64,000 nucleotides of DNA, taken from assembly GCA_964647625.1 (NCBI GenBank), contig CAZYHZ010000012.1, forward strand, positions 1 to 64,000. The letters run 5' to 3'. The DNA comes from an uncultured Acidobacteriota bacterium (GTDB lineage Bacteria; Acidobacteriota; Polarisedimenticolia; Polarisedimenticolales; DASRJG01). This document shows positions 1-64,000 of this stretch, one piece after another. A program made the position numbers and the translations under genes. A model generated the notes under the pieces. That model was given only the letters and a program-made list of their open reading frames with translations, did no database searches and was not told where the DNA came from. How positions within the stretch are numbered: the stretch's first letter is position 1; each line of letters begins with the position of its first letter.

Positions 1-202
1 ACGGCACCGGACGCGCTCGCGGTTCCAACCGATCAACAAGCTCGCGGCCACCGTGCCCGGGACGGCGCCGCCTCGGAATCTTCGAATTTCGGCGTTAGTC
101 GACGACGGCGGCATCGTCGGCGTCGGCGGAGCGCTCCGCCTCGCGCGTTACGAAACCCATCGTTGACGCCCTTTCGTTCTCCGCGTACCCCAGAGAGGCC
201 CG

Positions 203-631
203 ATGTCGAACGTCCACCTGGACGCGGAGTCTTCAATGGCCGCACTGGTCTTGATCGTGGATAAGGTTGCGGACCGATTGGTACAGACGCGGCGACTGGT
301 CGAGGGCGAGGGCGCGGAAAGCGTCACGGCCTCCGATCCGCGCGATGCCATGCGGCTGTTCGTCCGACGAAGGCCCGATCTCACGCTCGTCCGGATCGAT
401 GCGCTGGACGACCTCACGATCGAGTTGTGCCGCGACATCAAGCTCCTCAGCGCCGGACGCCAGCGCCGCCTCGTGGCCGTCGGGCGTCAGGCAGTCCGTT
501 CCGTCGCGCTGAGCACGGGTTGCGACGAGTTCATCGGCCGAAAGTCCGAAGGGAGAGCGATCGTCCGAGCCGTTCGTCTGCTTCTGGCGTCTCGCCGGAA
601 GCCGCTCGCGACGGCGGAGCTGCACATATGA
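203..631 (+). CDS. Response regulator receiver-domain protein (CheY-like, stand-alone)
   Basis: 142-aa ORF with an ATG start. The sequence fits the receiver (beta-alpha)5 pattern, with hydrophobic strands ending in Asp: LVLIVDK...LVRIDAL...LVAVGRQ. Its stop overlaps the next start as ATGA. Confidence 0.65.
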   Translation: MSNVHLDAESSMAALVLIVDKVADRLVQTRRLVEGEGAESVTASDPRDAMRLFVRRRPDLTLVRIDALDDLTIELCRDIKLLSAGRQRRLVAVGRQAVRSVALSTGCDEFIGRKSEGRAIVRAVRLLLASRRKPLATAELHI

Positions 632-1701
632 AAGCCCCCATGCATCCCGGAGCCTTCGAAGGCGACCTTCAGGCGCTCAGCTTCGTGGAGCTCCTGCAGA
701 CGCTCAATCTCGGCGGAAAAACCGCGCGCTTGGCGCTGCGTGCGAATTCCGGGACGGGAACCGTGTGGTTCCAGGATGGTGCGGTGGTCCACGCCGATGC
801 GGGACCGCTCCTCGGCGATCTTGCCGTCTACGAGATGGCCGGATGGACGAGTGGTCGCTTCCTCGTCGAGTACGGCATCACCACCGAAATCCGCTCGACC
901 ACGGGCGACACGACTCAACTGCTGCTCGAGGCGCTCCGCCGCATCGACGAGCGGGCCTCGGATCCGACGCCGAAGGCACCCGGCGCCGACACCCCGCTCG
1001 CGCCGCCGGCCGACGTACGGGCGGTTCGTTCGCGCGGAGCTCTTTTCGGCATGTGCGCTCTCGTGTTGATCTGCGCCGCGATCGCAGCGGCGTCCGTGCA
1101 CGACGCAGGCTCGACGTCCACGACGGATTTGACGGCTGCGATTACACGCGCTCCACTCGTTCCCCGCGTGAAGGTCCACGCACCGCCCCGGGCGAAACGG
1201 TCCACACCGGCGCGTCCGAAGCCTACGGAAGCTGCGGTCGTCGTCGAGCCCCAGCCCGTGGTCGCGCCCGAATCGCCGCTCGCGGAAGAGTCGGTGCCGA
1301 TGGTCGAGTCCACCGCGCCGCCCACGGTCTCGAACGAACAAGCCCGCGCGACCGGCGCTCCAGCGGTCCCCTCGCGCCTGCGGATCGCCGGAAAGAGCGG
1401 CGCCGGCGGAGGGACGCTGAAGGTCCTCGTCGACGGCGCGCCGGTGTTCACTCAGGAGCGTCTCGACAAGAACGAGCCTTTCGAGGGCGAGATCGAGCTG
1501 GCGCCGGGCGAGCATCTGATCGTTGCACGCGTCGAGCACGGCGACGATGCGCGCGTCGAGGAAGATTCGGCACGCGCGACATTCGCGGGAGGCGAAATCG
1601 GCCTGCTGCGCGTCAGCGCCAACAGGTTTTTCGGCTCGCGGCTGAAGGTGAAGCTCGACGCACCGTCCCGAACGGCCGGCGAGAGCTCCGCCGTGCAGTA
1701 G
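628..1701 (+). CDS. DUF4388 domain protein with Pro/Ala-rich linker
   Basis: ATG at 628 overlaps the upstream stop (ATGA). The N-terminal GDLQALSFVELLQTLNLGGKTARL...GTVWFQDGAVVHA motif is typical of DUF4388, followed by a TM segment and a low-complexity Pro-rich region. The ORF-track start at 427 is an upstream extension. Confidence 0.65.
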   Translation: MKAPMHPGAFEGDLQALSFVELLQTLNLGGKTARLALRANSGTGTVWFQDGAVVHADAGPLLGDLAVYEMAGWTSGRFLVEYGITTEIRSTTGDTTQLLLEALRRIDERASDPTPKAPGADTPLAPPADVRAVRSRGALFGMCALVLICAAIAAASVHDAGSTSTTDLTAAITRAPLVPRVKVHAPPRAKRSTPARPKPTEAAVVVEPQPVVAPESPLAEESVPMVESTAPPTVSNEQARATGAPAVPSRLRIAGKSGAGGGTLKVLVDGAPVFTQERLDKNEPFEGEIELAPGEHLIVARVEHGDDARVEEDSARATFAGGEIGLLRVSANRFFGSRLKVKLDAPSRTAGESSAVQ

Positions 1702-1734
1702 AGCCTCGCCGCCGGCGCCCGAGTCCACTTGGAC

Positions 1735-2826
1735 TCAGCGTGCCGACCCTCCCGGAATTGAATTTGTAAGAAAAAGGGGACTGTCCCCTATTGCGGCGCC
1801 GACGAGGGCGAGGGGCCCGATGTTGGCGAGGTATTGGAGGTGGTCGGCGACGAAGGAGAAGCGGAAGTAGTACACGTTGAAGACGTCGAGCACGGGGAAC
1901 AGCGTCACGACGAAGTAGGCGAGGGCGAAGGCGATCGGGCGGAGGCGGCCGTTGCGCCCCCGCCATAGGACAACCGCGACGGCGAGCGCCGCTACGAGCG
2001 GGACATAGGCGAGAAGCTGCGCCGGATCGATGGACCAGCGCGGATAGATGAAGATCAGCGGGTGCGGCCACGCGAGCTTGCCGGCGTAGAACCACGGCAC
2101 GCGTGAGGCGACGATCAACCGCTCGGCCCACGTCTGCGCCCATTCGCCGCCCGAGGCGCCGGCGTGAATCCGCTGCTCCCAGATCGTCCACAACGACGCC
2201 GCTCCCGAGACGAACCCGAACGGCACGAGCGGCGCGGCGTCTCGAAAGCGGAACTCTCCCTCGTCCCACCACTGGCACAGTGCCAGGATGACCGGGAGCA
2301 TCACGGTCGACGACTTGCTCGTGATCGCCGCGGCGGCGCAGAGGATCGCGAGCGCGTACACGCCCCAGGCGTGCGACCTGCGCCACCGCAGGAACGCGAG
2401 CACGGCGAGCAGGAAGAACAGGCACGACTGCGTGTTCTTCAGCTCGGTCACCCAGGCGACGGATTCGACTTGCACCGGATGGAGCGACCAGATTGCCGCG
2501 CCGAGCCACGCTCCACGCACACGGAGCCGCTCGAGCACGCGCCACAAGAGCAGCCCGCACGCGGCGTGAACCAGGACGTTGACGAGATGGTAGGGAAGAG
2601 GCGCCAGGCCCCACAGCTTGTGCTCGATCCAGAACGTCGTGAGCACCAGCGGGTAATAGGTCGCCTCGGCGCTCGTCCAGATTCCCTGGAAGCCCAGAGG
2701 TCCGACGACGCACGGGTTGTGCGTCAGATGGAGATCGTCGTCCCAGATGTAGCCCGCATCGAGCACGGGCAGATAGGCCGACGCGACCGCCGCGACGAGG
2801 ATCGCTCCGAGCGCCCACGACTTCAC
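1735..2826 (-). CDS. PMT/GT39-like polytopic membrane protein (dolichyl-phosphate-mannose protein mannosyltransferase-like, DUF1736 type)
   Basis: GTG at 2826 overlaps the TGA of the upstream TPR gene (GTGA). The N-terminus VKSWALGAILVAAVASAYLPVLDAGYIWDDD is the family hallmark, and the protein has multiple TM helices. The ORF-track N-terminal extension to 3363 is in the TPR gene shadow. Confidence 0.65.
   Translation of the reverse strand: MKSWALGAILVAAVASAYLPVLDAGYIWDDDLHLTHNPCVVGPLGFQGIWTSAEATYYPLVLTTFWIEHKLWGLAPLPYHLVNVLVHAACGLLLWRVLERLRVRGAWLGAAIWSLHPVQVESVAWVTELKNTQSCLFFLLAVLAFLRWRRSHAWGVYALAILCAAAAITSKSSTVMLPVILALCQWWDEGEFRFRDAAPLVPFGFVSGAASLWTIWEQRIHAGASGGEWAQTWAERLIVASRVPWFYAGKLAWPHPLIFIYPRWSIDPAQLLAYVPLVAALAVAVVLWRGRNGRLRPIAFALAYFVVTLFPVLDVFNVYYFRFSFVADHLQYLANIGPLALVGAAIGDSPLFLTNSIPGGSAR
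1768..1789 (-). repeat. Second copy (reverse orientation) of the 22-nt hairpin/T-tract element AGGGGACAGTCCCCTTTTTCTT, embedded in the 3' coding end of the PMT-like gene
   Basis: A 22/22-nt identity to 7255..7276 was found by direct comparison. On the minus strand it reads hairpin plus TTTTTCTT, 30 nt upstream of the PMT-like stop codon. Confidence 0.6.
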
Positions 2827-3425
2827 GGCGAGGGGCTCCGCGCGCCGCTCGATTCGAGCCAGCGGAGGCGCTTCGCGACCTCGGGCGCGTCCGCATACTT
2901 CAGGGACTGCCGGTACTCCTCGATCGCCTCGGCCGGCCGCCCGAGCCGCTCGAGCACGAGGCCGAGATTCTGGTGAGCCTTCGCGAACCCGGGCTTGAGC
3001 TGTACGGCCTTGTGGAAGTGCTCGTACGCTTCGTCGTACCGACCGCTTTGCGCGAGCACGATGCCCAGGTTGTTGTGCGCGTCGACAGCGTTCGGGTCCG
3101 CCGCCAGCGCGCGCCGGTAGAACTCGACCGCCTCGTCCACCCGTCCCTGGCGCTCCCGCACGAGGCCCATGTTGTCGAGCGCGTCCGCATCCTGAGGCCG
3201 GATCGCCAGCGTCGCGCGGAACAGGGTCTCCGCCGCGTCGACCTCGCCGCGCAAGAGGAGTAGACCGCCGAGATTGTTGTTCGCGATGAACGCGTGAGGA
3301 TTCTGCCTCAGCGTGTCGCGCCAGATCGATTCTTCGCTCCGGTACGCGTGCGCGCGCTTCCACGTCATGACGCCGAGGCTCACCAGGAGGACGAGCGGGA
3401 TCGCGACCGATCGAGCCGGCTTCAC
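2823..3425 (-). CDS. TPR-repeat protein with N-terminal membrane anchor
   Basis: GTG at 3425 overlaps the TGA of the upstream DUF4838 gene (GTGA). A TM anchor (SVAIPLVLLVSLGVMTW) is followed by about four TPR repeats (AxxNLGxxL, YxxAxxxFxxAxxLxP patterns). Confidence 0.65.
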   Translation of the reverse strand: MKPARSVAIPLVLLVSLGVMTWKRAHAYRSEESIWRDTLRQNPHAFIANNNLGGLLLLRGEVDAAETLFRATLAIRPQDADALDNMGLVRERQGRVDEAVEFYRRALAADPNAVDAHNNLGIVLAQSGRYDEAYEHFHKAVQLKPGFAKAHQNLGLVLERLGRPAEAIEEYRQSLKYADAPEVAKRLRWLESSGARSPSP

Positions 3426-5269
3426 TGGCCGGGCTCCCGTGAGAGAAACGCCGCGACCTCGGAATCGACGGTCGCGCGGAGCTTCTCGCGGTCGGCGGCG
3501 TCGGCGCGCAGGTCGATCTGCTCGTTCCACGTCAGGCGGTAGCGCGAAGCGGCCTCGGACCGGTCGGGGACAGGGGCGCGCGCGCGCCGCGCGGCGGCGG
3601 ACAGGTCGGCCGAACGATCGAGCGTGAGCAGCGCGTAGTCGACGGTGAGGCGGGCGTGGCGCACGCGCCGCAGCCGCACGGGATCCTTTCGCACGGCGGC
3701 CTCGGCGTCGTCGAAGATCCGCTCGGCGCCGACGACGAAATCGGCATCGACGTGCTTGAACGCGGGGGCTTCGGACTCCGCGCCGATGTACCCGGGCTTG
3801 CGATCGGCGGCGCTCTCCAGGAACGACAGATAGCGCCGGATCGGCCCGGCCGCATCCCCGTAATAACCCTCGGTGAAGTCGGCGATCAGACGCGCGAGGT
3901 CCCGGTCGGGGTCTTCCATGAGCTTCACGTAGAGCCAGACCTTGAGGTCGCGGAGGTCCGACGCGATCGGGAACTCGTGCTGCACGAGGATGCCGGAAAC
4001 GCCATGGTCGCGGTAGAAGCGGAGGTCGTCGGCGTAGTACCGGTAGCTGGGAATCGGCAGATTACGGTCGTTTTCGAAGAAGACGACGGCGTAGTCCCAG
4101 ATCCACAGGTGCGTCGCCATCCGGCTCCACGCCTCGACGGCTTCCCGGAACCGCCGGTTTTCCGGCGCGGCGATTCCCCTGGAGAAATCGCGCTTCCCGT
4201 ATCCGGAAAGCCGCACCACGATGCTGTCGGCGGGGCGCACCGTCCCCGGATCGAACGTGTAGGTGTAGGCGAGCGTGGTCAGCAGGACCTCGGGATGATC
4301 CCTGCGCACGCGGGCCGCGACGTCGTTCAAGAAGGTCACGAGCGTCCCCGACTGTCCTCCCGCGCTTTCCGCCTCCGCTTCGCACGCGGAGCACTTGCAC
4401 CAGCCGCCCCAGTCGTTCTGGGAGAAATCGACGAGACGCGGCGCGGGAATCCCAGATTCACGCGATCGCGCCTCCGCCTCGTCGGCATGGCGCGTCAGCG
4501 TCCCGGCGACGAGCGCGGGGAGGTCGGGATTGCTCAGGCACAGCTGCGCCTTTTCGGCGGTACGAGCGCCGTCACGCTCGGAGAAATACTCGGGGTGGGA
4601 TGTGAAGTACGTCTGCGGCGGGACGACGTAATTGAACGAGTGCACGAACCACGGCGTCGCGAACCCCTCGTAGCCGCCGAACCTCCACGTGATGCGCGCG
4701 AGCGCGCCGTTGACCCGGTTCCGGACGAGAAACTCCGCGCGCCCGTCGGCGCCGGACAGATCGCGCTGCCCGAAGGCCGGCTTGCCGCCGTGCGCGATCT
4801 CGCCCACGCGCAGCGTCGCTTGCCTCGGAACGGACTCCTCGAACGCGTTCCACCACCGGACACCGAGGTCGTCCTCGAGGAAGTGATACACGGCGTAGAG
4901 CGTTCCCCGCGGACGCCCGCCCGCGAGAACGATTCCATCGCCCGACGCACGCACCGCCCACTCTTCGCGCCCCAGGCGCTCGGGCCCCAACCCCAGCCGG
5001 CGCGCGAGCCGCGTCGGGCCGACGTAGATTCGCGGGCCGGCGGGCACAGGCCCGGTCTCGGATCGCACCTCGAACTTCGCGCCCGTGATCTTTTCGAGAT
5101 AGAGCGCGAGCTCCGAGGCCGCGGTGGCCTCGGAGGGGATCGTGCTCGCCGCGAGCACGATCGTAGCCCTGGCGGTGCCGCCCCTCGCGAGCACGGCCGC
5201 AGGCAGCGGCGAGACTGCGATCGCCGCGAGGACGATCGCCGGCAAGACGCGTCGCGGTCCCGGGCTCAA
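3422..5269 (-). CDS. DUF4838 family protein (GH20-like fold, secreted)
   Basis: Long ORF; the probable TTG start at 5269 overlaps the TGA of the upstream ankyrin gene (TTGA). The signal-peptide-like N-terminus is MSPGPRRVLPAIVLAAIAVSPLPAAVLA. The overall sequence resembles DUF4838 proteins. The ORF-track start at 5434 (GTG) is an alternative. Confidence 0.65.
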   Translation of the reverse strand: MSPGPRRVLPAIVLAAIAVSPLPAAVLARGGTARATIVLAASTIPSEATAASELALYLEKITGAKFEVRSETGPVPAGPRIYVGPTRLARRLGLGPERLGREEWAVRASGDGIVLAGGRPRGTLYAVYHFLEDDLGVRWWNAFEESVPRQATLRVGEIAHGGKPAFGQRDLSGADGRAEFLVRNRVNGALARITWRFGGYEGFATPWFVHSFNYVVPPQTYFTSHPEYFSERDGARTAEKAQLCLSNPDLPALVAGTLTRHADEAEARSRESGIPAPRLVDFSQNDWGGWCKCSACEAEAESAGGQSGTLVTFLNDVAARVRRDHPEVLLTTLAYTYTFDPGTVRPADSIVVRLSGYGKRDFSRGIAAPENRRFREAVEAWSRMATHLWIWDYAVVFFENDRNLPIPSYRYYADDLRFYRDHGVSGILVQHEFPIASDLRDLKVWLYVKLMEDPDRDLARLIADFTEGYYGDAAGPIRRYLSFLESAADRKPGYIGAESEAPAFKHVDADFVVGAERIFDDAEAAVRKDPVRLRRVRHARLTVDYALLTLDRSADLSAAARRARAPVPDRSEAASRYRLTWNEQIDLRADAADREKLRATVDSEVAAFLSREPGQ

Positions 5270-5931
5270 TGGGACGCGGCGGACGCACGCGAATCGAGGA
5301 TGGCGAAAATCGCGTCCCGGCCGTCCGCCTTCGAGCAATGTTCGGCGAGGTCTCGCGGCGACCGGCCCTCGCCGTCCTTGACCGTGACGTCGGCGCCGGC
5401 CTGCGCGAGCAGCGTGACCATGAGCTTTCGGCACATGTCACACGCGCGCGCCAGCGGCGTGCGGCCGGAATCGTCCTTGCGCTCGAGATCGGCCCTGGCT
5501 GCGATCAGCTTTTGAGCGATGTCGGCCTCGTTGAACGTCGCGGCGCGGTGAAGCGGCGTCGAGCGGTCGCTCGCCGCCGCGTTGACGTCGGCGTGCGCGA
5601 CGATCAGCGCGCCCGCGGCGCCCGCGCGTCCGTCGGAGACCGCCTCCCACAACGGCGTTTGACCGAAGCCCGCCTTGGCGTCGACGTCGGAGCCCGCGGC
5701 GACGAGCACCTCGACGATGTCCTTGGTCGCCGCCTTGTGAAGGGCGGTGCGGCCGAGGCCGTCCTTCGCATTCGCGTACGACGGCTGCGATGCGAGCGCG
5801 GCCTTCACGCGCTCGACGCCGCCGGATTGCGCGGCGCGCATCATGTCGTCGAGACTCCACGTCTGAGCGGACGCCGCTCCCGACGCGGCCAGCGCGACGG
5901 CGACGATCCAGTTGCGCCCGAGTCCGGTCAC
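5266..5931 (-). CDS. Ankyrin-repeat protein with signal peptide
   Basis: GTG start at 5931. A signal peptide (VAVALAASGAASAQ) is followed by about five ANK repeats (GxTALHxAAxxG...). This is the first gene of a four-gene coupled operon. Confidence 0.8.
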   Translation of the reverse strand: MTGLGRNWIVAVALAASGAASAQTWSLDDMMRAAQSGGVERVKAALASQPSYANAKDGLGRTALHKAATKDIVEVLVAAGSDVDAKAGFGQTPLWEAVSDGRAGAAGALIVAHADVNAAASDRSTPLHRAATFNEADIAQKLIAARADLERKDDSGRTPLARACDMCRKLMVTLLAQAGADVTVKDGEGRSPRDLAEHCSKADGRDAIFAILDSRASAASH

Positions 5932-6002
5932 CTTGAGAATCTAGCCTGATTCCACCGCAGGGTAAAGCCGCGGAGGCTCGGGACTTCGCGAGAGGACCGC
6001 TC

Positions 6003-7253
6003 ATGTCGCGCACCGTCGCCGTCCTGCTCTTATCCTCGGCCGCGCTGACGGGAAGCGGCTGCTCGGTATTCACGAGCGCGCAGAGAAGCCACTATGCGCT
6101 CGATACGCCGATCGCAACGGAAGATCCGGCGTTCATCCGCTCGCTGGACAGCTTCGGCAGCGTCATGGTGCGCGGCAACGATGGAGCCGTTCTCGAGGAC
6201 GGCGACGGCGTGTTCGGCGCGATGCTCGACGACATCGCGAAGGCCAAGGTCTCGATCGATCTCGAGATCTACATCTTCATGCCCGACGAGGCGGGACGCT
6301 TGTTCACCGATGCGCTGGCGGGCGCCGCGCGGCGCGGCGTGCAGGTCCGCCTGCTGGTCGACGGGGAGGGGAGCACGCTGAACGAGCTTCGCTTCGAGCT
6401 CGAGAAGGCCGGCGTCAAATGCCGGGACTATCGCCCGGCGTCCCGCTTCGCGATCTACGGGAGGCGCACGCATCGCAAGCTTCTCGTGATCGACGGCGTC
6501 ATCGGCTACACGGGCGGGTTCTGCATCGACCGCCGCTGGCTCGGGAGCGCGCGTGGACCTTCCGAGTGGCACGACGCGTCCGTGCGCGTCACGGGACCCG
6601 TCGTCGCGCAGATGCAGTCGATCTTCAGCGAGGACTGGACGTTCACGACGGGGGAGATCCTCACGGGGGACGTGTTCTATCCGGCGATCGAGCCCAACGG
6701 GTCGATGCTCGCGCAGGCGATCAAGGCCTCGAAAGGGGATTCCTCCTCGCTCCCGAAGATGCTCTACTTCCTGGCGATCCGCTCGGCGCGGCGGAGCATC
6801 CACATCCAGAACCCCTACTTCCTCCCCGACAAGCAGATCCGCGCGGCGCTGACCGACGCGGCCGGCCGGGGCGTCGACGTCAAGGTGATGGTCCCCGGAA
6901 GTCACATCGACGTCCACGCGGTGCGGATGGCCTCACGATCGGATTTCGGAGAGCTTCTGACCGGCGGGGTCAGGATCTTCGAGTACCAGCCCACGATGAT
7001 CCACTCGAAGACGCTCGTGGTCGACGGCGTGTTCGCGACGATCGGCTCGATCAACTTCGACGCGCTGTCGATGTCGAAAAACGCCGAGGTGAGCCTTCTC
7101 GTCTACGACCGTGGTTTCGCCGCCGAGATGGAAGCGATGTTCGAGCGAGATCTCGGCCGCTGCAAGGAAGTCACCTACGACGCCTGGAAGCACCGCGGCG
7201 CCTCCGCCCGCATCGCCGAGACATTTTCGCTGTTGTTCCGGCCGTTGTACTGA
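6003..7253 (+). CDS. cls: Cardiolipin synthase / phospholipase D family lipoprotein
   Basis: ATG start with a lipoprotein signal (LLLSSAALTGSGC). Two HKD motifs are present (HRKLLVIDG and HSKTLVVDG), the PLD superfamily signature. Confidence 0.85.
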   Translation: MSRTVAVLLLSSAALTGSGCSVFTSAQRSHYALDTPIATEDPAFIRSLDSFGSVMVRGNDGAVLEDGDGVFGAMLDDIAKAKVSIDLEIYIFMPDEAGRLFTDALAGAARRGVQVRLLVDGEGSTLNELRFELEKAGVKCRDYRPASRFAIYGRRTHRKLLVIDGVIGYTGGFCIDRRWLGSARGPSEWHDASVRVTGPVVAQMQSIFSEDWTFTTGEILTGDVFYPAIEPNGSMLAQAIKASKGDSSSLPKMLYFLAIRSARRSIHIQNPYFLPDKQIRAALTDAAGRGVDVKVMVPGSHIDVHAVRMASRSDFGELLTGGVRIFEYQPTMIHSKTLVVDGVFATIGSINFDALSMSKNAEVSLLVYDRGFAAEMEAMFERDLGRCKEVTYDAWKHRGASARIAETFSLLFRPLY

Positions 7254-7254
7254 A

Positions 7255-7280
7255 AGGGGACAGTCCCCTTTTTCTTCTAA
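7255..7280 (+). terminator. Rho-independent terminator after cls (hairpin AGGGGACAGTCCCCT followed by TTTTTCTT)
   Basis: Perfect 6-bp GC stem with a 3-nt loop 2 nt after the cls stop, followed by a T-tract. Confidence 0.65.
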
Positions 7281-7372
7281 AGCTTCTGGTCGCCGCCGCC
7301 CCCGCAAGGTTTCGCGTTTGGCGCTACCATCCCAGCGCCTCGGGACCCTATGTCCCGCACAAGGGTTCAATC

Positions 7373-9445
7373 ATGCTCAGCTCGTTGTTGGCGCATCCGG
7401 TTCAGTATTTCCTCGCGGCAGCCGCGACCTTGTTCGTCCTGACCCTGGTTTCGACCTGGATCCGCTACATCCCGAACACGCGCGTCGGAATCGTCGAAAA
7501 GCTCGTCTCCGCCAAGGGCTCGGTGAAGTCCGGACTGATCGCGCTCGACGGGGAGGCCGGCTTTCAACCGTACGTTCTGCGCGGCGGATGGCACTTCCTG
7601 ACGCCGTTTCAATACCGCGTCCATCGGATGCCGCTCGTCACGATCCCCCAGGGAAAGATCGGCTACGTCTTTGCCCGCGACGGCAAGGACCTGCCGCCGA
7701 CGCAGGCCCTGGCCTCGAACGTCGGCGGGAACGACTTCCAGGACGTCGCCGCGTTCATCCGCTCGGAAGGACAGAAGGGCCCGCAGCGCATGATCCTCCG
7801 CGAAGGCACCTACGCGATCAACCTCGCGCAGTTCGTCGTCCTCACGCCCGACCAGATCCTGTATCTGCCGCTCGATCGCTCGGAGGGCGAGACTTTCGTC
7901 AAGATGGCCGCGGTCATCGGGGAGCGCGACGGCTTCCGGCCCAAGGTCATCAAGGGCACCGACGACGAGGTCGGGATCGTGACCGTGCACGACGGCCCGT
8001 CGCTCCAGCCGGGCGAGATCATCGCGCCGATGGTCGGAAACGACGTTCAGAGCAAGGCCACCTACCACAACAACTTCCAGGACGCGGACAAGTTCCTGGC
8101 CGCCGGCGGCCAGCGCGGCCGGCAGCTGCAGGTGCTCGTCGAGGGCACGTACTACATCAACCGCCTGTTCGCGACGATCGAGATGATCCCGAAGACGATC
8201 GTCGAGGTCGGGACCGTCGGCGTCGTCGTGTCCTACACGGGAGAGATCGGCCCGGACATCTCCGGCGCCGAGTACCGCCACGGCGAGCTGGTCGAGAACA
8301 ACCGCCGCGGCGTCTGGCAGGACCCGCTCCTCCCCGGCAAGTACGCCTTCAACACGTTCGCGGGAAAGGTGCTTCACGTCCCGACGACCAACTTCATCCT
8401 GAAGTGGGTGCGCAACGAGCGCGGATCCCACGGATTCGACGAGAACCTGGCCGAGGTCAGCCTCATCACGAAGGACGCCTTCGAGCCCAGCCTCCCGTTG
8501 TCGGTGGTCGTTCACATCGACTACCGCAAGGCTCCGCTCGTCATCCAGCGCTTCGGGGACATCAAGCGGCTGGTCGAGCAGACGCTCGATCCGATGGTCT
8601 CGGCCTACTTCAAGAACATCGGTCAGACCCGGACGCTCATCCAGCTCTTGCAGGACCGCAGCGCGATCCAGCAGATCGCGGGCGAGCAGATGAAGGAGAA
8701 GTTCCAGCAGTACAACCTGGAGCTGCTCGAGGTCCTGATCGGCACGCCGACGGCGGGCGCGGCCGCCGGCGCCGGCGGCACGCAGATCGAGCAGATCCTG
8801 ATCCAGCTCCGCAGCCGCCAGATCGCCGAAGAGCAGGTCGAAACCTACTCGCGCCAGGAGCGCGCGGCGGCGAAGGAGCGCGAGCTGCGCGAGGCGGAGG
8901 CCAGGGCGAAGCAGCAGACGCTGCTCACCGAATCCGAGATCTCGATCAGCGTGCAATCGAACCAAGGAAAAGCCGACTTCGCGCGCGCGCAACAGCAGGC
9001 CGCGCAAATCCAGACCCTGGCCCAGGCCGAGGCCGAGCGCACGCGCATCACCGGCGAGGGCGAAGCCAAGCGTATTCGCGCGCTCGCCGAGTCCGAGGCG
9101 ATGCGCGCCGCCAACGTCGGCATCGCGCAGGCGCTGGCGATCGAAGAGCAGGTCCGCGCCTACGGCGGTCCGCAGTTCCAGCTCGTCCAGCAGGTGATGA
9201 ACCGCTTCGCGGAGGCGGTCGAGAAATCCCAAGTCGACGTCGTCCCCAAGATCACGATGGGCGGAAACGGCGACGGCAAGGGCTCGGGCCTGATCGAAGG
9301 CCTGCTCGGGACGCTCCTGACCGAGAAGCTCCGGAACCTCGCCGTCTCGACTCAGAGCACCCCGCGCGACAAAGAAGCCCAGGCGATTCGAGACGACATC
9401 TTGAAGAGCGTCAAGGACAAGCGGAGCGACCCGCCGAAGGGGTAA
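7373..9445 (+). CDS. Flotillin / SPFH (band-7) family membrane-microdomain protein
   Basis: ATG at 7373. An N-terminal TM is followed by an SPFH domain and a long Ala/Glu/Gln-rich coiled-coil (EAEARAKQQ...AQAEAERTRI), typical of flotillin-like YqiK/FloA proteins. The ORF-track start at 6419 is a shadow extension. Confidence 0.85.
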   Translation: MLSSLLAHPVQYFLAAAATLFVLTLVSTWIRYIPNTRVGIVEKLVSAKGSVKSGLIALDGEAGFQPYVLRGGWHFLTPFQYRVHRMPLVTIPQGKIGYVFARDGKDLPPTQALASNVGGNDFQDVAAFIRSEGQKGPQRMILREGTYAINLAQFVVLTPDQILYLPLDRSEGETFVKMAAVIGERDGFRPKVIKGTDDEVGIVTVHDGPSLQPGEIIAPMVGNDVQSKATYHNNFQDADKFLAAGGQRGRQLQVLVEGTYYINRLFATIEMIPKTIVEVGTVGVVVSYTGEIGPDISGAEYRHGELVENNRRGVWQDPLLPGKYAFNTFAGKVLHVPTTNFILKWVRNERGSHGFDENLAEVSLITKDAFEPSLPLSVVVHIDYRKAPLVIQRFGDIKRLVEQTLDPMVSAYFKNIGQTRTLIQLLQDRSAIQQIAGEQMKEKFQQYNLELLEVLIGTPTAGAAAGAGGTQIEQILIQLRSRQIAEEQVETYSRQERAAAKERELREAEARAKQQTLLTESEISISVQSNQGKADFARAQQQAAQIQTLAQAEAERTRITGEGEAKRIRALAESEAMRAANVGIAQALAIEEQVRAYGGPQFQLVQQVMNRFAEAVEKSQVDVVPKITMGGNGDGKGSGLIEGLLGTLLTEKLRNLAVSTQSTPRDKEAQAIRDDILKSVKDKRSDPPKG

Positions 9446-9452
9446 GCGGCCG

Positions 9453-10136
9453 TCAGGCTTCGACCTCGAGGTAGCGCAGAAACGCCCGGGTCAGCTCGCG
9501 CTTGAGCGCCTGGTCGTCCTTGGGCAGCAGGTCCTTCCATTCCCTCGGGCGGACCGGCATCACGATCAGCTCGTAGATCGTGCTGACCACCATCACCAGG
9601 CCGAGCGACACCGCGATCCGCGGATTCGGATGGCGGATGTCCTTGCGCGAGGCCAGGATGAGATCGACGACGCGCTCGAACGACCGGATCTCGAGCTTCA
9701 CCGCCTTCCGGGCGAACTCCGATTCGAGCCGTGTCTGGGCGAACTGCCGGAACGCCCGCAGCAGGGCGGCGTTGGCCCGGTAGCTCGTCACCATTCCGCC
9801 GATGATCTGCGCCGCGAACACGTCGAGCGGGATCTTCGCGGCCATGTCGGGCGTCATGCCGGCCTTGAGGCGCTCGTCCTGCCGCTCCAGCACCCCCAGG
9901 ATCGCCGCCTCGATCAAGGCGTCCTTGTCCCGGAAGCGGCGATAGATGGCTCCCGGTGTCAGTCCCGCGTGCTGCGCGATCCGGGGGACGGTCGTCCCGT
10001 CGACCCCGCGCTGACCGAGCACCTCGGTGGCCGCCTTGAGCAATTTGCGCAGTGATTCGCGGCTGCGCTCCTGCTGGGGCTCCAAGGAATCCTTCGGCTT
10101 CGGCATCGCTCCCTTATACCGGCTCCCGGCACCCAT
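9453..10136 (-). CDS. TetR/AcrR family transcriptional regulator
   Basis: N-terminal HTH (RESLRKLLKAATEVLGQRGVDGTTVPRIAQHAGLTPGAIYRRFRDKDAL) is the TetR_N signature. An alternative ATG start lies at 10106. The gene is divergent from the MFS gene. Confidence 0.85.
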   Translation of the reverse strand: MGAGSRYKGAMPKPKDSLEPQQERSRESLRKLLKAATEVLGQRGVDGTTVPRIAQHAGLTPGAIYRRFRDKDALIEAAILGVLERQDERLKAGMTPDMAAKIPLDVFAAQIIGGMVTSYRANAALLRAFRQFAQTRLESEFARKAVKLEIRSFERVVDLILASRKDIRHPNPRIAVSLGLVMVVSTIYELIVMPVRPREWKDLLPKDDQALKRELTRAFLRYLEVEA

Positions 10137-10154
10137 CGGGGCCGAAATTTTCGC

Positions 10155-10202
10155 TTGACCGGGTCATAATGTAAATGTAAACTCACATTTGCATATGATG
10201 CA
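10155..10202 (+). promoter_or_regulatory. Sigma70-like promoter (TTGACC, 17 nt spacer, TAAACT) with overlapping palindromic operator AAATGT-N6-ACATTT and a second palindrome TGCAT-ATG-ATGCA; AGGAGG RBS at 10216..10221
   Basis: The sequence was read directly from the TetR/MFS divergent intergenic region. The inverted repeat overlaps the -10 box, typical of a TetR operator. Confidence 0.55.
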
Positions 10203-10227
10203 AGCCCGGGAAAAAGGAGGAGCCCTC

Positions 10228-11466
10228 ATGAACGCCGCAAGCATCCCTGTCCCGCCGAGGCCGGCCGTGACGACCCACCCCCTGCGCAACAGCCAATTCG
10301 TGCTCTGGTGGATCGGCGCGACGACGTCGTTGTTCGGCGACCAGTTCTACATCGTGGCGCTGCCGTGGGTGGTCTTGCAGCTCACCGGCTCGGGCGTGGC
10401 CATGGGGACCGTCGCGATGTGCGCCGGAATCCCGCGCGCCGCGCTGATGCTGATGGGTGGGGCGGTCACCGACCGGGTCTCACCGCGCAAGGTGCTCCTC
10501 ATGACGGCCTCCGCGCGGAGCGTGCTCGTCGCGGCGATCGGGGGTCTCCTCTGGCTGCACGTGGTCCAGCTCTGGCACCTCTACGTGCTCGCGCTGGCGT
10601 TCGGCATCGCGGACGCGTTCGCCATGCCGTCGGCCGGACCGCTGATGCGTTCCTTGGTCAAGCCGGAGCAGCTCCCCGCCGCCAACTCCCTCTGGCAGAG
10701 CAGCGCGCTCCTGACCAGCATCGTCGGGCCGGCGCCCGCCGGCGTGCTGACGAAGGCGCTCGGCGCCGCGTGGGCGTTCTTCCTCGATGCGTTCAGCTTT
10801 CTCTTCGTGATCGCCGCGCTGTGGGTCGTCCCCGATCCGCCCCGCGCGCCTGCGGCGGCGCAGGGGAAGCCGAGCATCTGGGCTTCGATTCGCGAGGGCT
10901 TGAGCTACGTCATGAAAGACGTGTCCCTGAGGTCGCTCCTGCTGCTCGTCGCCGCGCTGAACTTCTGTCTCGCGGGGCCCCTTTCCGTCGGGCTGGCGTA
11001 CCTCGCGAAGACGAGATTCTCATCGCCGACCGCGTTCGGCGGGTGGATCTCGTCCGTCGCCATCGGCACGCTGGCCGGGATGCTGCTCGCCGGCGTCTAC
11101 AAGTCGAAGCGCCGGGGGATTCTGCTGGTCGCGACGGGCGCAATCCTCGGCATGATCATGGCCTGCATGGGACTGCTCGGCGGCTTCTGGCCCGTGGCTC
11201 TCGTGCTCCTCGTGATGGGCGCGTTCAGCGGATTCATCAACGTGCAGATCCAGGCGTGGCTTCAGCAGCGCGTGGACCGCTCGATCCTCGGGCGCGTCAG
11301 CAGCGTCGTGATGCTCTCGTCGTTCGGACTGCTCCCGGTGTCGATGGCGGTCGCCGGAGTCGCGGTGGAATGGAGCGTCCCCGGGCTGTTCGCGATCGGG
11401 GGCGCGGTCGTCACCCTCGTCTCGATCTTCGGCGCGATGCAGCGCGACGTTCGCGCGATCGAATGA
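10228..11466 (+). CDS. MFS transporter (MFS_3 / enterobactin-exporter EntS-like)
   Basis: ATG at 10228, 7 nt after AGGAGG. The protein has twelve predicted TM segments and sits next to the TetR gene. Confidence 0.85.
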   Translation: MNAASIPVPPRPAVTTHPLRNSQFVLWWIGATTSLFGDQFYIVALPWVVLQLTGSGVAMGTVAMCAGIPRAALMLMGGAVTDRVSPRKVLLMTASARSVLVAAIGGLLWLHVVQLWHLYVLALAFGIADAFAMPSAGPLMRSLVKPEQLPAANSLWQSSALLTSIVGPAPAGVLTKALGAAWAFFLDAFSFLFVIAALWVVPDPPRAPAAAQGKPSIWASIREGLSYVMKDVSLRSLLLLVAALNFCLAGPLSVGLAYLAKTRFSSPTAFGGWISSVAIGTLAGMLLAGVYKSKRRGILLVATGAILGMIMACMGLLGGFWPVALVLLVMGAFSGFINVQIQAWLQQRVDRSILGRVSSVVMLSSFGLLPVSMAVAGVAVEWSVPGLFAIGGAVVTLVSIFGAMQRDVRAIE

Positions 11467-11475
11467 CCCGCTGCG

Positions 11476-12249
11476 CTAACGGGTCATCTTCACCGCGCGA
11501 TCGTTCTGCGGCTGCACGGGACGCGCGTTTCCGGGGTAGCGCTTCCCGAACCGGTCGATCTCCGACGTGGAGACCGTCACGGGAGTCTTCATCACGAACC
11601 AGGTCACGCCTTCCGTGCACGGGGGCGTCGTCAGCGAGCCCTCGAACGTGTAGTACCCGCGCTCGCGGGGGAGCAGCCCGGCCGGATCGAGCGTCACCGC
11701 CGGGAAATCCGACGGCTCACCGCCGGCTTGCGGGAGCGAGCCCCACACCAGCTCGACCACGCCGTTGGAATCGCCGGATGTCAGGAGGACGGCGACCACC
11801 GCGAGGTGGCCCTTGTCGTCCTTGTGGACCAGGTGGACGACCATCGGAAACTCTTTGCCGTCGACGTGCTCCTCGCTCGGCTTGTGAAAATGGAACTGCA
11901 CGAGCGCGAATCGCTGCTTGCCCACGAGAATGCTGCTTCCCGGATCGACGTTCACCATGATCGTGTGGCCGTTGTCGACCACGTGCAGTCCGGTTCGCTT
12001 GTAGTCGAACTGGATCGGCGGCAGATCGGCCGGCTTCGCGTTGTGGATGTCGATCGGCGACTGACGATGCCCGTGCGAGCACGCGGCGAAGTCGCTCTCG
12101 AGATCGCCCCAGTGCTCGGGGCCGGTCGCACCGGTGTAACCCCAGTGGGGGGGTGTCGCATCCGCGTGCTCGGCGGCGCGGACGCCGGTCGCGGCGATGA
12201 TCGCGAGCAAGACGACTCCGATCGAGCCGAGCGATCGTACGAGACTCAT
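11476..12249 (-). CDS. cah: Alpha-class carbonic anhydrase, periplasmic
   Basis: Signal peptide plus the alpha-CA motifs QSPIDI, FHFHKPSEEHVDG and GSLTTPPCTEGVTW. Confidence 0.9.
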   Translation of the reverse strand: MSLVRSLGSIGVVLLAIIAATGVRAAEHADATPPHWGYTGATGPEHWGDLESDFAACSHGHRQSPIDIHNAKPADLPPIQFDYKRTGLHVVDNGHTIMVNVDPGSSILVGKQRFALVQFHFHKPSEEHVDGKEFPMVVHLVHKDDKGHLAVVAVLLTSGDSNGVVELVWGSLPQAGGEPSDFPAVTLDPAGLLPRERGYYTFEGSLTTPPCTEGVTWFVMKTPVTVSTSEIDRFGKRYPGNARPVQPQNDRAVKMTR

Positions 12250-12323
12250 GGGCGGGTCCTCCTCGGGCGCGCCATTAGATCACGACCGCCCGCCGCTGAG
12301 ATTTTCGCCGAATCCGAATTAGG

Positions 12324-13433
12324 ATGCTCGCGGGGGGTTGGCGTTTGGAGGGTGCGCACCGGCATGCGACCGTTTTCGCGGTGTTGCTCGCCATCTCGAT
12401 CGCGCCCCCGGCGCGCGCGGCCGAGGTCGATCCGCCGAAGCAGAGCATCCGAGACCTGAAGCTGTTCCGCCTCGAGTTCGACAACGACAACCTGCTGGGC
12501 TCCGACGACGCGTTCACCGCGGGCTTCGGCATCCAGTTCCACTCGGAGCTGAACGACACCTGGCACCGCGGCTATGCCGGCTGGATCGGCAAGCTGCCCG
12601 GCCTCGGCGACGACGGCCCCGGCGGCCGGATCGTGCGCTGGGCGTACAGCATCGGCCAGATCATCCTCACGCCCAAGGACATCACGAATCCCGACCCGCA
12701 GCCCAACGACATCCCGTGGGCGGGGATGCTCGGCATCACCGGCACCTGGTACTCGTACGACAACAAGAGGCTCGCGGCGCTTCAGGTCTACGTCGGATGC
12801 CTGGGACCGTGCTCCCACGCCGAGCAGGTTCAGCGGTTCATTCACGAAGACCTCGGGCTTGGCGATCCTCCCAAGGGATGGCACAACCAGCTCTCGAACG
12901 AAGCGCTCGCGAACTTGAACTACGAGCTCCGTTACAAGCTGGTCGCCTCGCCCCCGGCGGCGTACTGGGATGGAGCGTTCGCCGGTGACATGTCGATCGG
13001 CGCGCAGGGTGCGGTGGGGAACCTCACGACGCGGCTGGTCGCCGAGTTCGAGGCTCGCTGGGGCTGGGCGCTCCCGATGGGATTCGCGAAGGTCTCCGAC
13101 CCGCCGGGGATCGGCATGGCCCTCGACCCGACTTACATCGACCCGAAGCAGACGCCAAGCGACGTGAAGCGTTGGCGCTTCTTCTTCAGCTTCGTCGCCC
13201 GGTACCACTGGATCTCGTATCTGGCGGGCGCCGAAGGCGGGCCGACCGAAAACGGCGGATACCACCCGCCCTTGCGTCCGTATCCCGGGACGAGGGACCT
13301 TCTCTTCGGAATGCACCTCCTCCGATTCCCGTACGGCTTCCACGTCACCTATTACCGCTACGTCGATTCTCCGCCGGCCGGCTACTTGGACAAGCTGGAC
13401 TGGATGAACTTCTCGTTCGAGTATCGTTTCTAG
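12324..13433 (+). CDS. Outer-membrane protein, probably lipid A deacylase LpxR family (DUF2219)
   Basis: ATG start with a signal peptide (VFAVLLAISIAPPARA). The motif LEFDNDNLLGSDDAFTAGFGIQF resembles the conserved LpxR N-terminal block, and the C-terminus ends in aromatic residues (FEYRF). The family assignment is tentative. Confidence 0.7.
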   Translation: MLAGGWRLEGAHRHATVFAVLLAISIAPPARAAEVDPPKQSIRDLKLFRLEFDNDNLLGSDDAFTAGFGIQFHSELNDTWHRGYAGWIGKLPGLGDDGPGGRIVRWAYSIGQIILTPKDITNPDPQPNDIPWAGMLGITGTWYSYDNKRLAALQVYVGCLGPCSHAEQVQRFIHEDLGLGDPPKGWHNQLSNEALANLNYELRYKLVASPPAAYWDGAFAGDMSIGAQGAVGNLTTRLVAEFEARWGWALPMGFAKVSDPPGIGMALDPTYIDPKQTPSDVKRWRFFFSFVARYHWISYLAGAEGGPTENGGYHPPLRPYPGTRDLLFGMHLLRFPYGFHVTYYRYVDSPPAGYLDKLDWMNFSFEYRF

Positions 13434-13438
13434 GCACG

Positions 13439-15046
13439 ATGAGCGGAGCATCCCGGTCGACGTGGAGCCCTCTGGCGCGCCCGCTGTTTCGCGCCTTGTG
13501 GATCGCCTCGACCGCGTCACATGTCGCCTCGTACATGGCGGACCTGGGCCAAGGCTGGCTCATGTCGTCGCTCACCGCGTCGCCGCTCGTCGTCTCGCTG
13601 CTCCTGACAGCGGAGAGCTTGCCCTACGTGCTCCTCGGGTTGCCCGCCGGGGCGCTGGCGGACATCGTCGACCGGCGCCGGCTCTTGGTGGCGACCCAGC
13701 TCGGCCTGGTGGTCGTCGGGGGGACGCTCGCGGTCGTGACGCTCACCGGCGTCGTGAAGCCGTCCGTGCTGCTCGCACTGGCCTTCGCGTCGGGGACCAT
13801 CACCGCTCTCAACGACCCCGCGTGGTATGCGGCGCTGCCGGATCTCCTTCCGGGTGGCGAGCTCGAGGCGGGCGTCACGCTGAGCGCGGTGGCCATCAAC
13901 ATCGCGCGGATGCTCGGTCCGAGCCTGGGCGGATTCATCGTCGCGGCCACGGGACCGGGCGCCGTGTTCGTGCTCGATGCGCTTTCGTTCCTCGGAGTCG
14001 TCGGCGTGCTCGTCTCATGGCGGACGGAGCGGCGACCCTCCGTTCTTCCGGCCGAGCGCGTCCTCCCCGCGATCAAGGCCGGCCTGCGCTTCGCGCTGAA
14101 CGCGCCGGCGCTCCAGCGCGTGCTCGCCGGGTCGTTTCTCTTCATGGTCTGCGGTGTCGGCGTTCTCGCGCTGATGCCGGTGCTCGGTCGAGCGACCGGG
14201 CACGGCGCGGTCGGGTTCGGGCTTCTTCTGGGGTCCCTCGGCGCCGGCGCGGTGACGGGAGCGACGCTCCTTCCCCGCGTCCGCGATCGCGTCTCGCCTA
14301 ACTGGCTGATCGCCGCGGGGTCGCTCGTGTTCGCGGCGGTCGCGATCGGGGCCGCAACCTCGCAGACCCTGGTCGTGCTCTGCCCACTGCTCGTCGCGGG
14401 GGGAGCGGCCTGGATGTCGGTGCTCTCGGTCCTGAACGTCGCCGCCCAGCAGGCGAGCCCGCCGTGGGTCCGGGCGCGCGCGCTGGCGGTGTACCTCATC
14501 GGCTTCCAGGCGGCGGTCGCCGTGGGGAGCGCGCTGTGGGGCCTCGTCGCGTTACGCGCGGGGCTCAGCGCCGCCTACCTCGGGATCGGCGGCGGGCTCG
14601 TCGCCGGGGCGCTGCTCGTTCCTTGGGTGAGGCCCGCCGCACGCGAGGCGGTCGACCATACTCCTTCCCATCACTGGGCCGACCCGGTCGTTTCCGGGAC
14701 GCCGTCGCTCGAAGCGGGGCCGGTCATGATCCAGGTGGAGTACACCGTCGATCCGTCCCACGCGGAAGAGTTCCGGCTCGCCATGGACGAGCTCGGGCGG
14801 AACCGGCGCCGCGACGGCGCGATCCAGTGGTGGCTCTTCCAGGACTCGGCGGAACCGACGCGGTTCGTGGAAACCTGGATCGAGGAGACGTGGGCGGAGC
14901 ACCTCCGCAACCACGATCGCGTTTCCGTCGCCCACAAGGCGCTGGAGGAGCGGGTCGGACGCCTGACTTCAAGCCCCGAGACGATCACGACGCGCCACTT
15001 CATCGCACCCGAGATGCGCCCGTCCACACGAACTCCGATTTCCTGA
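13439..15046 (+). CDS. MFS transporter fused to C-terminal ABM/Dabb-like (antibiotic biosynthesis monooxygenase-type) domain
   Basis: ATG at 13439, 5 nt after the upstream stop. The protein has 12 TM helices plus a C-terminal ~100-aa domain (VMIQVEYTVDPSHAEEFRLAMDEL...WWLFQD...FVETWIEETWAEHLRNHDRVS) with ABM-fold character. The ORF-track start at 13172 is an extension. Confidence 0.8.
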   Translation: MSGASRSTWSPLARPLFRALWIASTASHVASYMADLGQGWLMSSLTASPLVVSLLLTAESLPYVLLGLPAGALADIVDRRRLLVATQLGLVVVGGTLAVVTLTGVVKPSVLLALAFASGTITALNDPAWYAALPDLLPGGELEAGVTLSAVAINIARMLGPSLGGFIVAATGPGAVFVLDALSFLGVVGVLVSWRTERRPSVLPAERVLPAIKAGLRFALNAPALQRVLAGSFLFMVCGVGVLALMPVLGRATGHGAVGFGLLLGSLGAGAVTGATLLPRVRDRVSPNWLIAAGSLVFAAVAIGAATSQTLVVLCPLLVAGGAAWMSVLSVLNVAAQQASPPWVRARALAVYLIGFQAAVAVGSALWGLVALRAGLSAAYLGIGGGLVAGALLVPWVRPAAREAVDHTPSHHWADPVVSGTPSLEAGPVMIQVEYTVDPSHAEEFRLAMDELGRNRRRDGAIQWWLFQDSAEPTRFVETWIEETWAEHLRNHDRVSVAHKALEERVGRLTSSPETITTRHFIAPEMRPSTRTPIS

Positions 15047-15058
15047 GGCGACTCGTCG

Positions 15059-15304
15059 TCATTGCTCGTAGTTCTCGACGATCTCCGGGGGCCGGACCTT
15101 CGCATGGCTCGGATCGTCGCCGAACTCGCGCAGCGCGCGTCTCTGGCGCAGTAGATCCCAGCATTGATCGAGCTCGACCTGGATGTCTTCCAGGCGCTTG
15201 TGCTCGGCATCCGAGCGCGTCTTCCGCTTGTAGAGCGTGTGCTCCTCGCCGACGAGCTGCTCGATGTGTTTCAGGACGGTGCGGTCGCCATCGCTCCCTG
15301 CCAT
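15059..15304 (-). CDS. DUF2630 family small protein
   Basis: ATG at 15304, 7 nt after AGGAGG. The 81-aa sequence MAGSDGDRTVLKHIEQLVGEEHTLY...REFGDDP is typical of DUF2630. The long ORF-track extension to 16174 is spurious. Confidence 0.7.
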   Translation of the reverse strand: MAGSDGDRTVLKHIEQLVGEEHTLYKRKTRSDAEHKRLEDIQVELDQCWDLLRQRRALREFGDDPSHAKVRPPEIVENYEQ

Positions 15305-15348
15305 CGCGATTCCTCCTTTGACCCGTGCCTTTCGTGTATAGCACGAAT

Positions 15349-16233
15349 CTACGGACGGGAGTGCTCCAGCAGGACGATGCCCGACATCCGGCGGCCTTCT
15401 TCGAGGCGCTTTTCCGACATGAACCGGGCCATGAGCTTGTAGATCCATCCGCCCGGCATCATCCGGTCGAGGCGCATGCTGTCTTCCCAGAGCGAGCGCC
15501 ACTCCGCCTCGCGCCAGCCGTGCGGCTCGAAGAACTTCGTCCCCTCGGCGGGTCCGAAGATCATCGGCGCGTTGCCGGCGGCCAGCATCGGCTCCCAGCG
15601 CTTCTTCAACATCGCGAGCAGGCGCGGCGAGGCGAGGTCGGTGATCCAGTAGCGGATCGAGGAGCGCGCGGCGAGAGCGCGTGAGAGAGCGGCGACGTGC
15701 TCGGCGGTCAGGTAGACGAGAAGCCCTTCCGTGACGGCGAGAGCAGGCCCGCCCGCGCGCTCGACGCGATCGAGCACGTCGGCCAGCGCTTGCGGCTGCG
15801 TCAGGTCGGCGGCGACGTACTCGAGCGCGCACACGGGCGTGGCGCCCGACAGCTGCTCGCGGACGTAGGCGGTCATCTCGGGCAGCTCGACGTGAAGCCA
15901 GCGCAGCGCCGGCGGCAGATTCAACCGGTACGCACGGGCGTCGAGCCCCGCAGCGAGATTGACGACGGTCCGGACGCCGTCGCGCGCGACCGCGCGAAGG
16001 ATCAGCTCGTCCATGACCGCGGTGCGCACGACCATCGCCCAGGCCGATGACGGTCCTTTGGGCATCTCGCGGACGATGCGCTCTCCGCGCTCTCCCGCCA
16101 GCCGCCGCGCGAACGGGTCGCTGAAGATCGCGTCGGCGCGCTCCGATTCCATCGCGCGGTAGATCGCGACCCATCGTGCGGTGTCCGAGACGTTCCGGAT
16201 CGACGTGCCGGAAGACGGAGTGTCGTCGCTCAT
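15349..16233 (-). CDS. Class I SAM-dependent O-methyltransferase (LCM/Mycobacterium Omt-like family)
   Basis: ATG at 16233 overlaps the TGA of the upstream rhodanese frame (ATGA). Methyltransferase motifs include VVNLAAGLDARAYRL and LAVTEGLLVYL. Confidence 0.85.
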   Translation of the reverse strand: MSDDTPSSGTSIRNVSDTARWVAIYRAMESERADAIFSDPFARRLAGERGERIVREMPKGPSSAWAMVVRTAVMDELILRAVARDGVRTVVNLAAGLDARAYRLNLPPALRWLHVELPEMTAYVREQLSGATPVCALEYVAADLTQPQALADVLDRVERAGGPALAVTEGLLVYLTAEHVAALSRALAARSSIRYWITDLASPRLLAMLKKRWEPMLAAGNAPMIFGPAEGTKFFEPHGWREAEWRSLWEDSMRLDRMMPGGWIYKLMARFMSEKRLEEGRRMSGIVLLEHSRP

Positions 16234-16367
16234 GCCGGGATTCTAGGCGATTCGAGCGGATATCCCGCCGCGCGCCACGCGTCGAGCCCGCCCTCGAGCG
16301 GATGCACTTGCTTCACGCCGTAGCTTCTGAGGATGAGCGCCGCCCGGGCACTCGAGGCTTCGTTCGG
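16230..16367 (-). CDS. In-frame continuation of the rhodanese domain after the TGA (PNEASSARAALILRSYGVKQVHPLEGGLDAWRAAGYPLESP); possible Sec read-through or pseudogene fragment
   Basis: The same frame stays open for 45 codons and encodes the canonical rhodanese C-terminus. It ends exactly in an ATGA overlap with the methyltransferase start. Confidence 0.45.
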   Translation of the reverse strand, partial: PNEASSARAALILRSYGVKQVHPLEGGLDAWRAAGYPLESPRIPA

Positions 16368-17174
16368 TCACGTGCAGAACAGGACGATCTCGCGATCGAG
16401 CGGAAGCTCGTGCCTCCGTGCATCGATCTCGTCGATCGCCATCCGGATCGCTCCGGGGAGCGTCGAGGGGTCGGCGGTCCACTCCCACGCATGCCGCAGG
16501 TCGACGATGACCACGGACTCTCCCGCGTCGATCCTCTCCTTCAGCTCGGAGGGGGTGATTCGAGCGGTGCGCAGCTCGCGGAGCACGGTCCGGCGGCGGA
16601 CGTATTTCCAAGCGACATATCCGGCGACCATGGCCAGAAAGATCAGCGCGGTTCGCCCTCCGGATCCCGCGAGCCAGTCTCCGAAACGCCGGAACGGCTC
16701 TCTGAGAAGCCAGCCGATCCCGAGGAGCACGGTGGCCTGCACGACGACGCCGATCGAATCGAGCGCGAGGAAGCGGGCGATCCCGATGCCCACCGTGCCC
16801 GCGAGCGGCGGCGTCACGGTGTTCAAGCCGGGCACGAACTTCGAGGTGAGGATCAAGATCGGACCGTTCTGCGAGAATCGATCCCGCGTCTCCCGCACGC
16901 ACGAGTCGGGCACGAGCGACATGCGGCACAAGAACGCGAGGATCCGCGCGCCGTAGCGCTTCCCGAGGACGTACCAGATCGAGTCGGCGAGCAGCGACGC
17001 GAGGAGGATGTCCACGACGGCCGCGCCCGGGTTCATGCGCCCGGTCCCGGCCAGGGTCCCGGCCGCGACGATGACCGGGGCCGACGGCACCGGCACGCCG
17101 ATCTGTTCGGCAAACACGAACAGGAACAGGACCCCGGCCCCGTGCCGGGCGAGTACGTCGAGCGGATCGGTCAT
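16368..17174 (-). CDS. DedA-family membrane protein fused to a rhodanese domain (ORF as called, ends at an in-frame TGA)
   Basis: ATG at 17174. A DedA/SNARE-associated TM core is followed by a C-terminal rhodanese domain start (ITPSELKERIDAGESVVIVDLR...REIVLFCT), then TGA. Confidence 0.8.
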   Translation of the reverse strand: MTDPLDVLARHGAGVLFLFVFAEQIGVPVPSAPVIVAAGTLAGTGRMNPGAAVVDILLASLLADSIWYVLGKRYGARILAFLCRMSLVPDSCVRETRDRFSQNGPILILTSKFVPGLNTVTPPLAGTVGIGIARFLALDSIGVVVQATVLLGIGWLLREPFRRFGDWLAGSGGRTALIFLAMVAGYVAWKYVRRRTVLRELRTARITPSELKERIDAGESVVIVDLRHAWEWTADPSTLPGAIRMAIDEIDARRHELPLDREIVLFCT

Positions 17175-17228
17175 CCGCGGAGTCTACCGCTCCGCTAGAA
17201 TCGCACTTCCGTTTTTCGAGGACGCCGC

Positions 17229-19631
17229 TTGGCCCTGTCTCCCGGAGATCGAATCGGCCCGTACGAGATCGTCGGCACGATCGGCGCCGGCGGGATGGGG
17301 CAGGTGTTCCGCGCGAGGGACACGCGGCTCAACCGCGACGTCGCGATCAAGGGCCTTCCCGCGGCGCTGGCCGCCGACCCGGAGCGCCTCGCACGGTTCA
17401 AGCGCGAGGCGCAGCTTCTGGCCTCGCTCAATCATCCGAACATCGCCGCGATCTACGGGCTCGAGGAGTCGGGCGGCGCTCCGTATCTCGTCCTCGAGCT
17501 GGTGGAGGGACACGATCTCGCGGAGCGGCTCGGCGGCGGCGCGATCCCGGTGGACGAGGCCATCGACATCGCGCGCCAGATCGCCACGGCGCTCGAGGAA
17601 GCGCACGAGAACGGGATCATCCACCGCGATCTCAAGCCGGCCAACGTGAAGGTCACGCCCGCGGGGAAGGTGAAGGTGCTCGACTTCGGGCTGGCGAAGG
17701 CGAGCGCCGGGACGTCCGACGCCGCGGCCTCGGCCGATTCGGGGGACTCCCCGACGATGACGAACGCCGCCACCTCCGCGGGGATGATCCTCGGCACCGC
17801 CGGCTACATGAGCCCCGAGCAGGCGCGCGGAAAGCCTGCCGACCGCCGCGCCGACATCTGGGCGTTCGGCGCGTTTCTCTACGAGATGCTCGCCGGCCGC
17901 CGGCCGTTTTCCGGCGAGTCGGTCGCCGAGCTGCTCGCGTCCGTGCTGCGCGATCCGATCGATTGGTCGAAGCTTCCGCCCGCGACGCCGGATTCAGTCC
18001 GCCGCCTGCTCGCGCGCTGTCTCGATCGCGACCCGAAGACGCGGTTGCAGTCGATCGGCGAGGCGCGCGTCGCGCTGGAAGAGGCGTCGGGTGAAACGAG
18101 AAGCGGCGCGGCGCGCGCGACCACGAATCGTCGCGTGTCCTGGGGGCTCGTATGGGGCGCCCTCGCGGTCGTCGCGGTCCTGGCCTCGGCGTTTCTGTGG
18201 ACTCGCGGCCGAACCGGGTCGTCGACCGCCGCGGCCCCCGCAAGCGCGGGCCGATCCATGGCCGTCTTGCCGTTCGTCAACAGCAGCGGAAGCGCGGATG
18301 ACGACTATCTCGCCGACGGGATGACCGACGAGCTGATCGCCGCGCTCGGCAAGGTGCCCGGGCTGCACGTCGCCGCGCGCAGCTCCGCGTTCGCCTTCAA
18401 GGGGCAGAAGGTCGAGATCCACGACGTCGCCAAGCAGCTCGGCGTCGACTCGATCGTCGAGGGGACCGTAAGGCGTTCGGGCTCGAAGCTGCGCGTCACC
18501 GCCTCGCTGGTCAATGCAGCCGATGGTCTTCAAATGTGGTCCGACACGTTCGAGAGCGAAGGCGGTGATGCGTTCGCGATCCAGGACCAGGTGACGCACG
18601 GCGTCGTCTCGGGCCTGTCGCTTCGGCTCGGAGGCGCGGCGCTGGGCGCCAGCCAGGCGGGACGAACGAAAGACCCCATCGCCCACGACTTGTACTTGCG
18701 CGGCCTCGCGGCGGCGAACGCCGGAAGCGAGGCCGATCTCCGGCGTGCGCTCGCGCTGTACCAGAAAGCGCTCGACCGCGATCCCGACTTCGCGCTCGCA
18801 TACGTCGGCATCTCCTGGGTGTACGCGTTCCTCGCCGACGCGTACATGGCCCCGGTCGACGCCTATCCCAAGGCGAAACAAGCGGCGCTCGAGGCGCTCA
18901 AGCGGGACGATCGCCTCGCCGACGCGCATGCGCTCCTCGGCTACGCGACCTGGGCGTTCGATTGGTTGGACCATGCCACGCCCGACCGTGAGCTTGCGCG
19001 TGCGCTCGAGCTCGATCCGAACTCCGCGAACGCGCTGTTCCTGCGAGGCGGCTACGGATGCTTCTCGAACCGCCTCGATGAGTCGCTGCGGTACCTCGAG
19101 CGCGTGGAGCAGCTCGATCCCCTCTCGCCCTTGGCGCCGATGGCCGTCGAGCTGTGCAACTACATGGGCGGACGCTACGCCGCGGTCATCGAGGCCCATC
19201 GCAAGACCGCCGCGATCGACCCCTCGTTCATCTACATGCAGTCGTGGGCCGCGGCGGCGTACAGGGAGCTGGGGGATTACGCGTCATCGGAGCGCGAATA
19301 CCTGGCGTCGGAGAAGAGCCTCGGCGGCCTGCCGCCGTACGGCCTCGCGCTGACCTACTTCCGCATGGGCCGGCGCGAAGACGGGATCAAGATCATGCGC
19401 GCCCTGGACGAGCAAGTGAACACGCGCTACGTGCCCGCATTCATGCGCGCCGCCGTCCATGCCGCCGCGGGCGACATCGACGGCGCGGTGCCTCTCGTCA
19501 AAGAGGCCGTCAAGAGCAGGGAAGGGCATTTCCTCGGGTCGAGCGTGCTCCCGGAGTTCGCCGCGCTCGCCAACGATCCCCGACTGCGCGACGAGTTCGA
19601 GCTCGCGAACCGTAGCCTGAACCGGCGCTGA
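17229..19631 (+). CDS. Ser/Thr protein kinase with TM segment, periplasmic domain and C-terminal TPR repeats
   Basis: TTG start, 6 nt after AGGA. Hanks kinase motifs are present: GxGxxG (GAGGMGQV), VAIK, HRDLKPAN and DFG. A TM segment (LVWGALAVVAVLASAFLW) and TPR repeats follow. Confidence 0.9.
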   Translation: MALSPGDRIGPYEIVGTIGAGGMGQVFRARDTRLNRDVAIKGLPAALAADPERLARFKREAQLLASLNHPNIAAIYGLEESGGAPYLVLELVEGHDLAERLGGGAIPVDEAIDIARQIATALEEAHENGIIHRDLKPANVKVTPAGKVKVLDFGLAKASAGTSDAAASADSGDSPTMTNAATSAGMILGTAGYMSPEQARGKPADRRADIWAFGAFLYEMLAGRRPFSGESVAELLASVLRDPIDWSKLPPATPDSVRRLLARCLDRDPKTRLQSIGEARVALEEASGETRSGAARATTNRRVSWGLVWGALAVVAVLASAFLWTRGRTGSSTAAAPASAGRSMAVLPFVNSSGSADDDYLADGMTDELIAALGKVPGLHVAARSSAFAFKGQKVEIHDVAKQLGVDSIVEGTVRRSGSKLRVTASLVNAADGLQMWSDTFESEGGDAFAIQDQVTHGVVSGLSLRLGGAALGASQAGRTKDPIAHDLYLRGLAAANAGSEADLRRALALYQKALDRDPDFALAYVGISWVYAFLADAYMAPVDAYPKAKQAALEALKRDDRLADAHALLGYATWAFDWLDHATPDRELARALELDPNSANALFLRGGYGCFSNRLDESLRYLERVEQLDPLSPLAPMAVELCNYMGGRYAAVIEAHRKTAAIDPSFIYMQSWAAAAYRELGDYASSEREYLASEKSLGGLPPYGLALTYFRMGRREDGIKIMRALDEQVNTRYVPAFMRAAVHAAAGDIDGAVPLVKEAVKSREGHFLGSSVLPEFAALANDPRLRDEFELANRSLNRR

Positions 19632-19758
19632 GTCGTCGGGGCGCCGATTACGCCCGTCAGCGGACAAGAAAATCTCGCCGACCGGGGCGGCGGTCGGTAT
19701 ATCTATTCAAGCGCGTCTCCCGCTTTTCGCAAGGCCGAGGCGCGTACGGGAGGTCACG

Positions 19759-22350
19759 ATGAGAGCAGGACGACTCGCGCGCGCGAGCGCATTCGTTCTG
19801 TATTTCGCGGCGTGCATTAACGGAGCGCCCCTCGCCGGCGCGCAATCGGTCCGCGAGGATTTCTACGTCACGAACGGGACCGTGAGCGCGACGGCCCTGT
19901 CGGGGAACACACTTTACATTGGCGGGCAGTTCACGAGGGTCGGTCCCGAGACCGGGGGATTCATCCCGATCGATCGCACGAGCGGAGCCCCTCTGACGGC
20001 GGGCATGGCCAAAGTGCTCGGCGCCGTCTACGCCGCCGCGCCGGACGGCAACGGCGGCTGGTTCGTCGGCGGAGTCTTCAGCGCCGTGAATCGCGTCCCC
20101 CGCTCGAACATCGCTCACATCCTGTTCGATGGCACCCTCTCGCCGTGGAACCCCGGCGCCAACAACGCCGTTCGAGCCTTGATCGTCAGCGGCGGCACGG
20201 TGTACGCGGCAGGGGATTTCGGGACGATCGGTGGGCAAACGCGATTCCGGATCGCGGCGCTCGACGCGTCGACCGGTCTCGCGACCGCGTGGAACCCCAG
20301 CGCCAACGGCAGCGTCGCGGCGCTGGCCTTGAGCGGCGGGACGATGTACGTGGGGGGTGGCTTCACGGCGATCGGAGGACAGTCGCGGAACACCATCGCC
20401 GCGCTTGACGTCTCGACCGGGCTCGCGACGTCGTGGAACCCCGGCACCGACGCGAGCGTCCAATCGCTGGCGGTCGGCGGCGGGATCGTCTACGCGGCCG
20501 GGGGATTCGGGACGATCGGCGGGCAGGCGCGGCACTACATCGCAGCGCTCGACGCCTCGACCGGGCTCGTGACCGGATGGAACCCCGCCGCCAACGGCAG
20601 CGTCTCGGTCATCGCCCTCAGCGGCGGGATCGTCTACGCGGCCGGAGGCTTCTTGACGATCGGCGGGCAGGCGCGGCGTTTCATCGCCGCCCTCGACGCC
20701 TCCACCGGGCTTGCGACCCCGTGGAACCCCGACGCCAACTACGTTGTCGACTCACTCGCCGTCAGCGGCGGAACGGTGTACGCCGGCGGAGCGTTCACGG
20801 CGATCGGCGGGCAGACGCGCAACCGGATCGCGGCGCTCGATGCCTCGACCGGGGTTCCGACGTCCTGGAACCCCGACCCCGACGGCAATTGTGTCTTCTC
20901 CCTTTCCGTGAGCGGCGGGGCGGTTTATGCGGGCGGGGATTTCACGACGACCGGCGCGCGGACTCGGAACAACGTCGCCGCGATCGATGTCTCGACCGGG
21001 CTTGCGACCTCGTGGAACCCCGACGCCAACGGCCTTGTCGACACTCTGTCCGTCATCGGCGGGACGGTGTATGCAGGGGGAGATTTCACGACGATCGGCG
21101 GGCAAACGCGGAACCGGATCGCGGCGATCGACGCGTCGACCGGGCTTCCCACTTCCTGGAATCCCAACGCCGGCGATGTCGTCCGCGCCCTCGATGTGAG
21201 CGGCGGGACCGTCTACGCAGCGGGAAGCTTCGAGAGGATCGGCGGGCAGACTCGAAGGGGGATCGCTGCTCTCGACGTTTCGACCGGGCTCGCGACGTCC
21301 TGGGATCCCGAGGCCAGCCACACGGTCTACGCTCTCAAGGTCGACGGCGGGACGGTGTACGTGGGTGGCTACTTCATCACCATCGGGGGCCAGGCGCGGA
21401 ACCGCATCGCGGCGATCGACGCCTCGACCGGGCTCGCCAACGCCTGGGACCCCAACGCCAACAATTTTGTCTACGCGCTCGATGTAAGTGGCGGGACCGT
21501 CTACGCGGGAGGAGCGTTCGCTTCGATCGGCGGGCAGACGCGAAACCGGATCGCGGCAATCGACGCATCGACCGGGCTCGCGACCGCGTGGGACCCCGAC
21601 GCAAACGACATCGTGAACGCTCTGGCGGTGAGCGGCCCGACTGTGTACGCGGGCGGGGTGTTCACGACGATCGGCGGGCAGGCGCGGAACCGGATCGCGG
21701 CGATCGACGCGTCGACCGGGCTCTCGACGCCCTGGGACCCAAACGCCGATGACGTCGTGCGCGCGCTCGCGGTCGATGGCGGAACGGTGTACGCGGGGGG
21801 AGACTTCACCTGGGCGGAAAGTTCGTACCGGCGCTCGTTGGCCGTGATCGACGGTTGCGTGAACGAGCCGGACGGCTCGCCTTGCATCGACGCGAACACC
21901 TGCACGCAGTCGGACGTGTGCCAGTCGGGTGTATGTACCGGCGGGACGTCGGTGGCCGACGGCACGATCTGCGACGACGGCAATTCGACGACCTGCGGCG
22001 ACTCGTGCGAGCAGGGCGCGTGCGCCGGCACGGTGGTGGCGGAGCCTGCCGAGATCGACGACAGCGTGCGACTCGGCAAGACGCCGACCGGCGCCACGTT
22101 GTCGTGGACCGATCAGCCCGGGCCGTACAACGTCTACCGCGGCTCCAACTCCAGCGGATCCGCGTGGGCGTACGACCAACTGTGCTTGGTGACGGGTACG
22201 TCGCAGCAGACGGTGGCGGACGACTCCGTTCCCGGGGTGGGGCAGCTCTTCTATTACGTGATCTCGCGGGTCAACCCGTGTCGCGAGTCGGCGCTGGCGG
22301 AATCGAGCGCTGCGATCCCGATCCCGAACGAGGCGGCCTGCGGTCCATGA
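19759..22350 (+). CDS. Secreted beta-propeller repeat protein (about 13 tandem ~44-aa GGxVYAGGxFTxIGGQxRNxIAAxDASTGLATxWNP repeats, DUF5122/delta-60-like) with C-terminal Cys-rich and beta-sandwich domains
   Basis: ATG start with a signal peptide, highly regular repeats, and a C-terminal Cys-rich segment similar to the repeats of the 30437..36115 protein. Confidence 0.85.
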   Translation: MRAGRLARASAFVLYFAACINGAPLAGAQSVREDFYVTNGTVSATALSGNTLYIGGQFTRVGPETGGFIPIDRTSGAPLTAGMAKVLGAVYAAAPDGNGGWFVGGVFSAVNRVPRSNIAHILFDGTLSPWNPGANNAVRALIVSGGTVYAAGDFGTIGGQTRFRIAALDASTGLATAWNPSANGSVAALALSGGTMYVGGGFTAIGGQSRNTIAALDVSTGLATSWNPGTDASVQSLAVGGGIVYAAGGFGTIGGQARHYIAALDASTGLVTGWNPAANGSVSVIALSGGIVYAAGGFLTIGGQARRFIAALDASTGLATPWNPDANYVVDSLAVSGGTVYAGGAFTAIGGQTRNRIAALDASTGVPTSWNPDPDGNCVFSLSVSGGAVYAGGDFTTTGARTRNNVAAIDVSTGLATSWNPDANGLVDTLSVIGGTVYAGGDFTTIGGQTRNRIAAIDASTGLPTSWNPNAGDVVRALDVSGGTVYAAGSFERIGGQTRRGIAALDVSTGLATSWDPEASHTVYALKVDGGTVYVGGYFITIGGQARNRIAAIDASTGLANAWDPNANNFVYALDVSGGTVYAGGAFASIGGQTRNRIAAIDASTGLATAWDPDANDIVNALAVSGPTVYAGGVFTTIGGQARNRIAAIDASTGLSTPWDPNADDVVRALAVDGGTVYAGGDFTWAESSYRRSLAVIDGCVNEPDGSPCIDANTCTQSDVCQSGVCTGGTSVADGTICDDGNSTTCGDSCEQGACAGTVVAEPAEIDDSVRLGKTPTGATLSWTDQPGPYNVYRGSNSSGSAWAYDQLCLVTGTSQQTVADDSVPGVGQLFYYVISRVNPCRESALAESSAAIPIPNEAACGP
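20100..21800 (+). repeat. Tandem ~132-bp coding repeats (beta-propeller blades)
   Basis: Periodic reuse of gcgatcgacgcgtcgaccgggctcgcgacg...tggaaccccgacgccaac blocks is visible in the sequence and in the protein. Confidence 0.6.
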
Positions 22351-22353
22351 CGG

Positions 22354-23604
22354 TCACCTCGATCGGCCCGACGCACATTCTCGCGCGCGAGCCAAGAGCA
22401 GCTCGCGCTCGCATCCGTTCTCGGTGAGCGCCGCCGCACGCTCGAACTCCGCGCACGCTTCGCCGGCTCGTCCGAGCTTCGTCAGCAGATCGCCGCGGAC
22501 GCTCGGGAGCAGGTGGTACGACGCGAGCGAAGGCTCGTCGGACAGCTCATCGACGATCTCGAGCGCCTCGGCCGGGCCGAACGCCATCGACACCGCGACC
22601 GCACGGTTCAACGCGACGACCGGCGAGCGGGTGATCTCGACCAGCGCGTCGTAGAGGGCAACGATTCGTCTCCAGTCGGTCGCATCGCCCGTGCCGGCCC
22701 GGGCGTGGCATGCGGCAATCGCCGCCTGGAGCGCGTACGGGCCGAGAGGGCGGCCCAGCCGTTCGGCGCGTGCCAGGGCCGCCAGCCCGCGCTGGATCAG
22801 AAGCCGATCCCAGCGCGATCGGTCCTGGTCGAGGAGGAGGATCGGCTCGCCCGCGGGACCGGTGCGCGCTCGGCTGCGCGACGCGTGCAGCTCCATGAGC
22901 GCGACGAGACCGTGGACCTCGGCGTGCGACGGAACCAGCGCGGCGAGGACGCGCCCCAATCGCAGCGCGTCGTCGCACAGCTCGGTCCTCATCCAATCGT
23001 CGCCGCGCGTCGCGGCGTAGCCTTCGTTGAAGATAAGATAGATGACTTCGAGGATCGAGGGCAGGCGAGCCGACAGGTCGTCGCCGCGCGGAACGTCGAA
23101 CGGCACCTTCGCCTCCGCGAGCGTCCGCTTCGCCCGCACGACGCGCTGCGCGATCGTCGGCTCGGGGACGAGAAACGCCCGCGCGATCTCGTCGGTCGTG
23201 AGCCCGCCCAGCAGCCGCAGCGTCAGTGCCGTGCGCGCCTCGGCCGACAGCACGGGATGGCACGCGATCAGAATCAGGCGCAGCACGTCGTCGCCGACGT
23301 CGTCATCGAGCGACGCGGCGTCGACCGGAGCGGCCCAGCTCGCCGTGTCCGCTCCGATCGCGTCGTGCTTTCGCTCGAGCCTCTGTCGCCGCCGCAGCTG
23401 GTCGAGCGCCCGGTTCTTCGCGGTGGCCATCAGCCACGCGCCCGGATTGTCGGGGATGCCGCTTCCCGGCCACGACTCGAGCGCCGCGAGAAGCGCCTCT
23501 TGCGCCAGGTCCTCCGCGAGATCGACGTCGCGAACGAGACGCACCAGGCCGCCGATGAGCCGCGCGGATTCGATCCGCCAGACGGCTTCGACCGCCCGGT
23601 GCAT
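22354..23604 (-). CDS. ECF-type RNA polymerase sigma factor with C-terminal extension (SigJ-like, DUF6596-containing)
   Basis: ATG at 23604, 416 aa. Sigma-70 regions 2 and 4 (DLAQEALLAA, LTTDEIARAF) are present, the conserved YLIFNEGY block appears once, and a long C-terminal domain follows. The ORF-track start at 24072 overlaps the upstream gene. Confidence 0.85.
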   Translation of the reverse strand: MHRAVEAVWRIESARLIGGLVRLVRDVDLAEDLAQEALLAALESWPGSGIPDNPGAWLMATAKNRALDQLRRRQRLERKHDAIGADTASWAAPVDAASLDDDVGDDVLRLILIACHPVLSAEARTALTLRLLGGLTTDEIARAFLVPEPTIAQRVVRAKRTLAEAKVPFDVPRGDDLSARLPSILEVIYLIFNEGYAATRGDDWMRTELCDDALRLGRVLAALVPSHAEVHGLVALMELHASRSRARTGPAGEPILLLDQDRSRWDRLLIQRGLAALARAERLGRPLGPYALQAAIAACHARAGTGDATDWRRIVALYDALVEITRSPVVALNRAVAVSMAFGPAEALEIVDELSDEPSLASYHLLPSVRGDLLTKLGRAGEACAEFERAAALTENGCERELLLARARECASGRSR

Positions 23605-23618
23605 GCCGGTGACGCCGC

Positions 23619-24110
23619 TCAGGACCGGTACGCTTTCTCGAGCGCCGCGATGTCGAGCTTGATCATCCGCATCATCGCGTCGCTCACGCGTTTCGAGCGG
23701 ACCGGGTCTCTGTCGGCCATCATGTCGATCATTCGCGACGGAATGATCTGCCAGCGCAGTCCGAACCGGTCCATCAGCCAGCCGCACGCCTGCGGCTGCC
23801 CGCCGCCCGCGAGCAGCGCGTTCCAGTACGTGTCCAGCTCGCCCTGATCGTCGCAGATCACCATCATCGAGATCGCGTCGTTGAAGTCGTGGTGCGGACC
23901 GGCGCTCATCGCCTGGAACTTCTGCCCGAAGAGCATGAAGTCCACGACCTTCACCGATCCCGGCGGGCCCGACGGCGACTCGCTCATCATCGACGTCACG
24001 CGCTCGACACGGGAGTCCGGGAAGATCGACGCGTAGAACCTCGCTGCTTCTTCCGCCTCTTTCGCGTACCAAAAGAACGGAACGATCTTCTGCGTCACCT
24101 TGGACACCAT
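23619..24110 (-). CDS. VOC-family protein (glyoxalase/PhnB-like)
   Basis: ATG at 24110, 163 aa. The VPFFWYAKEAEEAARFYASIFPDS block is typical of the PhnB/3-demethylubiquinone-9 methyltransferase-like VOC family. Confidence 0.8.
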   Translation of the reverse strand: MVSKVTQKIVPFFWYAKEAEEAARFYASIFPDSRVERVTSMMSESPSGPPGSVKVVDFMLFGQKFQAMSAGPHHDFNDAISMMVICDDQGELDTYWNALLAGGGQPQACGWLMDRFGLRWQIIPSRMIDMMADRDPVRSKRVSDAMMRMIKLDIAALEKAYRS

Positions 24111-24121
24111 CGCCTCCTTTC

Positions 24122-24556
24122 TCAGCCCTTGTGGCGTCGCTCGATCTCGGCGCGCTGCCGCGCCTCCAGAGCCTGCAGCTCCGGGGTGTAGGCCTCGCCG
24201 AAGTCGGCCGGCTCGAAGACCGGCCGGATCTCGATCTCCGATTCTTCTCCGGGCATCGGATCGGGGCAGCGCCGTAGCCACTCGAGCGCCTCGTCCATCG
24301 ACCGCACCTGCCAGAGCCAGTAGCCCGCGACCAGCTCCTTGGTCTCCGCGAACGGCCCGTCGATGACGGTCTTCTTGCCGTTCGAAAAGCGCACGCGCTT
24401 GCCCCGGCTGCTCGGATGCAACCCTTCGCCGGCCAGCATGATCCCCGCCTTGACCAGCTCGTCGTTGAATTTCGTCATGTCCGTCAGGAGCTTCTCGCTC
24501 GGCATCAACCCGGCCTCGGAGTTCTTCGTCGCCTTCACCATCACCATGACTCGCAT
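24122..24556 (-). CDS. YciI-like (Dabb-fold) protein
   Basis: ATG at 24556, 144 aa. The protein is MRVMVMVKATK...GPFAETKELVAGYWLWQVRSMDEALEWLRRCP. This family is commonly co-operonic with ECF sigma factors. Confidence 0.8.
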   Translation of the reverse strand: MRVMVMVKATKNSEAGLMPSEKLLTDMTKFNDELVKAGIMLAGEGLHPSSRGKRVRFSNGKKTVIDGPFAETKELVAGYWLWQVRSMDEALEWLRRCPDPMPGEESEIEIRPVFEPADFGEAYTPELQALEARQRAEIERRHKG

Positions 24557-24803
24557 CGTCGTCTCCCTTCCGGAAGGTCGGTCGGGGCCAAAATCGGCTC
24601 GAATCGCCTTCCTTCCGTGATGGCGACGAACGAGCCGGCCCCGGATCGACACGTGCCCGAAAATTTTCTCCTGGAGGAACGGGAGCGGCAAGGGCCAGAT
24701 CGAGTTGGGGCTGCCGGGCCTGGGTTGGACGGCCTCGAGCCGCTTCTCGAGCGCGGGTTCCGTAAACTCGCCGCTCGTCTTGGTAAACGAGAAGCCTGCA
24801 GCG

Positions 24804-25106
24804 CTACTTCGCGGCCGGAAGCGACAGGATGTAGGCGGCAACCGCCGAAGCGTCCGCGGCGGAGAGCTTGACCGGCTTCATCTTGCCGATGCCGTGGTGC
24901 ACGACCTTTTCGATCGATGCCGCCGTCGCGGTCTTCTTGAACTCGGGGTCCTTGAAGTTCTTCGAGCCGGCACCGCTCTTCTTCGCGACCCCGTCGCTGC
25001 CGTGGCAGGCGCCGCATTTCTTTTGATACAGCGCTTTTCCGTCGGGCGAGGCGGATACGGAGCCGGCCAGGAGGAGGACGGCGGCAATCGCGGCGATGGT
25101 TTTCAT
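24804..25106 (-). CDS. Monoheme class I cytochrome c, periplasmic
   Basis: ATG at 25106 after an AAGGAG RBS. The protein has a signal peptide, a single CGACH haem motif and a distal Met. Size is 100 aa. Confidence 0.85.
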   Translation of the reverse strand: MKTIAAIAAVLLLAGSVSASPDGKALYQKKCGACHGSDGVAKKSGAGSKNFKDPEFKKTATAASIEKVVHHGIGKMKPVKLSAADASAVAAYILSLPAAK

Positions 25107-25117
25107 CGGAAACTCCT

Positions 25118-27355
25118 TCAGAACGAGTAGTTGAACAGGACTCGCGCCCACGTGAAGTCGTAGCCGGGAATCTGCGCGCCGAGGAACACGCTCTCGCTCG
25201 CGCCGCCGTCGAGAGCGCCCATCCACGGAATCATGACGTCGCGCTGGAAGTTGTCCTCGTTCCAGTTCTCGTGGGTCACGGCGAAGGTGAGACCCATCGA
25301 GGCGCGCATCTTCCACGTCACGCTCCCTTCGACGACGGTCAGGTCCGACCTGATGTCCGGGAACGATGTGGCGTCTCCACCGGGCGCTCCGCCGGGGTTG
25401 AACGACCCGGTTTGCCGTCCGGTCGCGTCGGTCTTGTTGGCGCGGAAGTCGAGAACGACCTTGCTCTTGGCCAGCAGCGCGGTGAGCCCGAGCCCGTAGT
25501 CGTGCGTCGTGTCGTCGGTGTCGATGAACCAGTCGTCCACCGCGTTTTCGATCTGCGCCAGGCGATAGCTCGACGCCATCGACCAACGGAACCGGTCCTG
25601 ACCGTAGTTGCCCGAGACCGTGACGCCCGAGCCGGCGTCCACGGCGAAGTCGACCGCCCAGCCGTCCGACTTGTCGGAGGTCCGGCCGAACGCGGTCGAA
25701 GGATAGTCGTCCTTGATCGTGTGAGCCTGCACCCCGAGATCGAGGCGCTCGACCGGGGTGAACGTCGCCATCAGGCTGTACTTGTCGCGGTCGCGGTTCG
25801 ACTGATCGAAGTTCTGCGTGCCCGCCGGATTGAACGGGGTTTCTTCGTCGTACGAGTCGTAACGGCGCTTTCCGTGGGCGTAAGCGATCCGGATGTTCCC
25901 CCAGGCGGCGGGAACCCAGCCGGCGGAGAGGTCGTAAAGATCTTCGTTGGTCGTCGGCGCGAAACGGAACTTCCGATCCCACGTCTCGCGCCCGGCGCCG
26001 GCCCCGAGCGTGAGCCCGTGTCCCGGACGGAATGCGACGCGGCCGCCGTACGAAAACGTCTTGTAAGCGAACGGTTCGGCGACGACCGCGGATCCCGCCA
26101 GCTCGACGTCCGCATTCACCCAGTCGGGCGTGAGGTACTCCGGCGTGTTGTTGTCGTAGTTGTACTCGTGCGCGAACGCCTCGAATGAAAACCAGCGCAG
26201 CGGCTGGCCGTTGAACCGGGCGTCCCAGCGCGTGATGTCGATCGACCCGTCGTAGGCGGTGACGGGATTCCCGTCCTTCAAGACGACGAGTGGCGTCGCC
26301 GGGACGATCGCGGAGTTCAGCGTGAACGGCAGGAACATCTCGTCCTGACGGTTCTGGCCGATGGAGTACTCGAAGCTCGCGCGCCCCCAGTCGGCGACGC
26401 GCACCCCGGCGTGCAGGTTGAGCCAGGCGGCGCGGCTGTCGGGCGGCGCCGACAGCATGAGCGTCGCGGCCGCAGCCGTCAGGTCGCCGAGTGAGGGCGT
26501 GCCGTCCGTGGATCGCAGCGGATTGTCCACGACGTACGCGTCGTGGAGCGTTCCGCTTCCGGTCTCGCTCGTCAGCCGGTTCGTGAACTGCGACCAGACC
26601 ACGGAGCCCCCGACGTCGAAGCGGTCGCGGGCGTAGTCGAGCCCCACCCGCGCCTCGCGGCTGATGAAGTCGGTCCGGCCGGCGAACTCGGAGACATCGG
26701 CGCCCACGGTGAAGTCCGTCGCCATCGACTGCGGGTGCGTGCCGTTCCGCTGCGCCTGCGTGAACCCCGCGTCGAACGTCAGACCCTGCACGGGCGTCCG
26801 CCAGGTGACGTCGCCCGACGCGGTGTCCCGGCGGCTGCGTAGATTCGGATACGATTGCGCGGCATCGAGAGCGGCCGAGAGGATCCCGCCGCGGGCAAAT
26901 CCGGGAGCGTTCTGGATGTCATCTCGGATCGGTTCCGGGAAGAGCATGCGTCCGCCACCCGCGGACGCGAACAGCGTCTTCGACGTGTTCGAGTACCAGT
27001 CCGGGATCTGATCGTAGCGGACGTGAGCGCGGAAGGCGCCGGGCTTGGCGACATCGAGATCCAGCCGTTGATCTTCTTGCAGCAAGTCGACGGCCGCCAG
27101 TCCGAACGTGACCCCCTTGGCCCCCGCGTCGAACGTCAACCTCTCGAGAAAGAATCCGTTCGGGATCTCGCGAAACTCTTGAGCCTTCGACGACTCGTTG
27201 AGATCGTCCACGGTCCCGAGCCCGATCGCGACGGTTCCTGCCGTCGACGGCGCGGGTGAGGGCGCGGGCGCCGGCTGGGGCGCATCCTCCGCGCGCGCGA
27301 CGATCGCAGCCGCTCCGACGATCAGGGCGAAGAGCCGGCGGCGCGTCTTCATCAT
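25118..27355 (-). CDS. MtrB/PioB/MtoB-family outer-membrane beta-barrel (porin partner of decaheme cytochrome)
   Basis: 745 aa with a signal peptide and Gly/aromatic-rich beta-strand periodicity. The C-terminus is ...VLFNYSF. It lies immediately downstream of the decaheme cytochrome gene. Confidence 0.8.
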   Translation of the reverse strand: MMKTRRRLFALIVGAAAIVARAEDAPQPAPAPSPAPSTAGTVAIGLGTVDDLNESSKAQEFREIPNGFFLERLTFDAGAKGVTFGLAAVDLLQEDQRLDLDVAKPGAFRAHVRYDQIPDWYSNTSKTLFASAGGGRMLFPEPIRDDIQNAPGFARGGILSAALDAAQSYPNLRSRRDTASGDVTWRTPVQGLTFDAGFTQAQRNGTHPQSMATDFTVGADVSEFAGRTDFISREARVGLDYARDRFDVGGSVVWSQFTNRLTSETGSGTLHDAYVVDNPLRSTDGTPSLGDLTAAAATLMLSAPPDSRAAWLNLHAGVRVADWGRASFEYSIGQNRQDEMFLPFTLNSAIVPATPLVVLKDGNPVTAYDGSIDITRWDARFNGQPLRWFSFEAFAHEYNYDNNTPEYLTPDWVNADVELAGSAVVAEPFAYKTFSYGGRVAFRPGHGLTLGAGAGRETWDRKFRFAPTTNEDLYDLSAGWVPAAWGNIRIAYAHGKRRYDSYDEETPFNPAGTQNFDQSNRDRDKYSLMATFTPVERLDLGVQAHTIKDDYPSTAFGRTSDKSDGWAVDFAVDAGSGVTVSGNYGQDRFRWSMASSYRLAQIENAVDDWFIDTDDTTHDYGLGLTALLAKSKVVLDFRANKTDATGRQTGSFNPGGAPGGDATSFPDIRSDLTVVEGSVTWKMRASMGLTFAVTHENWNEDNFQRDVMIPWMGALDGGASESVFLGAQIPGYDFTWARVLFNYSF

Positions 27356-27364
27356 CGCCCTCCG

Positions 27365-28222
27365 CTACCGCATCAACCGGCTGCCGCTCGGGTGATTCGA
27401 TCCGTGGATCGCCGGATGGCAGTTGATGCAGGCCCGATTGAAGACGAATCGGGACTGCGCGGTTTGGGGGATCGTCGGGTGCAAGTACCCGATATGGCAG
27501 CTCTGGCACAGCCGCGGCGCGGCGGCGACGAGCAGGTTGTCGTGAAGCGACCCGTGCGGGTCATGACAGTTCAGGCAGTTCTCCCGCACGGGAGGATGCT
27601 CGAAGAGGTTCGGCCCCCGTTTCTCGTCGTGGCAGCGGACGCAGTTGTCGTTGACCGACGCGTCGACGAGAAGCGCACGAGTCGAGGTGCCGTGCGGGTT
27701 GTGGCAGTCGGTGCACTGGAGCTTGCTCTCCCGAAGCGGCATGTGGCTCGACATCATCGTTCGCGTGCGCTGCATCTTGTGGCAGGTGAAGCAAACGTCG
27801 GATTGATCGGGCCGCTTCAAGAGGCCGGCGTTCCGTCCGTGCTCGTTGTGGATGGCGTGGCACGACAGGCACGACACGTCGTTTCGCTCGTGGACGGATC
27901 CCATCCACCCGCGGACGTGCGCTTGGTTGTGGCAGGCGAGGCACGTCTTGGCGCTCGCCTTCGCGTCGAGCTTCGCGGGATTGACGATCTTCGACGCCTC
28001 GCCGCCGCCGTCGACGTGCGCCTTCCCCGGGCCGTGGCACGACTCGCAATCGGGGACTCCGGGATGGTCCGCGAAGTGGCGAAGCGACTGCGCTTGGACG
28101 TCGTGACAGGTGACGCAGACATCGGCGCCGACGCGAGCGTTCGGGTCGGGACTCTCCGCAAACGCCGGCGCGGCCAGCAGCAGCGCGACGATTCCGGCGA
28201 TGACGAGCGGCCGACGCGTCAC
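27365..28222 (-). CDS. Decaheme c-type cytochrome (MtrA/PioA/MtoA/DmsE family)
   Basis: GTG start with a signal peptide. Ten CxxCH motifs are spread through the 285-aa protein: CVTCH, CESCH, CLACH, CLSCH, CFTCH, CTDCH, CVRCH, CLNCH, CQSCH and CINCH. Confidence 0.9.
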   Translation of the reverse strand: MTRRPLVIAGIVALLLAAPAFAESPDPNARVGADVCVTCHDVQAQSLRHFADHPGVPDCESCHGPGKAHVDGGGEASKIVNPAKLDAKASAKTCLACHNQAHVRGWMGSVHERNDVSCLSCHAIHNEHGRNAGLLKRPDQSDVCFTCHKMQRTRTMMSSHMPLRESKLQCTDCHNPHGTSTRALLVDASVNDNCVRCHDEKRGPNLFEHPPVRENCLNCHDPHGSLHDNLLVAAAPRLCQSCHIGYLHPTIPQTAQSRFVFNRACINCHPAIHGSNHPSGSRLMR

Positions 28223-28288
28223 GAAGCGTCCCCCGGATCCGGCTTTAATACCACCGGCGTCGCGAAAATCAAGAACGTTCTTCGTGGG

Positions 28289-28726
28289 CTACTCGACCAG
28301 CAGCTCACCGCCCCATTCGGCCGGATCGGAGTCGAAGATCGTCTCCGACAGCGTCCAGGGGTGTCCCCACGGGTCGACGAACGAGCACTGGCGCTCGCCG
28401 TACATGTGATCGGTGGGCTCGGCGAGGACGCGCGCACCCGCGGCCTTGGCGCGATCGAAGAGGCTGTCGATGCTCGTCACGCGAAGCATGACGACGTGCG
28501 CCCCCGCAGCCTGCAGCGTCGAGGGATCGGCCTCGGCATGCCCGCCGGGGTTGGCGACGATGAGGGCGCCGCCACCGTGGACGAGCTGGCAGCGATGGTC
28601 GCCGATGCGGAGCCGCGCAACGAACGGCAGCGCCGTCGTGAGCCACTCGACCGCTTTTCGAACGTCGGAGTAGTAGAGCACGGGGATCACGGCGGTGTCG
28701 GGCGCGGCACGGTTCTTCTTGAGCAT
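28289..28726 (-). CDS. VOC-family (glyoxalase/bleomycin-resistance) protein
   Basis: ATG at 28726 overlaps the arsC stop (TGATG). A 145-aa VOC-fold protein. Confidence 0.8.
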   Translation of the reverse strand: MLKKNRAAPDTAVIPVLYYSDVRKAVEWLTTALPFVARLRIGDHRCQLVHGGGALIVANPGGHAEADPSTLQAAGAHVVMLRVTSIDSLFDRAKAAGARVLAEPTDHMYGERQCSFVDPWGHPWTLSETIFDSDPAEWGGELLVE

Positions 28727-29163
28727 CACCGGCCGCCTTTCTCCGCCAGCCAACGGTCGATGCGCGCCGAGATCTCGTCGCGCGCAGCTCGGAACGCGTC
28801 GAGCTTCGCTTCCTCCGTCCCCTCGAACGCCGCCGGGTTTTCGACCGGCCAGAAGTCGCGCGTGATGACGCCCGGGAAGACGGCCGGGCATTTCTCATTC
28901 GCGTCATCGCAGACGATGATGAGGTGCCGAACGGGCAAGCGCCCGAGGTAATCCTTGACGCTTTTCGGCCGCTGGCTCGAGATGTCGATCCCGATCTCGC
29001 GCATCGCGGCCACGGCGAGCGGGTGAACGGAGGGCGCCGGCTCGATCCCGGCGCTGTGAACTTCGAAGTCGGTTCCCGTCTTCTTCCGCATGAGGCCTTC
29101 CGCCATCTGGCTCCGGGCGGAGTTTCCCGTGCACAGGAACAAGACGATGTGATTGAGACTCAT
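28726..29163 (-). CDS. arsC: Arsenate reductase, LMW-PTP (thioredoxin-coupled) type
   Basis: CTGNSARS P-loop in HIVLFLCTGNSARSQMAEG, plus the downstream Cys pattern of this family. Confidence 0.9.
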   Translation of the reverse strand: MSLNHIVLFLCTGNSARSQMAEGLMRKKTGTDFEVHSAGIEPAPSVHPLAVAAMREIGIDISSQRPKSVKDYLGRLPVRHLIIVCDDANEKCPAVFPGVITRDFWPVENPAAFEGTEEAKLDAFRAARDEISARIDRWLAEKGGR

Positions 29164-29215
29164 GCGTCCTCCACAGTCGGTTGCGCTGATTCCATTATTC
29201 TACTACTATCGAAAT

Positions 29216-29599
29216 ATGAAATCCACGGCAGGCGCCAGAACAAGGGCGGATGCGACCGTTCGCTATGCGGAGATGTTCGCGGCCCTCGGAAACGAAAGCC
29301 GGCTCCGCATTCTCAGGGTGCTCCTGTCCGCCCATCCCGATGGAATGGTAGCCGGGGACATCCAGGCCGAGATCGACATCCCGCCTTCGACGCTGTCGCA
29401 CCACCTGGAAAAACTGAGGGTGGAAGGCCTCGCCACGGTGAAACGGGAGAGCACGTTCCTTCGCTACGCCGCGAACACCGAGGCCCTCCAGGAGCTGCTC
29501 GGCTTCCTCTTCGCCGAGTGCTGCTCGAGGAGCAAGGCCGTGAGCGCCGAATCGATCGTGAAGCTTTCCGAGATTCGAACCCACCGGAGGTCATCGTGA
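29216..29599 (+). CDS. arsR: ArsR/SmtB family metalloregulator
   Basis: ATG at 29216. A winged HTH (ESRLRILRVLLSAHPDGMVAGDIQAEIDIPPSTLSHHLEKL) and C-terminal Cys pair (ECC) are present. The stop overlaps the arsM start (GTGA). Confidence 0.9.
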   Translation: MKSTAGARTRADATVRYAEMFAALGNESRLRILRVLLSAHPDGMVAGDIQAEIDIPPSTLSHHLEKLRVEGLATVKRESTFLRYAANTEALQELLGFLFAECCSRSKAVSAESIVKLSEIRTHRRSS

Positions 29600-30444
29600 G
29601 CGGAGACCTCAAAAGCGCAGTCAAAAAGAAGTACGCCGAGGCGGCGACGCTCGCGGCTCAGGGCGAGGCGGCGTCGTGCTGCGGCGAGTCGTGCGGCTGC
29701 GCGAGCGACGCGCAGGCGATCGACCCCATCACCTCCAACCTTTATACCGACCACGAGAAAGACTCCGTCCCCGAAGGCGCGCTCCGCGCGTCGCTCGGCT
29801 GCGGCAACCCGACCGCTCTGGCGGAGCTGCATCCCGGCGAAATCGTCCTCGACCTCGGCTCGGGCGGCGGGATCGACGTCATCCTCTCCGCCCGCCGCGT
29901 CGGGCCGGCAGGAAAGGCCTACGGCCTCGACATGACCGACGAGATGCTGGCGCTCGCAAGGCGAAACCAGGCCGACGCGGGAGTCGAAAACGTCGAGTTC
30001 CTGAAAGGGGAGATCGAAGATATCCCCCTACCGGACGCCGCCGTCGACGTCGTCATCTCGAACTGTGTGATCAATCTATCGGCCGACAAGGACAAGGTGC
30101 TCCGCGAGGCGTTCCGCGTGCTCAAGCCCGGCGGCCGGTTCGCCGTGTCCGACGTCGTCGTTCAGGGCGAGGTGCCGGCCGACATCCGCCGAAGCGTCGA
30201 GCTTTGGGTCGGCTGCGTCGCCGGCGCGCTGGAAGAGAACGAGTACAAGGCCAAGCTCGAGCGCGCCGGGTTCGGATCGGTCTCATTCGAAGCAACCCGC
30301 GTCTACAAGCTCGAGGACGCCCGCGAATTCCTGTCGGCGCGCGGGATCGATGTGGTGGACGCCGCCCCGAAGGTCGAAGGCAAGTTCAGGAGCGCGTTCA
30401 TTCGCGCAGTGAAGCCGGGCCAACGCCCTCGCAGTATTACTTGA
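29596..30444 (+). CDS. arsM: Arsenite S-adenosylmethionine methyltransferase
   Basis: GTG at 29596, 5 nt after GGAGG. A Cys-rich N-terminus ([12 protein letters not shown]) and the SAM motif [12 protein letters not shown] are present, plus a conserved Cys in [10 protein letters not shown]. This is typical of ArsM. Confidence 0.9.
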
Positions 30445-33400
30445 TGATCGCAGTCACCTTGTACTGCCAGTTGTGACCGTCGTTCATGCTCGGGTCGTTC
30501 CAACCCGTCTGAGACTTGTTCAACTCCATCACCATCGTCCAGGCGAGGGTCTCCGGGTCCCGACGATACACATGGAATCGCGTGACGTTGACCGGCGCGC
30601 GTGGTGACGGCATCGACCAAGTGAGCTGGAGGTTGCCGTTTACCTTGTTCAGCTTCAAGTCGCCGACGTCGATTCCGGCGCTCTGCGAGATCTCCATCTC
30701 CGGATCGACATCCGAGTGATCCGCGACGGTGCCGTTCGCGCAAGCGCTGCCGGATCCGCACCCATCGACGTCCGAGTTGTACGTCCCGTTCACGCCGTCG
30801 CGCTGGTCGTTGGTGCCGCCGCGGGCGCCGTAGATCGTGCCGGCCGGCTGGTGAGTGCGATCGTTCCACACCGCGACATCGATCGGATTCGACGTCACGG
30901 CGTTGCCGCACGTATCGGTTGCAATCAAGGTCATCAGATAATCTCGGCCGATCGGGCTGCAGGCACCGTTTCTCTCCGCCCGTAGGTGAACCGCTCCCGG
31001 CTCGTAGACGCAGTCACGCGTCGAGTTGCCGTCGCCGGTCCCGTAGGCGTTTTCCGGCTGGCTCGAAGCGCAGCTCGCGAACGAGATCGACGCGATGCCG
31101 CACTGGGCCTGGGCTTGAGCGCCCGTGTCCTGCACGGTGAAATCAACGTAACCATGATTTGGCGGCCACAGGACGGGGCATGCGCCGAGCGAGGGCTGCG
31201 TCGTGAAAACCGGAGGCGTCAGGTTCGGCGCGTGATGGCAGCCCGTCGCCGGATCGCACGTGTCGGTCGTGCAGCAGTTGCCGTCATCGCAGCTGGTCGG
31301 GGCTCCGGGGCGACACGATCCGCCGCCGCAGACGTCTCCGGTTGTGCAGGCGTTGCCGTCATCACAGGGATTGGTGTTGTTGGTGTGAACGCAGCCGGAA
31401 GCCGGGTTGCAAGAGTCCGACGTACAAACATTGCCGTCGTCGCAGTTGGGCGCGGGTCCGCCGTGGCACGCTCCGCCGCCGCACGTGTCATTCGTCGTGC
31501 ACGCGTTGTCGTCGTCGCAAGAGTTCGAGTTGTTGGTGAAGACGCAGCCTGACGTCGGGTTACAGGAATCGGTGGTGCAGACGTTCCCGTCATCGCAGGC
31601 GTGTGGCGCGCCCGGATTGCAGCTGCCGCCACCGCAAGTGTCGTTGTCCGTGCAGACGTTGCCGTCGTCACAGGGGTTCGTGTTGTTCGCGTGGACGCAG
31701 CCGGAAGTCGGGCTGCACGTATCGGTCGTGCAGACGTTGCCGTCGTCACAGTTGGGCGCAGGTCCGCCGTGGCACGTTCCGCCGCTGCAGACGTCGCCGG
31801 TGGTACAGGCGTTGCCGTCATTGCACGGACTCGTGTTGTTGGCATGGACGCAGCCCGAAGCCGGATTGCAGCTGTCGTCCGTGCACGGGTTCGCGTCATC
31901 GCAGTTGGGCGCAGGTCCACCGTTGCAGGCTCCGCCGCCGCAGCTGTCGTTCGTGGTGCAGGCGTTGCCATCGTCGCACGCGTTCGTGTTGTTTGCGTGA
32001 ACGCAGCCCGAGGTCGGGCTGCATGAGTCGGTGGTGCAGATGTTGCCATCATCGCAATTGGGTGCGGCGCCGCCATGGCAGCTCCCGCCGCCGCAGACGT
32101 CTCCAGTGGTGCAGGCGTTGCCGTCGCTGCACGGGTTCGTGTTGTTGACGTGGACGCAACCCGAAGACGGATTGCAGCTGTCCGTCGTACAAGGATTGCC
32201 GTCGTCGCAGTTGAGCGCAGGCCCACCGTTGCAGGCTCCGCCGCCACAGGTATCGCTCGTTGTGCAGGGATTGCCATCACTACACGGGGCGTCGTTGTAA
32301 ACATGGACGCAGCCCACGGATGGATCGCACGAATCGTCGGTGCAGACGTCGCCGTCGTCGCAGAGTCGCCTCGGGCCAGACTGACAGCTTCCGTTCAGGC
32401 AACTGTCGATCGTGGTGCAGGCGTTGCCGTCGTCGCAGGGATCGGTGTTGTTGACGTGTACGCAGCCCAAATACCGGAGACACAAGTCGGTCGTGCAAGC
32501 GTTGCCGTCGTCGCAGGAGGGCGTGTTGTCGACGTGGACGCACCCCGTGGCCGGGTCGCAGGAATCATCTGTGCACAAATTGCTGTCATCGCAGTTTCGC
32601 GGAGGGCCGCTGTGGCAGGTTCCGGCAGCGCAGGTGTCGTTCGCCGTGCACGCATCGCCGTCATCGCAAGGGGCGGCGTTGTAGGCGTGAGAGCAGCCCG
32701 AGATTCCGTTGCAGACGTCGTCGGTGCAGACATTGCCGTCTGAACAAAGTAGGCTGCCGTTGTCATCTATATTGCCATTGCAATCGTCGTCGATGCCGTT
32801 GCAGGTTTCCGGCACTCCCGGGTGGACCGAACGGTTCGTGTCGTTACAGTCGGCACCGTTCGTCACATACCCCGCGGGAATGATCCCGTCGCAAGCCTCA
32901 ACCGAATCTCCTGAGGTCCCGTAGCCATCTCCATCAGCGTCGCGGTAGCCAATCACGCCGTTCGGACAGGCGCAGTAGATTCCTCCCGTCGGAGTGAGCG
33001 TGTCTGCTCCCCAGACGATCATTTGTGTTCCCGTCCAAACCGCGGTGTGCCCATAGCGCGGCCCGGGAAGGCCCGCGCCCACGGAGGTGGCCGTCCAGGT
33101 ATCCGTTGATGGGTTGTAACGGCCGCCCGTGTTGAATTGGTAAGGGGAGAAGTTAATGTTGTACCCGCCCCAGACGATCATCTCGGTCCCCGTCCAGACC
33201 GCACAGTGGGCGTAGCGTGAGACGGGATCATTCGGTCCGGTCGATGTGGATGTCCACGTGTCCGCTGATGGGTCGTAGCAGCCACCGGTGTTGAAGAATA
33301 CGTGGCTGGTGCCCACGAGCCCACCGTATCCGCCCCAGATAACCATCCGTGTCCCCGTCCAGACCGCGGTTTGGTATGCGCGTTTCTCGGGGGCGTTGAC

Positions 33401-36115
33401 CTGCGTAGACATCGTCCTCCATGTGTCCGTCGACGGGTCGTACAGCCCTCCGGTATTGAAGAACGAGTTGTGGCTCGACCCACCCCAGACGATCATGCGA
33501 GTCCCCGTCCATACAGTCGAATGTCCCGCTCGTGCGTCGGGGACGTTTGGCCCCGTCGAGGTGCGCGTCCATCTGTCAGTGGTCGGCTCGTAGCGGCCGC
33601 CTGTGTTGAAGTAGACGTACGAGGCAGAGGAGTAGTCATAGATGTATCCGCCCCATACGATCATCTGCGCCCCTGTCCACACTGCGGTATGGCCCTCGCG
33701 GGCTTCGGGGACGTCGGAATTCGTCGCAGTCGGAGTCCAGGTATCCGTGGACGGGCTGTAGCGGCCGCCTGAATTGAAGTCGGAGGAGCCCACGGAGGGT
33801 TTTCCACCCCAGATGATCATCTGGGTCCCGGTCCACACCGCGGAGTGTTCAGAACGCGCCGCGGGGACGCCTGTACCGGTCGAAATCGCCGTCCAAGAAT
33901 CCGTCGACGGGTTGTAGCGACCGCCTGTGTTGACGTCGAAGGCGGACGTGCCCGATTGGCCGCCCCAGACGATCATCTCCGTGCCCGTCCACACTGCGGT
34001 GTTCCCGGAAAGCGGCGCGGGAACGAAGGCTCCCGAGGCGGTTGGTGTCCACGTGTCCATCGACGGGTTGTAGCGGCCCCCGGTGTTGTAAGTACTGTAA
34101 GGGTAGTTGGCGGTTCCACCCCAAACGATCATCTCCGTCCCCGTCCAGACCGCGGTCTGGTAGGACCGTGCGCCGGGGGCGTTCGTCCCCGTGGAAGTCG
34201 TCCTCCAGGTATCCGTCGACGGGTTGTATCGGCCGCCTGTGTTCAGCAAGATCGAGTTGGAGCCATTCAATCGGAATCCACCCCAAACGATCATCTCCGC
34301 CCCGGACCAAACTGCGGTGTGCCCGCTTCGTTGGCCTGGGACGTTTGCGCCGGTGGACGTTGCCGCCCATGTGTCCGTCAATGCGTTATAGCGGCCACCG
34401 GTGTTGAGGACAACGTAGGACGACGTCGGGTAGTCGTAGATCCATCCGCCCCAGACGATCATCTCCGTTCCTGTCCAAATTGCGGTGTGTCCCTCGCGCC
34501 CTGGGGGAACGTTGGTGCCCGTGGAGATGGCCGTCCAAGAGTCCGTCGATGGGTTGTAGCGCCCACCGGTGTTCAAGTACGTGGTCGAGGTTCCGGAGTA
34601 GCCTGATCCGCCCCAGACAATCATCTCCGTCCCTGTCCAAATTGCGGTGTGCTCCTCACGCGCTGCGGGGACGTTGCTGCCCGTGGACGTCGGGTTCCAC
34701 GTGTCCGTTGATGGGTTGTATCGCGCGCCGGTGTTGACGGAGGCGCCGAAAGAGGAAGCGGACTCTTGGAACCCGCCCCAGACGATCATCTCCTCCCCGG
34801 TCCACAACGCGCTGTGGCCTGCACGCGCGCCAGGAGCGTTGGTGCCTGTAGAGGTTGGCTTCCAGGTGTCCGTTGCCGGGTTGTAGCAACCGCCCGTGTC
34901 TAGGTAATCGTACGGAGGGGATGCGCCACCGCTCCCGCCCCAGACGATCATCGTAGTACCCGTCCACACCGCCGTGTGATCCAAACGCGCCGATGGGACG
35001 TTGACGTCCATCGAGGTAACCACCCATGAGTTCGTCGAGGGGTTGTAGCGGCCGCCCGTGTTCAAACCTGTATAGCTGTCGTAGGTTCCGCCCCAAACGA
35101 TCATTTCAGTTCCAGTCCACACCGCGGTATGTTGACGGCGCGGATCGGGTTCGTCGATTCGAGTCGGCTCCCAGGTGTCGTTAGTACAAATCGTCGGTGG
35201 GACGGGTGGGGCTTCAAACGGTCCCGTTGACGGTTCGATCGCAAGCGCGATCCCGGTTGCGGTTGTTTCCCACCAGTAATCAAACGTGCGCTTCGGCCAA
35301 ACGACGTTAGCCGTTTCGATCCCTGCATCATTTCGAGCGAGGATCGCGGAAACCACGAACGCGTCGGGTGTTTCCTCGAGCCCGCTGAGCCGGTTCGTCG
35401 GGAGAGATTCGGCGGTCGCATTGAACCGCCTCGCGAGGGCGCGGAGCTGCTCGTGCCATTCGTCAGCGTTGAGCATCAGCGTTCGCTTGTGAGTTTGGTC
35501 CACCTCTGAACTGGTGTCGTGGATTCCGAGCTTGATGCGACCCTCGACAAAGTGTCCGCCCATGGACTTCATGCACTCAACGCCCTTACACGCGGCCAGC
35601 GCTGCCTCGGCCCTTGCCTTCACGTCACCGTGGAATCGAGAGTCAGCGGAATACCAGTCGTGGATCAGTCGGTCGACCAGCGTCTGCCGTGCAAGCGTCT
35701 CTGCGATGACGTACGGGTCGTCGCCGAGAGCGTGGAACAACTCGCGCAGGATCGCGCCGTCGCGCGTCTCGCGCGCCATCCGGTTCAGCTCGGCCTGGAG
35801 ATCGGCCGCCGTCACCGGATGCTGCCAGTACGCCTTCAACGCGTTCGACTTCTTGAGGTAGCCCTCGACCTTCGCTCGGAGTGCCGTGTCGGGCATCACC
35901 GCCGACAGCGGCGGCTTCGGCGTCTTGTTTTCCGCCGGCCAGATGCGATGGTTCCAGTAGACCTGCTCGATGGAGCGCTGGTACTCGACGCGCTCATCGA
36001 TGGTGAGGCTGCGGGCGAAGCTAGGCGGAGCGCTCGCGACGATTGCGAACACAACGCTCGCAAGCAACGGACGCCACGCACCGACGGATCTTTTCATTGG
36101 AAGCTGCCCCCTCAC
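30437..36115 (-). CDS. Giant secreted protein (1892 aa): N-terminal domain, about 20 Kelch/galactose-oxidase-type beta-propeller repeats, about 10 Myxococcus-type cysteine-rich repeats, C-terminal beta-sandwich domain
   Basis: Signal peptide present. Kelch-like repeats follow the pattern HTAVWTGTEMIVWGG...YNPSTDTW. The Cys-rich repeats read CDDGNACTTDSCNPxSGCVHxNNTNPC. The 3' end overlaps the arsM 3' end by 8 nt (convergent). Confidence 0.9.
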   Translation of the reverse strand: MRGQLPMKRSVGAWRPLLASVVFAIVASAPPSFARSLTIDERVEYQRSIEQVYWNHRIWPAENKTPKPPLSAVMPDTALRAKVEGYLKKSNALKAYWQHPVTAADLQAELNRMARETRDGAILRELFHALGDDPYVIAETLARQTLVDRLIHDWYSADSRFHGDVKARAEAALAACKGVECMKSMGGHFVEGRIKLGIHDTSSEVDQTHKRTLMLNADEWHEQLRALARRFNATAESLPTNRLSGLEETPDAFVVSAILARNDAGIETANVVWPKRTFDYWWETTATGIALAIEPSTGPFEAPPVPPTICTNDTWEPTRIDEPDPRRQHTAVWTGTEMIVWGGTYDSYTGLNTGGRYNPSTNSWVVTSMDVNVPSARLDHTAVWTGTTMIVWGGSGGASPPYDYLDTGGCYNPATDTWKPTSTGTNAPGARAGHSALWTGEEMIVWGGFQESASSFGASVNTGARYNPSTDTWNPTSTGSNVPAAREEHTAIWTGTEMIVWGGSGYSGTSTTYLNTGGRYNPSTDSWTAISTGTNVPPGREGHTAIWTGTEMIVWGGWIYDYPTSSYVVLNTGGRYNALTDTWAATSTGANVPGQRSGHTAVWSGAEMIVWGGFRLNGSNSILLNTGGRYNPSTDTWRTTSTGTNAPGARSYQTAVWTGTEMIVWGGTANYPYSTYNTGGRYNPSMDTWTPTASGAFVPAPLSGNTAVWTGTEMIVWGGQSGTSAFDVNTGGRYNPSTDSWTAISTGTGVPAARSEHSAVWTGTQMIIWGGKPSVGSSDFNSGGRYSPSTDTWTPTATNSDVPEAREGHTAVWTGAQMIVWGGYIYDYSSASYVYFNTGGRYEPTTDRWTRTSTGPNVPDARAGHSTVWTGTRMIVWGGSSHNSFFNTGGLYDPSTDTWRTMSTQVNAPEKRAYQTAVWTGTRMVIWGGYGGLVGTSHVFFNTGGCYDPSADTWTSTSTGPNDPVSRYAHCAVWTGTEMIVWGGYNINFSPYQFNTGGRYNPSTDTWTATSVGAGLPGPRYGHTAVWTGTQMIVWGADTLTPTGGIYCACPNGVIGYRDADGDGYGTSGDSVEACDGIIPAGYVTNGADCNDTNRSVHPGVPETCNGIDDDCNGNIDDNGSLLCSDGNVCTDDVCNGISGCSHAYNAAPCDDGDACTANDTCAAGTCHSGPPRNCDDSNLCTDDSCDPATGCVHVDNTPSCDDGNACTTDLCLRYLGCVHVNNTDPCDDGNACTTIDSCLNGSCQSGPRRLCDDGDVCTDDSCDPSVGCVHVYNDAPCSDGNPCTTSDTCGGGACNGGPALNCDDGNPCTTDSCNPSSGCVHVNNTNPCSDGNACTTGDVCGGGSCHGGAAPNCDDGNICTTDSCSPTSGCVHANNTNACDDGNACTTNDSCGGGACNGGPAPNCDDANPCTDDSCNPASGCVHANNTSPCNDGNACTTGDVCSGGTCHGGPAPNCDDGNVCTTDTCSPTSGCVHANNTNPCDDGNVCTDNDTCGGGSCNPGAPHACDDGNVCTTDSCNPTSGCVFTNNSNSCDDDNACTTNDTCGGGACHGGPAPNCDDGNVCTSDSCNPASGCVHTNNTNPCDDGNACTTGDVCGGGSCRPGAPTSCDDGNCCTTDTCDPATGCHHAPNLTPPVFTTQPSLGACPVLWPPNHGYVDFTVQDTGAQAQAQCGIASISFASCASSQPENAYGTGDGNSTRDCVYEPGAVHLRAERNGACSPIGRDYLMTLIATDTCGNAVTSNPIDVAVWNDRTHQPAGTIYGARGGTNDQRDGVNGTYNSDVDGCGSGSACANGTVADHSDVDPEMEISQSAGIDVGDLKLNKVNGNLQLTWSMPSPRAPVNVTRFHVYRRDPETLAWTMVMELNKSQTGWNDPSMNDGHNWQYKVTAIIK
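31200..32780 (-). repeat. Tandem ~150-bp coding repeats (Cys-rich repeat array); all six frames open here
   Basis: Repeated gacgacggcaacgcctgcacc-type blocks are visible, and many overlapping shadow ORFs occur in the ORF track. Confidence 0.6.
33000..35100 (-). repeat. Tandem ~150-bp coding repeats (Kelch blade array)
   Basis: Recurring ccccagacgatcat...gtccagaccgcggtgtg blocks are visible. Confidence 0.6.
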
Positions 36116-36243
36116 TTGAAGCGTCCAGTGAAGTTACGACGGGCGAAAGCGGGGGGCAACGAGATTAAGGGAGTCGGGGTCCACGTGGCCCGCACCCGTC
36201 GTCGCGGCCTACGACGGCGAGTGCGGGCCACCCTTGCTTCGAA

Positions 36244-36552
36244 TCACGCCGCGTTCGGCAGCTTGGCGCCGAGAACCTCGACGCGCTCGATGACCGGGGG
36301 CGACGCCAGCAGCGTCGGGGCCTGCGCCATCAGCGCCTGCGCGATCGGACCGTTGAGATGGGCCTGGCGCCCGGTCTCGTCCTCGAAGGCGTCGAAAACG
36401 CCAAAAGTCGACGGGCCCATGCGCAGCGCGAACCACACCGACGTCGTCCTCTCCTTCCGCGCGAGCTCGAGCGCCTGCTCGAGAAACGCGGCGACCTCGT
36501 TCTCCTTTCCGGGTTTGGCTTCCAATCGGACCAGCAAGCTCAGCTTCGGCAT
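36244..36552 (-). CDS. ABM-domain (antibiotic biosynthesis monooxygenase-like) protein
   Basis: 102-aa protein MPKLSLLVRLEAKPGKENEVAAFLEQALELARKE...VFDAFEDE with the ABM ferredoxin-like pattern. Confidence 0.8.
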   Translation of the reverse strand: MPKLSLLVRLEAKPGKENEVAAFLEQALELARKERTTSVWFALRMGPSTFGVFDAFEDETGRQAHLNGPIAQALMAQAPTLLASPPVIERVEVLGAKLPNAA

Positions 36553-36661
36553 CGTCGTTCTCCTTTCTGCCGCGGCAAATCGCCGAGGCTGCCACTCACG
36601 TTAGGACCGGGACCCCGAAGTCGCTATTGGCACGATTGCCACTAATGATATCGTTATTGCC

Positions 36662-37621
36662 ATGCGGGTCCATGTGCTGGTCGTGGACGGTGTATTCGAT
36701 CTGGGCCTGTCGGCCGTGCTCGACGTTTTTCAAACGGCCAACGAGCTGATCGACGTCTCGGGCCTCGACGTCGAGCGTTTCCAGGTTCGGACCGTCGCCG
36801 TCCGTCGTCGCGTGCGCACGTCGCAGGGCTTGCTCGTACCTGTCCATTCGCTGGACCGGCGAGCGCCGGACTGCGTCGTCGTCCCGGCCATCGGCACGAA
36901 GATGCCGGACCCGCTCGAGACGGCTTTGGCGCGATCCGATGTGCAAGAGGCGGCGCAGCTGCTGCGCGACTACGCAAAGCGCGGCGCGACCGTGACGGCC
37001 GCCTGCATCGGAACGTTCATCATGGCGGAGTCGGGTCTGCTCGACGCCCAGCGGGCGACGACGACTTGGTGGCTCGCTCCGCTCTTCCGCCGGCGCTACC
37101 CGGACGTCGTGCTCGAGGATTCGAGCATGATCGTGGAGTCCGGTCGTTTCGTCACGGCGGGTGCCGCGCTCGGTCACATGGACCTCGCGCTCTGGCTCGT
37201 CCGGCGCGTGAGCCCCCAGCTCGCGTCGCTGACGGCTCAATACCTCATCGTCGATTCCCGTCCGTCGCAGTCGGCATACGCGCTGACCGACCACCTCGTT
37301 CACTCGGATCCGCTCGTCCAGAGATTCGAGTCGTGGGTCCGAGCGAATCTCGCGAAGGGGTTCTCGCTCCGCGATGCAGCGAAAGCGGTCGGGGCCAGCA
37401 AGCGCACGCTGGCGCGCAAGCTCCATGCGGTTCTCGGTAAATCGCCGCTCGAGTACTTCCAGAGCGTGCGGGTCGAGCGGGCAGTCCATCTCCTGAAGAC
37501 GACGCCGGCGACCGTCGACGAGATCGCCTCCCGCGTCGGCTACGCCGACGGCGTCACGCTGAGGTCGTTGCTACGGCGACGACTGCACCGCGGCGTGCGG
37601 GAGATTCGAGTTTCCGGCTAG
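36662..37621 (+). CDS. AraC-family transcriptional regulator with N-terminal DJ-1/PfpI (GlxA-type) domain
   Basis: The N-terminus reads MRVHVLVVDGVFDLGLSAVLDVF (DJ-1/PfpI fold). The C-terminal AraC HTH reads LRDAAKAVGASKRTLARKL...VDEIASRVGYAD. Confidence 0.9.
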   Translation: MRVHVLVVDGVFDLGLSAVLDVFQTANELIDVSGLDVERFQVRTVAVRRRVRTSQGLLVPVHSLDRRAPDCVVVPAIGTKMPDPLETALARSDVQEAAQLLRDYAKRGATVTAACIGTFIMAESGLLDAQRATTTWWLAPLFRRRYPDVVLEDSSMIVESGRFVTAGAALGHMDLALWLVRRVSPQLASLTAQYLIVDSRPSQSAYALTDHLVHSDPLVQRFESWVRANLAKGFSLRDAAKAVGASKRTLARKLHAVLGKSPLEYFQSVRVERAVHLLKTTPATVDEIASRVGYADGVTLRSLLRRRLHRGVREIRVSG

Positions 37622-37662
37622 CCCGCCGGACACGCGCCCGGCGGGCAGCCACGGTGCAGCTC

Positions 37663-37983
37663 CTAGTTCGTGGAGATGGGCTCCGGCCCGTCGCTGATGC
37701 TGACGACTTGACCGGCGGCAGACACCGACACCGAGACCGTCGCTCCGCCTGCGACCCCGAATTTTGCGCTGGTGAGAACCTGCGTCGTCCCATCGTCCAG
37801 CTGAACCGTCATTTGAACGCGCGCGACCTCGGTTTGAAGTCCCGAGTTGTGCACGGCGACGGTCACGACGGTGTTGTTTACTCCGGCGACCGTCGCCTGG
37901 ACGTCCGACAAGCTCGCGAGCATCGGCGTGGCTGAAATGGCGAGTGCGCAAAGAACGGCGAGAGACTTGTGAGTGGTCGACAT
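37663..37983 (-). CDS. Small secreted hypothetical protein (106 aa)
   Basis: ATG at 37983 with a signal peptide (KSLAVLCALAISATPMLASL), followed by a Thr/Val/Ser-rich beta region. The ORF-track start at 38052 is an extension. Confidence 0.5.
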   Translation of the reverse strand: MSTTHKSLAVLCALAISATPMLASLSDVQATVAGVNNTVVTVAVHNSGLQTEVARVQMTVQLDDGTTQVLTSAKFGVAGGATVSVSVSAAGQVVSISDGPEPISTN

Positions 37984-38254
37984 GTTGGGCTCCAAATGGA
38001 AAGAGTTGAACGGACCGATCGGTTGCCGACGGAACTGGTGCTGCGTTGTCACATCGATATGGACGGGTCGACCGCGCAGAATTCGCAGGGCGGATCGCGT
38101 GTCCGAATCAACTCATCGACGGGCCAGGCGGGAGATGAGTCCGTACGACGCCCCCACCGGGGCGAGCGGCGCGAAGACTTGAGGAGAACGGTGCGACGCC
38201 TTTACGTCGCCGGTGGGCCGATCGATCGCGATCGGCGGGTGCGTGGTGGTCGCG

Positions 38255-39400
38255 CTACTTCAGCTGCAAGAGTCCCCTCAGCTCTTTCGCTTCCTGGCTC
38301 GCCTCATCGATGAATTGCAGGTAGTACCCTGCGTTGTCGCGCTCGTGGATTGCTTGGACCGCCGCGCCGACTCCCAAGTACGCTTTCCACAGGTAGAAGT
38401 GCGCGTAAAAGCGCGCGACGTTGTCGGACGACGTGACGGCGTCGGCCAGGACCGACCGGAGGATGACCAGCGCAGGCTCGTACGTTTTCGCGGTCAGCTG
38501 CGCTCGCGCCTGTTCGACCGATGCGAGCAATCGAATCCGCGCATATCCATTCTTGCTCGCGATTGCGATGGCGCGGCGTGCGGCGAACGCCGCACTCTTC
38601 GCGTCGGACATTTCCACGTAGAGTCGTGCGAGCGTCGTGAGGCACATCGCCTCGTCGTATGGACGGCGCGCCGCTCGAAACGCTTTGATCGCCGACTGCA
38701 GATTGGCTTCCGCGCGTCCGAAGTCGTTGGTCGCGATCTCGATGCACGCCCTCAGGTGGAGCACCCAACCGCGCTCTACGTGCGACGACGCGGTGAGACG
38801 CCGCTCCGCGCGGTCGAGGTATGCATGCGCGGATTCCGGAGAACCGAGCGAATTCCACGACAAAGCGAGCTGAATCAGGATCCCGACGAGCAGCGATGCA
38901 TCGGGGCTTTCGGTCAGGACCTCTTCGAGCATCTGGCGCGACAGGTGGTGCTTCCCCAGCTTTCCGGCAAGGACGGCGAGGGACAGCGTCGATTCGTGCC
39001 GCTCTTTCGTCAGCGCAGGATCATCGGAGGTCATCCGGCGTACGGCGAAGAAGGTTGCGACCGCAAGGTCGGTCTTACCTTCCTGCCACGCCTTGTGCGC
39101 GATCTCCCGGAGCTGCTTCGCGCTCTTCTCTTCGGGGAGGCCCGTCGCCAACGATTCCATTTCGAGCAGGTCGCCCGCGGCCTGGATCGGAAGCCCGTAG
39201 AGCTGAAGAAGGGCATGGAGGCGCCTGAGGCCGGGGTCGACCGCGCCGGATTCGATCTTCCCGAGCGTCGTGAATGGAATCGGGCTTCCCGCCTGGGATG
39301 CCCGCCGATCGACGTCCCTCAGCGTCCATCCCAGACGCTTGCGCCGCGCGCGGAGGAAGTCCGCGACCGCGGGAGAGGGCCGAATCGCGACGCGAGCCAT
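38255..39400 (-). CDS. XRE-family HTH transcriptional regulator with C-terminal TPR-like domain
   Basis: N-terminal HTH (LRARRKRLGWTLRDVDRRASQAGSPIPFTTLGKIESG), then a long helical repeat domain. Confidence 0.8.
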   Translation of the reverse strand: MARVAIRPSPAVADFLRARRKRLGWTLRDVDRRASQAGSPIPFTTLGKIESGAVDPGLRRLHALLQLYGLPIQAAGDLLEMESLATGLPEEKSAKQLREIAHKAWQEGKTDLAVATFFAVRRMTSDDPALTKERHESTLSLAVLAGKLGKHHLSRQMLEEVLTESPDASLLVGILIQLALSWNSLGSPESAHAYLDRAERRLTASSHVERGWVLHLRACIEIATNDFGRAEANLQSAIKAFRAARRPYDEAMCLTTLARLYVEMSDAKSAAFAARRAIAIASKNGYARIRLLASVEQARAQLTAKTYEPALVILRSVLADAVTSSDNVARFYAHFYLWKAYLGVGAAVQAIHERDNAGYYLQFIDEASQEAKELRGLLQLK

Positions 39401-39824
39401 GAACTAAGCATACGCAAAATTTCTCTTGACGGGGACACTTTGTGTCTGTATTTAGCTACACAGCATAAAGGGTTGGGTAGGGTGGGAAAAAAGTCGTGGG
39501 AGTCATTCACGACGCCGTGTGCGGCCCCGCGGACATTCCGCGGGGCCGCTTGCGGCTACTCAGCGATCTCGCCCGAGGAAGGTGGGAGGATCCGGTGAAG
39601 CGAACGATTCTCGGAGTCACGGCCGCCGGCCCTTCGGGCAAAACGATTCGTGTGACGACTCGTTACTGCTCGTGCCCGACCGACGCGTGCGGCAGGTATG
39701 GATCGTGGTCTTGTCTGTAGGCAAAAACACCAGGTAGCGCGCCGACGGGCCACGGTTGTCGCGACCAGTCGGCGCTTAGAAAACGCGCGTAACGCTCGGT
39801 GCCGATGAGATCGATAGCGTACCG

Positions 39825-40895
39825 TCATCCCTCCCGCCACCGCTCCCAGTCCGTCACGATGGCGCCTTCGAGGCCTTTCAACGCCACGACGAACTTTGAC
39901 CCCTTGATCCGCTGTAGTGCGGCCAAGAGTCGCTTTCGACCGAGGCCGCCGAGATGGATGTTCGCGGTCTCGGCGCCCATGCTGTGGAGCACGCTGCCGA
40001 TGTCGCCTCGCCGGGAAACGTATGCCAGCTCGATACGCCCATTTGACGGCGACAGTCGGCGGCCGACCCAGCGCTTGCGACAGATGAGGAATGGATCGGG
40101 GCAGCGCACGGCACGCCCAAGGACCGTCGAGTACCGGATCGACCTGGATCGAGGATCGCTCGCCCAGGCTGACGCCGCAGGAACGAGCTCTTTCACCTCT
40201 CGCGCGATCAGGCCGCCGGCCAGCTCGCCGACCGCGGTGAACCGTCGCCTGCCGAGACTGCCGAGACCCGCAATGCGACACACCACTCTCGTGCCGCGCA
40301 CGCCGTCCGGAGACAATTCCTCGAGCAACCGCCTCGCCGGCTTCGGCGGTGGCGATTCGACCGTCTCGAGGCTCTGCAGCTTTTTCCAGAACTTGGTCGC
40401 GTCTTTCAATCGCTCTTCGGCGATCGCGCGAAGTGCGGGATGACGCTCTTCGAGGACGAACGGTTGCCCGTGCCCCTTGATGCCTTCGTGATAGCCTTCG
40501 AGGATGGCGAGCGCCGTTCTGCGCGGGCCGAACCGCCGCCCACCGGCATGCAGGGCGATGAGAGCGCTCACCCCGAGGCGCAGCAGGTCCGAGGCGAACG
40601 GCAGCTCGTCCGCCTCATCGAAATCGTTGACACCCCACACGAGCCGGCCCTCGGCGTCACGCCACGTGCCGAAGTTCTCGACGTGGAGATCACCGACCGC
40701 CGGAACGGAAGGCGTGCTCGCAAGCCCTCCGGCCGGCTCCGACCAAATCTGCGACCAACGATAGTAAGTCGCGCACAGGAACTCGAACGGTCCTCGAGAC
40801 ATCTCGCGGTGCTTCAGCTCGAGGTGTTCGGGAATCAGCGGGGCTTGACCGCGAACCCACTGCTCATAGCTTTCGGTCGCGTCGAAGATATTCAC
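39825..40895 (-). CDS. DUF2252 family protein
   Basis: Strong overall resemblance to DUF2252, for example GDLHVENFGTWRDAEGRLVWGVNDFDEA and GLGSLGRRRF. Confidence 0.85.
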   Translation of the reverse strand: MNIFDATESYEQWVRGQAPLIPEHLELKHREMSRGPFEFLCATYYRWSQIWSEPAGGLASTPSVPAVGDLHVENFGTWRDAEGRLVWGVNDFDEADELPFASDLLRLGVSALIALHAGGRRFGPRRTALAILEGYHEGIKGHGQPFVLEERHPALRAIAEERLKDATKFWKKLQSLETVESPPPKPARRLLEELSPDGVRGTRVVCRIAGLGSLGRRRFTAVGELAGGLIAREVKELVPAASAWASDPRSRSIRYSTVLGRAVRCPDPFLICRKRWVGRRLSPSNGRIELAYVSRRGDIGSVLHSMGAETANIHLGGLGRKRLLAALQRIKGSKFVVALKGLEGAIVTDWERWREG

Positions 40896-40985
40896 GACTC
40901 ACTCGCCCTCGGTGGCGGGAACTCTAGCGCAACCCCCTGCGCGCGGACACTCGATCAGATGTTCTGGTCCTAGCGGAGAAAGCGA

Positions 40986-42416
40986 ATGAACTCCCATGTT
41001 CCGTCCCAGACACCCCATGCCGATCAGGCGCCCGACCATCCCCCACATCACGCGAAGGCGAACCCTCCGACGCGGCGGATCAGACGTTGGTTGAGGCACC
41101 ACAAGGTCGAAATCATCCTGGCGGTGATATTCGCGGTCCCATTCGCCTTTCTCGCGGAGCGCCTCGTGGGGGTTCATGAGCACGACCCCTACAAAATCCA
41201 CGTCGTCGAATCGACCGATACCGACAAGGAAACGAAGGAGCTATTCGACGACCTGGCAAACCATTCGCCGCTGCGAGTTCAATCGATGGGCGACGTGCCG
41301 GTCAAGCTCGAGGTCAGCATTCTGCCCAATGACGACATCGCCACCGCGCAGAAACTGGCGGCCGACTTGGCGACCGCGCCGGATACGCTGATGATCATCG
41401 GCCATCTACCGAGCGGAATCACAGAAGCCATTCTGCCGATCGTCATGAAGGAGCGTCCACAGATCCCATACATTTCGACGTCGGCGAGCGCGGATGAGCT
41501 GTTGGCGAATTGCGACCCAAAGGACGTCGCCGTCAATGGATTCGTTCCACTGATTCAGCCGTCGCCTCGAAATTGTGATGAAGCCGCAGCCGCGGTGAAG
41601 TATGCGCTACAAGAGAAGAAGCAACGCTTCCTGCTCGTCACGGACAAACCTCCGGAAAAGGACCCGTATCTCGCCTCGCTCAGCAGCGCTTGGGAGAAAG
41701 AAATCGTCAAAGGGCACGCCTCCGTCGTCGGCAACCACGCGATGGATCTGCCGCTCTCGGACGAGCAGCTCAAGAATTGGAACCCCGACTGTATTCTCTA
41801 CGCGGGTGGGGTCGGCGTGGCCCAAACGCTGATGAACTCGCTGGCAAGCTCCGAGTCCCTCGCCAAAGCTTTGATGGCATCCGAGGTGAAGCTTCTCGCG
41901 ATTTTCGCCGATTCCGTGATTGAGTCTCGCGACAAGGACACAAATCTCATCAGTCTGTCCACCGCCCCGCGGGGGAAAGTGACGAACCTCAACGGGCTTA
42001 CGGACCTACGGTTCACGTACGCCGCCAACGCGGATGACTATAACGTGCACGACAACGAGTACGCGCAGGATGCGCTCAGGATCGCGACACAGCTGATCGC
42101 CGACCTCAGCGAGCGCGGAGGAGATCTTCGTTACCGGCTACGATCTCTCTTGCACTTGGAGACCGTCAAGGACGCACGGCGGAACCTGATTCAGATCATG
42201 GCGCAAAACGCCCACCTGAGATCCTGGTACGAATGCAACGGCGGAGAACCGTGTGTCTTCACGAAGTTCTACGGCTCCGAAGGAATGTTTCACTCGAGAC
42301 GAATCAACGGAATGTTTCACGTGTGGGAGGCGGACAGCGGGACCGCGAAGATGAAGGATGTCGACTACTGGCACCCGCCCAAGAGCGCGCTCCTTTACGC
42401 GTCCGCGATCAAATGA
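40986..42416 (+). CDS. Membrane-anchored periplasmic-binding-protein type 1 (LivJ/ANF-receptor-like) domain protein
   Basis: N-terminal TM (VEIILAVIFAVPFAFLA), then a PBP1-like domain (MIIGHLPSGITEAILPIVMKERPQIPYISTSAS). GC drops to ~57% here. Confidence 0.75.
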   Translation: MNSHVPSQTPHADQAPDHPPHHAKANPPTRRIRRWLRHHKVEIILAVIFAVPFAFLAERLVGVHEHDPYKIHVVESTDTDKETKELFDDLANHSPLRVQSMGDVPVKLEVSILPNDDIATAQKLAADLATAPDTLMIIGHLPSGITEAILPIVMKERPQIPYISTSASADELLANCDPKDVAVNGFVPLIQPSPRNCDEAAAAVKYALQEKKQRFLLVTDKPPEKDPYLASLSSAWEKEIVKGHASVVGNHAMDLPLSDEQLKNWNPDCILYAGGVGVAQTLMNSLASSESLAKALMASEVKLLAIFADSVIESRDKDTNLISLSTAPRGKVTNLNGLTDLRFTYAANADDYNVHDNEYAQDALRIATQLIADLSERGGDLRYRLRSLLHLETVKDARRNLIQIMAQNAHLRSWYECNGGEPCVFTKFYGSEGMFHSRRINGMFHVWEADSGTAKMKDVDYWHPPKSALLYASAIK

Positions 42417-42448
42417 CCAAGCGATGACCGTCGAGAGCGTGGCTCGGG

Positions 42449-44326
42449 CTATTTGTCCGACGGGTTCGTCGCGACGCGACGTGGGTCCGCTTCTCGAAGG
42501 GCGGTGAACTTCCACAGGCTGGCGGCCGCCGAATGACGCACACCCGGATCCCGGTCGTTCAGCAACGCCTTCAGCTGGGGCGTGAACTGCCTGACGGCAG
42601 CGGGTCCCATGGCCCCCACCTTCTCGGCCGCCCCACGCCTGATCTGTGCGCTGGAGTCGTTCAGCTCCTCCAAGATGCTCTGAACGGCCGACTTGTCGTT
42701 GTCGCTGAAATAGCCGATCGCACTGAGCGCATCGACGGTCTTGAGGCGAACCGACTGGTCGGGGTCGTTCAGCAGGGGCGAAATCTCGGTGCTGAACTTC
42801 GCGGCGCTCGAGGGATCATGAGCGGCGGCGTAGGTAAACGCGGCGAGCGCGCTCCCGCGAACGGCGCTGTTCGAGTCTCTCAGGAGTCCGGTCACCTCGG
42901 TCAGACGTGGAATGGTCGACGAAGTGCCGAGGCTTCCGAAGGCCGTTGCCGCGCTTCCACGGACCGAGGCGTCCGGATCCCGAAGCAGCGAGACGAATTC
43001 CGATGCGTAAGGCGCGGCCGCCTGGTCGCCCAGGGACGAGAGGTCGGTGACCGCCTTCGCGCGCACCACTGGGCTGGGCGATTTCATGAGCGACGCGAGC
43101 GTGTCTGCGCTCGGGTGCGTCACTTGCCACCACCGGAGGGCCCCCAGACCTAACATGACGAATAGAACACTGGCTGATCCGAGCCAGGCTCGCCGCCTGA
43201 GGCGCGTTGACTTGGACTTGAGCGTCTCGATGTGCAGCTGAGCTTCACGGGCCGACTGTTCCGCTTGCTCGGCGCGGACCGCGGCCTCCCGAGCCACTTC
43301 CCGGGCGTGGGAAAGCTCGACTCGCTGGTTCGCGACCTCTGCGTGCGTGGCCGTTTCTTCGAGGGCGGTCCAGTCCAGGCGATTCGACAGAAGCGTTGCC
43401 AGCCTGGCGTACGCCGCGCCGAGCGATGTCGGATCCAGTCGCTCCCGCTCGCTCTCCAGGACGGGGATTCGCTCACCGAAGCTCCAGCCGGCGACGTAGG
43501 GGATGAAGAGCCGGTTCAACGCGTCCGACGGGGCGACGTCATGGGGCAGCCACTCCCGGTAGAGATCGCTGAATTCCTCCGCGAAGATGCGCTGCCATTC
43601 GAGCGACTTGTCGTACTCCTTGTCCCGTTCGTCCCTCGCCGGAACGGGCACCCCCAGCAATTTGTTACGGTTCACCGGCAGCTTGGAGCGCGCACTGATT
43701 GCACGTGCCATCACGTTCTTGATTCCGGCGATGTTTTGGAAATTCGTCACGAAAAGGAGGACCAGCACATCCGGCAGGATCACCGTGCAAACGTCGCCGA
43801 TGTCCGTGATTCCCGTCCGGCTGTCGACCAGGATGAAGTCGTACGATTCACGCCATTCGTTCCGCAATGCGTCGATGTGGTTCCCGATGTTGTGATGGCG
43901 GTACAACGTGTCCCAGTCGAGTTGCTGGATGCGCTGCCGGTAGTCATCGCCGCGGCGCCCCGCCGAGATGATGTCGATCGGGTGGCCGAACACATCCGCC
44001 GTCAAGCGGCAGTTTCGCCAGTCGAGTGGCGCGCCCTTGCCGTACCCCTCGACGACGTCGACGACGCCGGGCGTTTTCGCCGGGTCGCCCACGAGCCGGC
44101 CGGACTTCTCGAAATAAATCTCGAGACCCGGCGCCTCGAGATCCCAATCGATGAGCAGGACACGATGACCTGCGGCCGCCATGACCGCACCGACGTTGGC
44201 GAGCGCCATCGAGCGGCCCACGCCGCCCTTGTAGGAATAGAACGTATAAACGAGGCCGAGGGGGTTCTCGGTAGATCCATCAATCACCGGCAGGCCTCCT
44301 GATCGGCTGTTCCGGTGTGACTCCAT
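42449..44326 (-). CDS. KGGVGR-motif ParA/MinD-like P-loop ATPase, then coiled-coil, TM and C-terminal HEAT/PBS-lyase repeats
   Basis: Deviant Walker A (YSYKGGVGRSMALANVGAVMA), coiled-coil, TM (AWLGSASVLFVMLGLGAL) and HEAT repeats (VRAKAVTDLSSLGD...). An alternative GTG start at 44287 overlaps the TIR stop (GTGATTGA). Confidence 0.85.
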   Translation of the reverse strand: MESHRNSRSGGLPVIDGSTENPLGLVYTFYSYKGGVGRSMALANVGAVMAAAGHRVLLIDWDLEAPGLEIYFEKSGRLVGDPAKTPGVVDVVEGYGKGAPLDWRNCRLTADVFGHPIDIISAGRRGDDYRQRIQQLDWDTLYRHHNIGNHIDALRNEWRESYDFILVDSRTGITDIGDVCTVILPDVLVLLFVTNFQNIAGIKNVMARAISARSKLPVNRNKLLGVPVPARDERDKEYDKSLEWQRIFAEEFSDLYREWLPHDVAPSDALNRLFIPYVAGWSFGERIPVLESERERLDPTSLGAAYARLATLLSNRLDWTALEETATHAEVANQRVELSHAREVAREAAVRAEQAEQSAREAQLHIETLKSKSTRLRRRAWLGSASVLFVMLGLGALRWWQVTHPSADTLASLMKSPSPVVRAKAVTDLSSLGDQAAAPYASEFVSLLRDPDASVRGSAATAFGSLGTSSTIPRLTEVTGLLRDSNSAVRGSALAAFTYAAAHDPSSAAKFSTEISPLLNDPDQSVRLKTVDALSAIGYFSDNDKSAVQSILEELNDSSAQIRRGAAEKVGAMGPAAVRQFTPQLKALLNDRDPGVRHSAAASLWKFTALREADPRRVATNPSDK

Positions 44327-44861
44327 CCTCGGGGACTTCGACGACGGGGAACCCGTCGTCGTAGGGAGGCGCGTTGAGGATCGTCTGGGCGAGCTCGTGC
44401 GCGAACGGCTTCAGGATCTGATTCTCGAAATCGACGGCGGATTCCGTCTTCCAAAACATCGGCAGAGTCGATGTGAACTGACTGAAGTCCCGAGAATGCT
44501 TCGCCGTGGCGAGCGCCGGGAAGGATTCGCCGTCAAAGTACCGCACCGGGACCACGAGGTCGCAATGAGCAACACGCTCGCGCTCGACGAAGGTCATCCA
44601 CTCCGAAACGCACCAGCGGGATCGGAAGTACAGGGGCGACCAGACGCACAGGATGCAGCGTGACCGCTTGAGCGAATCCGCCATCTTCTTTCGCCAGTCG
44701 ACGCCTGTCTTGATGTCCTCGGTATCGAAGAATATCTGGACGTCCTGGCGCTGAAGCTCCAGCTTCAACCAATAGTGCAGCTTGGTCTTGACGGTCTCAT
44801 GCCACGCGTCGCTTTCCCGGTCGCGCTTGTAGCTGAAGAAAACGTCGTACAGATAGTCCAA
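44280..44861 (-). CDS. TIR-domain protein
   Basis: TTG start, 5 nt after GAGGTG. TIR motifs are YDVFFSYKRD and SRCILCVWSPLYFRSRWCVSEW. Confidence 0.88.
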   Translation of the reverse strand: MDYLYDVFFSYKRDRESDAWHETVKTKLHYWLKLELQRQDVQIFFDTEDIKTGVDWRKKMADSLKRSRCILCVWSPLYFRSRWCVSEWMTFVERERVAHCDLVVPVRYFDGESFPALATAKHSRDFSQFTSTLPMFWKTESAVDFENQILKPFAHELAQTILNAPPYDDGFPVVEVPEDGVTPEQPIRRPAGD

Positions 44862-44997
44862 CGCTCACCTCGCCGATCGAACCCGCTTGAATCGCGAGCG
44901 AAGAGATGTCGCCGTCGAATCTCAGCCTGGCTATGGGGCCAGCGAGCCGATTCTAACCCCGAACGTTCTGCCGAGGCACCACTTCTTGTCGCCGTCC

Positions 44998-45873
44998 CTA
45001 GACTCGCCGGGCCACCCACGATCGATGCTCCCGGGAAACGACGGCCTCGACGTCATTGACCAATCGCGCCAGATCGGCCTCGCTCTGAACTCCTTGGGCG
45101 CGCGATTTCAGCTCGTTGAGGTCGCTGTGCGCGGCGCTGTAGGCGCCCGCCAGCTCCGAGAACTTCTTGGCCTGGGACCACGCCAAAAGGCAGGCCGATA
45201 GGGCCGCCACGGCCCCGGTCGGGTTGTATTCGCGGATGACGAACATACGGGACGCCGCGGCGATGATCGCGAGGACCTCGAGCACGGTGATCGCCCGGAA
45301 CGAAATTGAATCCGCAACCGCGTTCGCCTTCGCGCTCTCGCGGTACCAGTCGATCTGGTCCTGGAGGCGGTGCGTCGAATAGACGTCCGTCCGCTCCGCC
45401 AGCGTCATCGACCGGAGCCGCAGCATCGCGGGAGTGATCTCGTCCCCGGAGACGCCGAACCGCGCGATGTGTGCGTCCATCCGGGGAAAGCGCCGCCGCA
45501 GTTGGTGAAGCTCATCCAAGAAACTCTCGGCGTCTTCGGCTCCGCCCGGCCTCATCACGAATCGCCACGTTGCGGCCTTGACGCTCTCGGCGATCGCCCT
45601 CGTGCGGAACCATCTGTCGTCCAGCGCGGCCAATTTGAGCGTCAACGTCAACACCAACGCGAAAAACATCAAAATCGCAATCAGCCCGTCGACCCGATGC
45701 GCGAGCGGCAGGTCGCGTGGTGACCAGGCCGACAGGAATGCCGTCGCGCCCAGCAGCAGAAGGTGCGCTCCGAGCCAACGTAGATAGGAGCGCTGATAGG
45801 CCCGCGCGGCCGCAGAGCTCGACTGCAAGATCGCGGGGCCACCCTGCAGCGGGCTTACAGACGCCTTGGGCAT
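44998..45873 (-). CDS. SLATT-domain (DUF4231) membrane protein
   Basis: ATG at 45873, 6 nt after GGAGAA. The conserved block is YQRSYLRWLGAHLL...2TM...LDDRWFRTRAIAESVKAATWRF. The ORF-track start at 46086 is an extension. Confidence 0.75.
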   Translation of the reverse strand: MPKASVSPLQGGPAILQSSSAAARAYQRSYLRWLGAHLLLLGATAFLSAWSPRDLPLAHRVDGLIAILMFFALVLTLTLKLAALDDRWFRTRAIAESVKAATWRFVMRPGGAEDAESFLDELHQLRRRFPRMDAHIARFGVSGDEITPAMLRLRSMTLAERTDVYSTHRLQDQIDWYRESAKANAVADSISFRAITVLEVLAIIAAASRMFVIREYNPTGAVAALSACLLAWSQAKKFSELAGAYSAAHSDLNELKSRAQGVQSEADLARLVNDVEAVVSREHRSWVARRV

Positions 45874-45993
45874 ACATTCTCCGAACCGATTGCGCTCTGA
45901 TGCGGTATGATCCCGGTCAGATAGCCACCCGAGGAATCGGGCATCCCGCCCAATTCGAAACGGTGCACGTCTTACCACAGCGGGGTCACCATC

Positions 45994-48246
45994 GTGTACG
46001 TCCTCAGCAAAGATCCAAGATTCAACAGCCTCTCCGTGGCGGATCTTCTCGAAGCGCGTGATCTCTATCACACGCATCTGATCCACAAGAGGAACGTCGT
46101 CGGCACGGCGATCGGCCGGTACCTCATCCGGAAGGACGACAGTGCGCGGCGCAGCGACGGCTCCAAGCCCGAGCGCCGTTTCGACAACTCAGAGATCAAA
46201 GATTGGTCGTGGCCCTGCGTGATCGTACTCGTCGACCAATGGGAGGACTCGGCGGCGCCCTACGACCTGGTTCCCAAGACGCTCTATCTGCCTGACGGAC
46301 GAAGCGTGCCCGTCTGCCTCGTCCTCGTGGATCGACAACCCCACGATGGATCGAAGATCCCGCATTGGGTCTGGCCCGACGGTTTGTGGGGCGGGGGCAT
46401 GCCTCTCATCGTCGATGCTCAACGCATCGAGCGAGTCGCAAGCTCCGGCTGCCTCGTGAGCGACGGTCACACCCTCTACGTGTTGACCAACCGGCATGTG
46501 TGCGGAAACCCGGGCCAGGCCGTGTACACCCTGCAATCGGGGCGACGCAAGCTCGTTGGTCACGCCAGCGACAAGCAGCTGACCCGGAGGGCGTTCAAGA
46601 AGGTGTACACGGGTTACGTTGGCCGCCAGACGTGGCTGAACCTCGACGTCGGTCTGGTCGAGCTCGACGACGCCAGTGCGTGGACGTCGCAGGTGTACGG
46701 GCTTGGCCCTGTGGGCCAGCTCGCCGACCTCAGCGAGATCAACATCAGCCTGCGTCTCATCGACGAGCCCGTGGTGGCACACGGAGCGGCCTCCGGTCAG
46801 CTCGATGGAAAGATCATGGCGTTGTTCTATCGGTATCGGTCCGTGGGCGGGTTCGAGTACGTGGCCGATCTCTTGATCGCTCCTCCCGGTCGCGGAAAGC
46901 TCCAAACGCAACCGGGAGACTCGGGAACGATTTGGCATCTTCGAGACACCGATACCAAGAAGCTGCTGCCTCTCGCCATCGAGTGGGGCGGCCAGACGAT
47001 CGCCGATCCGCAAGCCGGGGGCCTCGTCAATTTCGCGCTCGCCACCAACCTGAGCACCGTGTGCCGTCTCCTCGATGTCGACGTCGTGGGCGACCACAAC
47101 GTCGGCGTTGCGCCCTACTGGGGGCAAACGGGTCACTACAGCATCGGATCGCTTGCGTGCGACCTCGTATCGTCGAAGAACCTTTCTCAGCTCATGACTT
47201 CGAATCGTGATCGGATCGCGTTCGCTACCGCCGAGCTGAATCCGGCGGACATCGGGGACGCGATCAAGACCGCGAAAACGGACGCCGGATTCATTCCGCT
47301 CGCGGACGTTCCCGATCTCGTCTGGAAGACGCTCGTCGGAAAAGTTGCCGGCGGCCGAGATCCGTACCGTGGCGCCAAGGGGCGCTCGAACGGCCCGGAG
47401 CATCCGACCCATTACGCCGACATCGACGAGGAGCGCGAGAGCGACGGCAAGACCCTGCGTCAGTTGTGTATGGAAGATCCGTCGAACGTCGACGTGGAGG
47501 TGTGGAAAAAGTTCTACACCGACCTTGGCCACACAGAGTACGGGAAACGCGGTCTCCTTCCATTCCGGGTGTGGCAGTTCTACGACGCGATGATCGCCGC
47601 GGTGAAGTCCAAGAAGCTCGATGAGTTCGTTTGCGCGGCCGGTCTCGTCTCGCACTACGTCGGCGACGCCTGTCAACCGCTCCACGGCTCGAAGCTGGCC
47701 GACGGATACGCCGATCAGCCAACCACGGTGGAGCACACCCGAAGGGCGACGGGCGAGACCTACGAGGAGGACTCGCACGTCGGTGCGGGAGTGCATTCCG
47801 CGTACGAGACGAACATGGTCGACCGGTTCGCATCGGAGCTGGTGGCCGGTCTGACAAAGGCGATCAAGGAGCCTTCGAAGGGGCCCAAGCCGGTCGCATC
47901 GGGGCATGAAGCGGCCGCGGCCATCGTCGCTCTGATGGATCGCACTGCGAAACGCCTTCCGCCGGAACAGCTCATACAGACGTATCTCAAGGCCGGCGGA
48001 AAGAAGGCCGTCGCCGTTTACGAAGCGCTCTGGGATGCGTATGGCGACGCGACCATCGAGACGATGCTCGATGGGTCGCAGGTCCTGGCGATGATTTGGG
48101 ACAGCGCGTGGTCGGCAGGGAAGGGCGATTCGATTCCCCAGGGGTCGTTGGCGGCGATCAAGAAGGAGACGTTGCAGGAGCTGTACGAGAACACGGAGTT
48201 CGTCCCGTCGCTCGACCTGGATCACATCGGCGCCGTCCTGAAATGA
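45994..48246 (+). CDS. Fusion protein: N-terminal trypsin-like serine protease domain plus C-terminal S1/P1-nuclease (Zn-dependent PLC/nuclease) domain
   Basis: GTG start. Trypsin catalytic elements are TNRHV (His), DVGLVEL (Asp) and GDSGTIWH (Ser). The C-terminal SHYVGDACQPLH matches the S1-P1 nuclease HxxGDxxQPxH signature. Confidence 0.85.
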   Translation: MYVLSKDPRFNSLSVADLLEARDLYHTHLIHKRNVVGTAIGRYLIRKDDSARRSDGSKPERRFDNSEIKDWSWPCVIVLVDQWEDSAAPYDLVPKTLYLPDGRSVPVCLVLVDRQPHDGSKIPHWVWPDGLWGGGMPLIVDAQRIERVASSGCLVSDGHTLYVLTNRHVCGNPGQAVYTLQSGRRKLVGHASDKQLTRRAFKKVYTGYVGRQTWLNLDVGLVELDDASAWTSQVYGLGPVGQLADLSEINISLRLIDEPVVAHGAASGQLDGKIMALFYRYRSVGGFEYVADLLIAPPGRGKLQTQPGDSGTIWHLRDTDTKKLLPLAIEWGGQTIADPQAGGLVNFALATNLSTVCRLLDVDVVGDHNVGVAPYWGQTGHYSIGSLACDLVSSKNLSQLMTSNRDRIAFATAELNPADIGDAIKTAKTDAGFIPLADVPDLVWKTLVGKVAGGRDPYRGAKGRSNGPEHPTHYADIDEERESDGKTLRQLCMEDPSNVDVEVWKKFYTDLGHTEYGKRGLLPFRVWQFYDAMIAAVKSKKLDEFVCAAGLVSHYVGDACQPLHGSKLADGYADQPTTVEHTRRATGETYEEDSHVGAGVHSAYETNMVDRFASELVAGLTKAIKEPSKGPKPVASGHEAAAAIVALMDRTAKRLPPEQLIQTYLKAGGKKAVAVYEALWDAYGDATIETMLDGSQVLAMIWDSAWSAGKGDSIPQGSLAAIKKETLQELYENTEFVPSLDLDHIGAVLK

Positions 48247-48271
48247 CGGCGCTCGAACAGGAGACGCGACG

Positions 48272-49159
48272 ATGACGCGTGGCGCATTCGGTTTCGAAGT
48301 GAACGACGAGGGGGACCTCCTCAACTCGGTACGGAACGTCGAGACGCTGCGACGATTGTTCCTGGATCACACGTTGATCACGGGCGACGATCTCGGCCCG
48401 GGCGATCGAGGGGACTTCGACGTCGGGGCGTGGCACGTGAGCTGCCACTTGGCGGGCGCCGGCGGCGTCCGGAAGAGTCGAACCGGTAAGCTGCTCTGGC
48501 TCGAGATCTCGCACGATCACGACCGCGATTCGTACTATGCGAGCGTTTCCTTGCGCGACGGTGGATCCGTTCGCACCGTCCGGATCGAGACGGCGGAAGG
48601 CCGGTCGATTCTGAGCGGCTCGCGGCTCCTCGGGTTCGTGGAGGGAACCTCGATCGGTCCCATCTCCGCGCACGGCGTGCAGGACCCTCCCGATCTCTTC
48701 AATCTCTGGCGGAGGCAAGATTTCGACCAGCCGATCGGCGAGACGATCGAAGGCGGGAAGGTCTGGGAGCACTGGTGCACGCTCCGCGATATCCGGCCGA
48801 CGCATCGCATCGGGACCGTCACCTTGAGCGCGTACGTCGCCCTCGCCGCGGCGCTCGGAGATCGGTTTGCCGCGACGGTGGCTCGTGGCCGCAGAGAGTA
48901 CGGGCACCCGGTCCAGCTCGCAGCGTTCGTCTGGTCGGGATTCGTCGGACGTCGTTCCGCGACGTGGGACACGAAACCGGCCCCGATCCCAGCCGCTGCG
49001 GAACCCTTGCTGCTGAGCGCCGATCCCGCTCAGGCGCTCGAGGCCGTCGAGCGCTTGGACTGGCCGTCGCTGCGCTACTACATGTACCGCCGAAAGATCA
49101 AAGGCTGGAGCGCGGCCGCCCATGTGAGCAAAGACATCAAAGCGTTCAAGCCGGCGTGA
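48272..49159 (+). CDS. Hypothetical protein (no recognisable domain)
   Basis: ATG 7 nt after AGGAGA and 25 nt after the upstream stop. Coding-like composition. Confidence 0.7.
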   Translation: MTRGAFGFEVNDEGDLLNSVRNVETLRRLFLDHTLITGDDLGPGDRGDFDVGAWHVSCHLAGAGGVRKSRTGKLLWLEISHDHDRDSYYASVSLRDGGSVRTVRIETAEGRSILSGSRLLGFVEGTSIGPISAHGVQDPPDLFNLWRRQDFDQPIGETIEGGKVWEHWCTLRDIRPTHRIGTVTLSAYVALAAALGDRFAATVARGRREYGHPVQLAAFVWSGFVGRRSATWDTKPAPIPAAAEPLLLSADPAQALEAVERLDWPSLRYYMYRRKIKGWSAAAHVSKDIKAFKPA

Positions 49160-49176
49160 CGAGCCAGAGGACAACG

Positions 49177-50358
49177 ATGCCGAAACATCTCATTGTTCGC
49201 GACGCCGCGGCCGTCAAGGCCGTCGAAGCGATCGGCGACCACACGGATAGCTGGAAGGCAGGCTGGGCCGCAATCAAGTCCGGTGGCGAGGTCATCGCAG
49301 AGATCCAGTCGATCGCGCGCGCCCGGTCCTGGACCTCGCTCACGGACGCGACGCCGTTTCTCAACGATCACGCACAGCGCCTCCTCGAGATGCGCCTCGA
49401 AGCGATCCACAAGTTCAAGATCGCTCCGCATCACCGTCGCGGTTTCAGGATGAATGTGCGTTCGGGAGCTCGGAAGCCGCGAAGCGTTCGGGCGCTGTGT
49501 CTGATCAGCGGGTACGAAGGCCAGGAAATCCCCGGCCTCGTCGATGCCGAAAGGGTCGTGGTCGACGCCGAGCACATGGAGCAGGCGCTGGGTCCCGCAG
49601 CGATCGCGGAGATCTTCAAGATCCGGAAGCGCATCGGGGAGAACGTCCTGATCTCCACCAACGTCTCCGAGTCACCGCAAATCGTGAGGTCGGCCCAGAC
49701 GGGCGCCGTCGATGTCCGCTCGACCGCGGCACTCTCCGCGTCCAAGGTGATTGCAGCCATCAGCGCGGGAGCCGACGTCGTCAAGGTCGGCTTCGCCAAT
49801 CCAAACCCGTTCAAGGGAGATCTCGGCTTCGAGGTGATCCTGAGTCAGATGAAGCTGATCCGTTCGATGATCGACGACGTCGTCAAGGAGAGACTGGTCG
49901 TCTTCCCGCTCAGCCGCACGGAAGGACAATTTCCGCTGATCAGCGTTTTTTTCCCCGAGATGGGGATCGACAGCGCGGGCGAGCGGCCGGTCGAAATCGC
50001 ACAGAAGGGAATCGAGCTGACCAAGAAAGCCGGCTGGCAGGGGATGCTGATCGATACGTTCGAGAAGTACACGGGCCGCCGGTACCCGGATTTCTACTCG
50101 CTGGCTGATACGGCGGCGCTTGCAAGCGCCGCGCACGAGTCGAAGCTCGAGTTATGGATCGCCGGCTCCATCCTCCAAGCGGAGGTTGCCGCTTATCTGA
50201 AATGCGGCGTCGACCTCATCTGCTTCGGCGGGGCTGCCCGTCATGCGGAGGGAATCCGCGTCACGTCGAAGGGGGCCAAGCGGGACGAGTCCATCAAGCG
50301 GCCTCTCGTCGAAAAGCTCGTCGCGACGTTCAACAAGCTCGATCCCAAGGGCCGCTGA
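49177..50358 (+). CDS. Hypothetical protein, possibly aldolase-type TIM-barrel-like (AISAGADVVKVGFANP block)
   Basis: ATG at 49177 after AGAGGA, 17 nt after the upstream stop. The stop overlaps the next ATG (TGATG). The fold assignment is speculative. Confidence 0.7.
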   Translation: MPKHLIVRDAAAVKAVEAIGDHTDSWKAGWAAIKSGGEVIAEIQSIARARSWTSLTDATPFLNDHAQRLLEMRLEAIHKFKIAPHHRRGFRMNVRSGARKPRSVRALCLISGYEGQEIPGLVDAERVVVDAEHMEQALGPAAIAEIFKIRKRIGENVLISTNVSESPQIVRSAQTGAVDVRSTAALSASKVIAAISAGADVVKVGFANPNPFKGDLGFEVILSQMKLIRSMIDDVVKERLVVFPLSRTEGQFPLISVFFPEMGIDSAGERPVEIAQKGIELTKKAGWQGMLIDTFEKYTGRRYPDFYSLADTAALASAAHESKLELWIAGSILQAEVAAYLKCGVDLICFGGAARHAEGIRVTSKGAKRDESIKRPLVEKLVATFNKLDPKGR

Positions 50359-51242
50359 TGCCCCAACGCGCCAAACGTCGCGGGCTCCTCTCGGACGCTC
50401 GCGTCTATCTTTCGGGGCCCATGGATTTCGTCGCGTCGCGCGCCGACGAAAAGACGCACGGGTGGCGCAATAGGGTCGGAGAGTTCCTGCGGGCTCTCGG
50501 AGTGACGGTATTCGACCCGTGGTTCAAGCCGGAGGTCCGCGGGCTTCATCAATACGGCATCGAATCCGAATCCACCGTCAATGCCCGCGAGAGCTGGACG
50601 TTCGCTCGTGGGAAGCTCGGCGGTCGCGCCAGGGCCAAATGCGTGGCGCAGTACTGGCAGACTCTTCACACGGATCTCAGGATGGTCGACACCAGCGATT
50701 TCATCGTTGCCTACGTTCCCACCAATATTTACAGCGTGGGCACGCCGCACGAGATTGCGCTCGCTCGCCAGCAGCGCAAACCCGTGCTCTTCGTGAGTCC
50801 CGCGGTGGAGATTCCTGCGCTCGACGAGCTGAAGCGTCATCTGGAAGACCGCAACGATGCACGAGGCCGAAAACTGCTCGAAGATCTCTGCAACGAGACG
50901 CCGATCAAGCCGAACCCAAGGGGCATTCCCAGCCTCTGGTACATGCCTCTCGTCGGCGGACAAAATTTTTTCGACGGTTTCGGTTTCCACCAATACGCCA
51001 GGCTATTCCCGGACTGGAAACCGATCTCTATCGACGGCCAAGAAGCGAAGAAGCGGCCTGTCCGACCGCTGCTGCCGTTTCTCGAGCGGGTCAATCGAGA
51101 GCTTCCTCTCAAGTGGGACGCGGCAGGCAGGCGTCCTCGACCCGACGACGACTGGCTTCTCTGGGACCTCCGACGCGCCGGTCGTCGAAAGGCAGGGGCA
51201 CAACTCAAGGGCGTTCGAAGCTCGACCGAGTCCCTGGGCTGA
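50358..51242 (+). CDS. Nucleoside 2-deoxyribosyltransferase-like (NDT/DNPH1-fold) domain protein
   Basis: ATG at 50358. VYLSGPMDF corresponds to the NDT YFGAGWF-type strand. The DFIVAYVPTNIYSVGTPHEIALA block carries a Glu at the NDT catalytic-Glu position. Confidence 0.75.
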   Translation: MPQRAKRRGLLSDARVYLSGPMDFVASRADEKTHGWRNRVGEFLRALGVTVFDPWFKPEVRGLHQYGIESESTVNARESWTFARGKLGGRARAKCVAQYWQTLHTDLRMVDTSDFIVAYVPTNIYSVGTPHEIALARQQRKPVLFVSPAVEIPALDELKRHLEDRNDARGRKLLEDLCNETPIKPNPRGIPSLWYMPLVGGQNFFDGFGFHQYARLFPDWKPISIDGQEAKKRPVRPLLPFLERVNRELPLKWDAAGRRPRPDDDWLLWDLRRAGRRKAGAQLKGVRSSTESLG

Positions 51243-51254
51243 CGATTCGGTCGG

Positions 51255-54200
51255 CTACTTTTCGAGGACCGCCTCGCGTGCGGCCTTTTGAATGGCCAGG
51301 ATGGAAATCCCTTCGTTCGCCTGATAGGGGTTTCCCGAGCCGTCGATCGCCGTCATTCGGTCTTTCCCGCTGTGGTGCAGCGCGACTGCGCGCCACCCGT
51401 TCGGCTCGAAAACCGGACTGCCGGAGCTTCCGCCCTCGGTCGGCGATCGGTAGTGCAGGCGGGTCTCGTTGAACGCGACGAGACGATTGTCGTGGAGCGA
51501 GATCTCCAGATCCCTCCCGCCGGGACACCCGATCACGTACATCCGGGGAGCGGGTGTGGTCATCTTCATCGGCGCGGGGCACAGAGGAATCGGGACGGAG
51601 TTCGGTAGAACGCCCTCCAGCTCGAGGAAGCTGGCGTCGAGCTGGTCGACCGGAGAGCTCCAAACGACCCTTCGGACTCCCAGCATGCTTCCGCCGTTGG
51701 GACCGCCGAGGAAGTGGATCTGGGCCTCCCACGGAAGAAGAGGCGGTACGCCGACGCCACCGCCTTTGGCCGGCGGGTTGGCGATCACGTGCGCATTGGT
51801 CAGCAGCACGATCTCTCCATCCGGGCGCGACGGGAAGAAGTCGCGTGCGCGAACGAGCCACCCGGTTCCGACCCCGCGCCCCGCCTGCTCGATCCGTGCC
51901 ACGCTCTTGCTTCGCTCAATGGCCATCAAGAGCCAAGCGATGCTCTGAGAACCTTCCGCTCCGAACCGGCGTTGCAGGCCAGCAGTGTCGGGGTTCAGCG
52001 CATCTCGACTCAAGTTGATTCGTCCGGCCGGTCGCTTCGCGAGCGCGTCGCGAATCAGCGGAAGGATCTGTTTGCCCGGATCGGAACCGTCGCTGAGTCG
52101 CCAGATTTCTTCGAGCTGTCGCCGCGTTCCCTCGAGCGCAAAGGACGTGATGCCGGCGGCACGGAAATACTCCCGCGCCGCGTTGACGGCCTCGTCGTTT
52201 CGGCCGAGGGCGATGTAGGCCTCCATCTGGCTCGCGATGACCCACAAGTCATCGTCCGTGGCCATTGCGCCGTGGGTTTTTCGGTCCAGGCTCTCGAGGA
52301 TCTTCGCGGCGAGATCGGACGCCGACGCTCGGTCGCCTTTCCGGGACAGCAACGCCGCCGCGTTGACTCCCTGCCAGTGGTTGGACTCCGCGTTCCGGGA
52401 ATATGCGGCCGAGTAGTAGTCGATCGCCTTTTGCAGGTCTTCCGGCCGGCCCTCGCCGAACTGTTTTTCGACGTTCACGAAGGCCTGCTTGTGCAGCCGG
52501 CCCATCAAGCCCGTGGCCTCGTCTCGTTCCTCGGCCGGTGCGCCCTGATCGGCGATGAGCCTTTCCAGGATGAACTGCGCTTCGGGAAACCGACCGACGT
52601 CGAGGAAGGCCTGAGCGGTCAAGCGCTTGATCTTTGCGCTGTGGAGGCCGGACTTTTCGATCGCGCCGGAAAGTCGAACCAAAGCATCGAAACGCCGATA
52701 ATCCCGCAGCGCACCGACCGTATGTTTCGCGAGTTGCTCTTCAACCGGCTGCCCGAGGGCAGAGATCGCACGGATCAGCTCATCGACGATCGAATCGACT
52801 CCCACCCAGTCGTATTCGCTCAGCCGGTCTTTGAGTCGTTTCTCGAGCTTCTCGAGCGGTGTCCTCGACGTGGAGTCGTTGTCGAGGACGACGTCTACCC
52901 AGCCGTTGATGGGCGTGTAGATCTGCTCCGCGGATTCGAATCCGGCCTCGGAGGGCTTCTTCGGATCGAACTCTCTCAAACTTCCGAAGTCCAGATGCGT
53001 CAGCTTCTCGAGCGTGACGATCGGAAGCTGGTACGTACGAAACTCGCCGAACGCGAATTCCAGGCCGGAGATCATGTCCGCTTGGCTCAAAATATACGCG
53101 GTCGCGGAAAGGCGGCCGGCGTCTCCGATAATGCTGACCACCTTCCAGAACTGAAGCGGGATTTTCGCGCCCCGGTATGGCATGTCCTCGTCGCTGAACA
53201 CCGGTCCCGTGAAAACATTGACCTTGAGATTCTCTTGCCCCGCATTCCGGTAGATGTACTCTTCGAGATCGTTCCAAATTTTCTGATTCAGGTCTTTGTG
53301 TTGTGGGCACGAGTTCGTGTAGTGGAAAGTGTCGGAATTTGCGCCCTCGGCGTCGTCCCCCCAAACGGGATCCAGTCTCCTGACCATGTGCCCGCGGTCG
53401 AGGTCGTTGTCGACGTAAAGTGCGTTGTCGAACTGGGCCTCGTCGGCGAGGCGCGGATCCAAGCGCCAGGGGACCCCGTCCCTGCCGAGACTCTGGAGCG
53501 AAGTTCCGAGGATGTTCACTGCGGTGAACATGCTCAGCCGACGTGAGCGACTCATGACGACCGAAAAATGGGTGTACGGAAGGACGGTCGAGGTCGTGTT
53601 CTTCGTCGTCATGTATGAAAGAACGTCGCCGGCGAGCGGTCCTGTCGGCGTGGGCAGCGGGACGGCAATGCCGATGAAGTTCTCGTCGTACCCTGTGCGA
53701 TCGTCGTATTCCGAGGGATCAACGCGTCGTTCGAGGCCCTCGAGCGATTCCGCGAGCCTGATTGCGGTTCGGCCCGGCGGGAGGCTCAATCCGAGTTCCT
53801 CGGCCAGCGCCGCGATTCGCGAGACTGGGATCACCCCGCCGCCGTCCGCCACGAGACCGATGGCTTCGCCGGAAGATAGGGAAACGATCGGCGCGCCCAG
53901 GGCGCCATTCGGGAACGGTCCATCCGCGTCGAGCCGGGACAAAGGCTGTCCGGGGGAGAATCGTCCGAATCCAATCCACGAGCTCGCGCGCGAGCCCAGC
54001 ACGGCGGCATCGTCGTCGGTAGCCGTCCGAGCGACGGGGATGTGAGCAGGCAACGAACCGTCCACCTCCACGATGGCGAGATCGGGATCGTTGCGGCTTC
54101 GAAGCACCGCGCGCACGCGCACCGACTCTCCCGACCTGAGGCGAACCACTGACCCGACAGTGGGGTCCGTGCGGAAGGCGATCACACGTCCGGGTGCGAT

Positions 54201-54380
54201 GACCCACCCGGCGGCGAGGACACTCGACGCCGGCTCGAATTCGCAGACGGCCGCAGCGGCTCGGCGCAGGTCGTTGACCGCGAACGCCGCGCAGCGATAC
54301 CAACGCTTCGATGCGTCCTTTGCCAGGACGTCGAGCACGCTGCCGGGATCGGCGGTCGAAGTCAACGTCACGAATGGCAT
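51255..54380 (-). CDS. Giant multidomain protein (1041 aa): protease-like N-domain, DNA/RNA non-specific endonuclease (NUC, DRGH motif), TPR-like helical region, C-terminal trypsin-like serine protease
   Basis: ATG at 54380, 7 nt after GGGAG. The NUC motif reads DRGHMVRRLDP...N...FHYTN. The C-terminal S1 peptidase shows LLTNAHVI (His) and EGGSSGSPVF (Ser). The ORF-track start at 54629 is an extension. Confidence 0.85.
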   Translation of the reverse strand: MPFVTLTSTADPGSVLDVLAKDASKRWYRCAAFAVNDLRRAAAAVCEFEPASSVLAAGWVIAPGRVIAFRTDPTVGSVVRLRSGESVRVRAVLRSRNDPDLAIVEVDGSLPAHIPVARTATDDDAAVLGSRASSWIGFGRFSPGQPLSRLDADGPFPNGALGAPIVSLSSGEAIGLVADGGGVIPVSRIAALAEELGLSLPPGRTAIRLAESLEGLERRVDPSEYDDRTGYDENFIGIAVPLPTPTGPLAGDVLSYMTTKNTTSTVLPYTHFSVVMSRSRRLSMFTAVNILGTSLQSLGRDGVPWRLDPRLADEAQFDNALYVDNDLDRGHMVRRLDPVWGDDAEGANSDTFHYTNSCPQHKDLNQKIWNDLEEYIYRNAGQENLKVNVFTGPVFSDEDMPYRGAKIPLQFWKVVSIIGDAGRLSATAYILSQADMISGLEFAFGEFRTYQLPIVTLEKLTHLDFGSLREFDPKKPSEAGFESAEQIYTPINGWVDVVLDNDSTSRTPLEKLEKRLKDRLSEYDWVGVDSIVDELIRAISALGQPVEEQLAKHTVGALRDYRRFDALVRLSGAIEKSGLHSAKIKRLTAQAFLDVGRFPEAQFILERLIADQGAPAEERDEATGLMGRLHKQAFVNVEKQFGEGRPEDLQKAIDYYSAAYSRNAESNHWQGVNAAALLSRKGDRASASDLAAKILESLDRKTHGAMATDDDLWVIASQMEAYIALGRNDEAVNAAREYFRAAGITSFALEGTRRQLEEIWRLSDGSDPGKQILPLIRDALAKRPAGRINLSRDALNPDTAGLQRRFGAEGSQSIAWLLMAIERSKSVARIEQAGRGVGTGWLVRARDFFPSRPDGEIVLLTNAHVIANPPAKGGGVGVPPLLPWEAQIHFLGGPNGGSMLGVRRVVWSSPVDQLDASFLELEGVLPNSVPIPLCPAPMKMTTPAPRMYVIGCPGGRDLEISLHDNRLVAFNETRLHYRSPTEGGSSGSPVFEPNGWRAVALHHSGKDRMTAIDGSGNPYQANEGISILAIQKAAREAVLEK

Positions 54381-54399
54381 TGCTCGCTCCCTCGTCGCG

Positions 54400-54960
54400 T
54401 CATCCTCGTCTTCCGCCGCGACCGCCGCCTGTTCCGCGACCTCCGCCTCCGCCTCGCCCACCAGGCGACCTTCCGGCGCCGCCGCCCGATCGGCCGCTCG
54501 AGCGGGCACTCGGTGATCTGGGCGAGGGGCGGCTCGCGCGCGAGGCGGGGGATCCCCGGCGGGTTTGCGCTGCGACGCGGGCTTGTCCTCTCCCGGCCGT
54601 TGAAGTCGGCCCTCGCAAGACGGGTGCACTCATGCGCGCAGCGTTGCGTAGGATCGACTTGACGTACTTTTGGGTCTCTTTGAACGGTGGGACTGAGTTT
54701 CCCGCCTTCTTGACGTTGCCGGGGCCCGCGTTATAGGCGGCCAGTGCGAGGGCGTAGTTTCCCTTGAAAGTCTTGAGCTGTCGCGCGAGGTACTTCATCC
54801 CACCTTTGATGTTCTGCTCGACGTTCGTAGGATCGACTTTCAGCTCTTTCGCTGTCTTGGGCATCAGCTGCATGACGCCGATCGCTCCGACACGGCTCTT
54901 GGCGCTTTGCAGTCCGCGTCTTTCTTGCCAGGCCTGCTCTTTGGCGATACCGGTATGCAC
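54400..54960 (-). CDS. Lytic transglycosylase (SLT domain) with Arg/Gly-rich C-terminal tail; possibly N-terminally truncated/pseudogene
   Basis: The SLT core reads E...VGAIGVMQLMPKTA...AYNAGPGNV. GTG start at 54960. An in-frame TAA lies 11 codons upstream, preceded by ATG with a GGAGG RBS. Confidence 0.7.
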   Translation of the reverse strand: MHTGIAKEQAWQERRGLQSAKSRVGAIGVMQLMPKTAKELKVDPTNVEQNIKGGMKYLARQLKTFKGNYALALAAYNAGPGNVKKAGNSVPPFKETQKYVKSILRNAARMSAPVLRGPTSTAGRGQARVAAQTRRGSPASRASRPSPRSPSARSSGRSGGGAGRSPGGRGGGGGRGTGGGRGGRRG

Positions 54961-55117
54961 GCGCTGCCCCTTACGCCAGCTTTCGATGTACCGTTAGACG
55001 TTCTTGGGGAGCTGCGGAGTGCGTGGGTTTCGATCGGGCATGAAATCCTCCAAGAGTAGGAGCGACCGGCGAAGCTGAACGGATCATAGGCGATGTCCGT
55101 CACCGAACGAAGCAGAA

Positions 55118-56548
55118 TTACTTGGCCTGCAGACGACGAATGCCGGCCATGACATCGGGCGCGATTCGACTCTGCAGCTTGTGGGTGGTCAATTCATCGA
55201 GTGCGGATCGATAGGAATCCAATGCACCCGTGGTTTGTCCCGCGAGTTCTTGAAGCTGCGCCAACATGAAATGGAACGTCGGTCGCTTTTCTTCCGGAAC
55301 GACGTGTATCGGGAAGAGCCACGAGAAGGTCCGCAAGTGGTCGGCCGGTGGGACGATCTTCAGAAACACCGCCCGATCGCGCTGAGCAACGAGGCGGTCG
55401 TAGTAGACGTTCCAAATGTCCCACAGCGAAGTATCCGTCTCGTTCGAGATCGGGAACGGAAAGTCCTCGGCGTTGGCGCTCATCTCTGAGAGCACGCGCA
55501 CCAAGCCGGCTTGCAGCGGCAAATCGGCGGTCAGCAGATGCCCGCGAAGCTCCATACGTCGGACGTAGGTCCGCTCCCGCTCGGAGGCCACCGCTCTAGA
55601 AAAATGAACCTCGGCATCTGCGATCGAGCCATTCGACGTTAGGATGAAGTAGCCCCACATCGCATGCGCGAACGGATTGTCGGCGTCTCGCTCGATCGCT
55701 CGCTCGTAGTACACCGTCGGATCGATCCGCGTGACCACGTCCTTCGACCGGAGATACGCCGCCCAACCTAGATGCGCGAGCGCGTCCGCCGCGCGCTTGG
55801 CGTCTTTCGCTCCCGCCGCTCGAACGAGCGTCGGTTCCACCTTGGCGGCGACGTCCGTGAACGTTTCGGTTCGGACGATCGCGTGGACGTTGTCGAGCCA
55901 ATCCATCGCCACGCCCTCACAGCCGAGTCGCACCACATCGCTTTCCCCGTCGAGGGCGAGCGCGGTGGAGCAACGATCCCACGCCGCGGTGTAGTTCGAC
56001 GACTTCCGGTCGAGATCCGCATGGGCGACGAGCCGCGCCGCCTCCTGGCGGGACTCCAGTCGGAGGTACCCGCGCCACAGCCCGAGTCCCCCGGCGATCG
56101 CGAGGACCGTCAGGATTAGGGCGACGCGAACCGATCTGCCGAGCGACCAGCGCGAGTGCCCGAATCGGCGGACCGCGTCCCCAACCTCGGCCGCGACGTT
56201 TCCCTGCGGTTCCAGAATCACGACCGCGCGCAGGTAGGGAGGGATGGCGGTGCGATCGACGTGCCGCACGACTACGGGTAGGACTCGTCCCGCGGGATTG
56301 GGCCACTTTTCCTCGGCAAATCGAATCTCGCTGAGGGTATAGCGACCCGCCGCCACGGCTTCCGGGCTCAGCAGGAACACGAACAGGTCGGCGTCTCGGA
56401 TCGCATCGCAGATTCGCTCGTCGTAGGCGCCGCCTTCGGTGAGATCCGAGGCATCGAGGAAGACTTCATCGCCGTCCTCGCGGAGGGCCAGCGCGATTTC
56501 CTCGGCGATCGTGCGCTGCTCCGAAGCGTGGGACAGGAAGATCTTCAA
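55118..56548 (-). CDS. TIR-domain membrane protein (N-terminal TIR, one TM, C-terminal domain of unknown function)
   Basis: TTG start, 6 nt after GAGG. The TIR reads KIFLSHASEQRTIAEEIALALREDGDEVFLDASDL...DADLFVFLLSPEAVAAGRYTLSEIRFA. The TM is VALILTVLAIAGGLGLW. Confidence 0.85.
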   Translation of the reverse strand: MKIFLSHASEQRTIAEEIALALREDGDEVFLDASDLTEGGAYDERICDAIRDADLFVFLLSPEAVAAGRYTLSEIRFAEEKWPNPAGRVLPVVVRHVDRTAIPPYLRAVVILEPQGNVAAEVGDAVRRFGHSRWSLGRSVRVALILTVLAIAGGLGLWRGYLRLESRQEAARLVAHADLDRKSSNYTAAWDRCSTALALDGESDVVRLGCEGVAMDWLDNVHAIVRTETFTDVAAKVEPTLVRAAGAKDAKRAADALAHLGWAAYLRSKDVVTRIDPTVYYERAIERDADNPFAHAMWGYFILTSNGSIADAEVHFSRAVASERERTYVRRMELRGHLLTADLPLQAGLVRVLSEMSANAEDFPFPISNETDTSLWDIWNVYYDRLVAQRDRAVFLKIVPPADHLRTFSWLFPIHVVPEEKRPTFHFMLAQLQELAGQTTGALDSYRSALDELTTHKLQSRIAPDVMAGIRRLQAK

Positions 56549-56680
56549 GGCGAGCCTCGTGCTGCCAATCCAGGGCAGCTATAGCTGGAGGCAGTCTAGT
56601 CGAAAGTTCGTTGAATGTTCACCCCTGTTTTCGTGTAATCTTGCTGGCAGATACGCGTTCCGACCTCATCCGGACGCAGA

Positions 56681-57265
56681 GTGATCGTCGCCCTGGAGCG
56701 ACGAGGAGGGTTCCCAACGTTGAGCGTCGTCGCGCTGGCCGGTCGCCGGATCGACGCGATGGGAGCGTCCCCGCGCTTCGCCGAGTCGCGGATCGCTATC
56801 GTTCGAATCCGGATTCGCTCCATGCTGGTGTCGCAACGGGCGCGAGCGCTCGTGTGCTCGGCAGCCTGCGGCGCAGACCTGCTCGCACTCGAAGCCGCCG
56901 GCGAGATCGGCCTCAGGCGCCGTGTCGTGTTGCCGTTCGACGCCGAGCGGTTTCGGGAGACGTCCGTCATCGACCGCGGCGGGGATTGGGGCGGACGTTT
57001 CAAGCGCATCATCGATGCGGTCGAGGCCACGGATGATCTGATCGTGCTCGATGCGGAGGCGGGTGACGAGGAAGCCTACGCCAGCGCGAGCTTGGCCATC
57101 TTGAACGAGGCCGAATCGCTTGCCGCGGCAAGCGACCCCCCCGACAAACTGGTCGCGGCGATCGTGTGGGAGGGGGCCGCTCGCGGTGAAGACGATTTGA
57201 CCGGCTATTTCGCGACGCAGGCGCGCGGTCGCGGATTCGAGTTGATTGAAATCTCAACCAGGTGA
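56681..57265 (+). CDS. SLOG-like (DprA/LOG-type Rossmann) domain protein
   Basis: GTG start. ALVCSAACGADLLALEAAGEIGLRRRVVLPF resembles the DprA/LOG vVSGxAxGIDxxAHxxAL strand-helix motif. The stop overlaps the next start (GTGA). The family call is tentative. Confidence 0.65.
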   Translation: MIVALERRGGFPTLSVVALAGRRIDAMGASPRFAESRIAIVRIRIRSMLVSQRARALVCSAACGADLLALEAAGEIGLRRRVVLPFDAERFRETSVIDRGGDWGGRFKRIIDAVEATDDLIVLDAEAGDEEAYASASLAILNEAESLAAASDPPDKLVAAIVWEGAARGEDDLTGYFATQARGRGFELIEISTR

Positions 57266-58548
57266 CACCGATGCCCACGGATTACGAGAAGACTTGTTTT
57301 GTCATCATGCCGTTCGGGAAGAAACCGGTAGACGGCACACTCGTCGACTTCGACGAGATCTACACGCGCATTCTGGAGCCCGCCGTTCGCGGAGCCACGC
57401 TTCCGGAGGGCGGATCGTTGGAGCCCTATCGAACCGACAAGGACTTTGCCTCGGGAGACATTGACGTCGAGATGTTCGGCGCGCTCGAGCACGCACGCAT
57501 CGCGATGGCGGACATCACGGGGCTGAATCCGAACGTGTTCTACGAGCTGGGCACCCGGCATCGCGCACGCGCGAGCGGAACCGTCATCCTTCGCCAAGTC
57601 GGTGCCGCGCTCCCGTTCGACATCAACAAGATCAAGGCCTTCTCCTACGACCCGGACCCCTTGAAGACTCAGGACGCCCGGACTCTGATTCGAAACGTTC
57701 TCGACGCGTCACTCGCCGAGAACCGTCTCGACAGCCCCGTCCGTGTGGCGCTTGCCTCGACGAGCGTGTCGCACGAACCCGCAGACGACCTGGTTCGCGA
57801 GGCCGTGAACGCGCTCCGTGTCGGAGACAAGGCCAATGCAGTGGTAAAGCTCCGCGCTGCGGTGGCCGCCGATCCGTCCAACCCGGGAACGCGCGTTCGC
57901 CTCGGGATCATCCTTCGAGATTCCGGACGCTGGCAAGAAGCGCTCGAGCAGTTCGCGGCCGCGACCGCGGCCTCGCCCGGCTACGCCGAAGCTTGGCGAG
58001 AGCGAGGGATCGCCGAGAACAAGCTCGACCCGAGCCGGGGCGAAGCTTCTCTCCGGCGCGCCATCGTCCTCCAAGGCGACGATTTCGACGCCTTATCGTC
58101 GCTCGGAGGAATCCTCAAGCGTGCCGGACGGCTCGACGACGCCCTCGAGATGTACCGGCGCGCCGCCGATACGTCGGACAACCACCCGTATCCGCTCCTC
58201 AACGCGATCACGCTCTCCGTGCGCCTCACCCGAAAGCTAGACCTCGACGTCAGGACGAATCTCCTGCTGGCGAGAAATGAGCGGTCGCTCCGGGCTCAAG
58301 TTGCACAGAGTCCGCCTTACAACGCGCCCTGGAGCTTCTTTGACCTCGCGCAGACCCGGCTCTTCTGCAAGGACCGATCGGGATTCTTGTCCGGCATCAC
58401 GGACGGCGCGTCGAGCTGCGACGCCGCATGGCAGCCCAAGACGTTCCGCGAGACGCTCGCGCTAATGGATGGCGCGGACATCGCACTCGACGGCCTCGCG
58501 GAAGGGCTCGCGCAGCTGAATGAGGTGATCGCGGCGCTGGGGAGTTGA
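57262..58548 (+). CDS. NDT-like (nucleoside 2-deoxyribosyltransferase-fold) domain fused to TPR repeats
   Basis: The N-terminal CFVIMPFGKK...DITGLNPNVFYELGTRH mirrors the NDT strand and catalytic-Glu blocks. The C-terminal half has TPR repeats (AWRERGIAENKLD..., LSSLGGILKRAGRLDDALEMYRRA). Confidence 0.8.
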   Translation: MTPMPTDYEKTCFVIMPFGKKPVDGTLVDFDEIYTRILEPAVRGATLPEGGSLEPYRTDKDFASGDIDVEMFGALEHARIAMADITGLNPNVFYELGTRHRARASGTVILRQVGAALPFDINKIKAFSYDPDPLKTQDARTLIRNVLDASLAENRLDSPVRVALASTSVSHEPADDLVREAVNALRVGDKANAVVKLRAAVAADPSNPGTRVRLGIILRDSGRWQEALEQFAAATAASPGYAEAWRERGIAENKLDPSRGEASLRRAIVLQGDDFDALSSLGGILKRAGRLDDALEMYRRAADTSDNHPYPLLNAITLSVRLTRKLDLDVRTNLLLARNERSLRAQVAQSPPYNAPWSFFDLAQTRLFCKDRSGFLSGITDGASSCDAAWQPKTFRETLALMDGADIALDGLAEGLAQLNEVIAALGS

Positions 58549-58751
58549 ACGGGCGCACGCGCACAGACCTAGGAATCAATAATGCTTAATGACGTTGTTC
58601 GACCAGCTTTGCCGGCGCCGTCGCGACCGTCCTGACGCCTTCTGGAGATGTGGTTTCAGCGGTGTTCTCGCGCGACGACCGGCACATTCTCACGAACTGA
58701 TCCGACGGGACGGCCAAGCCCTGTTCGCGCGACGGCGCGCTCGAAGCGGAG

Positions 58752-59000
58752 ATGAGAACTCAACCATCAGTCAGCCGCGCGCTGTCGTCCAACGACCTTC
58801 GGTTCATTGCGACGGCTTCCAGTGACGGCAAGGTCCGCTTGTGGGATGCCTCAGGCACGCTCCTGGCGACGCTGCCTGCGGGCGAAGGAAGCATCAGTTC
58901 GATCGCGCTTTCGGATCAAGCCTGGAGACATCTCCAAGGCGTGGCGGGAGCGCTCCTTGAGCGGGTCGATTTCACCAATTGCGCTCATTTGGCTCAATGA
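58752..59000 (+). pseudogene. Remnant of a WD40-repeat gene (single WD repeat, frame decays)
   Basis: NDLRFIATASSDGKVRLWDASGTLLATLPAGEGSISSIALS is a canonical WD40 blade. There is no start context and no full gene in a ~680-bp otherwise non-coding gap. Confidence 0.35.
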
Positions 59001-59240
59001 GGCGCGCGGCCTTCGCTTGCTTCGCAACGCTAGAGCGCCTGCTTGATGGCGACGCGGATCAGCCGCCGACGGTGAGCGTGGGCTTCGGCTGAATGACGTT
59101 CCTATATGGCGGGGCGCCTCGACTGACAGCATTCACTCCGCGAAGCAATGAACGCTCGATCATCGGCGCAAATCACGAGCTTGTGTGGTAGTCTTTTCTC
59201 AGCTTCAGCTATCTCGGGGCCTTCCCGGAGGTACTCATCC

Positions 59241-60578
59241 GTGGCCGAGCTTGCACTACGAGTGCGCGTATTCATCGCCTCCCCTAGCGACGTCAAACCG
59301 GAGCGCGACATCGCTGAGGAAGAGATCCGCGGTCTTGCGGATGAGGCCGCGCGGAGCGGCCTGCTCATCTCTCCCGACCGCTGGGAGCGCCTACGTCCGA
59401 CATTCGCGCCAGGACAGCCGACCCTGAACGAGGAATTGGAAAAAGCGGACCTGACCATTGCAATTTTCTGGTCGAGACTTGGCAAGGCGGTAGAGGGCGC
59501 TGAAACCGGCTCAATGCAGGAAGTCAGAATCGCGGGCGAGCGAGTCACACGCGGTCTTTCGGACGACCTGATCGTCTACTTTCGCACCTCGCCTGCTCCC
59601 GCAAACTCGTCTGCCGAACAAGTCGAAGCAGTCGCAGCATTTCGTCGCCGGCTCCACGAAGGGCACTTCCTTGCGACGACGGAGTACGAAAGCGTTGACG
59701 AGTTCAGGTCCTTGATTCAGCGCCACTTGCGCGAATGGCTCGAGCGCTGGAAGCCGGTGCCGAGGATTTGCGAATATGCGCTCAGTCGCTCCAGTCCGTC
59801 CGTAGACGCTCGCCAGCCTCTCGGAGAGAACCGCGTTCAGAGAGTGCTCAATCTATTCGACGCCTTCGAGAGGAAGTCGGTTGCAACCCATTTAGGCCGC
59901 CTGGCCGTAACGCGATACCAGCAAGATGGGCCCATGGCGATGCGGCGCCCGTTCTCTCAGCGCGAGACGGGTCTACCTCACGACAATTGGAATGAAGTGT
60001 CGGCGATGGCCCGAGAGAATGGTGAAGCGGTCACCGACGTTGCGGATATTCTTCAGGTTTACCATCTCTCTCCGGCGCCGTTCCTTAAGCACAACCGTGA
60101 CCAGTACCGTTTCTCTTGCGCGGAATGGTTCTACTTCTTTTGCGCCTGGGGGTTAATAGCGGAGATAACCGAGGGCAACGTCGAAGCGGTCGAAAGACGA
60201 CCGTACATCAATCCCGTACACCAGTACATCAAGGGTCTGACTCGGCGCCGAGCGGCGAACGTAAGTACGAATCTGATCGCGTGGCTTCTCAACGAGACTG
60301 GAATCACCGATGGTAAGCCGATTGCGCGCAACTTCGCCGCCTACGTTCTCGGCATGATCGGAGCGCGCGAGGCCGAGGATGCGCTCGCGCGCGCCCTCAA
60401 GGAGGACGACGGTGATGACGTACGGTTGTATTGCCTGACGTCGCTCGGAAAGCTACGGTCCCGCCGCTACCTGTCGTTGGTCGTCGACTTCTACGACGCC
60501 GCCCCTTCGGACGAGTTTCGTCTCGACGTTGCGAGGGCGGTCAGCCGGATTACCGGCGTTGCGATGTTTGAATTGTAG
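59241..60578 (+). CDS. DUF4062 (TIR-like) domain protein with C-terminal HEAT repeats
   Basis: GTG at 59241 downstream of GGAGG. RVFIASPSDVKPERDIAEEEI...LTIAIFWSRLG matches the DUF4062 signature. The C-terminal HEAT/PBS-lyase repeats read ARNFAAYVLGMIGAREAEDALARAL and DVRLYCLTSLGKL. Confidence 0.8.
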   Translation: MAELALRVRVFIASPSDVKPERDIAEEEIRGLADEAARSGLLISPDRWERLRPTFAPGQPTLNEELEKADLTIAIFWSRLGKAVEGAETGSMQEVRIAGERVTRGLSDDLIVYFRTSPAPANSSAEQVEAVAAFRRRLHEGHFLATTEYESVDEFRSLIQRHLREWLERWKPVPRICEYALSRSSPSVDARQPLGENRVQRVLNLFDAFERKSVATHLGRLAVTRYQQDGPMAMRRPFSQRETGLPHDNWNEVSAMARENGEAVTDVADILQVYHLSPAPFLKHNRDQYRFSCAEWFYFFCAWGLIAEITEGNVEAVERRPYINPVHQYIKGLTRRRAANVSTNLIAWLLNETGITDGKPIARNFAAYVLGMIGAREAEDALARALKEDDGDDVRLYCLTSLGKLRSRRYLSLVVDFYDAAPSDEFRLDVARAVSRITGVAMFEL

Positions 60579-60600
60579 AGCTTCACAGGAGGTTGATGAG

Positions 60601-62535
60601 ATGCGAGTTCAGATCACGGTACTGAAGCGGGCATTCATCGCAGTCGTGCATTGCCTTCTGGTCGGTGCCCCGTTCTCCGCCAAGGCAACGAGCCCACAAT
60701 CGGCGGAGCCGGACATGCTAGTGCTCTCACTAGGCACCCTCGACAACGCCACCGAGGACCATAGGGCCCATATCCGTGAGCGCCTGACCAACGACCCAGA
60801 TCTGGCCGTGGATCTCGATAAGCGACTCCTCGAAATCCAGATGGAGATCGCGCGGAAGACCGCTCCATTCGGGCCAGTGCTTCTGGTCGCTCCCGATGAA
60901 GCGACGAAGAACGCGATCTACGCTCGATGCGCAGAGTTTCAGATTTGCGATCTTATTCGACAGGACAACATGCGTTTGAAAGTGGTGGAGCACACCGGCG
61001 TCTGGGTGCGGGACTACGGCCCCCATGTTCAACTGGTAAATGGCGCGGCACGAGTCACGCATTGGAGATACTTCGATAATCGATCCGAAGAAGGAAAGAA
61101 TCAAGACATCAAGCAGCTCAACATGTACCTCCTCTCGCTGATCGAGACCCGCCTGAGACTCATCAACCCCGACGGATTGCTCGACGAGTCCAGCGATTTC
61201 TCGCTGGGCAATGCGGTCGCTGAGCTGGATTCCCAAATCAACCTCGTGCGCGAACTCACACAGACCCTCTCCGAAATGTCGCCCCAACGAAATGAAGACG
61301 ACAGTTCCGCATTCGACATCGCCGATGCGGCGCTTGCAAGTCCGGGATTCAGTTACGCAACGTCCAAGGTCGCGCTCGATGGTGGAAACTTATTGAAGCT
61401 GGAGGGAGATAGATGCCTGACGACACGTGCACTCCTCTCCAGAAACAAGGACCAACAGGTCGATGTCTACAAGGAGCTTCGGGACGTTGAAGGATGCAAG
61501 GAAGTCGTGTTCCTAGACCCCTTGCCCGGCCCAGTGATCGAACACATCGACATGTTTGCTCTTCCGCTCGGCCCAAAGAAGCTATTGTTGGCTTCCTATG
61601 ACTTAACGGATCCGCTTGTGCACGCACATTGGAGGGAGCTTAGCGACCCGGAGCGTTTCATGATGTTCGGCGCAGCTCTAGCGATGGACCGAAATGCCGA
61701 TCGGCTGAAGCAACTCGGATATGAAGTCATCCGTGTGCCCTCGCCGGCTCCCAGAATTCCTCGCCACGGCGATCCGTACTATCCAACTGTTCTCAATGCG
61801 GTCGTGCGAACGAACCGGGACAACCACCACCAGCTCCTCGTTCCCTTCTACAAAGGGTATCAGGAAGACATACAGGCGGCCGCACGATCGGTAATCAAAT
61901 CGGCGTACGGTCGAGACGCGGACGTCGTTACGATCGAGTCGAGCGAAGCCGCCAAGGCACAAGGCGCGATCCACTGCCTGACGCTGACGATTCCTTTGGA
62001 GATCTCGATATTCGGAGATCGAGCCGAAGCAGAGCGACGAGGGCAGTACTTGGCCCAAAAAGAAAAACTGGACCGCGACATCGCGACCGAGATTGCTGCG
62101 AGGATCCCTCCAACGGGCGTTGACGGTGTCTGGGCGATCCTGGACGAGGAGGACCAGCAGTTCAGCGCGGACATTACCGACCCGTCGCCGATGAGGATCT
62201 ACTTTGGTCGAGGCCGCCTCGAGCTCGGCAGTTTGAACACGCGGCTAATGTCCGGGACGTACGAAGTCGAGAACGAGAACCTGGACTCATGGTCATTGCG
62301 TATCAAGTTTGAAGATGATGACGAAAAGGCAGCAGCGCTCAAGTGGATGGGCAAAGACGAGGCCACGCTCCAATTGGGCGACGAGGATACCTGGGTGTTG
62401 AAGCGCTTGAATTACGGCGCGGCGTCACCGTTTGAAGACACGATCGTTGGGGAGGCCGTGGCACCGGAAACACTCAAGGGATCACGCATTCAAGAATCGG
62501 CCCCACACCACCGAAGGACGGGAACGGTGAAATAA
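60601..62535 (+). CDS. Secreted agmatine deiminase / porphyromonas-type peptidylarginine deiminase family protein with ~230-aa C-terminal extension
   Basis: ATG at 60601, 8 nt after AGGAGG, with a signal peptide. Guanidino-modifying-enzyme motifs are GVWVRDYGP, DGGNL, EHIDMF and GAIHCLT (catalytic Cys). Confidence 0.85.
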   Translation: MRVQITVLKRAFIAVVHCLLVGAPFSAKATSPQSAEPDMLVLSLGTLDNATEDHRAHIRERLTNDPDLAVDLDKRLLEIQMEIARKTAPFGPVLLVAPDEATKNAIYARCAEFQICDLIRQDNMRLKVVEHTGVWVRDYGPHVQLVNGAARVTHWRYFDNRSEEGKNQDIKQLNMYLLSLIETRLRLINPDGLLDESSDFSLGNAVAELDSQINLVRELTQTLSEMSPQRNEDDSSAFDIADAALASPGFSYATSKVALDGGNLLKLEGDRCLTTRALLSRNKDQQVDVYKELRDVEGCKEVVFLDPLPGPVIEHIDMFALPLGPKKLLLASYDLTDPLVHAHWRELSDPERFMMFGAALAMDRNADRLKQLGYEVIRVPSPAPRIPRHGDPYYPTVLNAVVRTNRDNHHQLLVPFYKGYQEDIQAAARSVIKSAYGRDADVVTIESSEAAKAQGAIHCLTLTIPLEISIFGDRAEAERRGQYLAQKEKLDRDIATEIAARIPPTGVDGVWAILDEEDQQFSADITDPSPMRIYFGRGRLELGSLNTRLMSGTYEVENENLDSWSLRIKFEDDDEKAAALKWMGKDEATLQLGDEDTWVLKRLNYGAASPFEDTIVGEAVAPETLKGSRIQESAPHHRRTGTVK

Positions 62536-62817
62536 GAGTATGGACGGCGGGCAAGCCGAACGACGGGATTAGGAGGCCACGCTGAATGACGGGATCGCTG
62601 ACTGCGTTGCCCACAGCTCAGAATTGGGTCGCTTTTCGCGCGCCGCATAACGGAAGCGCGTACTTTGCACATCTGGGAACAACGAGCCGAACGCCACATT
62701 CGGAAATGAATCTGCCGCTTGCGACGCGAGCGGTCGAGTGGAACCTCAAGTTGCGGACAAAGGCAGCAATAGGAACGCTAGCACCCGCAACCGTACGCCA
62801 GCGAAAAGGAGCAGCCC

Positions 62818-62994
62818 ATGATCAAGAACGATCCGTTCGGCAAGAAGTCGCCATTCCCCGCTATCCCCACGGTGACGGCGAGAGATCCGAAAACCGGCAT
62901 GAAAGCTACGGCGCTCACACGGGGAGGAGCGCAATTCAAACTGGAGTTCAAGACGGGAAAGAAGGTCCCGAATCCCACGTTCAAGAGGAGCTAG
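62818..62994 (+). CDS. Small hypothetical ORF (58 aa, Lys-rich; below ORF-track cutoff)
   Basis: ATG 8 nt after AAGGAG, giving MIKNDPFGKKSPFPAIPTVTARDPKTGMKATALTRGGAQFKLEFKTGKKVPNPTFKRS. It lies in a lower-GC region and is speculative. Confidence 0.3.
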   Translation: MIKNDPFGKKSPFPAIPTVTARDPKTGMKATALTRGGAQFKLEFKTGKKVPNPTFKRS

Positions 62995-63045
62995 GCAAGC
63001 AGAGTTGCGCGTCGGACCTCCGGGTCCGGTGCGCAGCTTCGTTCG

Positions 63046-63435
63046 TCACCCCTTCAAATACGCCACCACCTTCAGCTCCACGCTGATCGGCGTCGGCAGC
63101 GCGCCCACCTCGACGGTCGTCCTCGTCGGCCGATTCGTCGCGAAGTGCTCGGCGTAGAGCTTGTTGAAGGCGGGGAAGTCGGCGTGCATGTCGGTCAAGA
63201 AGACGGTGACGTCGACGATGTCGTCCCACGACGCGCCGGCGTCCTCGAGCACGGTGCGCACGTTGCGAAAGACGGCGAGCGTCTGCGCTTCGATGCCTTC
63301 GGGGATCTCCTTCGTGCCGCGCGAGCGCGGGCCGATTCCCGACAAGAACAGAAAATCGCCGACGCGCTTGGCGTGCGGGAAGGCGCCGACGGGCTCGGGG
63401 GCGCGCGAGCTGATGACGTCCTTGGGCTCGGTCAT
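63046..63435 (-). CDS. RidA/YjgF/L-PSP family protein (possibly 2-aminomuconate deaminase-type)
   Basis: ATG at 63435 overlaps the upstream ALDH stop (ATGA). RidA motifs are FLFLSGIGP, VFLTDMHADFPAFNKLYAEHF and TRTTVEVGALP. Confidence 0.85.
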   Translation of the reverse strand: MTEPKDVISSRAPEPVGAFPHAKRVGDFLFLSGIGPRSRGTKEIPEGIEAQTLAVFRNVRTVLEDAGASWDDIVDVTVFLTDMHADFPAFNKLYAEHFATNRPTRTTVEVGALPTPISVELKVVAYLKG

Positions 63436-64000
63436 GTCTTCACGCACACGTTCTTGGGCTCGGTGAAGAAGCGCATCGAATCGTCGCCGCCTTCGCGGCC
63501 CATCCCCGAGCCTTTGACGCCGCCGAAGGGGACGCGCAGGTCGCGCACCATCCAGCAGTTGACCCACACGGTGCCGGCTTCGATGCGGTCGGCGACGCGG
63601 TGGCCGCGCGCGAGGTTCTGCGTCCATACCGAGGCCGACAGGCCGTAGGTCGTGGCGTTGGCCAGCGCGACCGCGTCGTCTTCCGTCTCGAACGGCGTGA
63701 CGGTGGCGACGGGGCCGAAGATCTCTTCTTGATTGGTGCGGCAGTTCATCGGCAGGCCGGTGATGACGGTCGGCTGGATGAAGTAACCGTTCTTGCAGCG
63801 CGGATCGTCGGGCGAGACGGCACGGCCGCCGCACTGGATCGTTCCGCCTTCGGTCTTCGCAAGCTCGATGTGGCCCATGATCTTCTCGAAGTGCTGCTTC
63901 GAGACGACGGCGCCTTGCTCGGTCGCCGGGTCGAGCGGGTCGCCCTGGCGCAGCGTCTGCGCGGCGGCGACGAAGCGTTCGAGGAACGGCTCGTAGGCGC
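63432..64000 (-). CDS. NAD(P)-dependent aldehyde dehydrogenase, C-terminal part (gene continues beyond window end)
   Basis: ALDH motifs are EEIFGPVATV, GLSASVWT and VWVNCW. The N-terminus lies outside the window. Confidence 0.85.
   Translation of the reverse strand, partial: AYEPFLERFVAAAQTLRQGDPLDPATEQGAVVSKQHFEKIMGHIELAKTEGGTIQCGGRAVSPDDPRCKNGYFIQPTVITGLPMNCRTNQEEIFGPVATVTPFETEDDAVALANATTYGLSASVWTQNLARGHRVADRIEAGTVWVNCWMVRDLRVPFGGVKGSGMGREGGDDSMRFFTEPKNVCVKT

What the first reader, a model, noticed from the sequence alone, without database searches (positions are those of the whole stretch)
45994..51242. Tightly coupled four-gene operon: trypsin-protease/S1-P1-nuclease fusion, unknown protein, TIM-barrel-like protein, NDT-like enzyme - candidate undescribed defence/effector system
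Four same-strand genes with 25-nt, 17-nt and -1-nt (TGATG) junctions, each with its own good RBS, sit in the low-GC island next to TIR/SLATT genes.

Gene 1 fuses a complete-looking trypsin catalytic triad (His in TNRHV, Asp in DVGLVEL, Ser in GDSGTIWH) to an S1/P1-type nuclease signature (HYVGDACQPLH). This is an unusual protease+nuclease architecture.

Gene 4 has the nucleoside 2-deoxyribosyltransferase fold blocks (VYLSGPMDF and GTPHEIALA, with the catalytic-Glu position conserved).

Genes 2 and 3 have no recognisable families, although gene 3 may be an aldolase-type barrel.

A nucleotide N-glycosidase-like enzyme, a possible sugar-phosphate barrel and a protease-activated nuclease together suggest a nucleotide-depletion or modified-nucleotide-signal system. 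No described antiphage system matches this gene set from memory.
Basis: partly seen in the sequence, partly recalled or inferred. Interest (0 to 1): 0.75.

Follow-up and report, generated by a model that had tools for sequence, protein, structure and literature searches.

The report
Undescribed three-gene defence-island module with swappable effector
Three of the four genes (an orphan-fold protein, a sugar-phosphate barrel enzyme that has lost its usual catalytic lysine, and a nucleotide-glycosidase-like enzyme) are inherited together in defence islands of soil bacteria from several phyla, while the fourth, a protease fused to a zinc phosphodiesterase, is one of several interchangeable partner genes, so this looks like an undescribed candidate anti-phage system whose mechanism is still inferred.

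Summary
Four co-oriented genes lie at 45994-51242 with 25-nt, 17-nt and -1-nt junctions.

The interpretation needs splitting into two parts.

**Conserved core (g2, g3, g4).**
- g2 is an orphan protein with no fold match among solved structures.
- g3 is an MfnB-like TIM barrel in which MfnB's Schiff-base Lys27 is replaced by Glu.
- g4 is NDT/DRHyd-like and keeps the catalytic-Glu position invariant.
- Loci fetched with g2 collapse to 57 clusters. In 31 of these, at least 3.5 kb downstream could be read. Of those 31, 29 pair g2 with a barrel partner (g3 or a 570-aa paralogue), 22 carry g4, and 21 carry both.
- The three families co-diverge: r is about 0.8, against 0.41 for the PLD partner.
- Hosts named in the records include Acidobacteriota, Gemmataceae, Alphaproteobacteria, Opitutaceae and Eisenbacteria.

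**Swappable partner (g1).**
- g1 is a Nal1-type serine protease fused to a P1-nuclease/phospholipase-C-type zinc domain.
- It belongs to a large family (at least 1618 homologues) that is normally a stand-alone gene.
- It joins the trio only here and in two other lineages. Elsewhere its place is taken by PLD, EEP, DUF6119, SIR2-PtuA/PtuB or SLATT plus TPR-S-trypsin genes.

**What is and is not known.** PADLOC has no model for g2-g4. No searchable paper links PF04476 to defence. None of the tools used gave g2, g3 or g4 a housekeeping assignment. Function is inferred only from context and residues. The likely picture is nucleotide N-glycosidic chemistry plus phosphosugar handling, coupled to a phosphodiesterase executioner.

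The parts
45994..48246 (+). g1: 750-aa fusion. It has an N-terminal module (aa 1-130), a Nal1-type serine protease (about aa 140-340; His168/Asp218/Ser310), and a P1-nuclease/phospholipase-C-type trinuclear-zinc domain (aa 366-750). The zinc domain begins at an internal Trp376.
   Evidence: Pfam Nal1_C 5.4e-9, above the gathering score. S1-P1_nuclease 1.5e-4 and Zn_dep_PLPC 2.4e-3, both below the gathering score. PADLOC PDLC03017 'trypsin-like' 2.3e-57 over the full length. PDB NARROW LEAF 1 2e-7. Conserved residues. Motif alignment to AtENDO2 residue 1 and to HFMGDIHQPLH.
48272..49159 (+). g2: 295-aa orphan protein, the anchor of the conserved module. Invariant motifs are GPGDxGDF, GAWHxxCH, WLE, WRRQDFD, GGKVWEHWC and ARGRRxYGHP.
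49177..50358 (+). g3: 393-aa protein with a four-helix N-terminal extension and an MfnB-like TIM barrel. It keeps Asp130, Lys203 and Asp293 but has Glu132 where MfnB has the Schiff-base Lys27.
   Evidence: PF04476 4.5e-12, above the gathering score. AF2 pLDDT 89. Foldseek 4rc1 E 1.5e-12, TM 0.81. HMM alignment places K85 on K203 and D151 on D293. MJ1099 sequence. The L063 variant reads GGADIIDCEDP.
50358..51242 (+). g4: 294-aa NDT/DRHyd-like domain (aa 15-150, Glu132) plus a conserved aromatic-rich C-terminal extension (PSLWYMPLVGG..FFDGFGF, DDWLLW).
   Evidence: PF05014 1.6e-5 and PF15891 6.6e-5, both below the gathering score. 24 of 25 members hit PF05014. Alignment to PDB 6evs puts HEIA on WELG. 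Invariant columns.
39825..40895 (-). DUF2252 kinase-like protein, a possible accessory of the module. It is directly adjacent in other loci but 5 kb away here.
   Evidence: PF10009 3e-23. Adjacent to g2, or inside the operon, in L006, L007, L008, L015, L019, L020, L023 and L025-L033. DUF2252 belongs to the Pfam PKinase clan (PMC9758233).
44998..46086 (-). SLATT two-transmembrane effector gene, divergent from g1. It may belong with the adjacent TIR gene (44280..44861) rather than with g1-g4.
   Evidence: SLATT_1 5.9e-29 and SLATT_3 1.2e-16. SLATT recurs next to the module in L006, L007, L019, L023, L025, L050, L075, L080, L084 and L086. TIR+SLATT is called type VII Thoeris in preprint 10.64898/2025.12.03.692087.

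Best explanation
The locus holds a previously undescribed, horizontally mobile conflict (probably anti-phage) module with a three-gene core.

**The core genes.**
- g2 is an orphan-fold protein, probably a sensor or regulator, or a new enzyme.
- g3 is a phosphosugar-binding TIM barrel derived from the MfnB family. It has Glu in place of the Schiff-base lysine, so its chemistry differs from MfnB's.
- g4 is an NDT/DRHyd-type enzyme that cleaves or exchanges the N-glycosidic bond of a nucleotide or of NAD+.

**The partner gene.** The core is coupled to an interchangeable phosphodiesterase-type executioner gene. In this window that role is taken by g1, a self-contained Nal1-protease/zinc-phosphodiesterase fusion.

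**Proposed working, all of it inferred.**
1. On infection, g4 attacks a nucleotide.
2. g3 binds or converts the resulting ribose- or deoxyribose-phosphate moiety.
3. This either depletes an essential nucleotide or produces a nucleotide-derived molecule.
4. The partner phosphodiesterase then degrades nucleic acid or membrane lipid.
5. For g1, activation is proposed to be proteolytic. Cutting before Trp376 would free the N-terminal amine, which in P1 nuclease and PLC is a zinc ligand.

**What is shown.** Gene structure, domain identities, conserved residues, co-inheritance of the core, partner swapping, and defence-island context.

**What is inferred.** Defence function, substrates, order of reactions, role of g2, coupling to g1, and autoproteolysis.
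For: **Operon.** The operon structure is confirmed. A terminator-like hairpin sits right at the g4 stop codon.

**Core conservation.**
- g2 and g3 are adjacent in all 11 distinct loci fetched with g3.
- Of 31 g2 clusters with enough flank, 29 have a barrel partner, 22 have g4 and 21 have both.
- Gene order varies: g2-g3-PLD-g4, g2-g4-X570 and g2-X570-g4.
- X570 is a remote paralogue of g3 (hhalign probability 84%, E 7.6e-6; shared motifs DAE, TTN, IDTxxK and WAGG).
- Co-divergence with g2: g3 r=0.84, g4 r=0.78, X570 r=0.81, but PLD only r=0.41.

**Partner swapping**.
- In 23 well-flanked clusters the counts are PLDc_2 12, SLATT 4, g1 3, DUF6119 3, PtuB-like 3 and EEP 2.
- In some loci the PtuB-like gene is preceded by a SIR2-PtuA gene and overlaps g2 by 4 nt.

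**Defence context.**
- CBASS lies next door in L010, L012 and L013.
- TIR genes lie nearby in this window, L003 and L019.
- The family is rare: only 10 hits among 185,579 species genomes.
- The region has lower GC than the first 24 kb of the window.

**Residues.**
- g4 Glu132 is invariant.
- Asp-x-Glu replaces Asp25-x-Lys27 in all three barrel variants.

**Precedents.**
- NDT-like effectors deplete NAD+ in retron Ec86 (PMC13276650).
- A CMP-hydrolase effector occurs in type VIII Thoeris.
- DRHyd is related to TIR (PMC7159879).

**g1.** WGxxGH aligns to mature residue 1 of an S1/P1 nuclease. The residue before it is aromatic (Tyr or Phe) in all 12 family sequences printed.
Against: - There is no experimental evidence of defence.
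- No enrichment statistic against a genomic background was computed.
- g1-family genes are autonomous elsewhere, so g1 may simply be a neighbour.
- The NDT assignment of g4 never reaches Pfam's gathering score, and the family profile finds no NDT in the PDB.
- The partner enzymes have no recognisable ligand-sensor domains, which weakens a signalling model.
- Five of 23 well-flanked clusters have no recognised partner gene.
- Two clusters (L038, L050) show g2-g4 with no barrel partner detected by tblastn. In L063, tblastn also found none, but a Pfam scan then found a divergent barrel next to one of its g2 copies.
- The most conserved loop of g2 (aa 135-166) is modelled with low confidence, so nothing can be read from its structure.
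Confidence: 0.5

Rival explanations
1. Two independent systems are packed side by side. g1 would be an autonomous single-gene toxin or defence gene (the PADLOC 'trypsin-like' family). g2-g3-g4 would be a separate module with no functional dependence on g1.
For: g1 homologues stand alone in Rhizobium, Polaromonas, Ralstonia and a 2.4-Mb metagenome-assembled contig. One sits on a Sphingobium conjugative plasmid beside an anti-phage dGTPase and a ParDE toxin-antitoxin pair. In L005, g1 lies 4 kb from g4, across a gene on the opposite strand. Only 3 of 23 clusters carry g1.
Against: The gaps between g1 and g2 are only 25 nt and 46 nt on the same strand here and in L019. No terminator-like hairpin was found in the g1-g2 gap. 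g1 sits where PLD, PtuB or DUF6119 genes sit in other lineages.
Confidence: 0.3
2. This is a restriction-modification-like system. The trio would make or insert a modified base or sugar into host DNA (g4 as a transglycosylase, g3 supplying a precursor). The variable nuclease (PLD, EEP, HNH or the P1-like domain) would restrict unmodified invader DNA.
For: The variable partners are mostly from nuclease-capable families. The PLD partners match the PADLOC models DrmC, DpdK, PbeA and ZacB, which belong to DISARM, Dpd, Pbe and Azaca. A TIM barrel plus glycosyl-transfer chemistry recalls the Dpd system, from my own knowledge.
Against: The core has no DNA-binding, helicase, ATPase or methyltransferase component. 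g3 is closest to MfnB; TGT structures appear only as weaker matches (E about 1e-5). Five of 23 clusters lack any nuclease-type partner. The P1/PLC, PLD and EEP families all also include lipid phosphodiesterases.
Confidence: 0.1
3. This is a small-molecule pathway. The trio, with the DUF2252 kinase in some lineages, would synthesise a nucleoside or nucleotide analogue (an antiviral chain terminator or an antibiotic). The phosphodiesterases would be unrelated neighbours or tailoring enzymes.
For: All recognisable core components look like metabolic enzymes: an aldolase-type barrel, an NDT-like enzyme and a kinase-like DUF2252. In L020, DUF2252 lies inside the operon. From my own knowledge, NDT-superfamily hydrolases act in nucleoside-antibiotic biosynthesis.
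Against: No transporter, resistance or typical tailoring genes recur. The neighbours that do recur are immune-type genes: TIR, SLATT, CBASS and Septu-like. DUF2252 is absent from most clusters (4 of 23).
Confidence: 0.08
4. This is a housekeeping pathway: methanofuran-type cofactor synthesis or nucleotide salvage.
For: The Pfam and NCBI names are 4-HFC-P synthase / (5-formylfuran-3-yl)methyl phosphate synthase.
Against: The Schiff-base Lys27 is replaced by Glu in every member. NCBIfam equivalog scores are 25-29 bits against cut-offs of 297-341. No other mfn genes are nearby. The family is sporadic and rare across phyla and sits in an island of lower GC than the first 24 kb of the window.
Confidence: 0.02

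Closest known systems
Retron type II-A (Ec86/Sen2) NDT-like effector, and type VIII Thoeris ThsI (CMP-hydrolase effector)
   Same: A nucleoside-deoxyribosyltransferase-superfamily enzyme with the catalytic Glu is used in an anti-phage context. It is reported or proposed to deplete NAD+ or manipulate nucleotide pools.
   Different: No reverse transcriptase and no ncRNA were found (no Rfam hit; no RT domain). g4 is not fused to a DNA-binding domain, and it carries its own conserved C-terminal extension. No TIR gene is consistently linked to g4. PADLOC retron models do not hit g4.
MfnB / MJ1099 (4-HFC-P synthase, PF04476, PDB 4rc1)
   Same: The TIM-barrel fold is the same (TM 0.81, E 1.5e-12). 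The equivalents of Asp25, Lys85 and Asp151 are conserved, as is the C-terminal phosphate-binding segment.
   Different: The Schiff-base Lys27 is Glu in g3, in X570 and in the L063 variant. g3 has an extra 100-aa helical N-terminal extension. The genomic context is a defence island, not methanofuran biosynthesis.
Signalling systems with a conserved core and swappable effectors (CBASS, Thoeris, Pycsar)
   Same: The architecture is similar: conserved enzyme genes plus interchangeable degradative partner genes, found in defence islands and horizontally mobile.
   Different: The core has no CD-NTase, TIR or cyclase. The partner enzymes lack known sensor domains (SAVED, STING, SLOG, Macro). No signal molecule is known.
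S1/P1 nucleases and Bacillus/Clostridium zinc phospholipase C
   Same: The signature motifs are present: WGxxGH, HxxGDxxQPLH and H-x3-(D/E).
   Different: The domain is intracellular, with no signal peptide. The Trp is internal, at residue 376, behind a Nal1-type protease. Scores are below the gathering score for both Pfam families. The substrate is unknown.
Kaur et al. 2020 'System 3' (trypsin + NucA endonuclease) and TPR-S/SLATT conflict systems
   Same: A peptidase is coupled to a degradative phosphodiesterase, with a proposed proteolytic activation. The adjacent gene 51255..54629 is of exactly this type.
   Different: g1 uses a Nal1-type protease and a P1/PLC-type zinc domain, not an HNH/NucA domain. 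The paper does not describe the g2-g4 core: searches of its text for 'deoxyribosyltransferase' and 'TIM barrel' found nothing.

Membership tests
MfnB / 4-HFC-P synthase (PF04476) | TIM-barrel fold and a Pfam score above the gathering threshold | tested here: met
   46.7 bits against a cut-off of 22.4. Foldseek 4rc1 E 1.5e-12, TMt 0.81.
MfnB / 4-HFC-P synthase (PF04476) | Four essential residues Asp25, Lys27 (Schiff base), Lys85 and Asp151 (PMC6604932) | tested here: not met
   D130, K203 and D293 are present. The Lys27 position is an invariant Glu132. There is no Lys in residues 82-147, a stretch that spans strands beta-1 and beta-2 and ends inside the following helix. The L063 variant aligns unambiguously as GGADIIDCEDP against GGADIIDVKNP.
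MfnB / 4-HFC-P synthase (PF04476) | Score at NCBIfam equivalog level | tested here: not met
   25-29 bits against cut-offs of 297-341.
Nucleoside 2-deoxyribosyltransferase / DRHyd superfamily (PF05014) | Profile match at the gathering score | tested here: inconclusive
   25.5 bits against 28.8. However, 24 of 25 family members match at E<=0.01. The family profile finds no NDT in the PDB.
Nucleoside 2-deoxyribosyltransferase / DRHyd superfamily (PF05014) | Catalytic nucleophile Glu in the GT-x-x-E motif, and the N-terminal hhhxGP motif | tested here: met
   VGT(P/V)HEI has an invariant E132 that aligns to WELG of 6evs. RVYLSGPMDF is invariant.
Nucleoside 2-deoxyribosyltransferase / DRHyd superfamily (PF05014) | Flavodoxin-like fold; glycosidase or transferase activity | not tested
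S1/P1 nuclease / zinc PLC superfamily | Nine zinc-ligand positions in conserved motifs | tested here: met
   W376, H381, H473/D476, H554, D558, H564, H601 and E605 are invariant in 30 sequences. Motif alignment to AtENDO2.
S1/P1 nuclease / zinc PLC superfamily | A free N-terminal Trp1 whose amine binds zinc (knowledge of P1 and PLC structures); a secreted mature protein | tested here: not met
   The Trp is residue 376 of the translation product, behind a protease domain. The feature could be met only after cleavage, which was not tested.
S1/P1 nuclease / zinc PLC superfamily | Profile match at the gathering score | tested here: not met
   PF02265 22.1 bits against 29.5. PF00882 18.3 bits against 26.8.
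Nal1-type trypsin-fold serine protease (PF25819) | Profile match above the gathering score and a His/Asp/Ser triad | tested here: met
   36.1 bits against 26.1. PDB NAL1 E 2e-7. H168 and S310 are invariant and D218 is present in at least 90%.
Retron type II-A | Reverse transcriptase plus msr/msd ncRNA next to the NDT-like effector | tested here: not met
   No RT domain in the genes scanned between 25 and 64 kb. No Rfam match in 38-58 kb at E<=0.1.
Any PADLOC v2 system | Model hits to the core genes | tested here: not met
   g2, g3 and g4 have no hit at E<=0.1. Only g1 hits, to PDLC03017 'trypsin-like'. I could not find out which system that model belongs to.

The most novel reading that the evidence does not exclude
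g2 + barrel + g4 is a new class of immune module. It would make or consume a non-canonical nucleotide- or phosphosugar-derived molecule. That molecule would licence interchangeable phosphodiesterase executioners. The chemistry would be N-glycosidic bond exchange by a DRHyd enzyme plus rearrangement by a Lys-to-Glu MfnB-type barrel. The orphan-fold g2 would be the infection sensor. For g1, the output step would be a zymogen switch in which the fused protease creates the zinc-ligating N-terminal Trp.
Probability: 0.15. Interest if true: 0.9.

Novelty: new variant of a known kind. Interest (0 to 1): 0.65.

Why it matters
If the module is a defence system, it adds three things.

- **A new core.** It has no CD-NTase, TIR, cyclase, RT or STAND component. 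It includes a protein whose fold has no solved relative, and an MfnB-family barrel that has been repurposed.
- **A natural experiment in partner swapping.** PLD, EEP, P1/PLC, HNH, DUF6119 and SLATT partners attach to one core. This can show how the core talks to its executioners.
- **A testable zymogen hypothesis.** It applies to a family of more than 1600 protease-zinc-phosphodiesterase fusions that are annotated only as 'S1/P1 nuclease' or hypothetical.

The module is found mostly in uncultured soil Acidobacteriota and Planctomycetota, groups whose immune repertoire is poorly sampled.

Tried and rejected
- **Retron hypothesis.** PADLOC model numbers close to PDLC03017 belong to retron accessory genes, and retron II-A uses an NDT effector. 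I rejected it: no RT domain and no Rfam hit. The retron and UG/Abi papers mention trypsin-like domains only as fusions to the RT or to the NDT effector protein.
- **g1 as the conserved partner.** Rejected by synteny.
- **g2 distant relatives and fusions.** An HMMER search of 1.84 billion representatives found only the family itself. The apparently longer proteins are frameshifted gene calls.
- **g2 in phages, plasmids and viral contigs.** None found.
- **Literature.** No paper connects PF04476, DUF556 or MfnB with defence. One search was wasted on the prefix 'slatt'.
- **Window origin.** No tRNA was found.
- **Island boundaries.** The repeat scan gave only chance-level matches.
- **U8 partner protein (823 aa).** No Pfam, PADLOC or PDB match.

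Full report
**1. Observation**

Four co-oriented genes occupy 45994-51242 on the + strand:
- g1 is 45994..48246 (GTG start, 750 aa).
- g2 is 48272..49159 (295 aa).
- g3 is 49177..50358 (393 aa).
- g4 is 50358..51242 (294 aa).

The junctions are 25 nt, 17 nt and a one-base TGATG overlap. Shine-Dalgarno matches are good for g2 and g3, weaker for g4 and poor for g1. A terminator-like hairpin starts at 51237, right at the g4 stop. None was found in the g1-g2 gap. The region has GC 0.61-0.65, against 0.67-0.72 in the first 24 kb.

The surroundings are rich in conflict-type genes:
- a DUF2252 kinase-like gene (39825..40895, -);
- a ParA/MinD-HEAT protein (42449..44326, -);
- a TIR gene (44280..44861, -);
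- a SLATT gene (44998..46086, -);
- a 1124-aa trypsin/NucA/TPR-S/trypsin protein (51255..54629, -);
- a TIR-TPR protein (55118..56548, -);
- a TPR/TPR-S protein (57262..58548, +).

**2. The four proteins**

*g1*
- It matches Pfam Nal1_C above threshold. It matches S1-P1_nuclease, Zn_dep_PLPC and Trypsin_2 below threshold.
- It matches solved NARROW LEAF 1 proteases at E 2e-7.
- It matches the PADLOC model PDLC03017 'trypsin-like' over its whole length (E 2.3e-57).
- At least 1618 homologues exist. The listed best ones share the same 736-896 aa architecture, so g1 is neither mis-joined nor an unusual fusion.
- In 30 diverse members, His168 and Ser310 are invariant and Asp218 is nearly so. W376-G-x-x-G-H381, H473/D476, H554-x3-D558-x5-H564 and H601-x3-E605 are also conserved.
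- A profile of the C-terminal domain aligns WGxxGH to residue 1 of mature Arabidopsis ENDO2, and HYVGDACQPLH to HFMGDIHQPLH. The overall E-value is weak (0.19).
- The third metal site is His-x3-Glu, as in phospholipase C, rather than His-x3-Asp as in P1 nuclease (my knowledge of those structures). The substrate, nucleic acid or lipid, is therefore open.
- In P1 nuclease and PLC, the free amine of the N-terminal Trp is a zinc ligand. Here that Trp is internal, directly behind a protease, and is preceded by an aromatic residue (Tyr or Phe) in all 12 family sequences printed. I infer a zymogen arrangement. This is untested.

*g2*
- It has no Pfam, NCBIfam or PADLOC hit and no PDB sequence hit.
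- The most conserved segment (WRRQDFD...GGKVWEHWC, aa 146-169) is the low-confidence part of the model.
- An exhaustive HMMER search of 1.84 billion representatives finds only 112 clusters, with no distant relatives and no real fusions.

*g3*
- It matches PF04476 above threshold.
- Its model (pLDDT 89) is a TIM barrel with a four-helix N-terminal extension. The closest solved structure is MJ1099/MfnB (E 1.5e-12, TM 0.81).
- MfnB needs Asp25, Lys27, Lys85 and Asp151, and Lys27 forms the Schiff base (PMC6604932).
- HMM alignment places Lys85 on K203 and Asp151 on D293.
- Strand beta-2 reads VVVDAE, against ADIIDVK in MJ1099 (the real sequence was recovered). This gives Asp130 and Glu132, both invariant in 25 sequences.
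- A third barrel variant, found next to a g2 paralogue in L063, aligns unambiguously through Pfam and reads GGADIIDCEDP.
- The Lys-to-Glu change is therefore a family trait, and g3 is not a 4-HFC-P synthase. NCBIfam equivalog scores are an order of magnitude below their cut-offs.

*g4*
- It hits both NDT Pfam families just below the gathering score. So do 24 of 25 family members.
- RVYLSGPMDF and VGT(P/V)HEI, with Glu132 at the catalytic-nucleophile position, are invariant.
- It has a conserved aromatic-rich C-terminal extension of unknown role.
- The family profile finds no NDT in the PDB, so the assignment is to the superfamily, not the family.

**3. Comparative genomics**
- g3 has more than 140 homologues at 53-76% identity. 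g2 has more than 536.
- Every one of 11 distinct loci fetched with g3 has g2 next to it.
- Fetching with g2 from metagenomes gave 177 relatives, of which 80 loci were kept. None came from viral contigs, phage records or plasmids.
- In total, 95 loci collapse to 57 clusters at 90% g2 identity. Of the 31 clusters with at least 3.5 kb downstream, 29 have a barrel partner, 22 have g4 and 21 have both.
- The barrel is either g3 or 'X570', a 570-aa protein with no Pfam hit. X570 is a remote paralogue of g3 (hhalign probability 84%, E 7.6e-6). It shares the DAE, TTN, IDTxxK and WAGG motifs.
- Gene order varies: g2-g3-PLD-g4, g2-g4-X570 and g2-X570-g4. This argues for selection on linkage rather than shared ancestry of one arrangement.
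- Pairwise-identity matrices correlate between g2 and g3 (r 0.84), g4 (0.78) and X570 (0.81), but only 0.41 for PLD. The first three behave as a co-inherited core and PLD as a replaceable part.
- Named hosts include Terriglobales, Solibacteraceae, other Acidobacteriota, Gemmataceae, Zavarzinella, Alphaproteobacteria, Pseudolabrys, Opitutaceae, Eisenbacteria and a 'Deltaproteobacteria' MAG.
- Only 10 of 185,579 species genomes matched the g3 patterns.

**4. Variable partners**

In 23 clusters with good flanks on both sides the counts were:

| Partner | Clusters |
|---|---|
| PLDc_2 | 12 |
| SLATT | 4 |
| DUF2252 | 4 |
| g1 | 3 |
| DUF6119 | 3 |
| PtuB-like HNH | 3 |
| TPR-S/trypsin | 3 |
| EEP (followed by an 820-1030 aa unknown protein in several loci) | 2 |
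| None recognised | 5 |

- In L044, the PtuB-like HNH gene follows a SIR2-PtuA fusion and overlaps g2 by 4 nt. In L021 it also overlaps g2 by 4 nt.
- The TPR-S/trypsin genes usually lie next to SLATT.
- CBASS operons abut the module in L010, L012 and L013.
- The order g1-g2-g3-g4 is found only here and in L019. L019 is 73-80% identical and shares the whole island: DUF2252, SLATT, TPR-S/NucA and TIR.
- In L005, g1 lies 4 kb beyond g4.
- Elsewhere g1-family genes are solitary, among housekeeping genes or on a conjugative plasmid beside an anti-phage dGTPase.

**5. Interpretation**

The conserved entity is a three-gene module, not the four-gene set. Three observations point to a conflict system with a fixed core and exchangeable executioners:
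- it is rare and spread across several phyla;
- it sits in a region of lower GC than the first 24 kb of the window;
- it keeps company with TIR, SLATT, CBASS and Septu-like genes and with replaceable degradative enzymes.

The chemistry suggested by the residues is as follows:
- N-glycosidic bond cleavage or exchange on a nucleotide or NAD+ by g4. Precedents are the retron Ec86 NDT effector that depletes NAD+ (PMC13276650), the ThsI CMP-hydrolase effector, and the relationship of DRHyd to TIR (PMC7159879).
- Binding or conversion of a phosphoribosyl-type moiety by g3.

The role of g2, whether the outcome is depletion, a signal or an analogue, and whether g1 is functionally coupled are all unknown. 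P1/PLC, PLD and EEP are each families that contain both nucleases and lipid phosphodiesterases, so the target of the executioner is also open.

**6. Comparison with known systems**

No PADLOC model hits g2-g4. No paper in the searchable library links PF04476 or DUF556 to defence. Retron membership fails because there is no RT and no ncRNA. MfnB membership fails on Lys27. S1/P1 membership fails on the free N-terminal Trp unless the protein is processed. The closest analogies are functional: NDT-like effectors, and core-plus-swappable-effector signalling systems.

**7. Verdict**
- This is a candidate undescribed defence module, resting on solid comparative evidence for the unit and weak evidence for the mechanism.
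- Interest is 0.65.

Noticed in passing
window 44280..46086 (-): A SLATT gene is followed on the same strand by a short TIR gene. A 2025 preprint (10.64898/2025.12.03.692087) calls TIR+SLATT pairs type VII Thoeris, signalling through canonical cADPR. The pair may be a system of its own rather than part of g1-g4.
   Followed up: partly
window 42449..44326 (-): A 625-aa protein combines a ParA/MinD-type P-loop with HEAT repeats and overlaps the TIR gene by 47 nt. It hits the PADLOC candidate model PDC-M28B (1.5e-23).
   Followed up: no
window 51255..54629 (-): A 1124-aa protein has a second, weaker Trypsin_2 stretch (position not reported), then Endonuclease_NS (NucA), TPR-S, and a clear C-terminal Trypsin_2 domain. 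It matches the 'System 3' peptidase-NucA conflict system of Kaur et al. 2020 (eLife). In the relative L019 it is split into two genes.
   Followed up: partly
window 55118..56548 (-) and 57262..58548 (+): A TIR-TPR protein and a TPR/TPR-S protein extend the immune island. A homologue of the second lies near the module in L006.
   Followed up: no
L063 5900..6754, 10001..10870, 18561..19415: One contig carries three g2 paralogues. The first is followed by a third, more MfnB-like barrel variant (GGADIIDCEDP) and a 431-aa unknown protein. A weak PNP_UDP_1 (phosphorylase) hit lies nearby.
   Followed up: partly
L064, L065, L081 (e.g. L081 4891..6872): Two g2 copies lie in tandem, between the PtuB-like gene upstream and the g4 and X570 genes downstream.
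   Followed up: no
L007 6563..9034; L008 14683..17181; L015 4682..7147: A large protein of 820-1030 aa always follows the EEP partner gene. It has no Pfam, PADLOC or PDB match apart from a weak C-terminal TPR.
   Followed up: partly
L005 3847..4338: A stand-alone 163-aa ORF is 44% identical to the first 128 residues of g1, so the g1 N-terminal region is a separable module of unknown function.
   Followed up: no
window 30437..36115 (-): A 1892-aa protein carries Kelch beta-propellers and Dictyostelium-type CTDC repeats. An MtrB/PioB-type outer-membrane porin lies at 25118..27355 (-).
   Followed up: no
L021 8830..9540: Here the g4-type NDT-like domain is fused to ankyrin repeats and followed by a second ankyrin protein. 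No barrel gene lies within the remaining 1.8 kb of the contig.
   Followed up: no

Follow-up and report, generated by a model that had tools for sequence, protein, structure and literature searches.

Thoeris-type TIR signalling is common to bacteria, plants and animals, and the catalogue of its effectors is still growing. Type III Thoeris combines several TIRs with a DprA-like SLOG effector, and SLOG enzymes of the LOG clade cleave N-glycosidic bonds. Systems joining a TIR to TPR-S proteins were reportedly predicted by Burroughs and Aravind in 2020. In type I Thoeris, ThsA (SIR2-SLOG) sets the precedent for a SLOG domain as sensor of a cADPR isomer. Type VIII Thoeris associates a TIR protein (ThsB) with ThsI, described as 'CMP hydrolase and TPR'; it uses a cADPR signal and has been validated with phages (Yirmiya et al., Sorek lab, Dec 2025, bioRxiv 10.64898/2025.12.03.692087). 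In the Sorek-lab screen standalone TIRs were treated as likely NAD+-depleting effectors, and 'SLOG Patatin' Thoeris-effector candidates gave no defence in E. coli (Table S2, bioRxiv 10.64898/2025.12.03.692087), an outcome at odds with the reading preferred below.

The locus considered here belongs to a stretch of 64,000 nucleotides from an uncultured Acidobacteriota bacterium (the window), with the following features.

51255 to 54629, minus strand: EndoNS + TPR-S + Trypsin_2 protein (Pfam 5.8e-46, 1.3e-12 and 8.1e-20), downstream of the TIR gene on the same strand
54400 to 54960, minus strand: SLT-like (lytic transglycosylase) ORF between the TIR and EndoNS genes, from the precomputed Pfam SLT match of the identical NCBI contig
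55118 to 56548, minus strand: TIR-TM-TPR-like protein, 476 aa, with TIR (about 56240 to 56542), TM (about 56075 to 56134) and a C-terminal TPR-like domain of about 310 aa
56549 to 56719, no strand: divergent intergenic region between the TIR and SLOG genes, 171 bp, from sequence and ORFs
56720 to 57265, plus strand: small SLOG-fold protein, 181 aa, YpsA/YAcAr-like clade
57271 to 58548, plus strand: ThsI-like effector, 425 aa, with DNPH1/MilB/TIR-like N-glycosidase domain (about 57271 to 57765) and TPR/TPR-S (TPR-S about 57931 to 58218)

An initial annotation of this DNA had proposed a TIR gene divergent from a SLOG/NDT-like pair, and its three ORFs are all present where it placed them. Its start for the SLOG gene, GTG 56681, gives way to TTG 56720, most likely in view of a GGAGG upstream, the family consensus start and a public call of 181 aa. 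The GTGA overlap of stop and start once described for the pair is likewise rejected as the likely boundary: ATG 57271 is preferred for the second gene, giving 425 aa, in line with public gene calls and with 'M..DY.K.CFVIMPFG', the N-terminus of the family. The two genes are therefore separated by 5 nt, with no overlap, and their coupling is still tight. Scanning of the intergenic region (56549 to 56719) for promoters and terminators returned no significant consensus and nothing above shuffled expectation. These 171 bp are too short to house the patatin gene that relatives carry there, and no patatin copy or remnant was found in the window.

On the other side, the TIR gene heads an operon-like row of genes that ends in a TPR-S effector. 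The public call of the EndoNS gene probably starts at 54380, and the SLT-like ORF has an in-frame stop relative to the public call of 213 aa. The TPR-S-trypsin half of the EndoNS protein shares homology (2.1e-96) with the gene coming after SLOG in another locus (L021), and the whole protein is probably a second TPR-S effector of the locus. The window forms an island dense in defence genes, among them a second system, made of TIR and SLATT. The earlier tally for this island, two TIR genes, one DUF4062 gene and two NDT-like genes, survives in part: the second TIR (44280 to 44861) is solid; DUF4062 reaches no more than E 0.084 in Pfam, though the protein has a PADLOC match to PDC-S60 at 2.9e-15; and the second NDT-like gene scores 24.8 bits where Pfam requires 28.8.

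Judged by its sequence, the second protein of the pair shows homology to proteins resembling ThsI, the effector of type VIII Thoeris. By BLASTP it is 30% identical to a ThsI-like protein of an E. coli IncP plasmid (E 6e-25), and it matches a ThsI-like homologue from an Agrobacterium plasmid over its full length (E 3e-32), such plasmid proteins standing in here for validated ThsI sequences. A single PADLOC model matches all of them, in the same region. In the IncP plasmid the ThsI-like gene lies directly upstream of a ThsB_TIR gene, the product of which shares 56% identity with the type VIII TIR validated from Yersinia. The N-terminal domain had been called NDT-like, with a conserved Glu position: the Glu of 'FYELG' is indeed invariant, and weak profile matches place it opposite the Glu of YELG in DNPH1. 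Matches with DNPH1, MilB and NDT sequences are not significant (E 0.3-0.7) and no Pfam nucleoside 2-deoxyribosyltransferase model (PF05014/PF15891) matches this domain, so that NDT-like is a statement about fold, not about family membership. Its proposed fusion to TPR repeats is real, and these are of the TPR-S type, which went beyond what the initial annotation could know. The gathering threshold of TPR-S (PF20308) is reached at 27.6 bits for a cut-off of 27.6 (E 4.6e-06), a borderline match; residues 223-318 match at 4.9e-14 an HMM of clear TPR-S regions, with the effector's own TPR region among its nine seeds, and PF20308 is found in many orthologues of the effector. A Thoeris-like defence with a ThsI-like effector is likely.

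The assignment of the first protein to SLOG also holds, with a Rossmann-like fold and a Gly-rich/GxD ligand loop. It has no match in Pfam (E<=0.1), NCBIfam or PADLOC, and does not reach the Pfam gathering threshold of YAcAr/YpsA; among its relatives 9 of 30 give weak Pfam matches to YAcAr (best 0.0019), and a profile search of PDB sequences with the family yielded nothing meaningful, the YpsA sequence remaining unmatched. The family counts 3085 representatives of 50%-identity clusters at E<=0.001. The protein has the invariant motifs ALAGRRxD, CGxD (the GxD motif), RRR, SVxDR..W and WxGxxRGxxDxT, and 33 residues, many of them Arg, are invariant. The window protein groups with effector-linked SLOGs, apart from standalone subfamilies, some of which reside in conserved non-defence synteny. 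A fold search of a viral library found YpsA/YAcAr-like SLOG proteins of similar structure to be common in phages. Another protein of 181 aa, a neighbour in locus L174, was considered as a SLOG and is not one.

The coupling of SLOG and NDT-TPR genes noticed in this DNA is conserved in other genomes, where adjacency recurs and fusions are found. In 80 SLOG loci, with neighbours assigned by family HMMs, the partners within 3 kb are TPR-S (34), NDT-like (23), patatin (21), TIR (21) and SLATT (15). All 23 NDT-like genes lie within 1.5 kb of SLOG; patatin and TPR-S are counted 24 and 33 times within that distance, and the 795 kb beyond it hold 0 NDT-like, 1 patatin and 3 TPR-S. TIR is enriched as well, with 31 matches in the 439 kb within 3 kb versus 6 in the 587 kb beyond. 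Seen from the other partner, SLOG is present in 24 of 61 informative NDT-TPR loci. This pairing is far beyond chance. SLOG and NDT-like effector form one polypeptide in at least four lineages, either as SLOG-NDT-TPR-S (P0351, P0365, P0475) or as NDT-TPR-S-SLOG (P0456, L076); other fusions are patatin-SLOG (P0399, L067) and SLOG-TPR-S-patatin (L068), and four loci have two-gene modules of SLOG and a TPR-S protein with another domain (L021, L042, L047, L052). In the closest relatives, a patatin gene upstream of SLOG overlaps it by 4 nt, and the NDT-TPR gene follows; the patatin is CapV-like (PADLOC 1.2e-41). Other relatives adjoin LSDAT_prok-SLATT proteins. Linkage of SLOG to effectors extends over many bacterial phyla, and the pair is also carried by plasmids. 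It is very likely that SLOG and the ThsI-like protein act as one unit.

Could this unit be an ordinary nucleotide salvage pair, LOG-like and NDT-like enzymes foreign to immunity? Both folds are known in salvage enzymes, and the non-defence synteny of some SLOG subfamilies would suit such a role. The idea is nevertheless highly improbable: the N-glycosidase domain carries a fused TPR-S, the effector is homologous to ThsI-like proteins that adjoin ThsB-type TIR genes, the partners in relatives are TIR, CapV-like patatin, SLATT and trypsin effectors, and on plasmids the pair sits beside restriction-modification and addiction genes.

The reading that we prefer, held somewhat more firmly than an even call, is that of a Thoeris-like anti-phage module in which SLOG is the ligand-sensing subunit of a split ThsI-like effector. 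Upon infection a TIR protein, from the divergent TIR-TM gene or encoded elsewhere, would turn NAD+ into a cADPR-type signal. The small SLOG protein would bind this ligand as a subunit of the split effector, as modelled on the SLOG domain of ThsA in type I Thoeris. Together with the TPR-S domain it would switch on the N-glycosidase domain, which may hydrolyse nucleotides (NMP/dNMP or an NAD-related substrate), starving the phage or arresting the cell. In an ancestral three-gene form the same SLOG would gate a CapV-like patatin phospholipase too, the patatin gene having been lost from the window or never present there; the EndoNS-TPR-S-trypsin protein would probably answer the same signal. That SLOG acts as a sensor and not as an enzyme we hold tentatively, a shade below an even call. 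In its validated form type VIII Thoeris needs nothing besides TIR and ThsI, hence SLOG is not a general requirement of ThsI-type effectors; TPR-S is presumed to be the sensor of ThsI, beside which a second one seems redundant.

Of the effector-linked SLOG loci, 32 are flanked on either side by 5 kb or more of sequence, and in 16 of these no TIR is detectable within 8 kb, which goes against the preferred reading. In two loci (L176/L177) the patatin-SLOG-NDT-TPR operon stands alone amid housekeeping genes. SLOG might then be enzymatic and itself produce or convert the signal (e.g. as an N-glycosidase or cyclase with NAD+ or ADPR derivatives as substrates), replacing or following the TIR, with TPR-S effectors sensing its product. 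The two-gene modules of SLOG and a TPR-S protein resemble the layout of TIR and ThsI; the 33 invariant residues point the same way, as do the GxD and WxGxxRGxxDxT motifs, at the active-site position of LOG, and the cleavage of N-glycosidic bonds by the LOG clade. YpsA-clade proteins are predicted in the literature to be signal generators or signal sensors. Against this, the Thoeris SLOG domains characterised so far are sensors, a signal generator fused to its own effector would be unusual, PGGxGTxxE, the catalytic motif of LOG, is missing in that form, and TIR genes do occur in the remaining half of these loci as well as in the window, so that we judge an enzymatic SLOG unlikely. Slightly less probable still is its fullest form, where patatin-SLOG-ThsI-like operons would be self-contained, TIR-independent immune systems, SLOG being the functional analogue of ThsB while TPR-S and patatin read its product.

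Tight coupling or fusion to effectors that already own a sensor, TPR-S, would also suit a host-encoded brake: a sponge or hydrolase of the cADPR-type signal that sets a threshold or resets the effector, in the manner of the ring nucleases of type III CRISPR. The phage YpsA/YAcAr-like SLOG proteins have been proposed to degrade cADPR-type signals, and the standalone SLOG subfamilies would fit too. Yet no such off-switch is known in Thoeris, and the patatin-SLOG fusions, in which patatin has no other sensor domain, suit a sensor better. A brake is accordingly quite improbable.

As for the source of the signal on the preferred reading, the TIR domain announced for the minus-strand protein corresponds to Pfam TIR_2 (PF13676; residues 3-103, 4.3e-19), and its single TM to a hydrophobic 19-mer at residues 139-158 (Kyte-Doolittle 2.04), kept in 53 of 60 homologues. 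In the 60 homologues E74, in 'YTL[ST]E', is at least 95% conserved, and it would be the catalytic Glu of the TIR, going by the known position of the SxWCxxEL-type motif. The family is made of full-length proteins of about 475 aa, the C-domain of which has weak TPR matches only; TPR-S was tried for this domain and ruled out. The protein is a candidate ThsB-like signal producer or autonomous TIR NADase. Often standalone, divergent rather than co-directional and unlike ThsB_TIR, this family fits the preferred reading poorly, and that it is the cognate signal producer of the module is possible, if doubtful. It may also lie outside the module, as an autonomous single-gene TIR defence (TPR-like sensor and NADase) next to a separate SLOG + ThsI-like cassette. 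In three of the four homologue contexts that were examined the gene stands alone amid non-defence genes, relatives differ in which TIR partners the module, the island is dense with a second TIR + SLATT system in the window, and standalone TIRs are taken for NAD+-depleting effectors in the screen cited above. This separation is rather unlikely, however: the closest homologue (52% identity) directly adjoins a patatin-SLOG-NDT-TPR operon, in an arrangement different from that of the window, TIR genes are enriched near SLOG, and the window TIR leads the row that ends in a TPR-S effector.

Beyond the case at hand, the locus points to small SLOG proteins as a very large family that spans phyla, has some 3000 representatives after clustering at 50% identity, lacks a dedicated Pfam model, and is tightly tied to effectors with TPR-S (ThsI-like N-glycosidases, trypsin, TIR) as well as to patatin and SLATT. 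No description of this family was found in the literature searched. Establishing which role SLOG plays (additional sensor, signal converter, brake or stand-in for a TIR) would shed light on the control of type VIII-like effectors, and would also account for many TIR-less operons.

Compared with type VIII Thoeris, the window has an effector of the same build, in which TPR-S/MAP3K_TRAF_bd-type repeats come after a DNPH1/MilB-like N-glycosidase domain; homology of this effector to ThsI-like proteins is detectable, and a TIR gene is nearby. The window differs in that the effector is only about 28-30% identical, that a SLOG gene lies directly upstream of it (fused in some lineages), and that the TIR is a divergent 476-aa TIR_2 protein of TIR-TM-TPR-like make, whereas type VIII has a small ThsB_TIR; relatives add a patatin gene, and many loci have no TIR. 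The co-oriented two-gene operon of ThsB-type TIR and effector that characterizes type VIII is absent, the SLOG gene intervening. Unlike ThsA of type I Thoeris, the window SLOG is a separate 181-aa protein of the YpsA/YAcAr-like clade, and the effector enzyme is NDT/DNPH1-like instead of SIR2. With the NCBIfam models of type III Thoeris, presumed to include one for the effector, SLOG has no match and the TIR reaches 27.8 bits with ThcB4 for a cut-off of 220; a published TIR sequence followed in search of a type III example led to a type I system in Zymomonas. YpsA (B. subtilis; PDB 2nx2) and YAcAr (PF10686) are distant: identity is about 15%, and the window protein falls short of all Pfam thresholds. 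YpsA modulates cell division and is paired with gpsB. DNPH1, MilB and the nucleoside 2-deoxyribosyltransferases have in common with the effector a flavodoxin-like fold and the Glu of '..D(I/V)T....(V/G)(F/G)YELG' at the nucleophile position, but in the window this domain is fused to TPR-S. The 'SLOG Patatin' and 'SLOG and 4TM' candidates showed no defence on testing; by their description, they resemble relatives of the window SLOG that stand beside or are fused to patatin (L067, P0399) or stand beside LSDAT_prok-SLATT, although the window itself has no patatin. Finally, the predicted TIR + TPR-S systems are alike in having TPR-S fused to varied effectors near a TIR, here an N-glycosidase and EndoNS/trypsin.

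Three open reading frames were proposed by the initial annotation, a TIR gene divergent from a coupled pair of plus-strand genes. All are present in the window, and the module that they form is real and was correctly read; we take it as a Thoeris-family module. Its genes, and those in the same-strand row headed by the TIR gene, are as follows (L and P numbers below denote genomic loci and protein sequences of relatives).

51255-54629, minus strand: large EndoNS + TPR-S + Trypsin_2 protein
54400-55041, minus strand: SLT-like lytic transglycosylase ORF, its tail rich in Gly and Arg
55118-56548, minus strand: TIR-TM protein, 476 aa
56720-57265, plus strand: SLOG protein, 181 aa (probable start)
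57271-58548, plus strand: NDT-TPR protein, 425 aa (probable start)

TTG 56720 is the most probable start of the SLOG gene: it is preceded by a GGAGG, coincides with the beginning of the family consensus and yields the 181 aa of the public gene calls. For the second gene, agreement with the family N-terminus and with public gene calls makes ATG 57271 the most likely start, giving 425 aa. With these starts the pair, while still tightly coupled, is separated by 5 nt and does not overlap in GTGA as had been proposed.

The downstream gene of the pair is, by homology, a predicted ThsI-like effector. Type VIII Thoeris pairs a TIR gene with the effector ThsI ('CMP hydrolase and TPR' by annotation), uses the canonical cADPR signal and protects E. 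coli against phages (Sorek-lab preprint, 10.64898/2025.12.03.692087). Starting from the TIR sequence published for the validated type VIII system of Yersinia, we found an E. coli IncP plasmid, where the gene of a 'TRAFs-binding domain' protein (TPR-S 1.5e-17) is directly upstream of a ThsB_TIR gene, the latter's product being 56% identical to the Yersinia TIR. In BLASTP the window effector matches this ThsI-like protein (30% identity, E 6e-25) and, over its full length, an Agrobacterium plasmid homologue (E 3e-32); the N-domain HMM of its family matches both (2e-27 and 7e-35, respectively), and an identical stretch of PADLOC model PDLC00733 is matched by the window effector and the plasmid ThsI-like proteins. 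The NDT-like assignment stands at the level of the fold: the N-domain model has a pLDDT of 80.6, and the Glu of 'NVFYELG', aligned with the YELG Glu of DNPH1 in weak profile matches, is invariant even in distant ThsI-like proteins. Plain nucleotide salvage is a most improbable function for the module. The C-half is TPR, with a Pfam TPR-S score exactly at the cut-off; an HMM from nine seeds, namely clear TPR-S regions of other proteins and the effector's own TPR region, matches it at 4.9e-14. The TPR-S domain was reportedly introduced by Burroughs & Aravind 2020.

The 181-aa protein has no match in Pfam, NCBIfam or PADLOC. It is nevertheless a SLOG protein by fold, as first proposed: an AlphaFold2 model from 30 homologues is confident (pLDDT 92), 9 of 30 family members weakly match the Pfam YAcAr (YpsA-related SLOG) model, and the GxD motif known from the YpsA clade, here G51-x-D53, is invariant, as are an arginine set (ALAGRRxD, RRR, SVxDR) and a WxGxxRGxxDxT loop. 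A word-indexed search gave more than 1900 matches, and an exhaustive one 3085 50%-identity cluster representatives (E<=0.001), from Acidobacteriota, Cyanobacteriota, Chloroflexota, Verrucomicrobiota, Pseudomonadota, Gemmatimonadota and Heliobacteria. The nearest relatives of the window SLOG are all effector-linked. SLOG genes without partners form separate sequence clusters, four of them making up 25 of the 80 loci sampled below, such as a Blastocatellia group in conserved non-defence synteny; these standalone subfamilies, mostly Blastocatellia (L005, L008, L015, L026, L030, L031, L054, L056, L073 and others), show a conserved row with 273-aa, 107-aa and 159-aa genes.

Pairing of SLOG with NDT-TPR is conserved in other genomes, both as linkage falling sharply with distance and as single-polypeptide fusions.

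Partner domains within 3 kb of SLOG in 80 genomic loci, with matches within 1.5 kb and in the 795 kb beyond
TPR-S: 34 loci; 33 matches within, 3 beyond
NDT-like N-domain: 23 loci; 23 within, 0 beyond
Patatin: 21 loci; 24 within, 1 beyond
TIR: 21 loci
SLATT: 15 loci
Any of these: 47 loci

Fusion proteins
SLOG-NDT-TPR-S, in window gene order: P0351, P0365, P0475
NDT-TPR-S-SLOG, permuted: P0456, L076
Patatin-SLOG: P0399, L067
SLOG-TPR-S-patatin: L068

Among 61 informative metagenomic loci of the NDT-TPR family, SLOG is found in 24 and patatin in 22, with no further recurrent partner. The fusions argue that the two plus-strand genes would encode parts of one functional unit. In the closest relatives (57-74% identity) patatin, SLOG and NDT-TPR genes stand in a row, patatin and SLOG overlapping by 4 nt in L164-L166; the trio recurs in L172 and L176, and its patatin is CapV-like (PADLOC CBASS phospholipase, 1.2e-41). 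This is taken to be the ancestral layout. Only 171 bp separate the TIR gene from SLOG, and patatin is absent anywhere in the 64-kb window, which is therefore a patatin-less variant.

Other SLOG contexts are TIR + SLOG + TIR-TPR-S, which neighbours restriction-modification and addiction genes on a plasmid of Lichenicola; SLOG + TIR-TPR-S + SLATT in cyanobacteria; SLOG + TPR-S-trypsin; and SLOG adjoining LSDAT-SLATT proteins. In the latter (L009, L016, L020, L024, L051; about 6100-8000, minus strand) LSDAT_prok (TRPM-type SLOG) and SLATT proteins are encoded next to a small SLOG gene and divergently from it; their identity is Pfam-confirmed for L009 and L020, deduced from clustering and SLATT matches for the others. 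In L178 (1-12000) a patatin + NDT-TPR pair is preceded by a multi-TIR island (TIR_2, two ThsB_TIR-type genes, TIR-WD40) and followed by an unassigned 203-aa gene without PADLOC match.

The minus-strand protein has, as proposed, an N-terminal TIR domain (residues 3-103, Pfam TIR_2, 4.3e-19) and one TM, a strongly hydrophobic 19-mer (139-158) kept in 53 of 60 full-length homologues. E74 ('YTL[ST]E'), which corresponds in position to the catalytic Glu of TIR domains, is at least 95% conserved in this family of about 475 aa. The C-domain (~310 aa) has only weak TPR matches; TPR-S was ruled out as its identity when tested. In L021 the gene following SLOG encodes a homologue (2.1e-96) of the TPR-S-trypsin half of the EndoNS protein. 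This homology and the TIR-headed row lead us to regard 51.2-58.5 kb as a single, bidirectional locus of Thoeris-like type that comprises one TIR, one SLOG and two TPR-S effectors. (On a public contig with an identical SLOG protein the SLT-like ORF is called at 213 aa; in the window, codon 16 of this call is an in-frame stop.)

That TIR-TM is the cognate TIR is only moderately supported. Its closest homologue (52% identity) directly adjoins a patatin-SLOG-NDT-TPR operon among other TIR genes, albeit convergent with it, whereas the window gene is divergent; three other homologues stand alone among housekeeping genes, and it is conceivable, if rather unlikely, that the gene is an independent neighbour of the cassette. 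Among the effector-linked SLOG loci flanked on each side by 5 kb or more, 16 of 32 have no canonical TIR detectable within 8 kb, and in L176/L177 the trio operon is alone among housekeeping genes (precomputed Pfam annotation). There, the signal may come from a TIR encoded elsewhere, or SLOG itself or the TIR-like N-glycosidase domain may make it; possibly, no nucleotide signal is needed.

The window holds a further TIR system.

42449-44326, minus strand: ParA/MinD-like ATPase with HEAT repeats, downstream of the TIR gene
44280-44861, minus strand: TIR gene (TIR_2 1.4e-18)
44998-46086, minus strand: SLATT_3/SLATT_1/DUF4231 protein, adjoining it

TIR + SLATT defines type VII Thoeris (10.64898/2025.12.03.692087), and 42449-46086, with TIR + SLATT at 44280-46086, looks like such a system (SLATT as ThsH) with an extra gene. 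Plasmid ThsI-like genes in L168 (4664-5972) and L169 (6457-7338) lie beside TIR and DUF4231/SLATT genes, types VII and VIII side by side; the same preprint notes both in rare operons. Elsewhere, 48775-51242 (plus) encodes a 4HFCP_synth-like protein, then a 362-aa protein whose NDT matches stay below threshold (24.8 bits, cut-off 28.8), and 59148-62535 (plus) a HEAT-repeat protein (weak Pfam DUF4062, E 0.084; PADLOC candidate system PDC-S60, 2.9e-15), then a PAD_porph-like (agmatine/peptidyl-arginine deiminase) protein. GC content is 0.65-0.70 over 1-24 kb and lower, 0.57-0.66, over 30-64 kb, which fits a horizontally acquired defence island.

For ligand, signalling direction and effector substrates, we infer the following. 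Upon infection the TIR would make a cADPR-type signal; SLOG would bind the ligand as one subunit of a split ThsI-like effector, and in the ancestral layout would also have gated the patatin phospholipase; with TPR-S, it would activate the DNPH1/MilB-like N-glycosidase, and nucleotides would be degraded. It is unlikely that SLOG makes or converts the signal, and less likely again that it is a brake, a role suggested by phage-encoded YpsA-like SLOGs, which structurally resemble it and were proposed in the literature to degrade cADPR signals.

In the literature searched, which excluded Burroughs & Aravind 2020, we found no account of small YpsA/YAcAr-like SLOG proteins that regularly accompany TPR-S effectors or are fused to them, nor of patatin-SLOG-ThsI-like triads or their TIR-less form. 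'SLOG Patatin' and 'SLOG and 4TM', the latter similar in architecture to the LSDAT_prok + SLATT proteins, were tested as candidate Thoeris effectors and conferred no defence (10.64898/2025.12.03.692087). The components themselves are of kinds already known: TIR, SLOG sensors, ThsI, TPR-S and CapV-like patatin.
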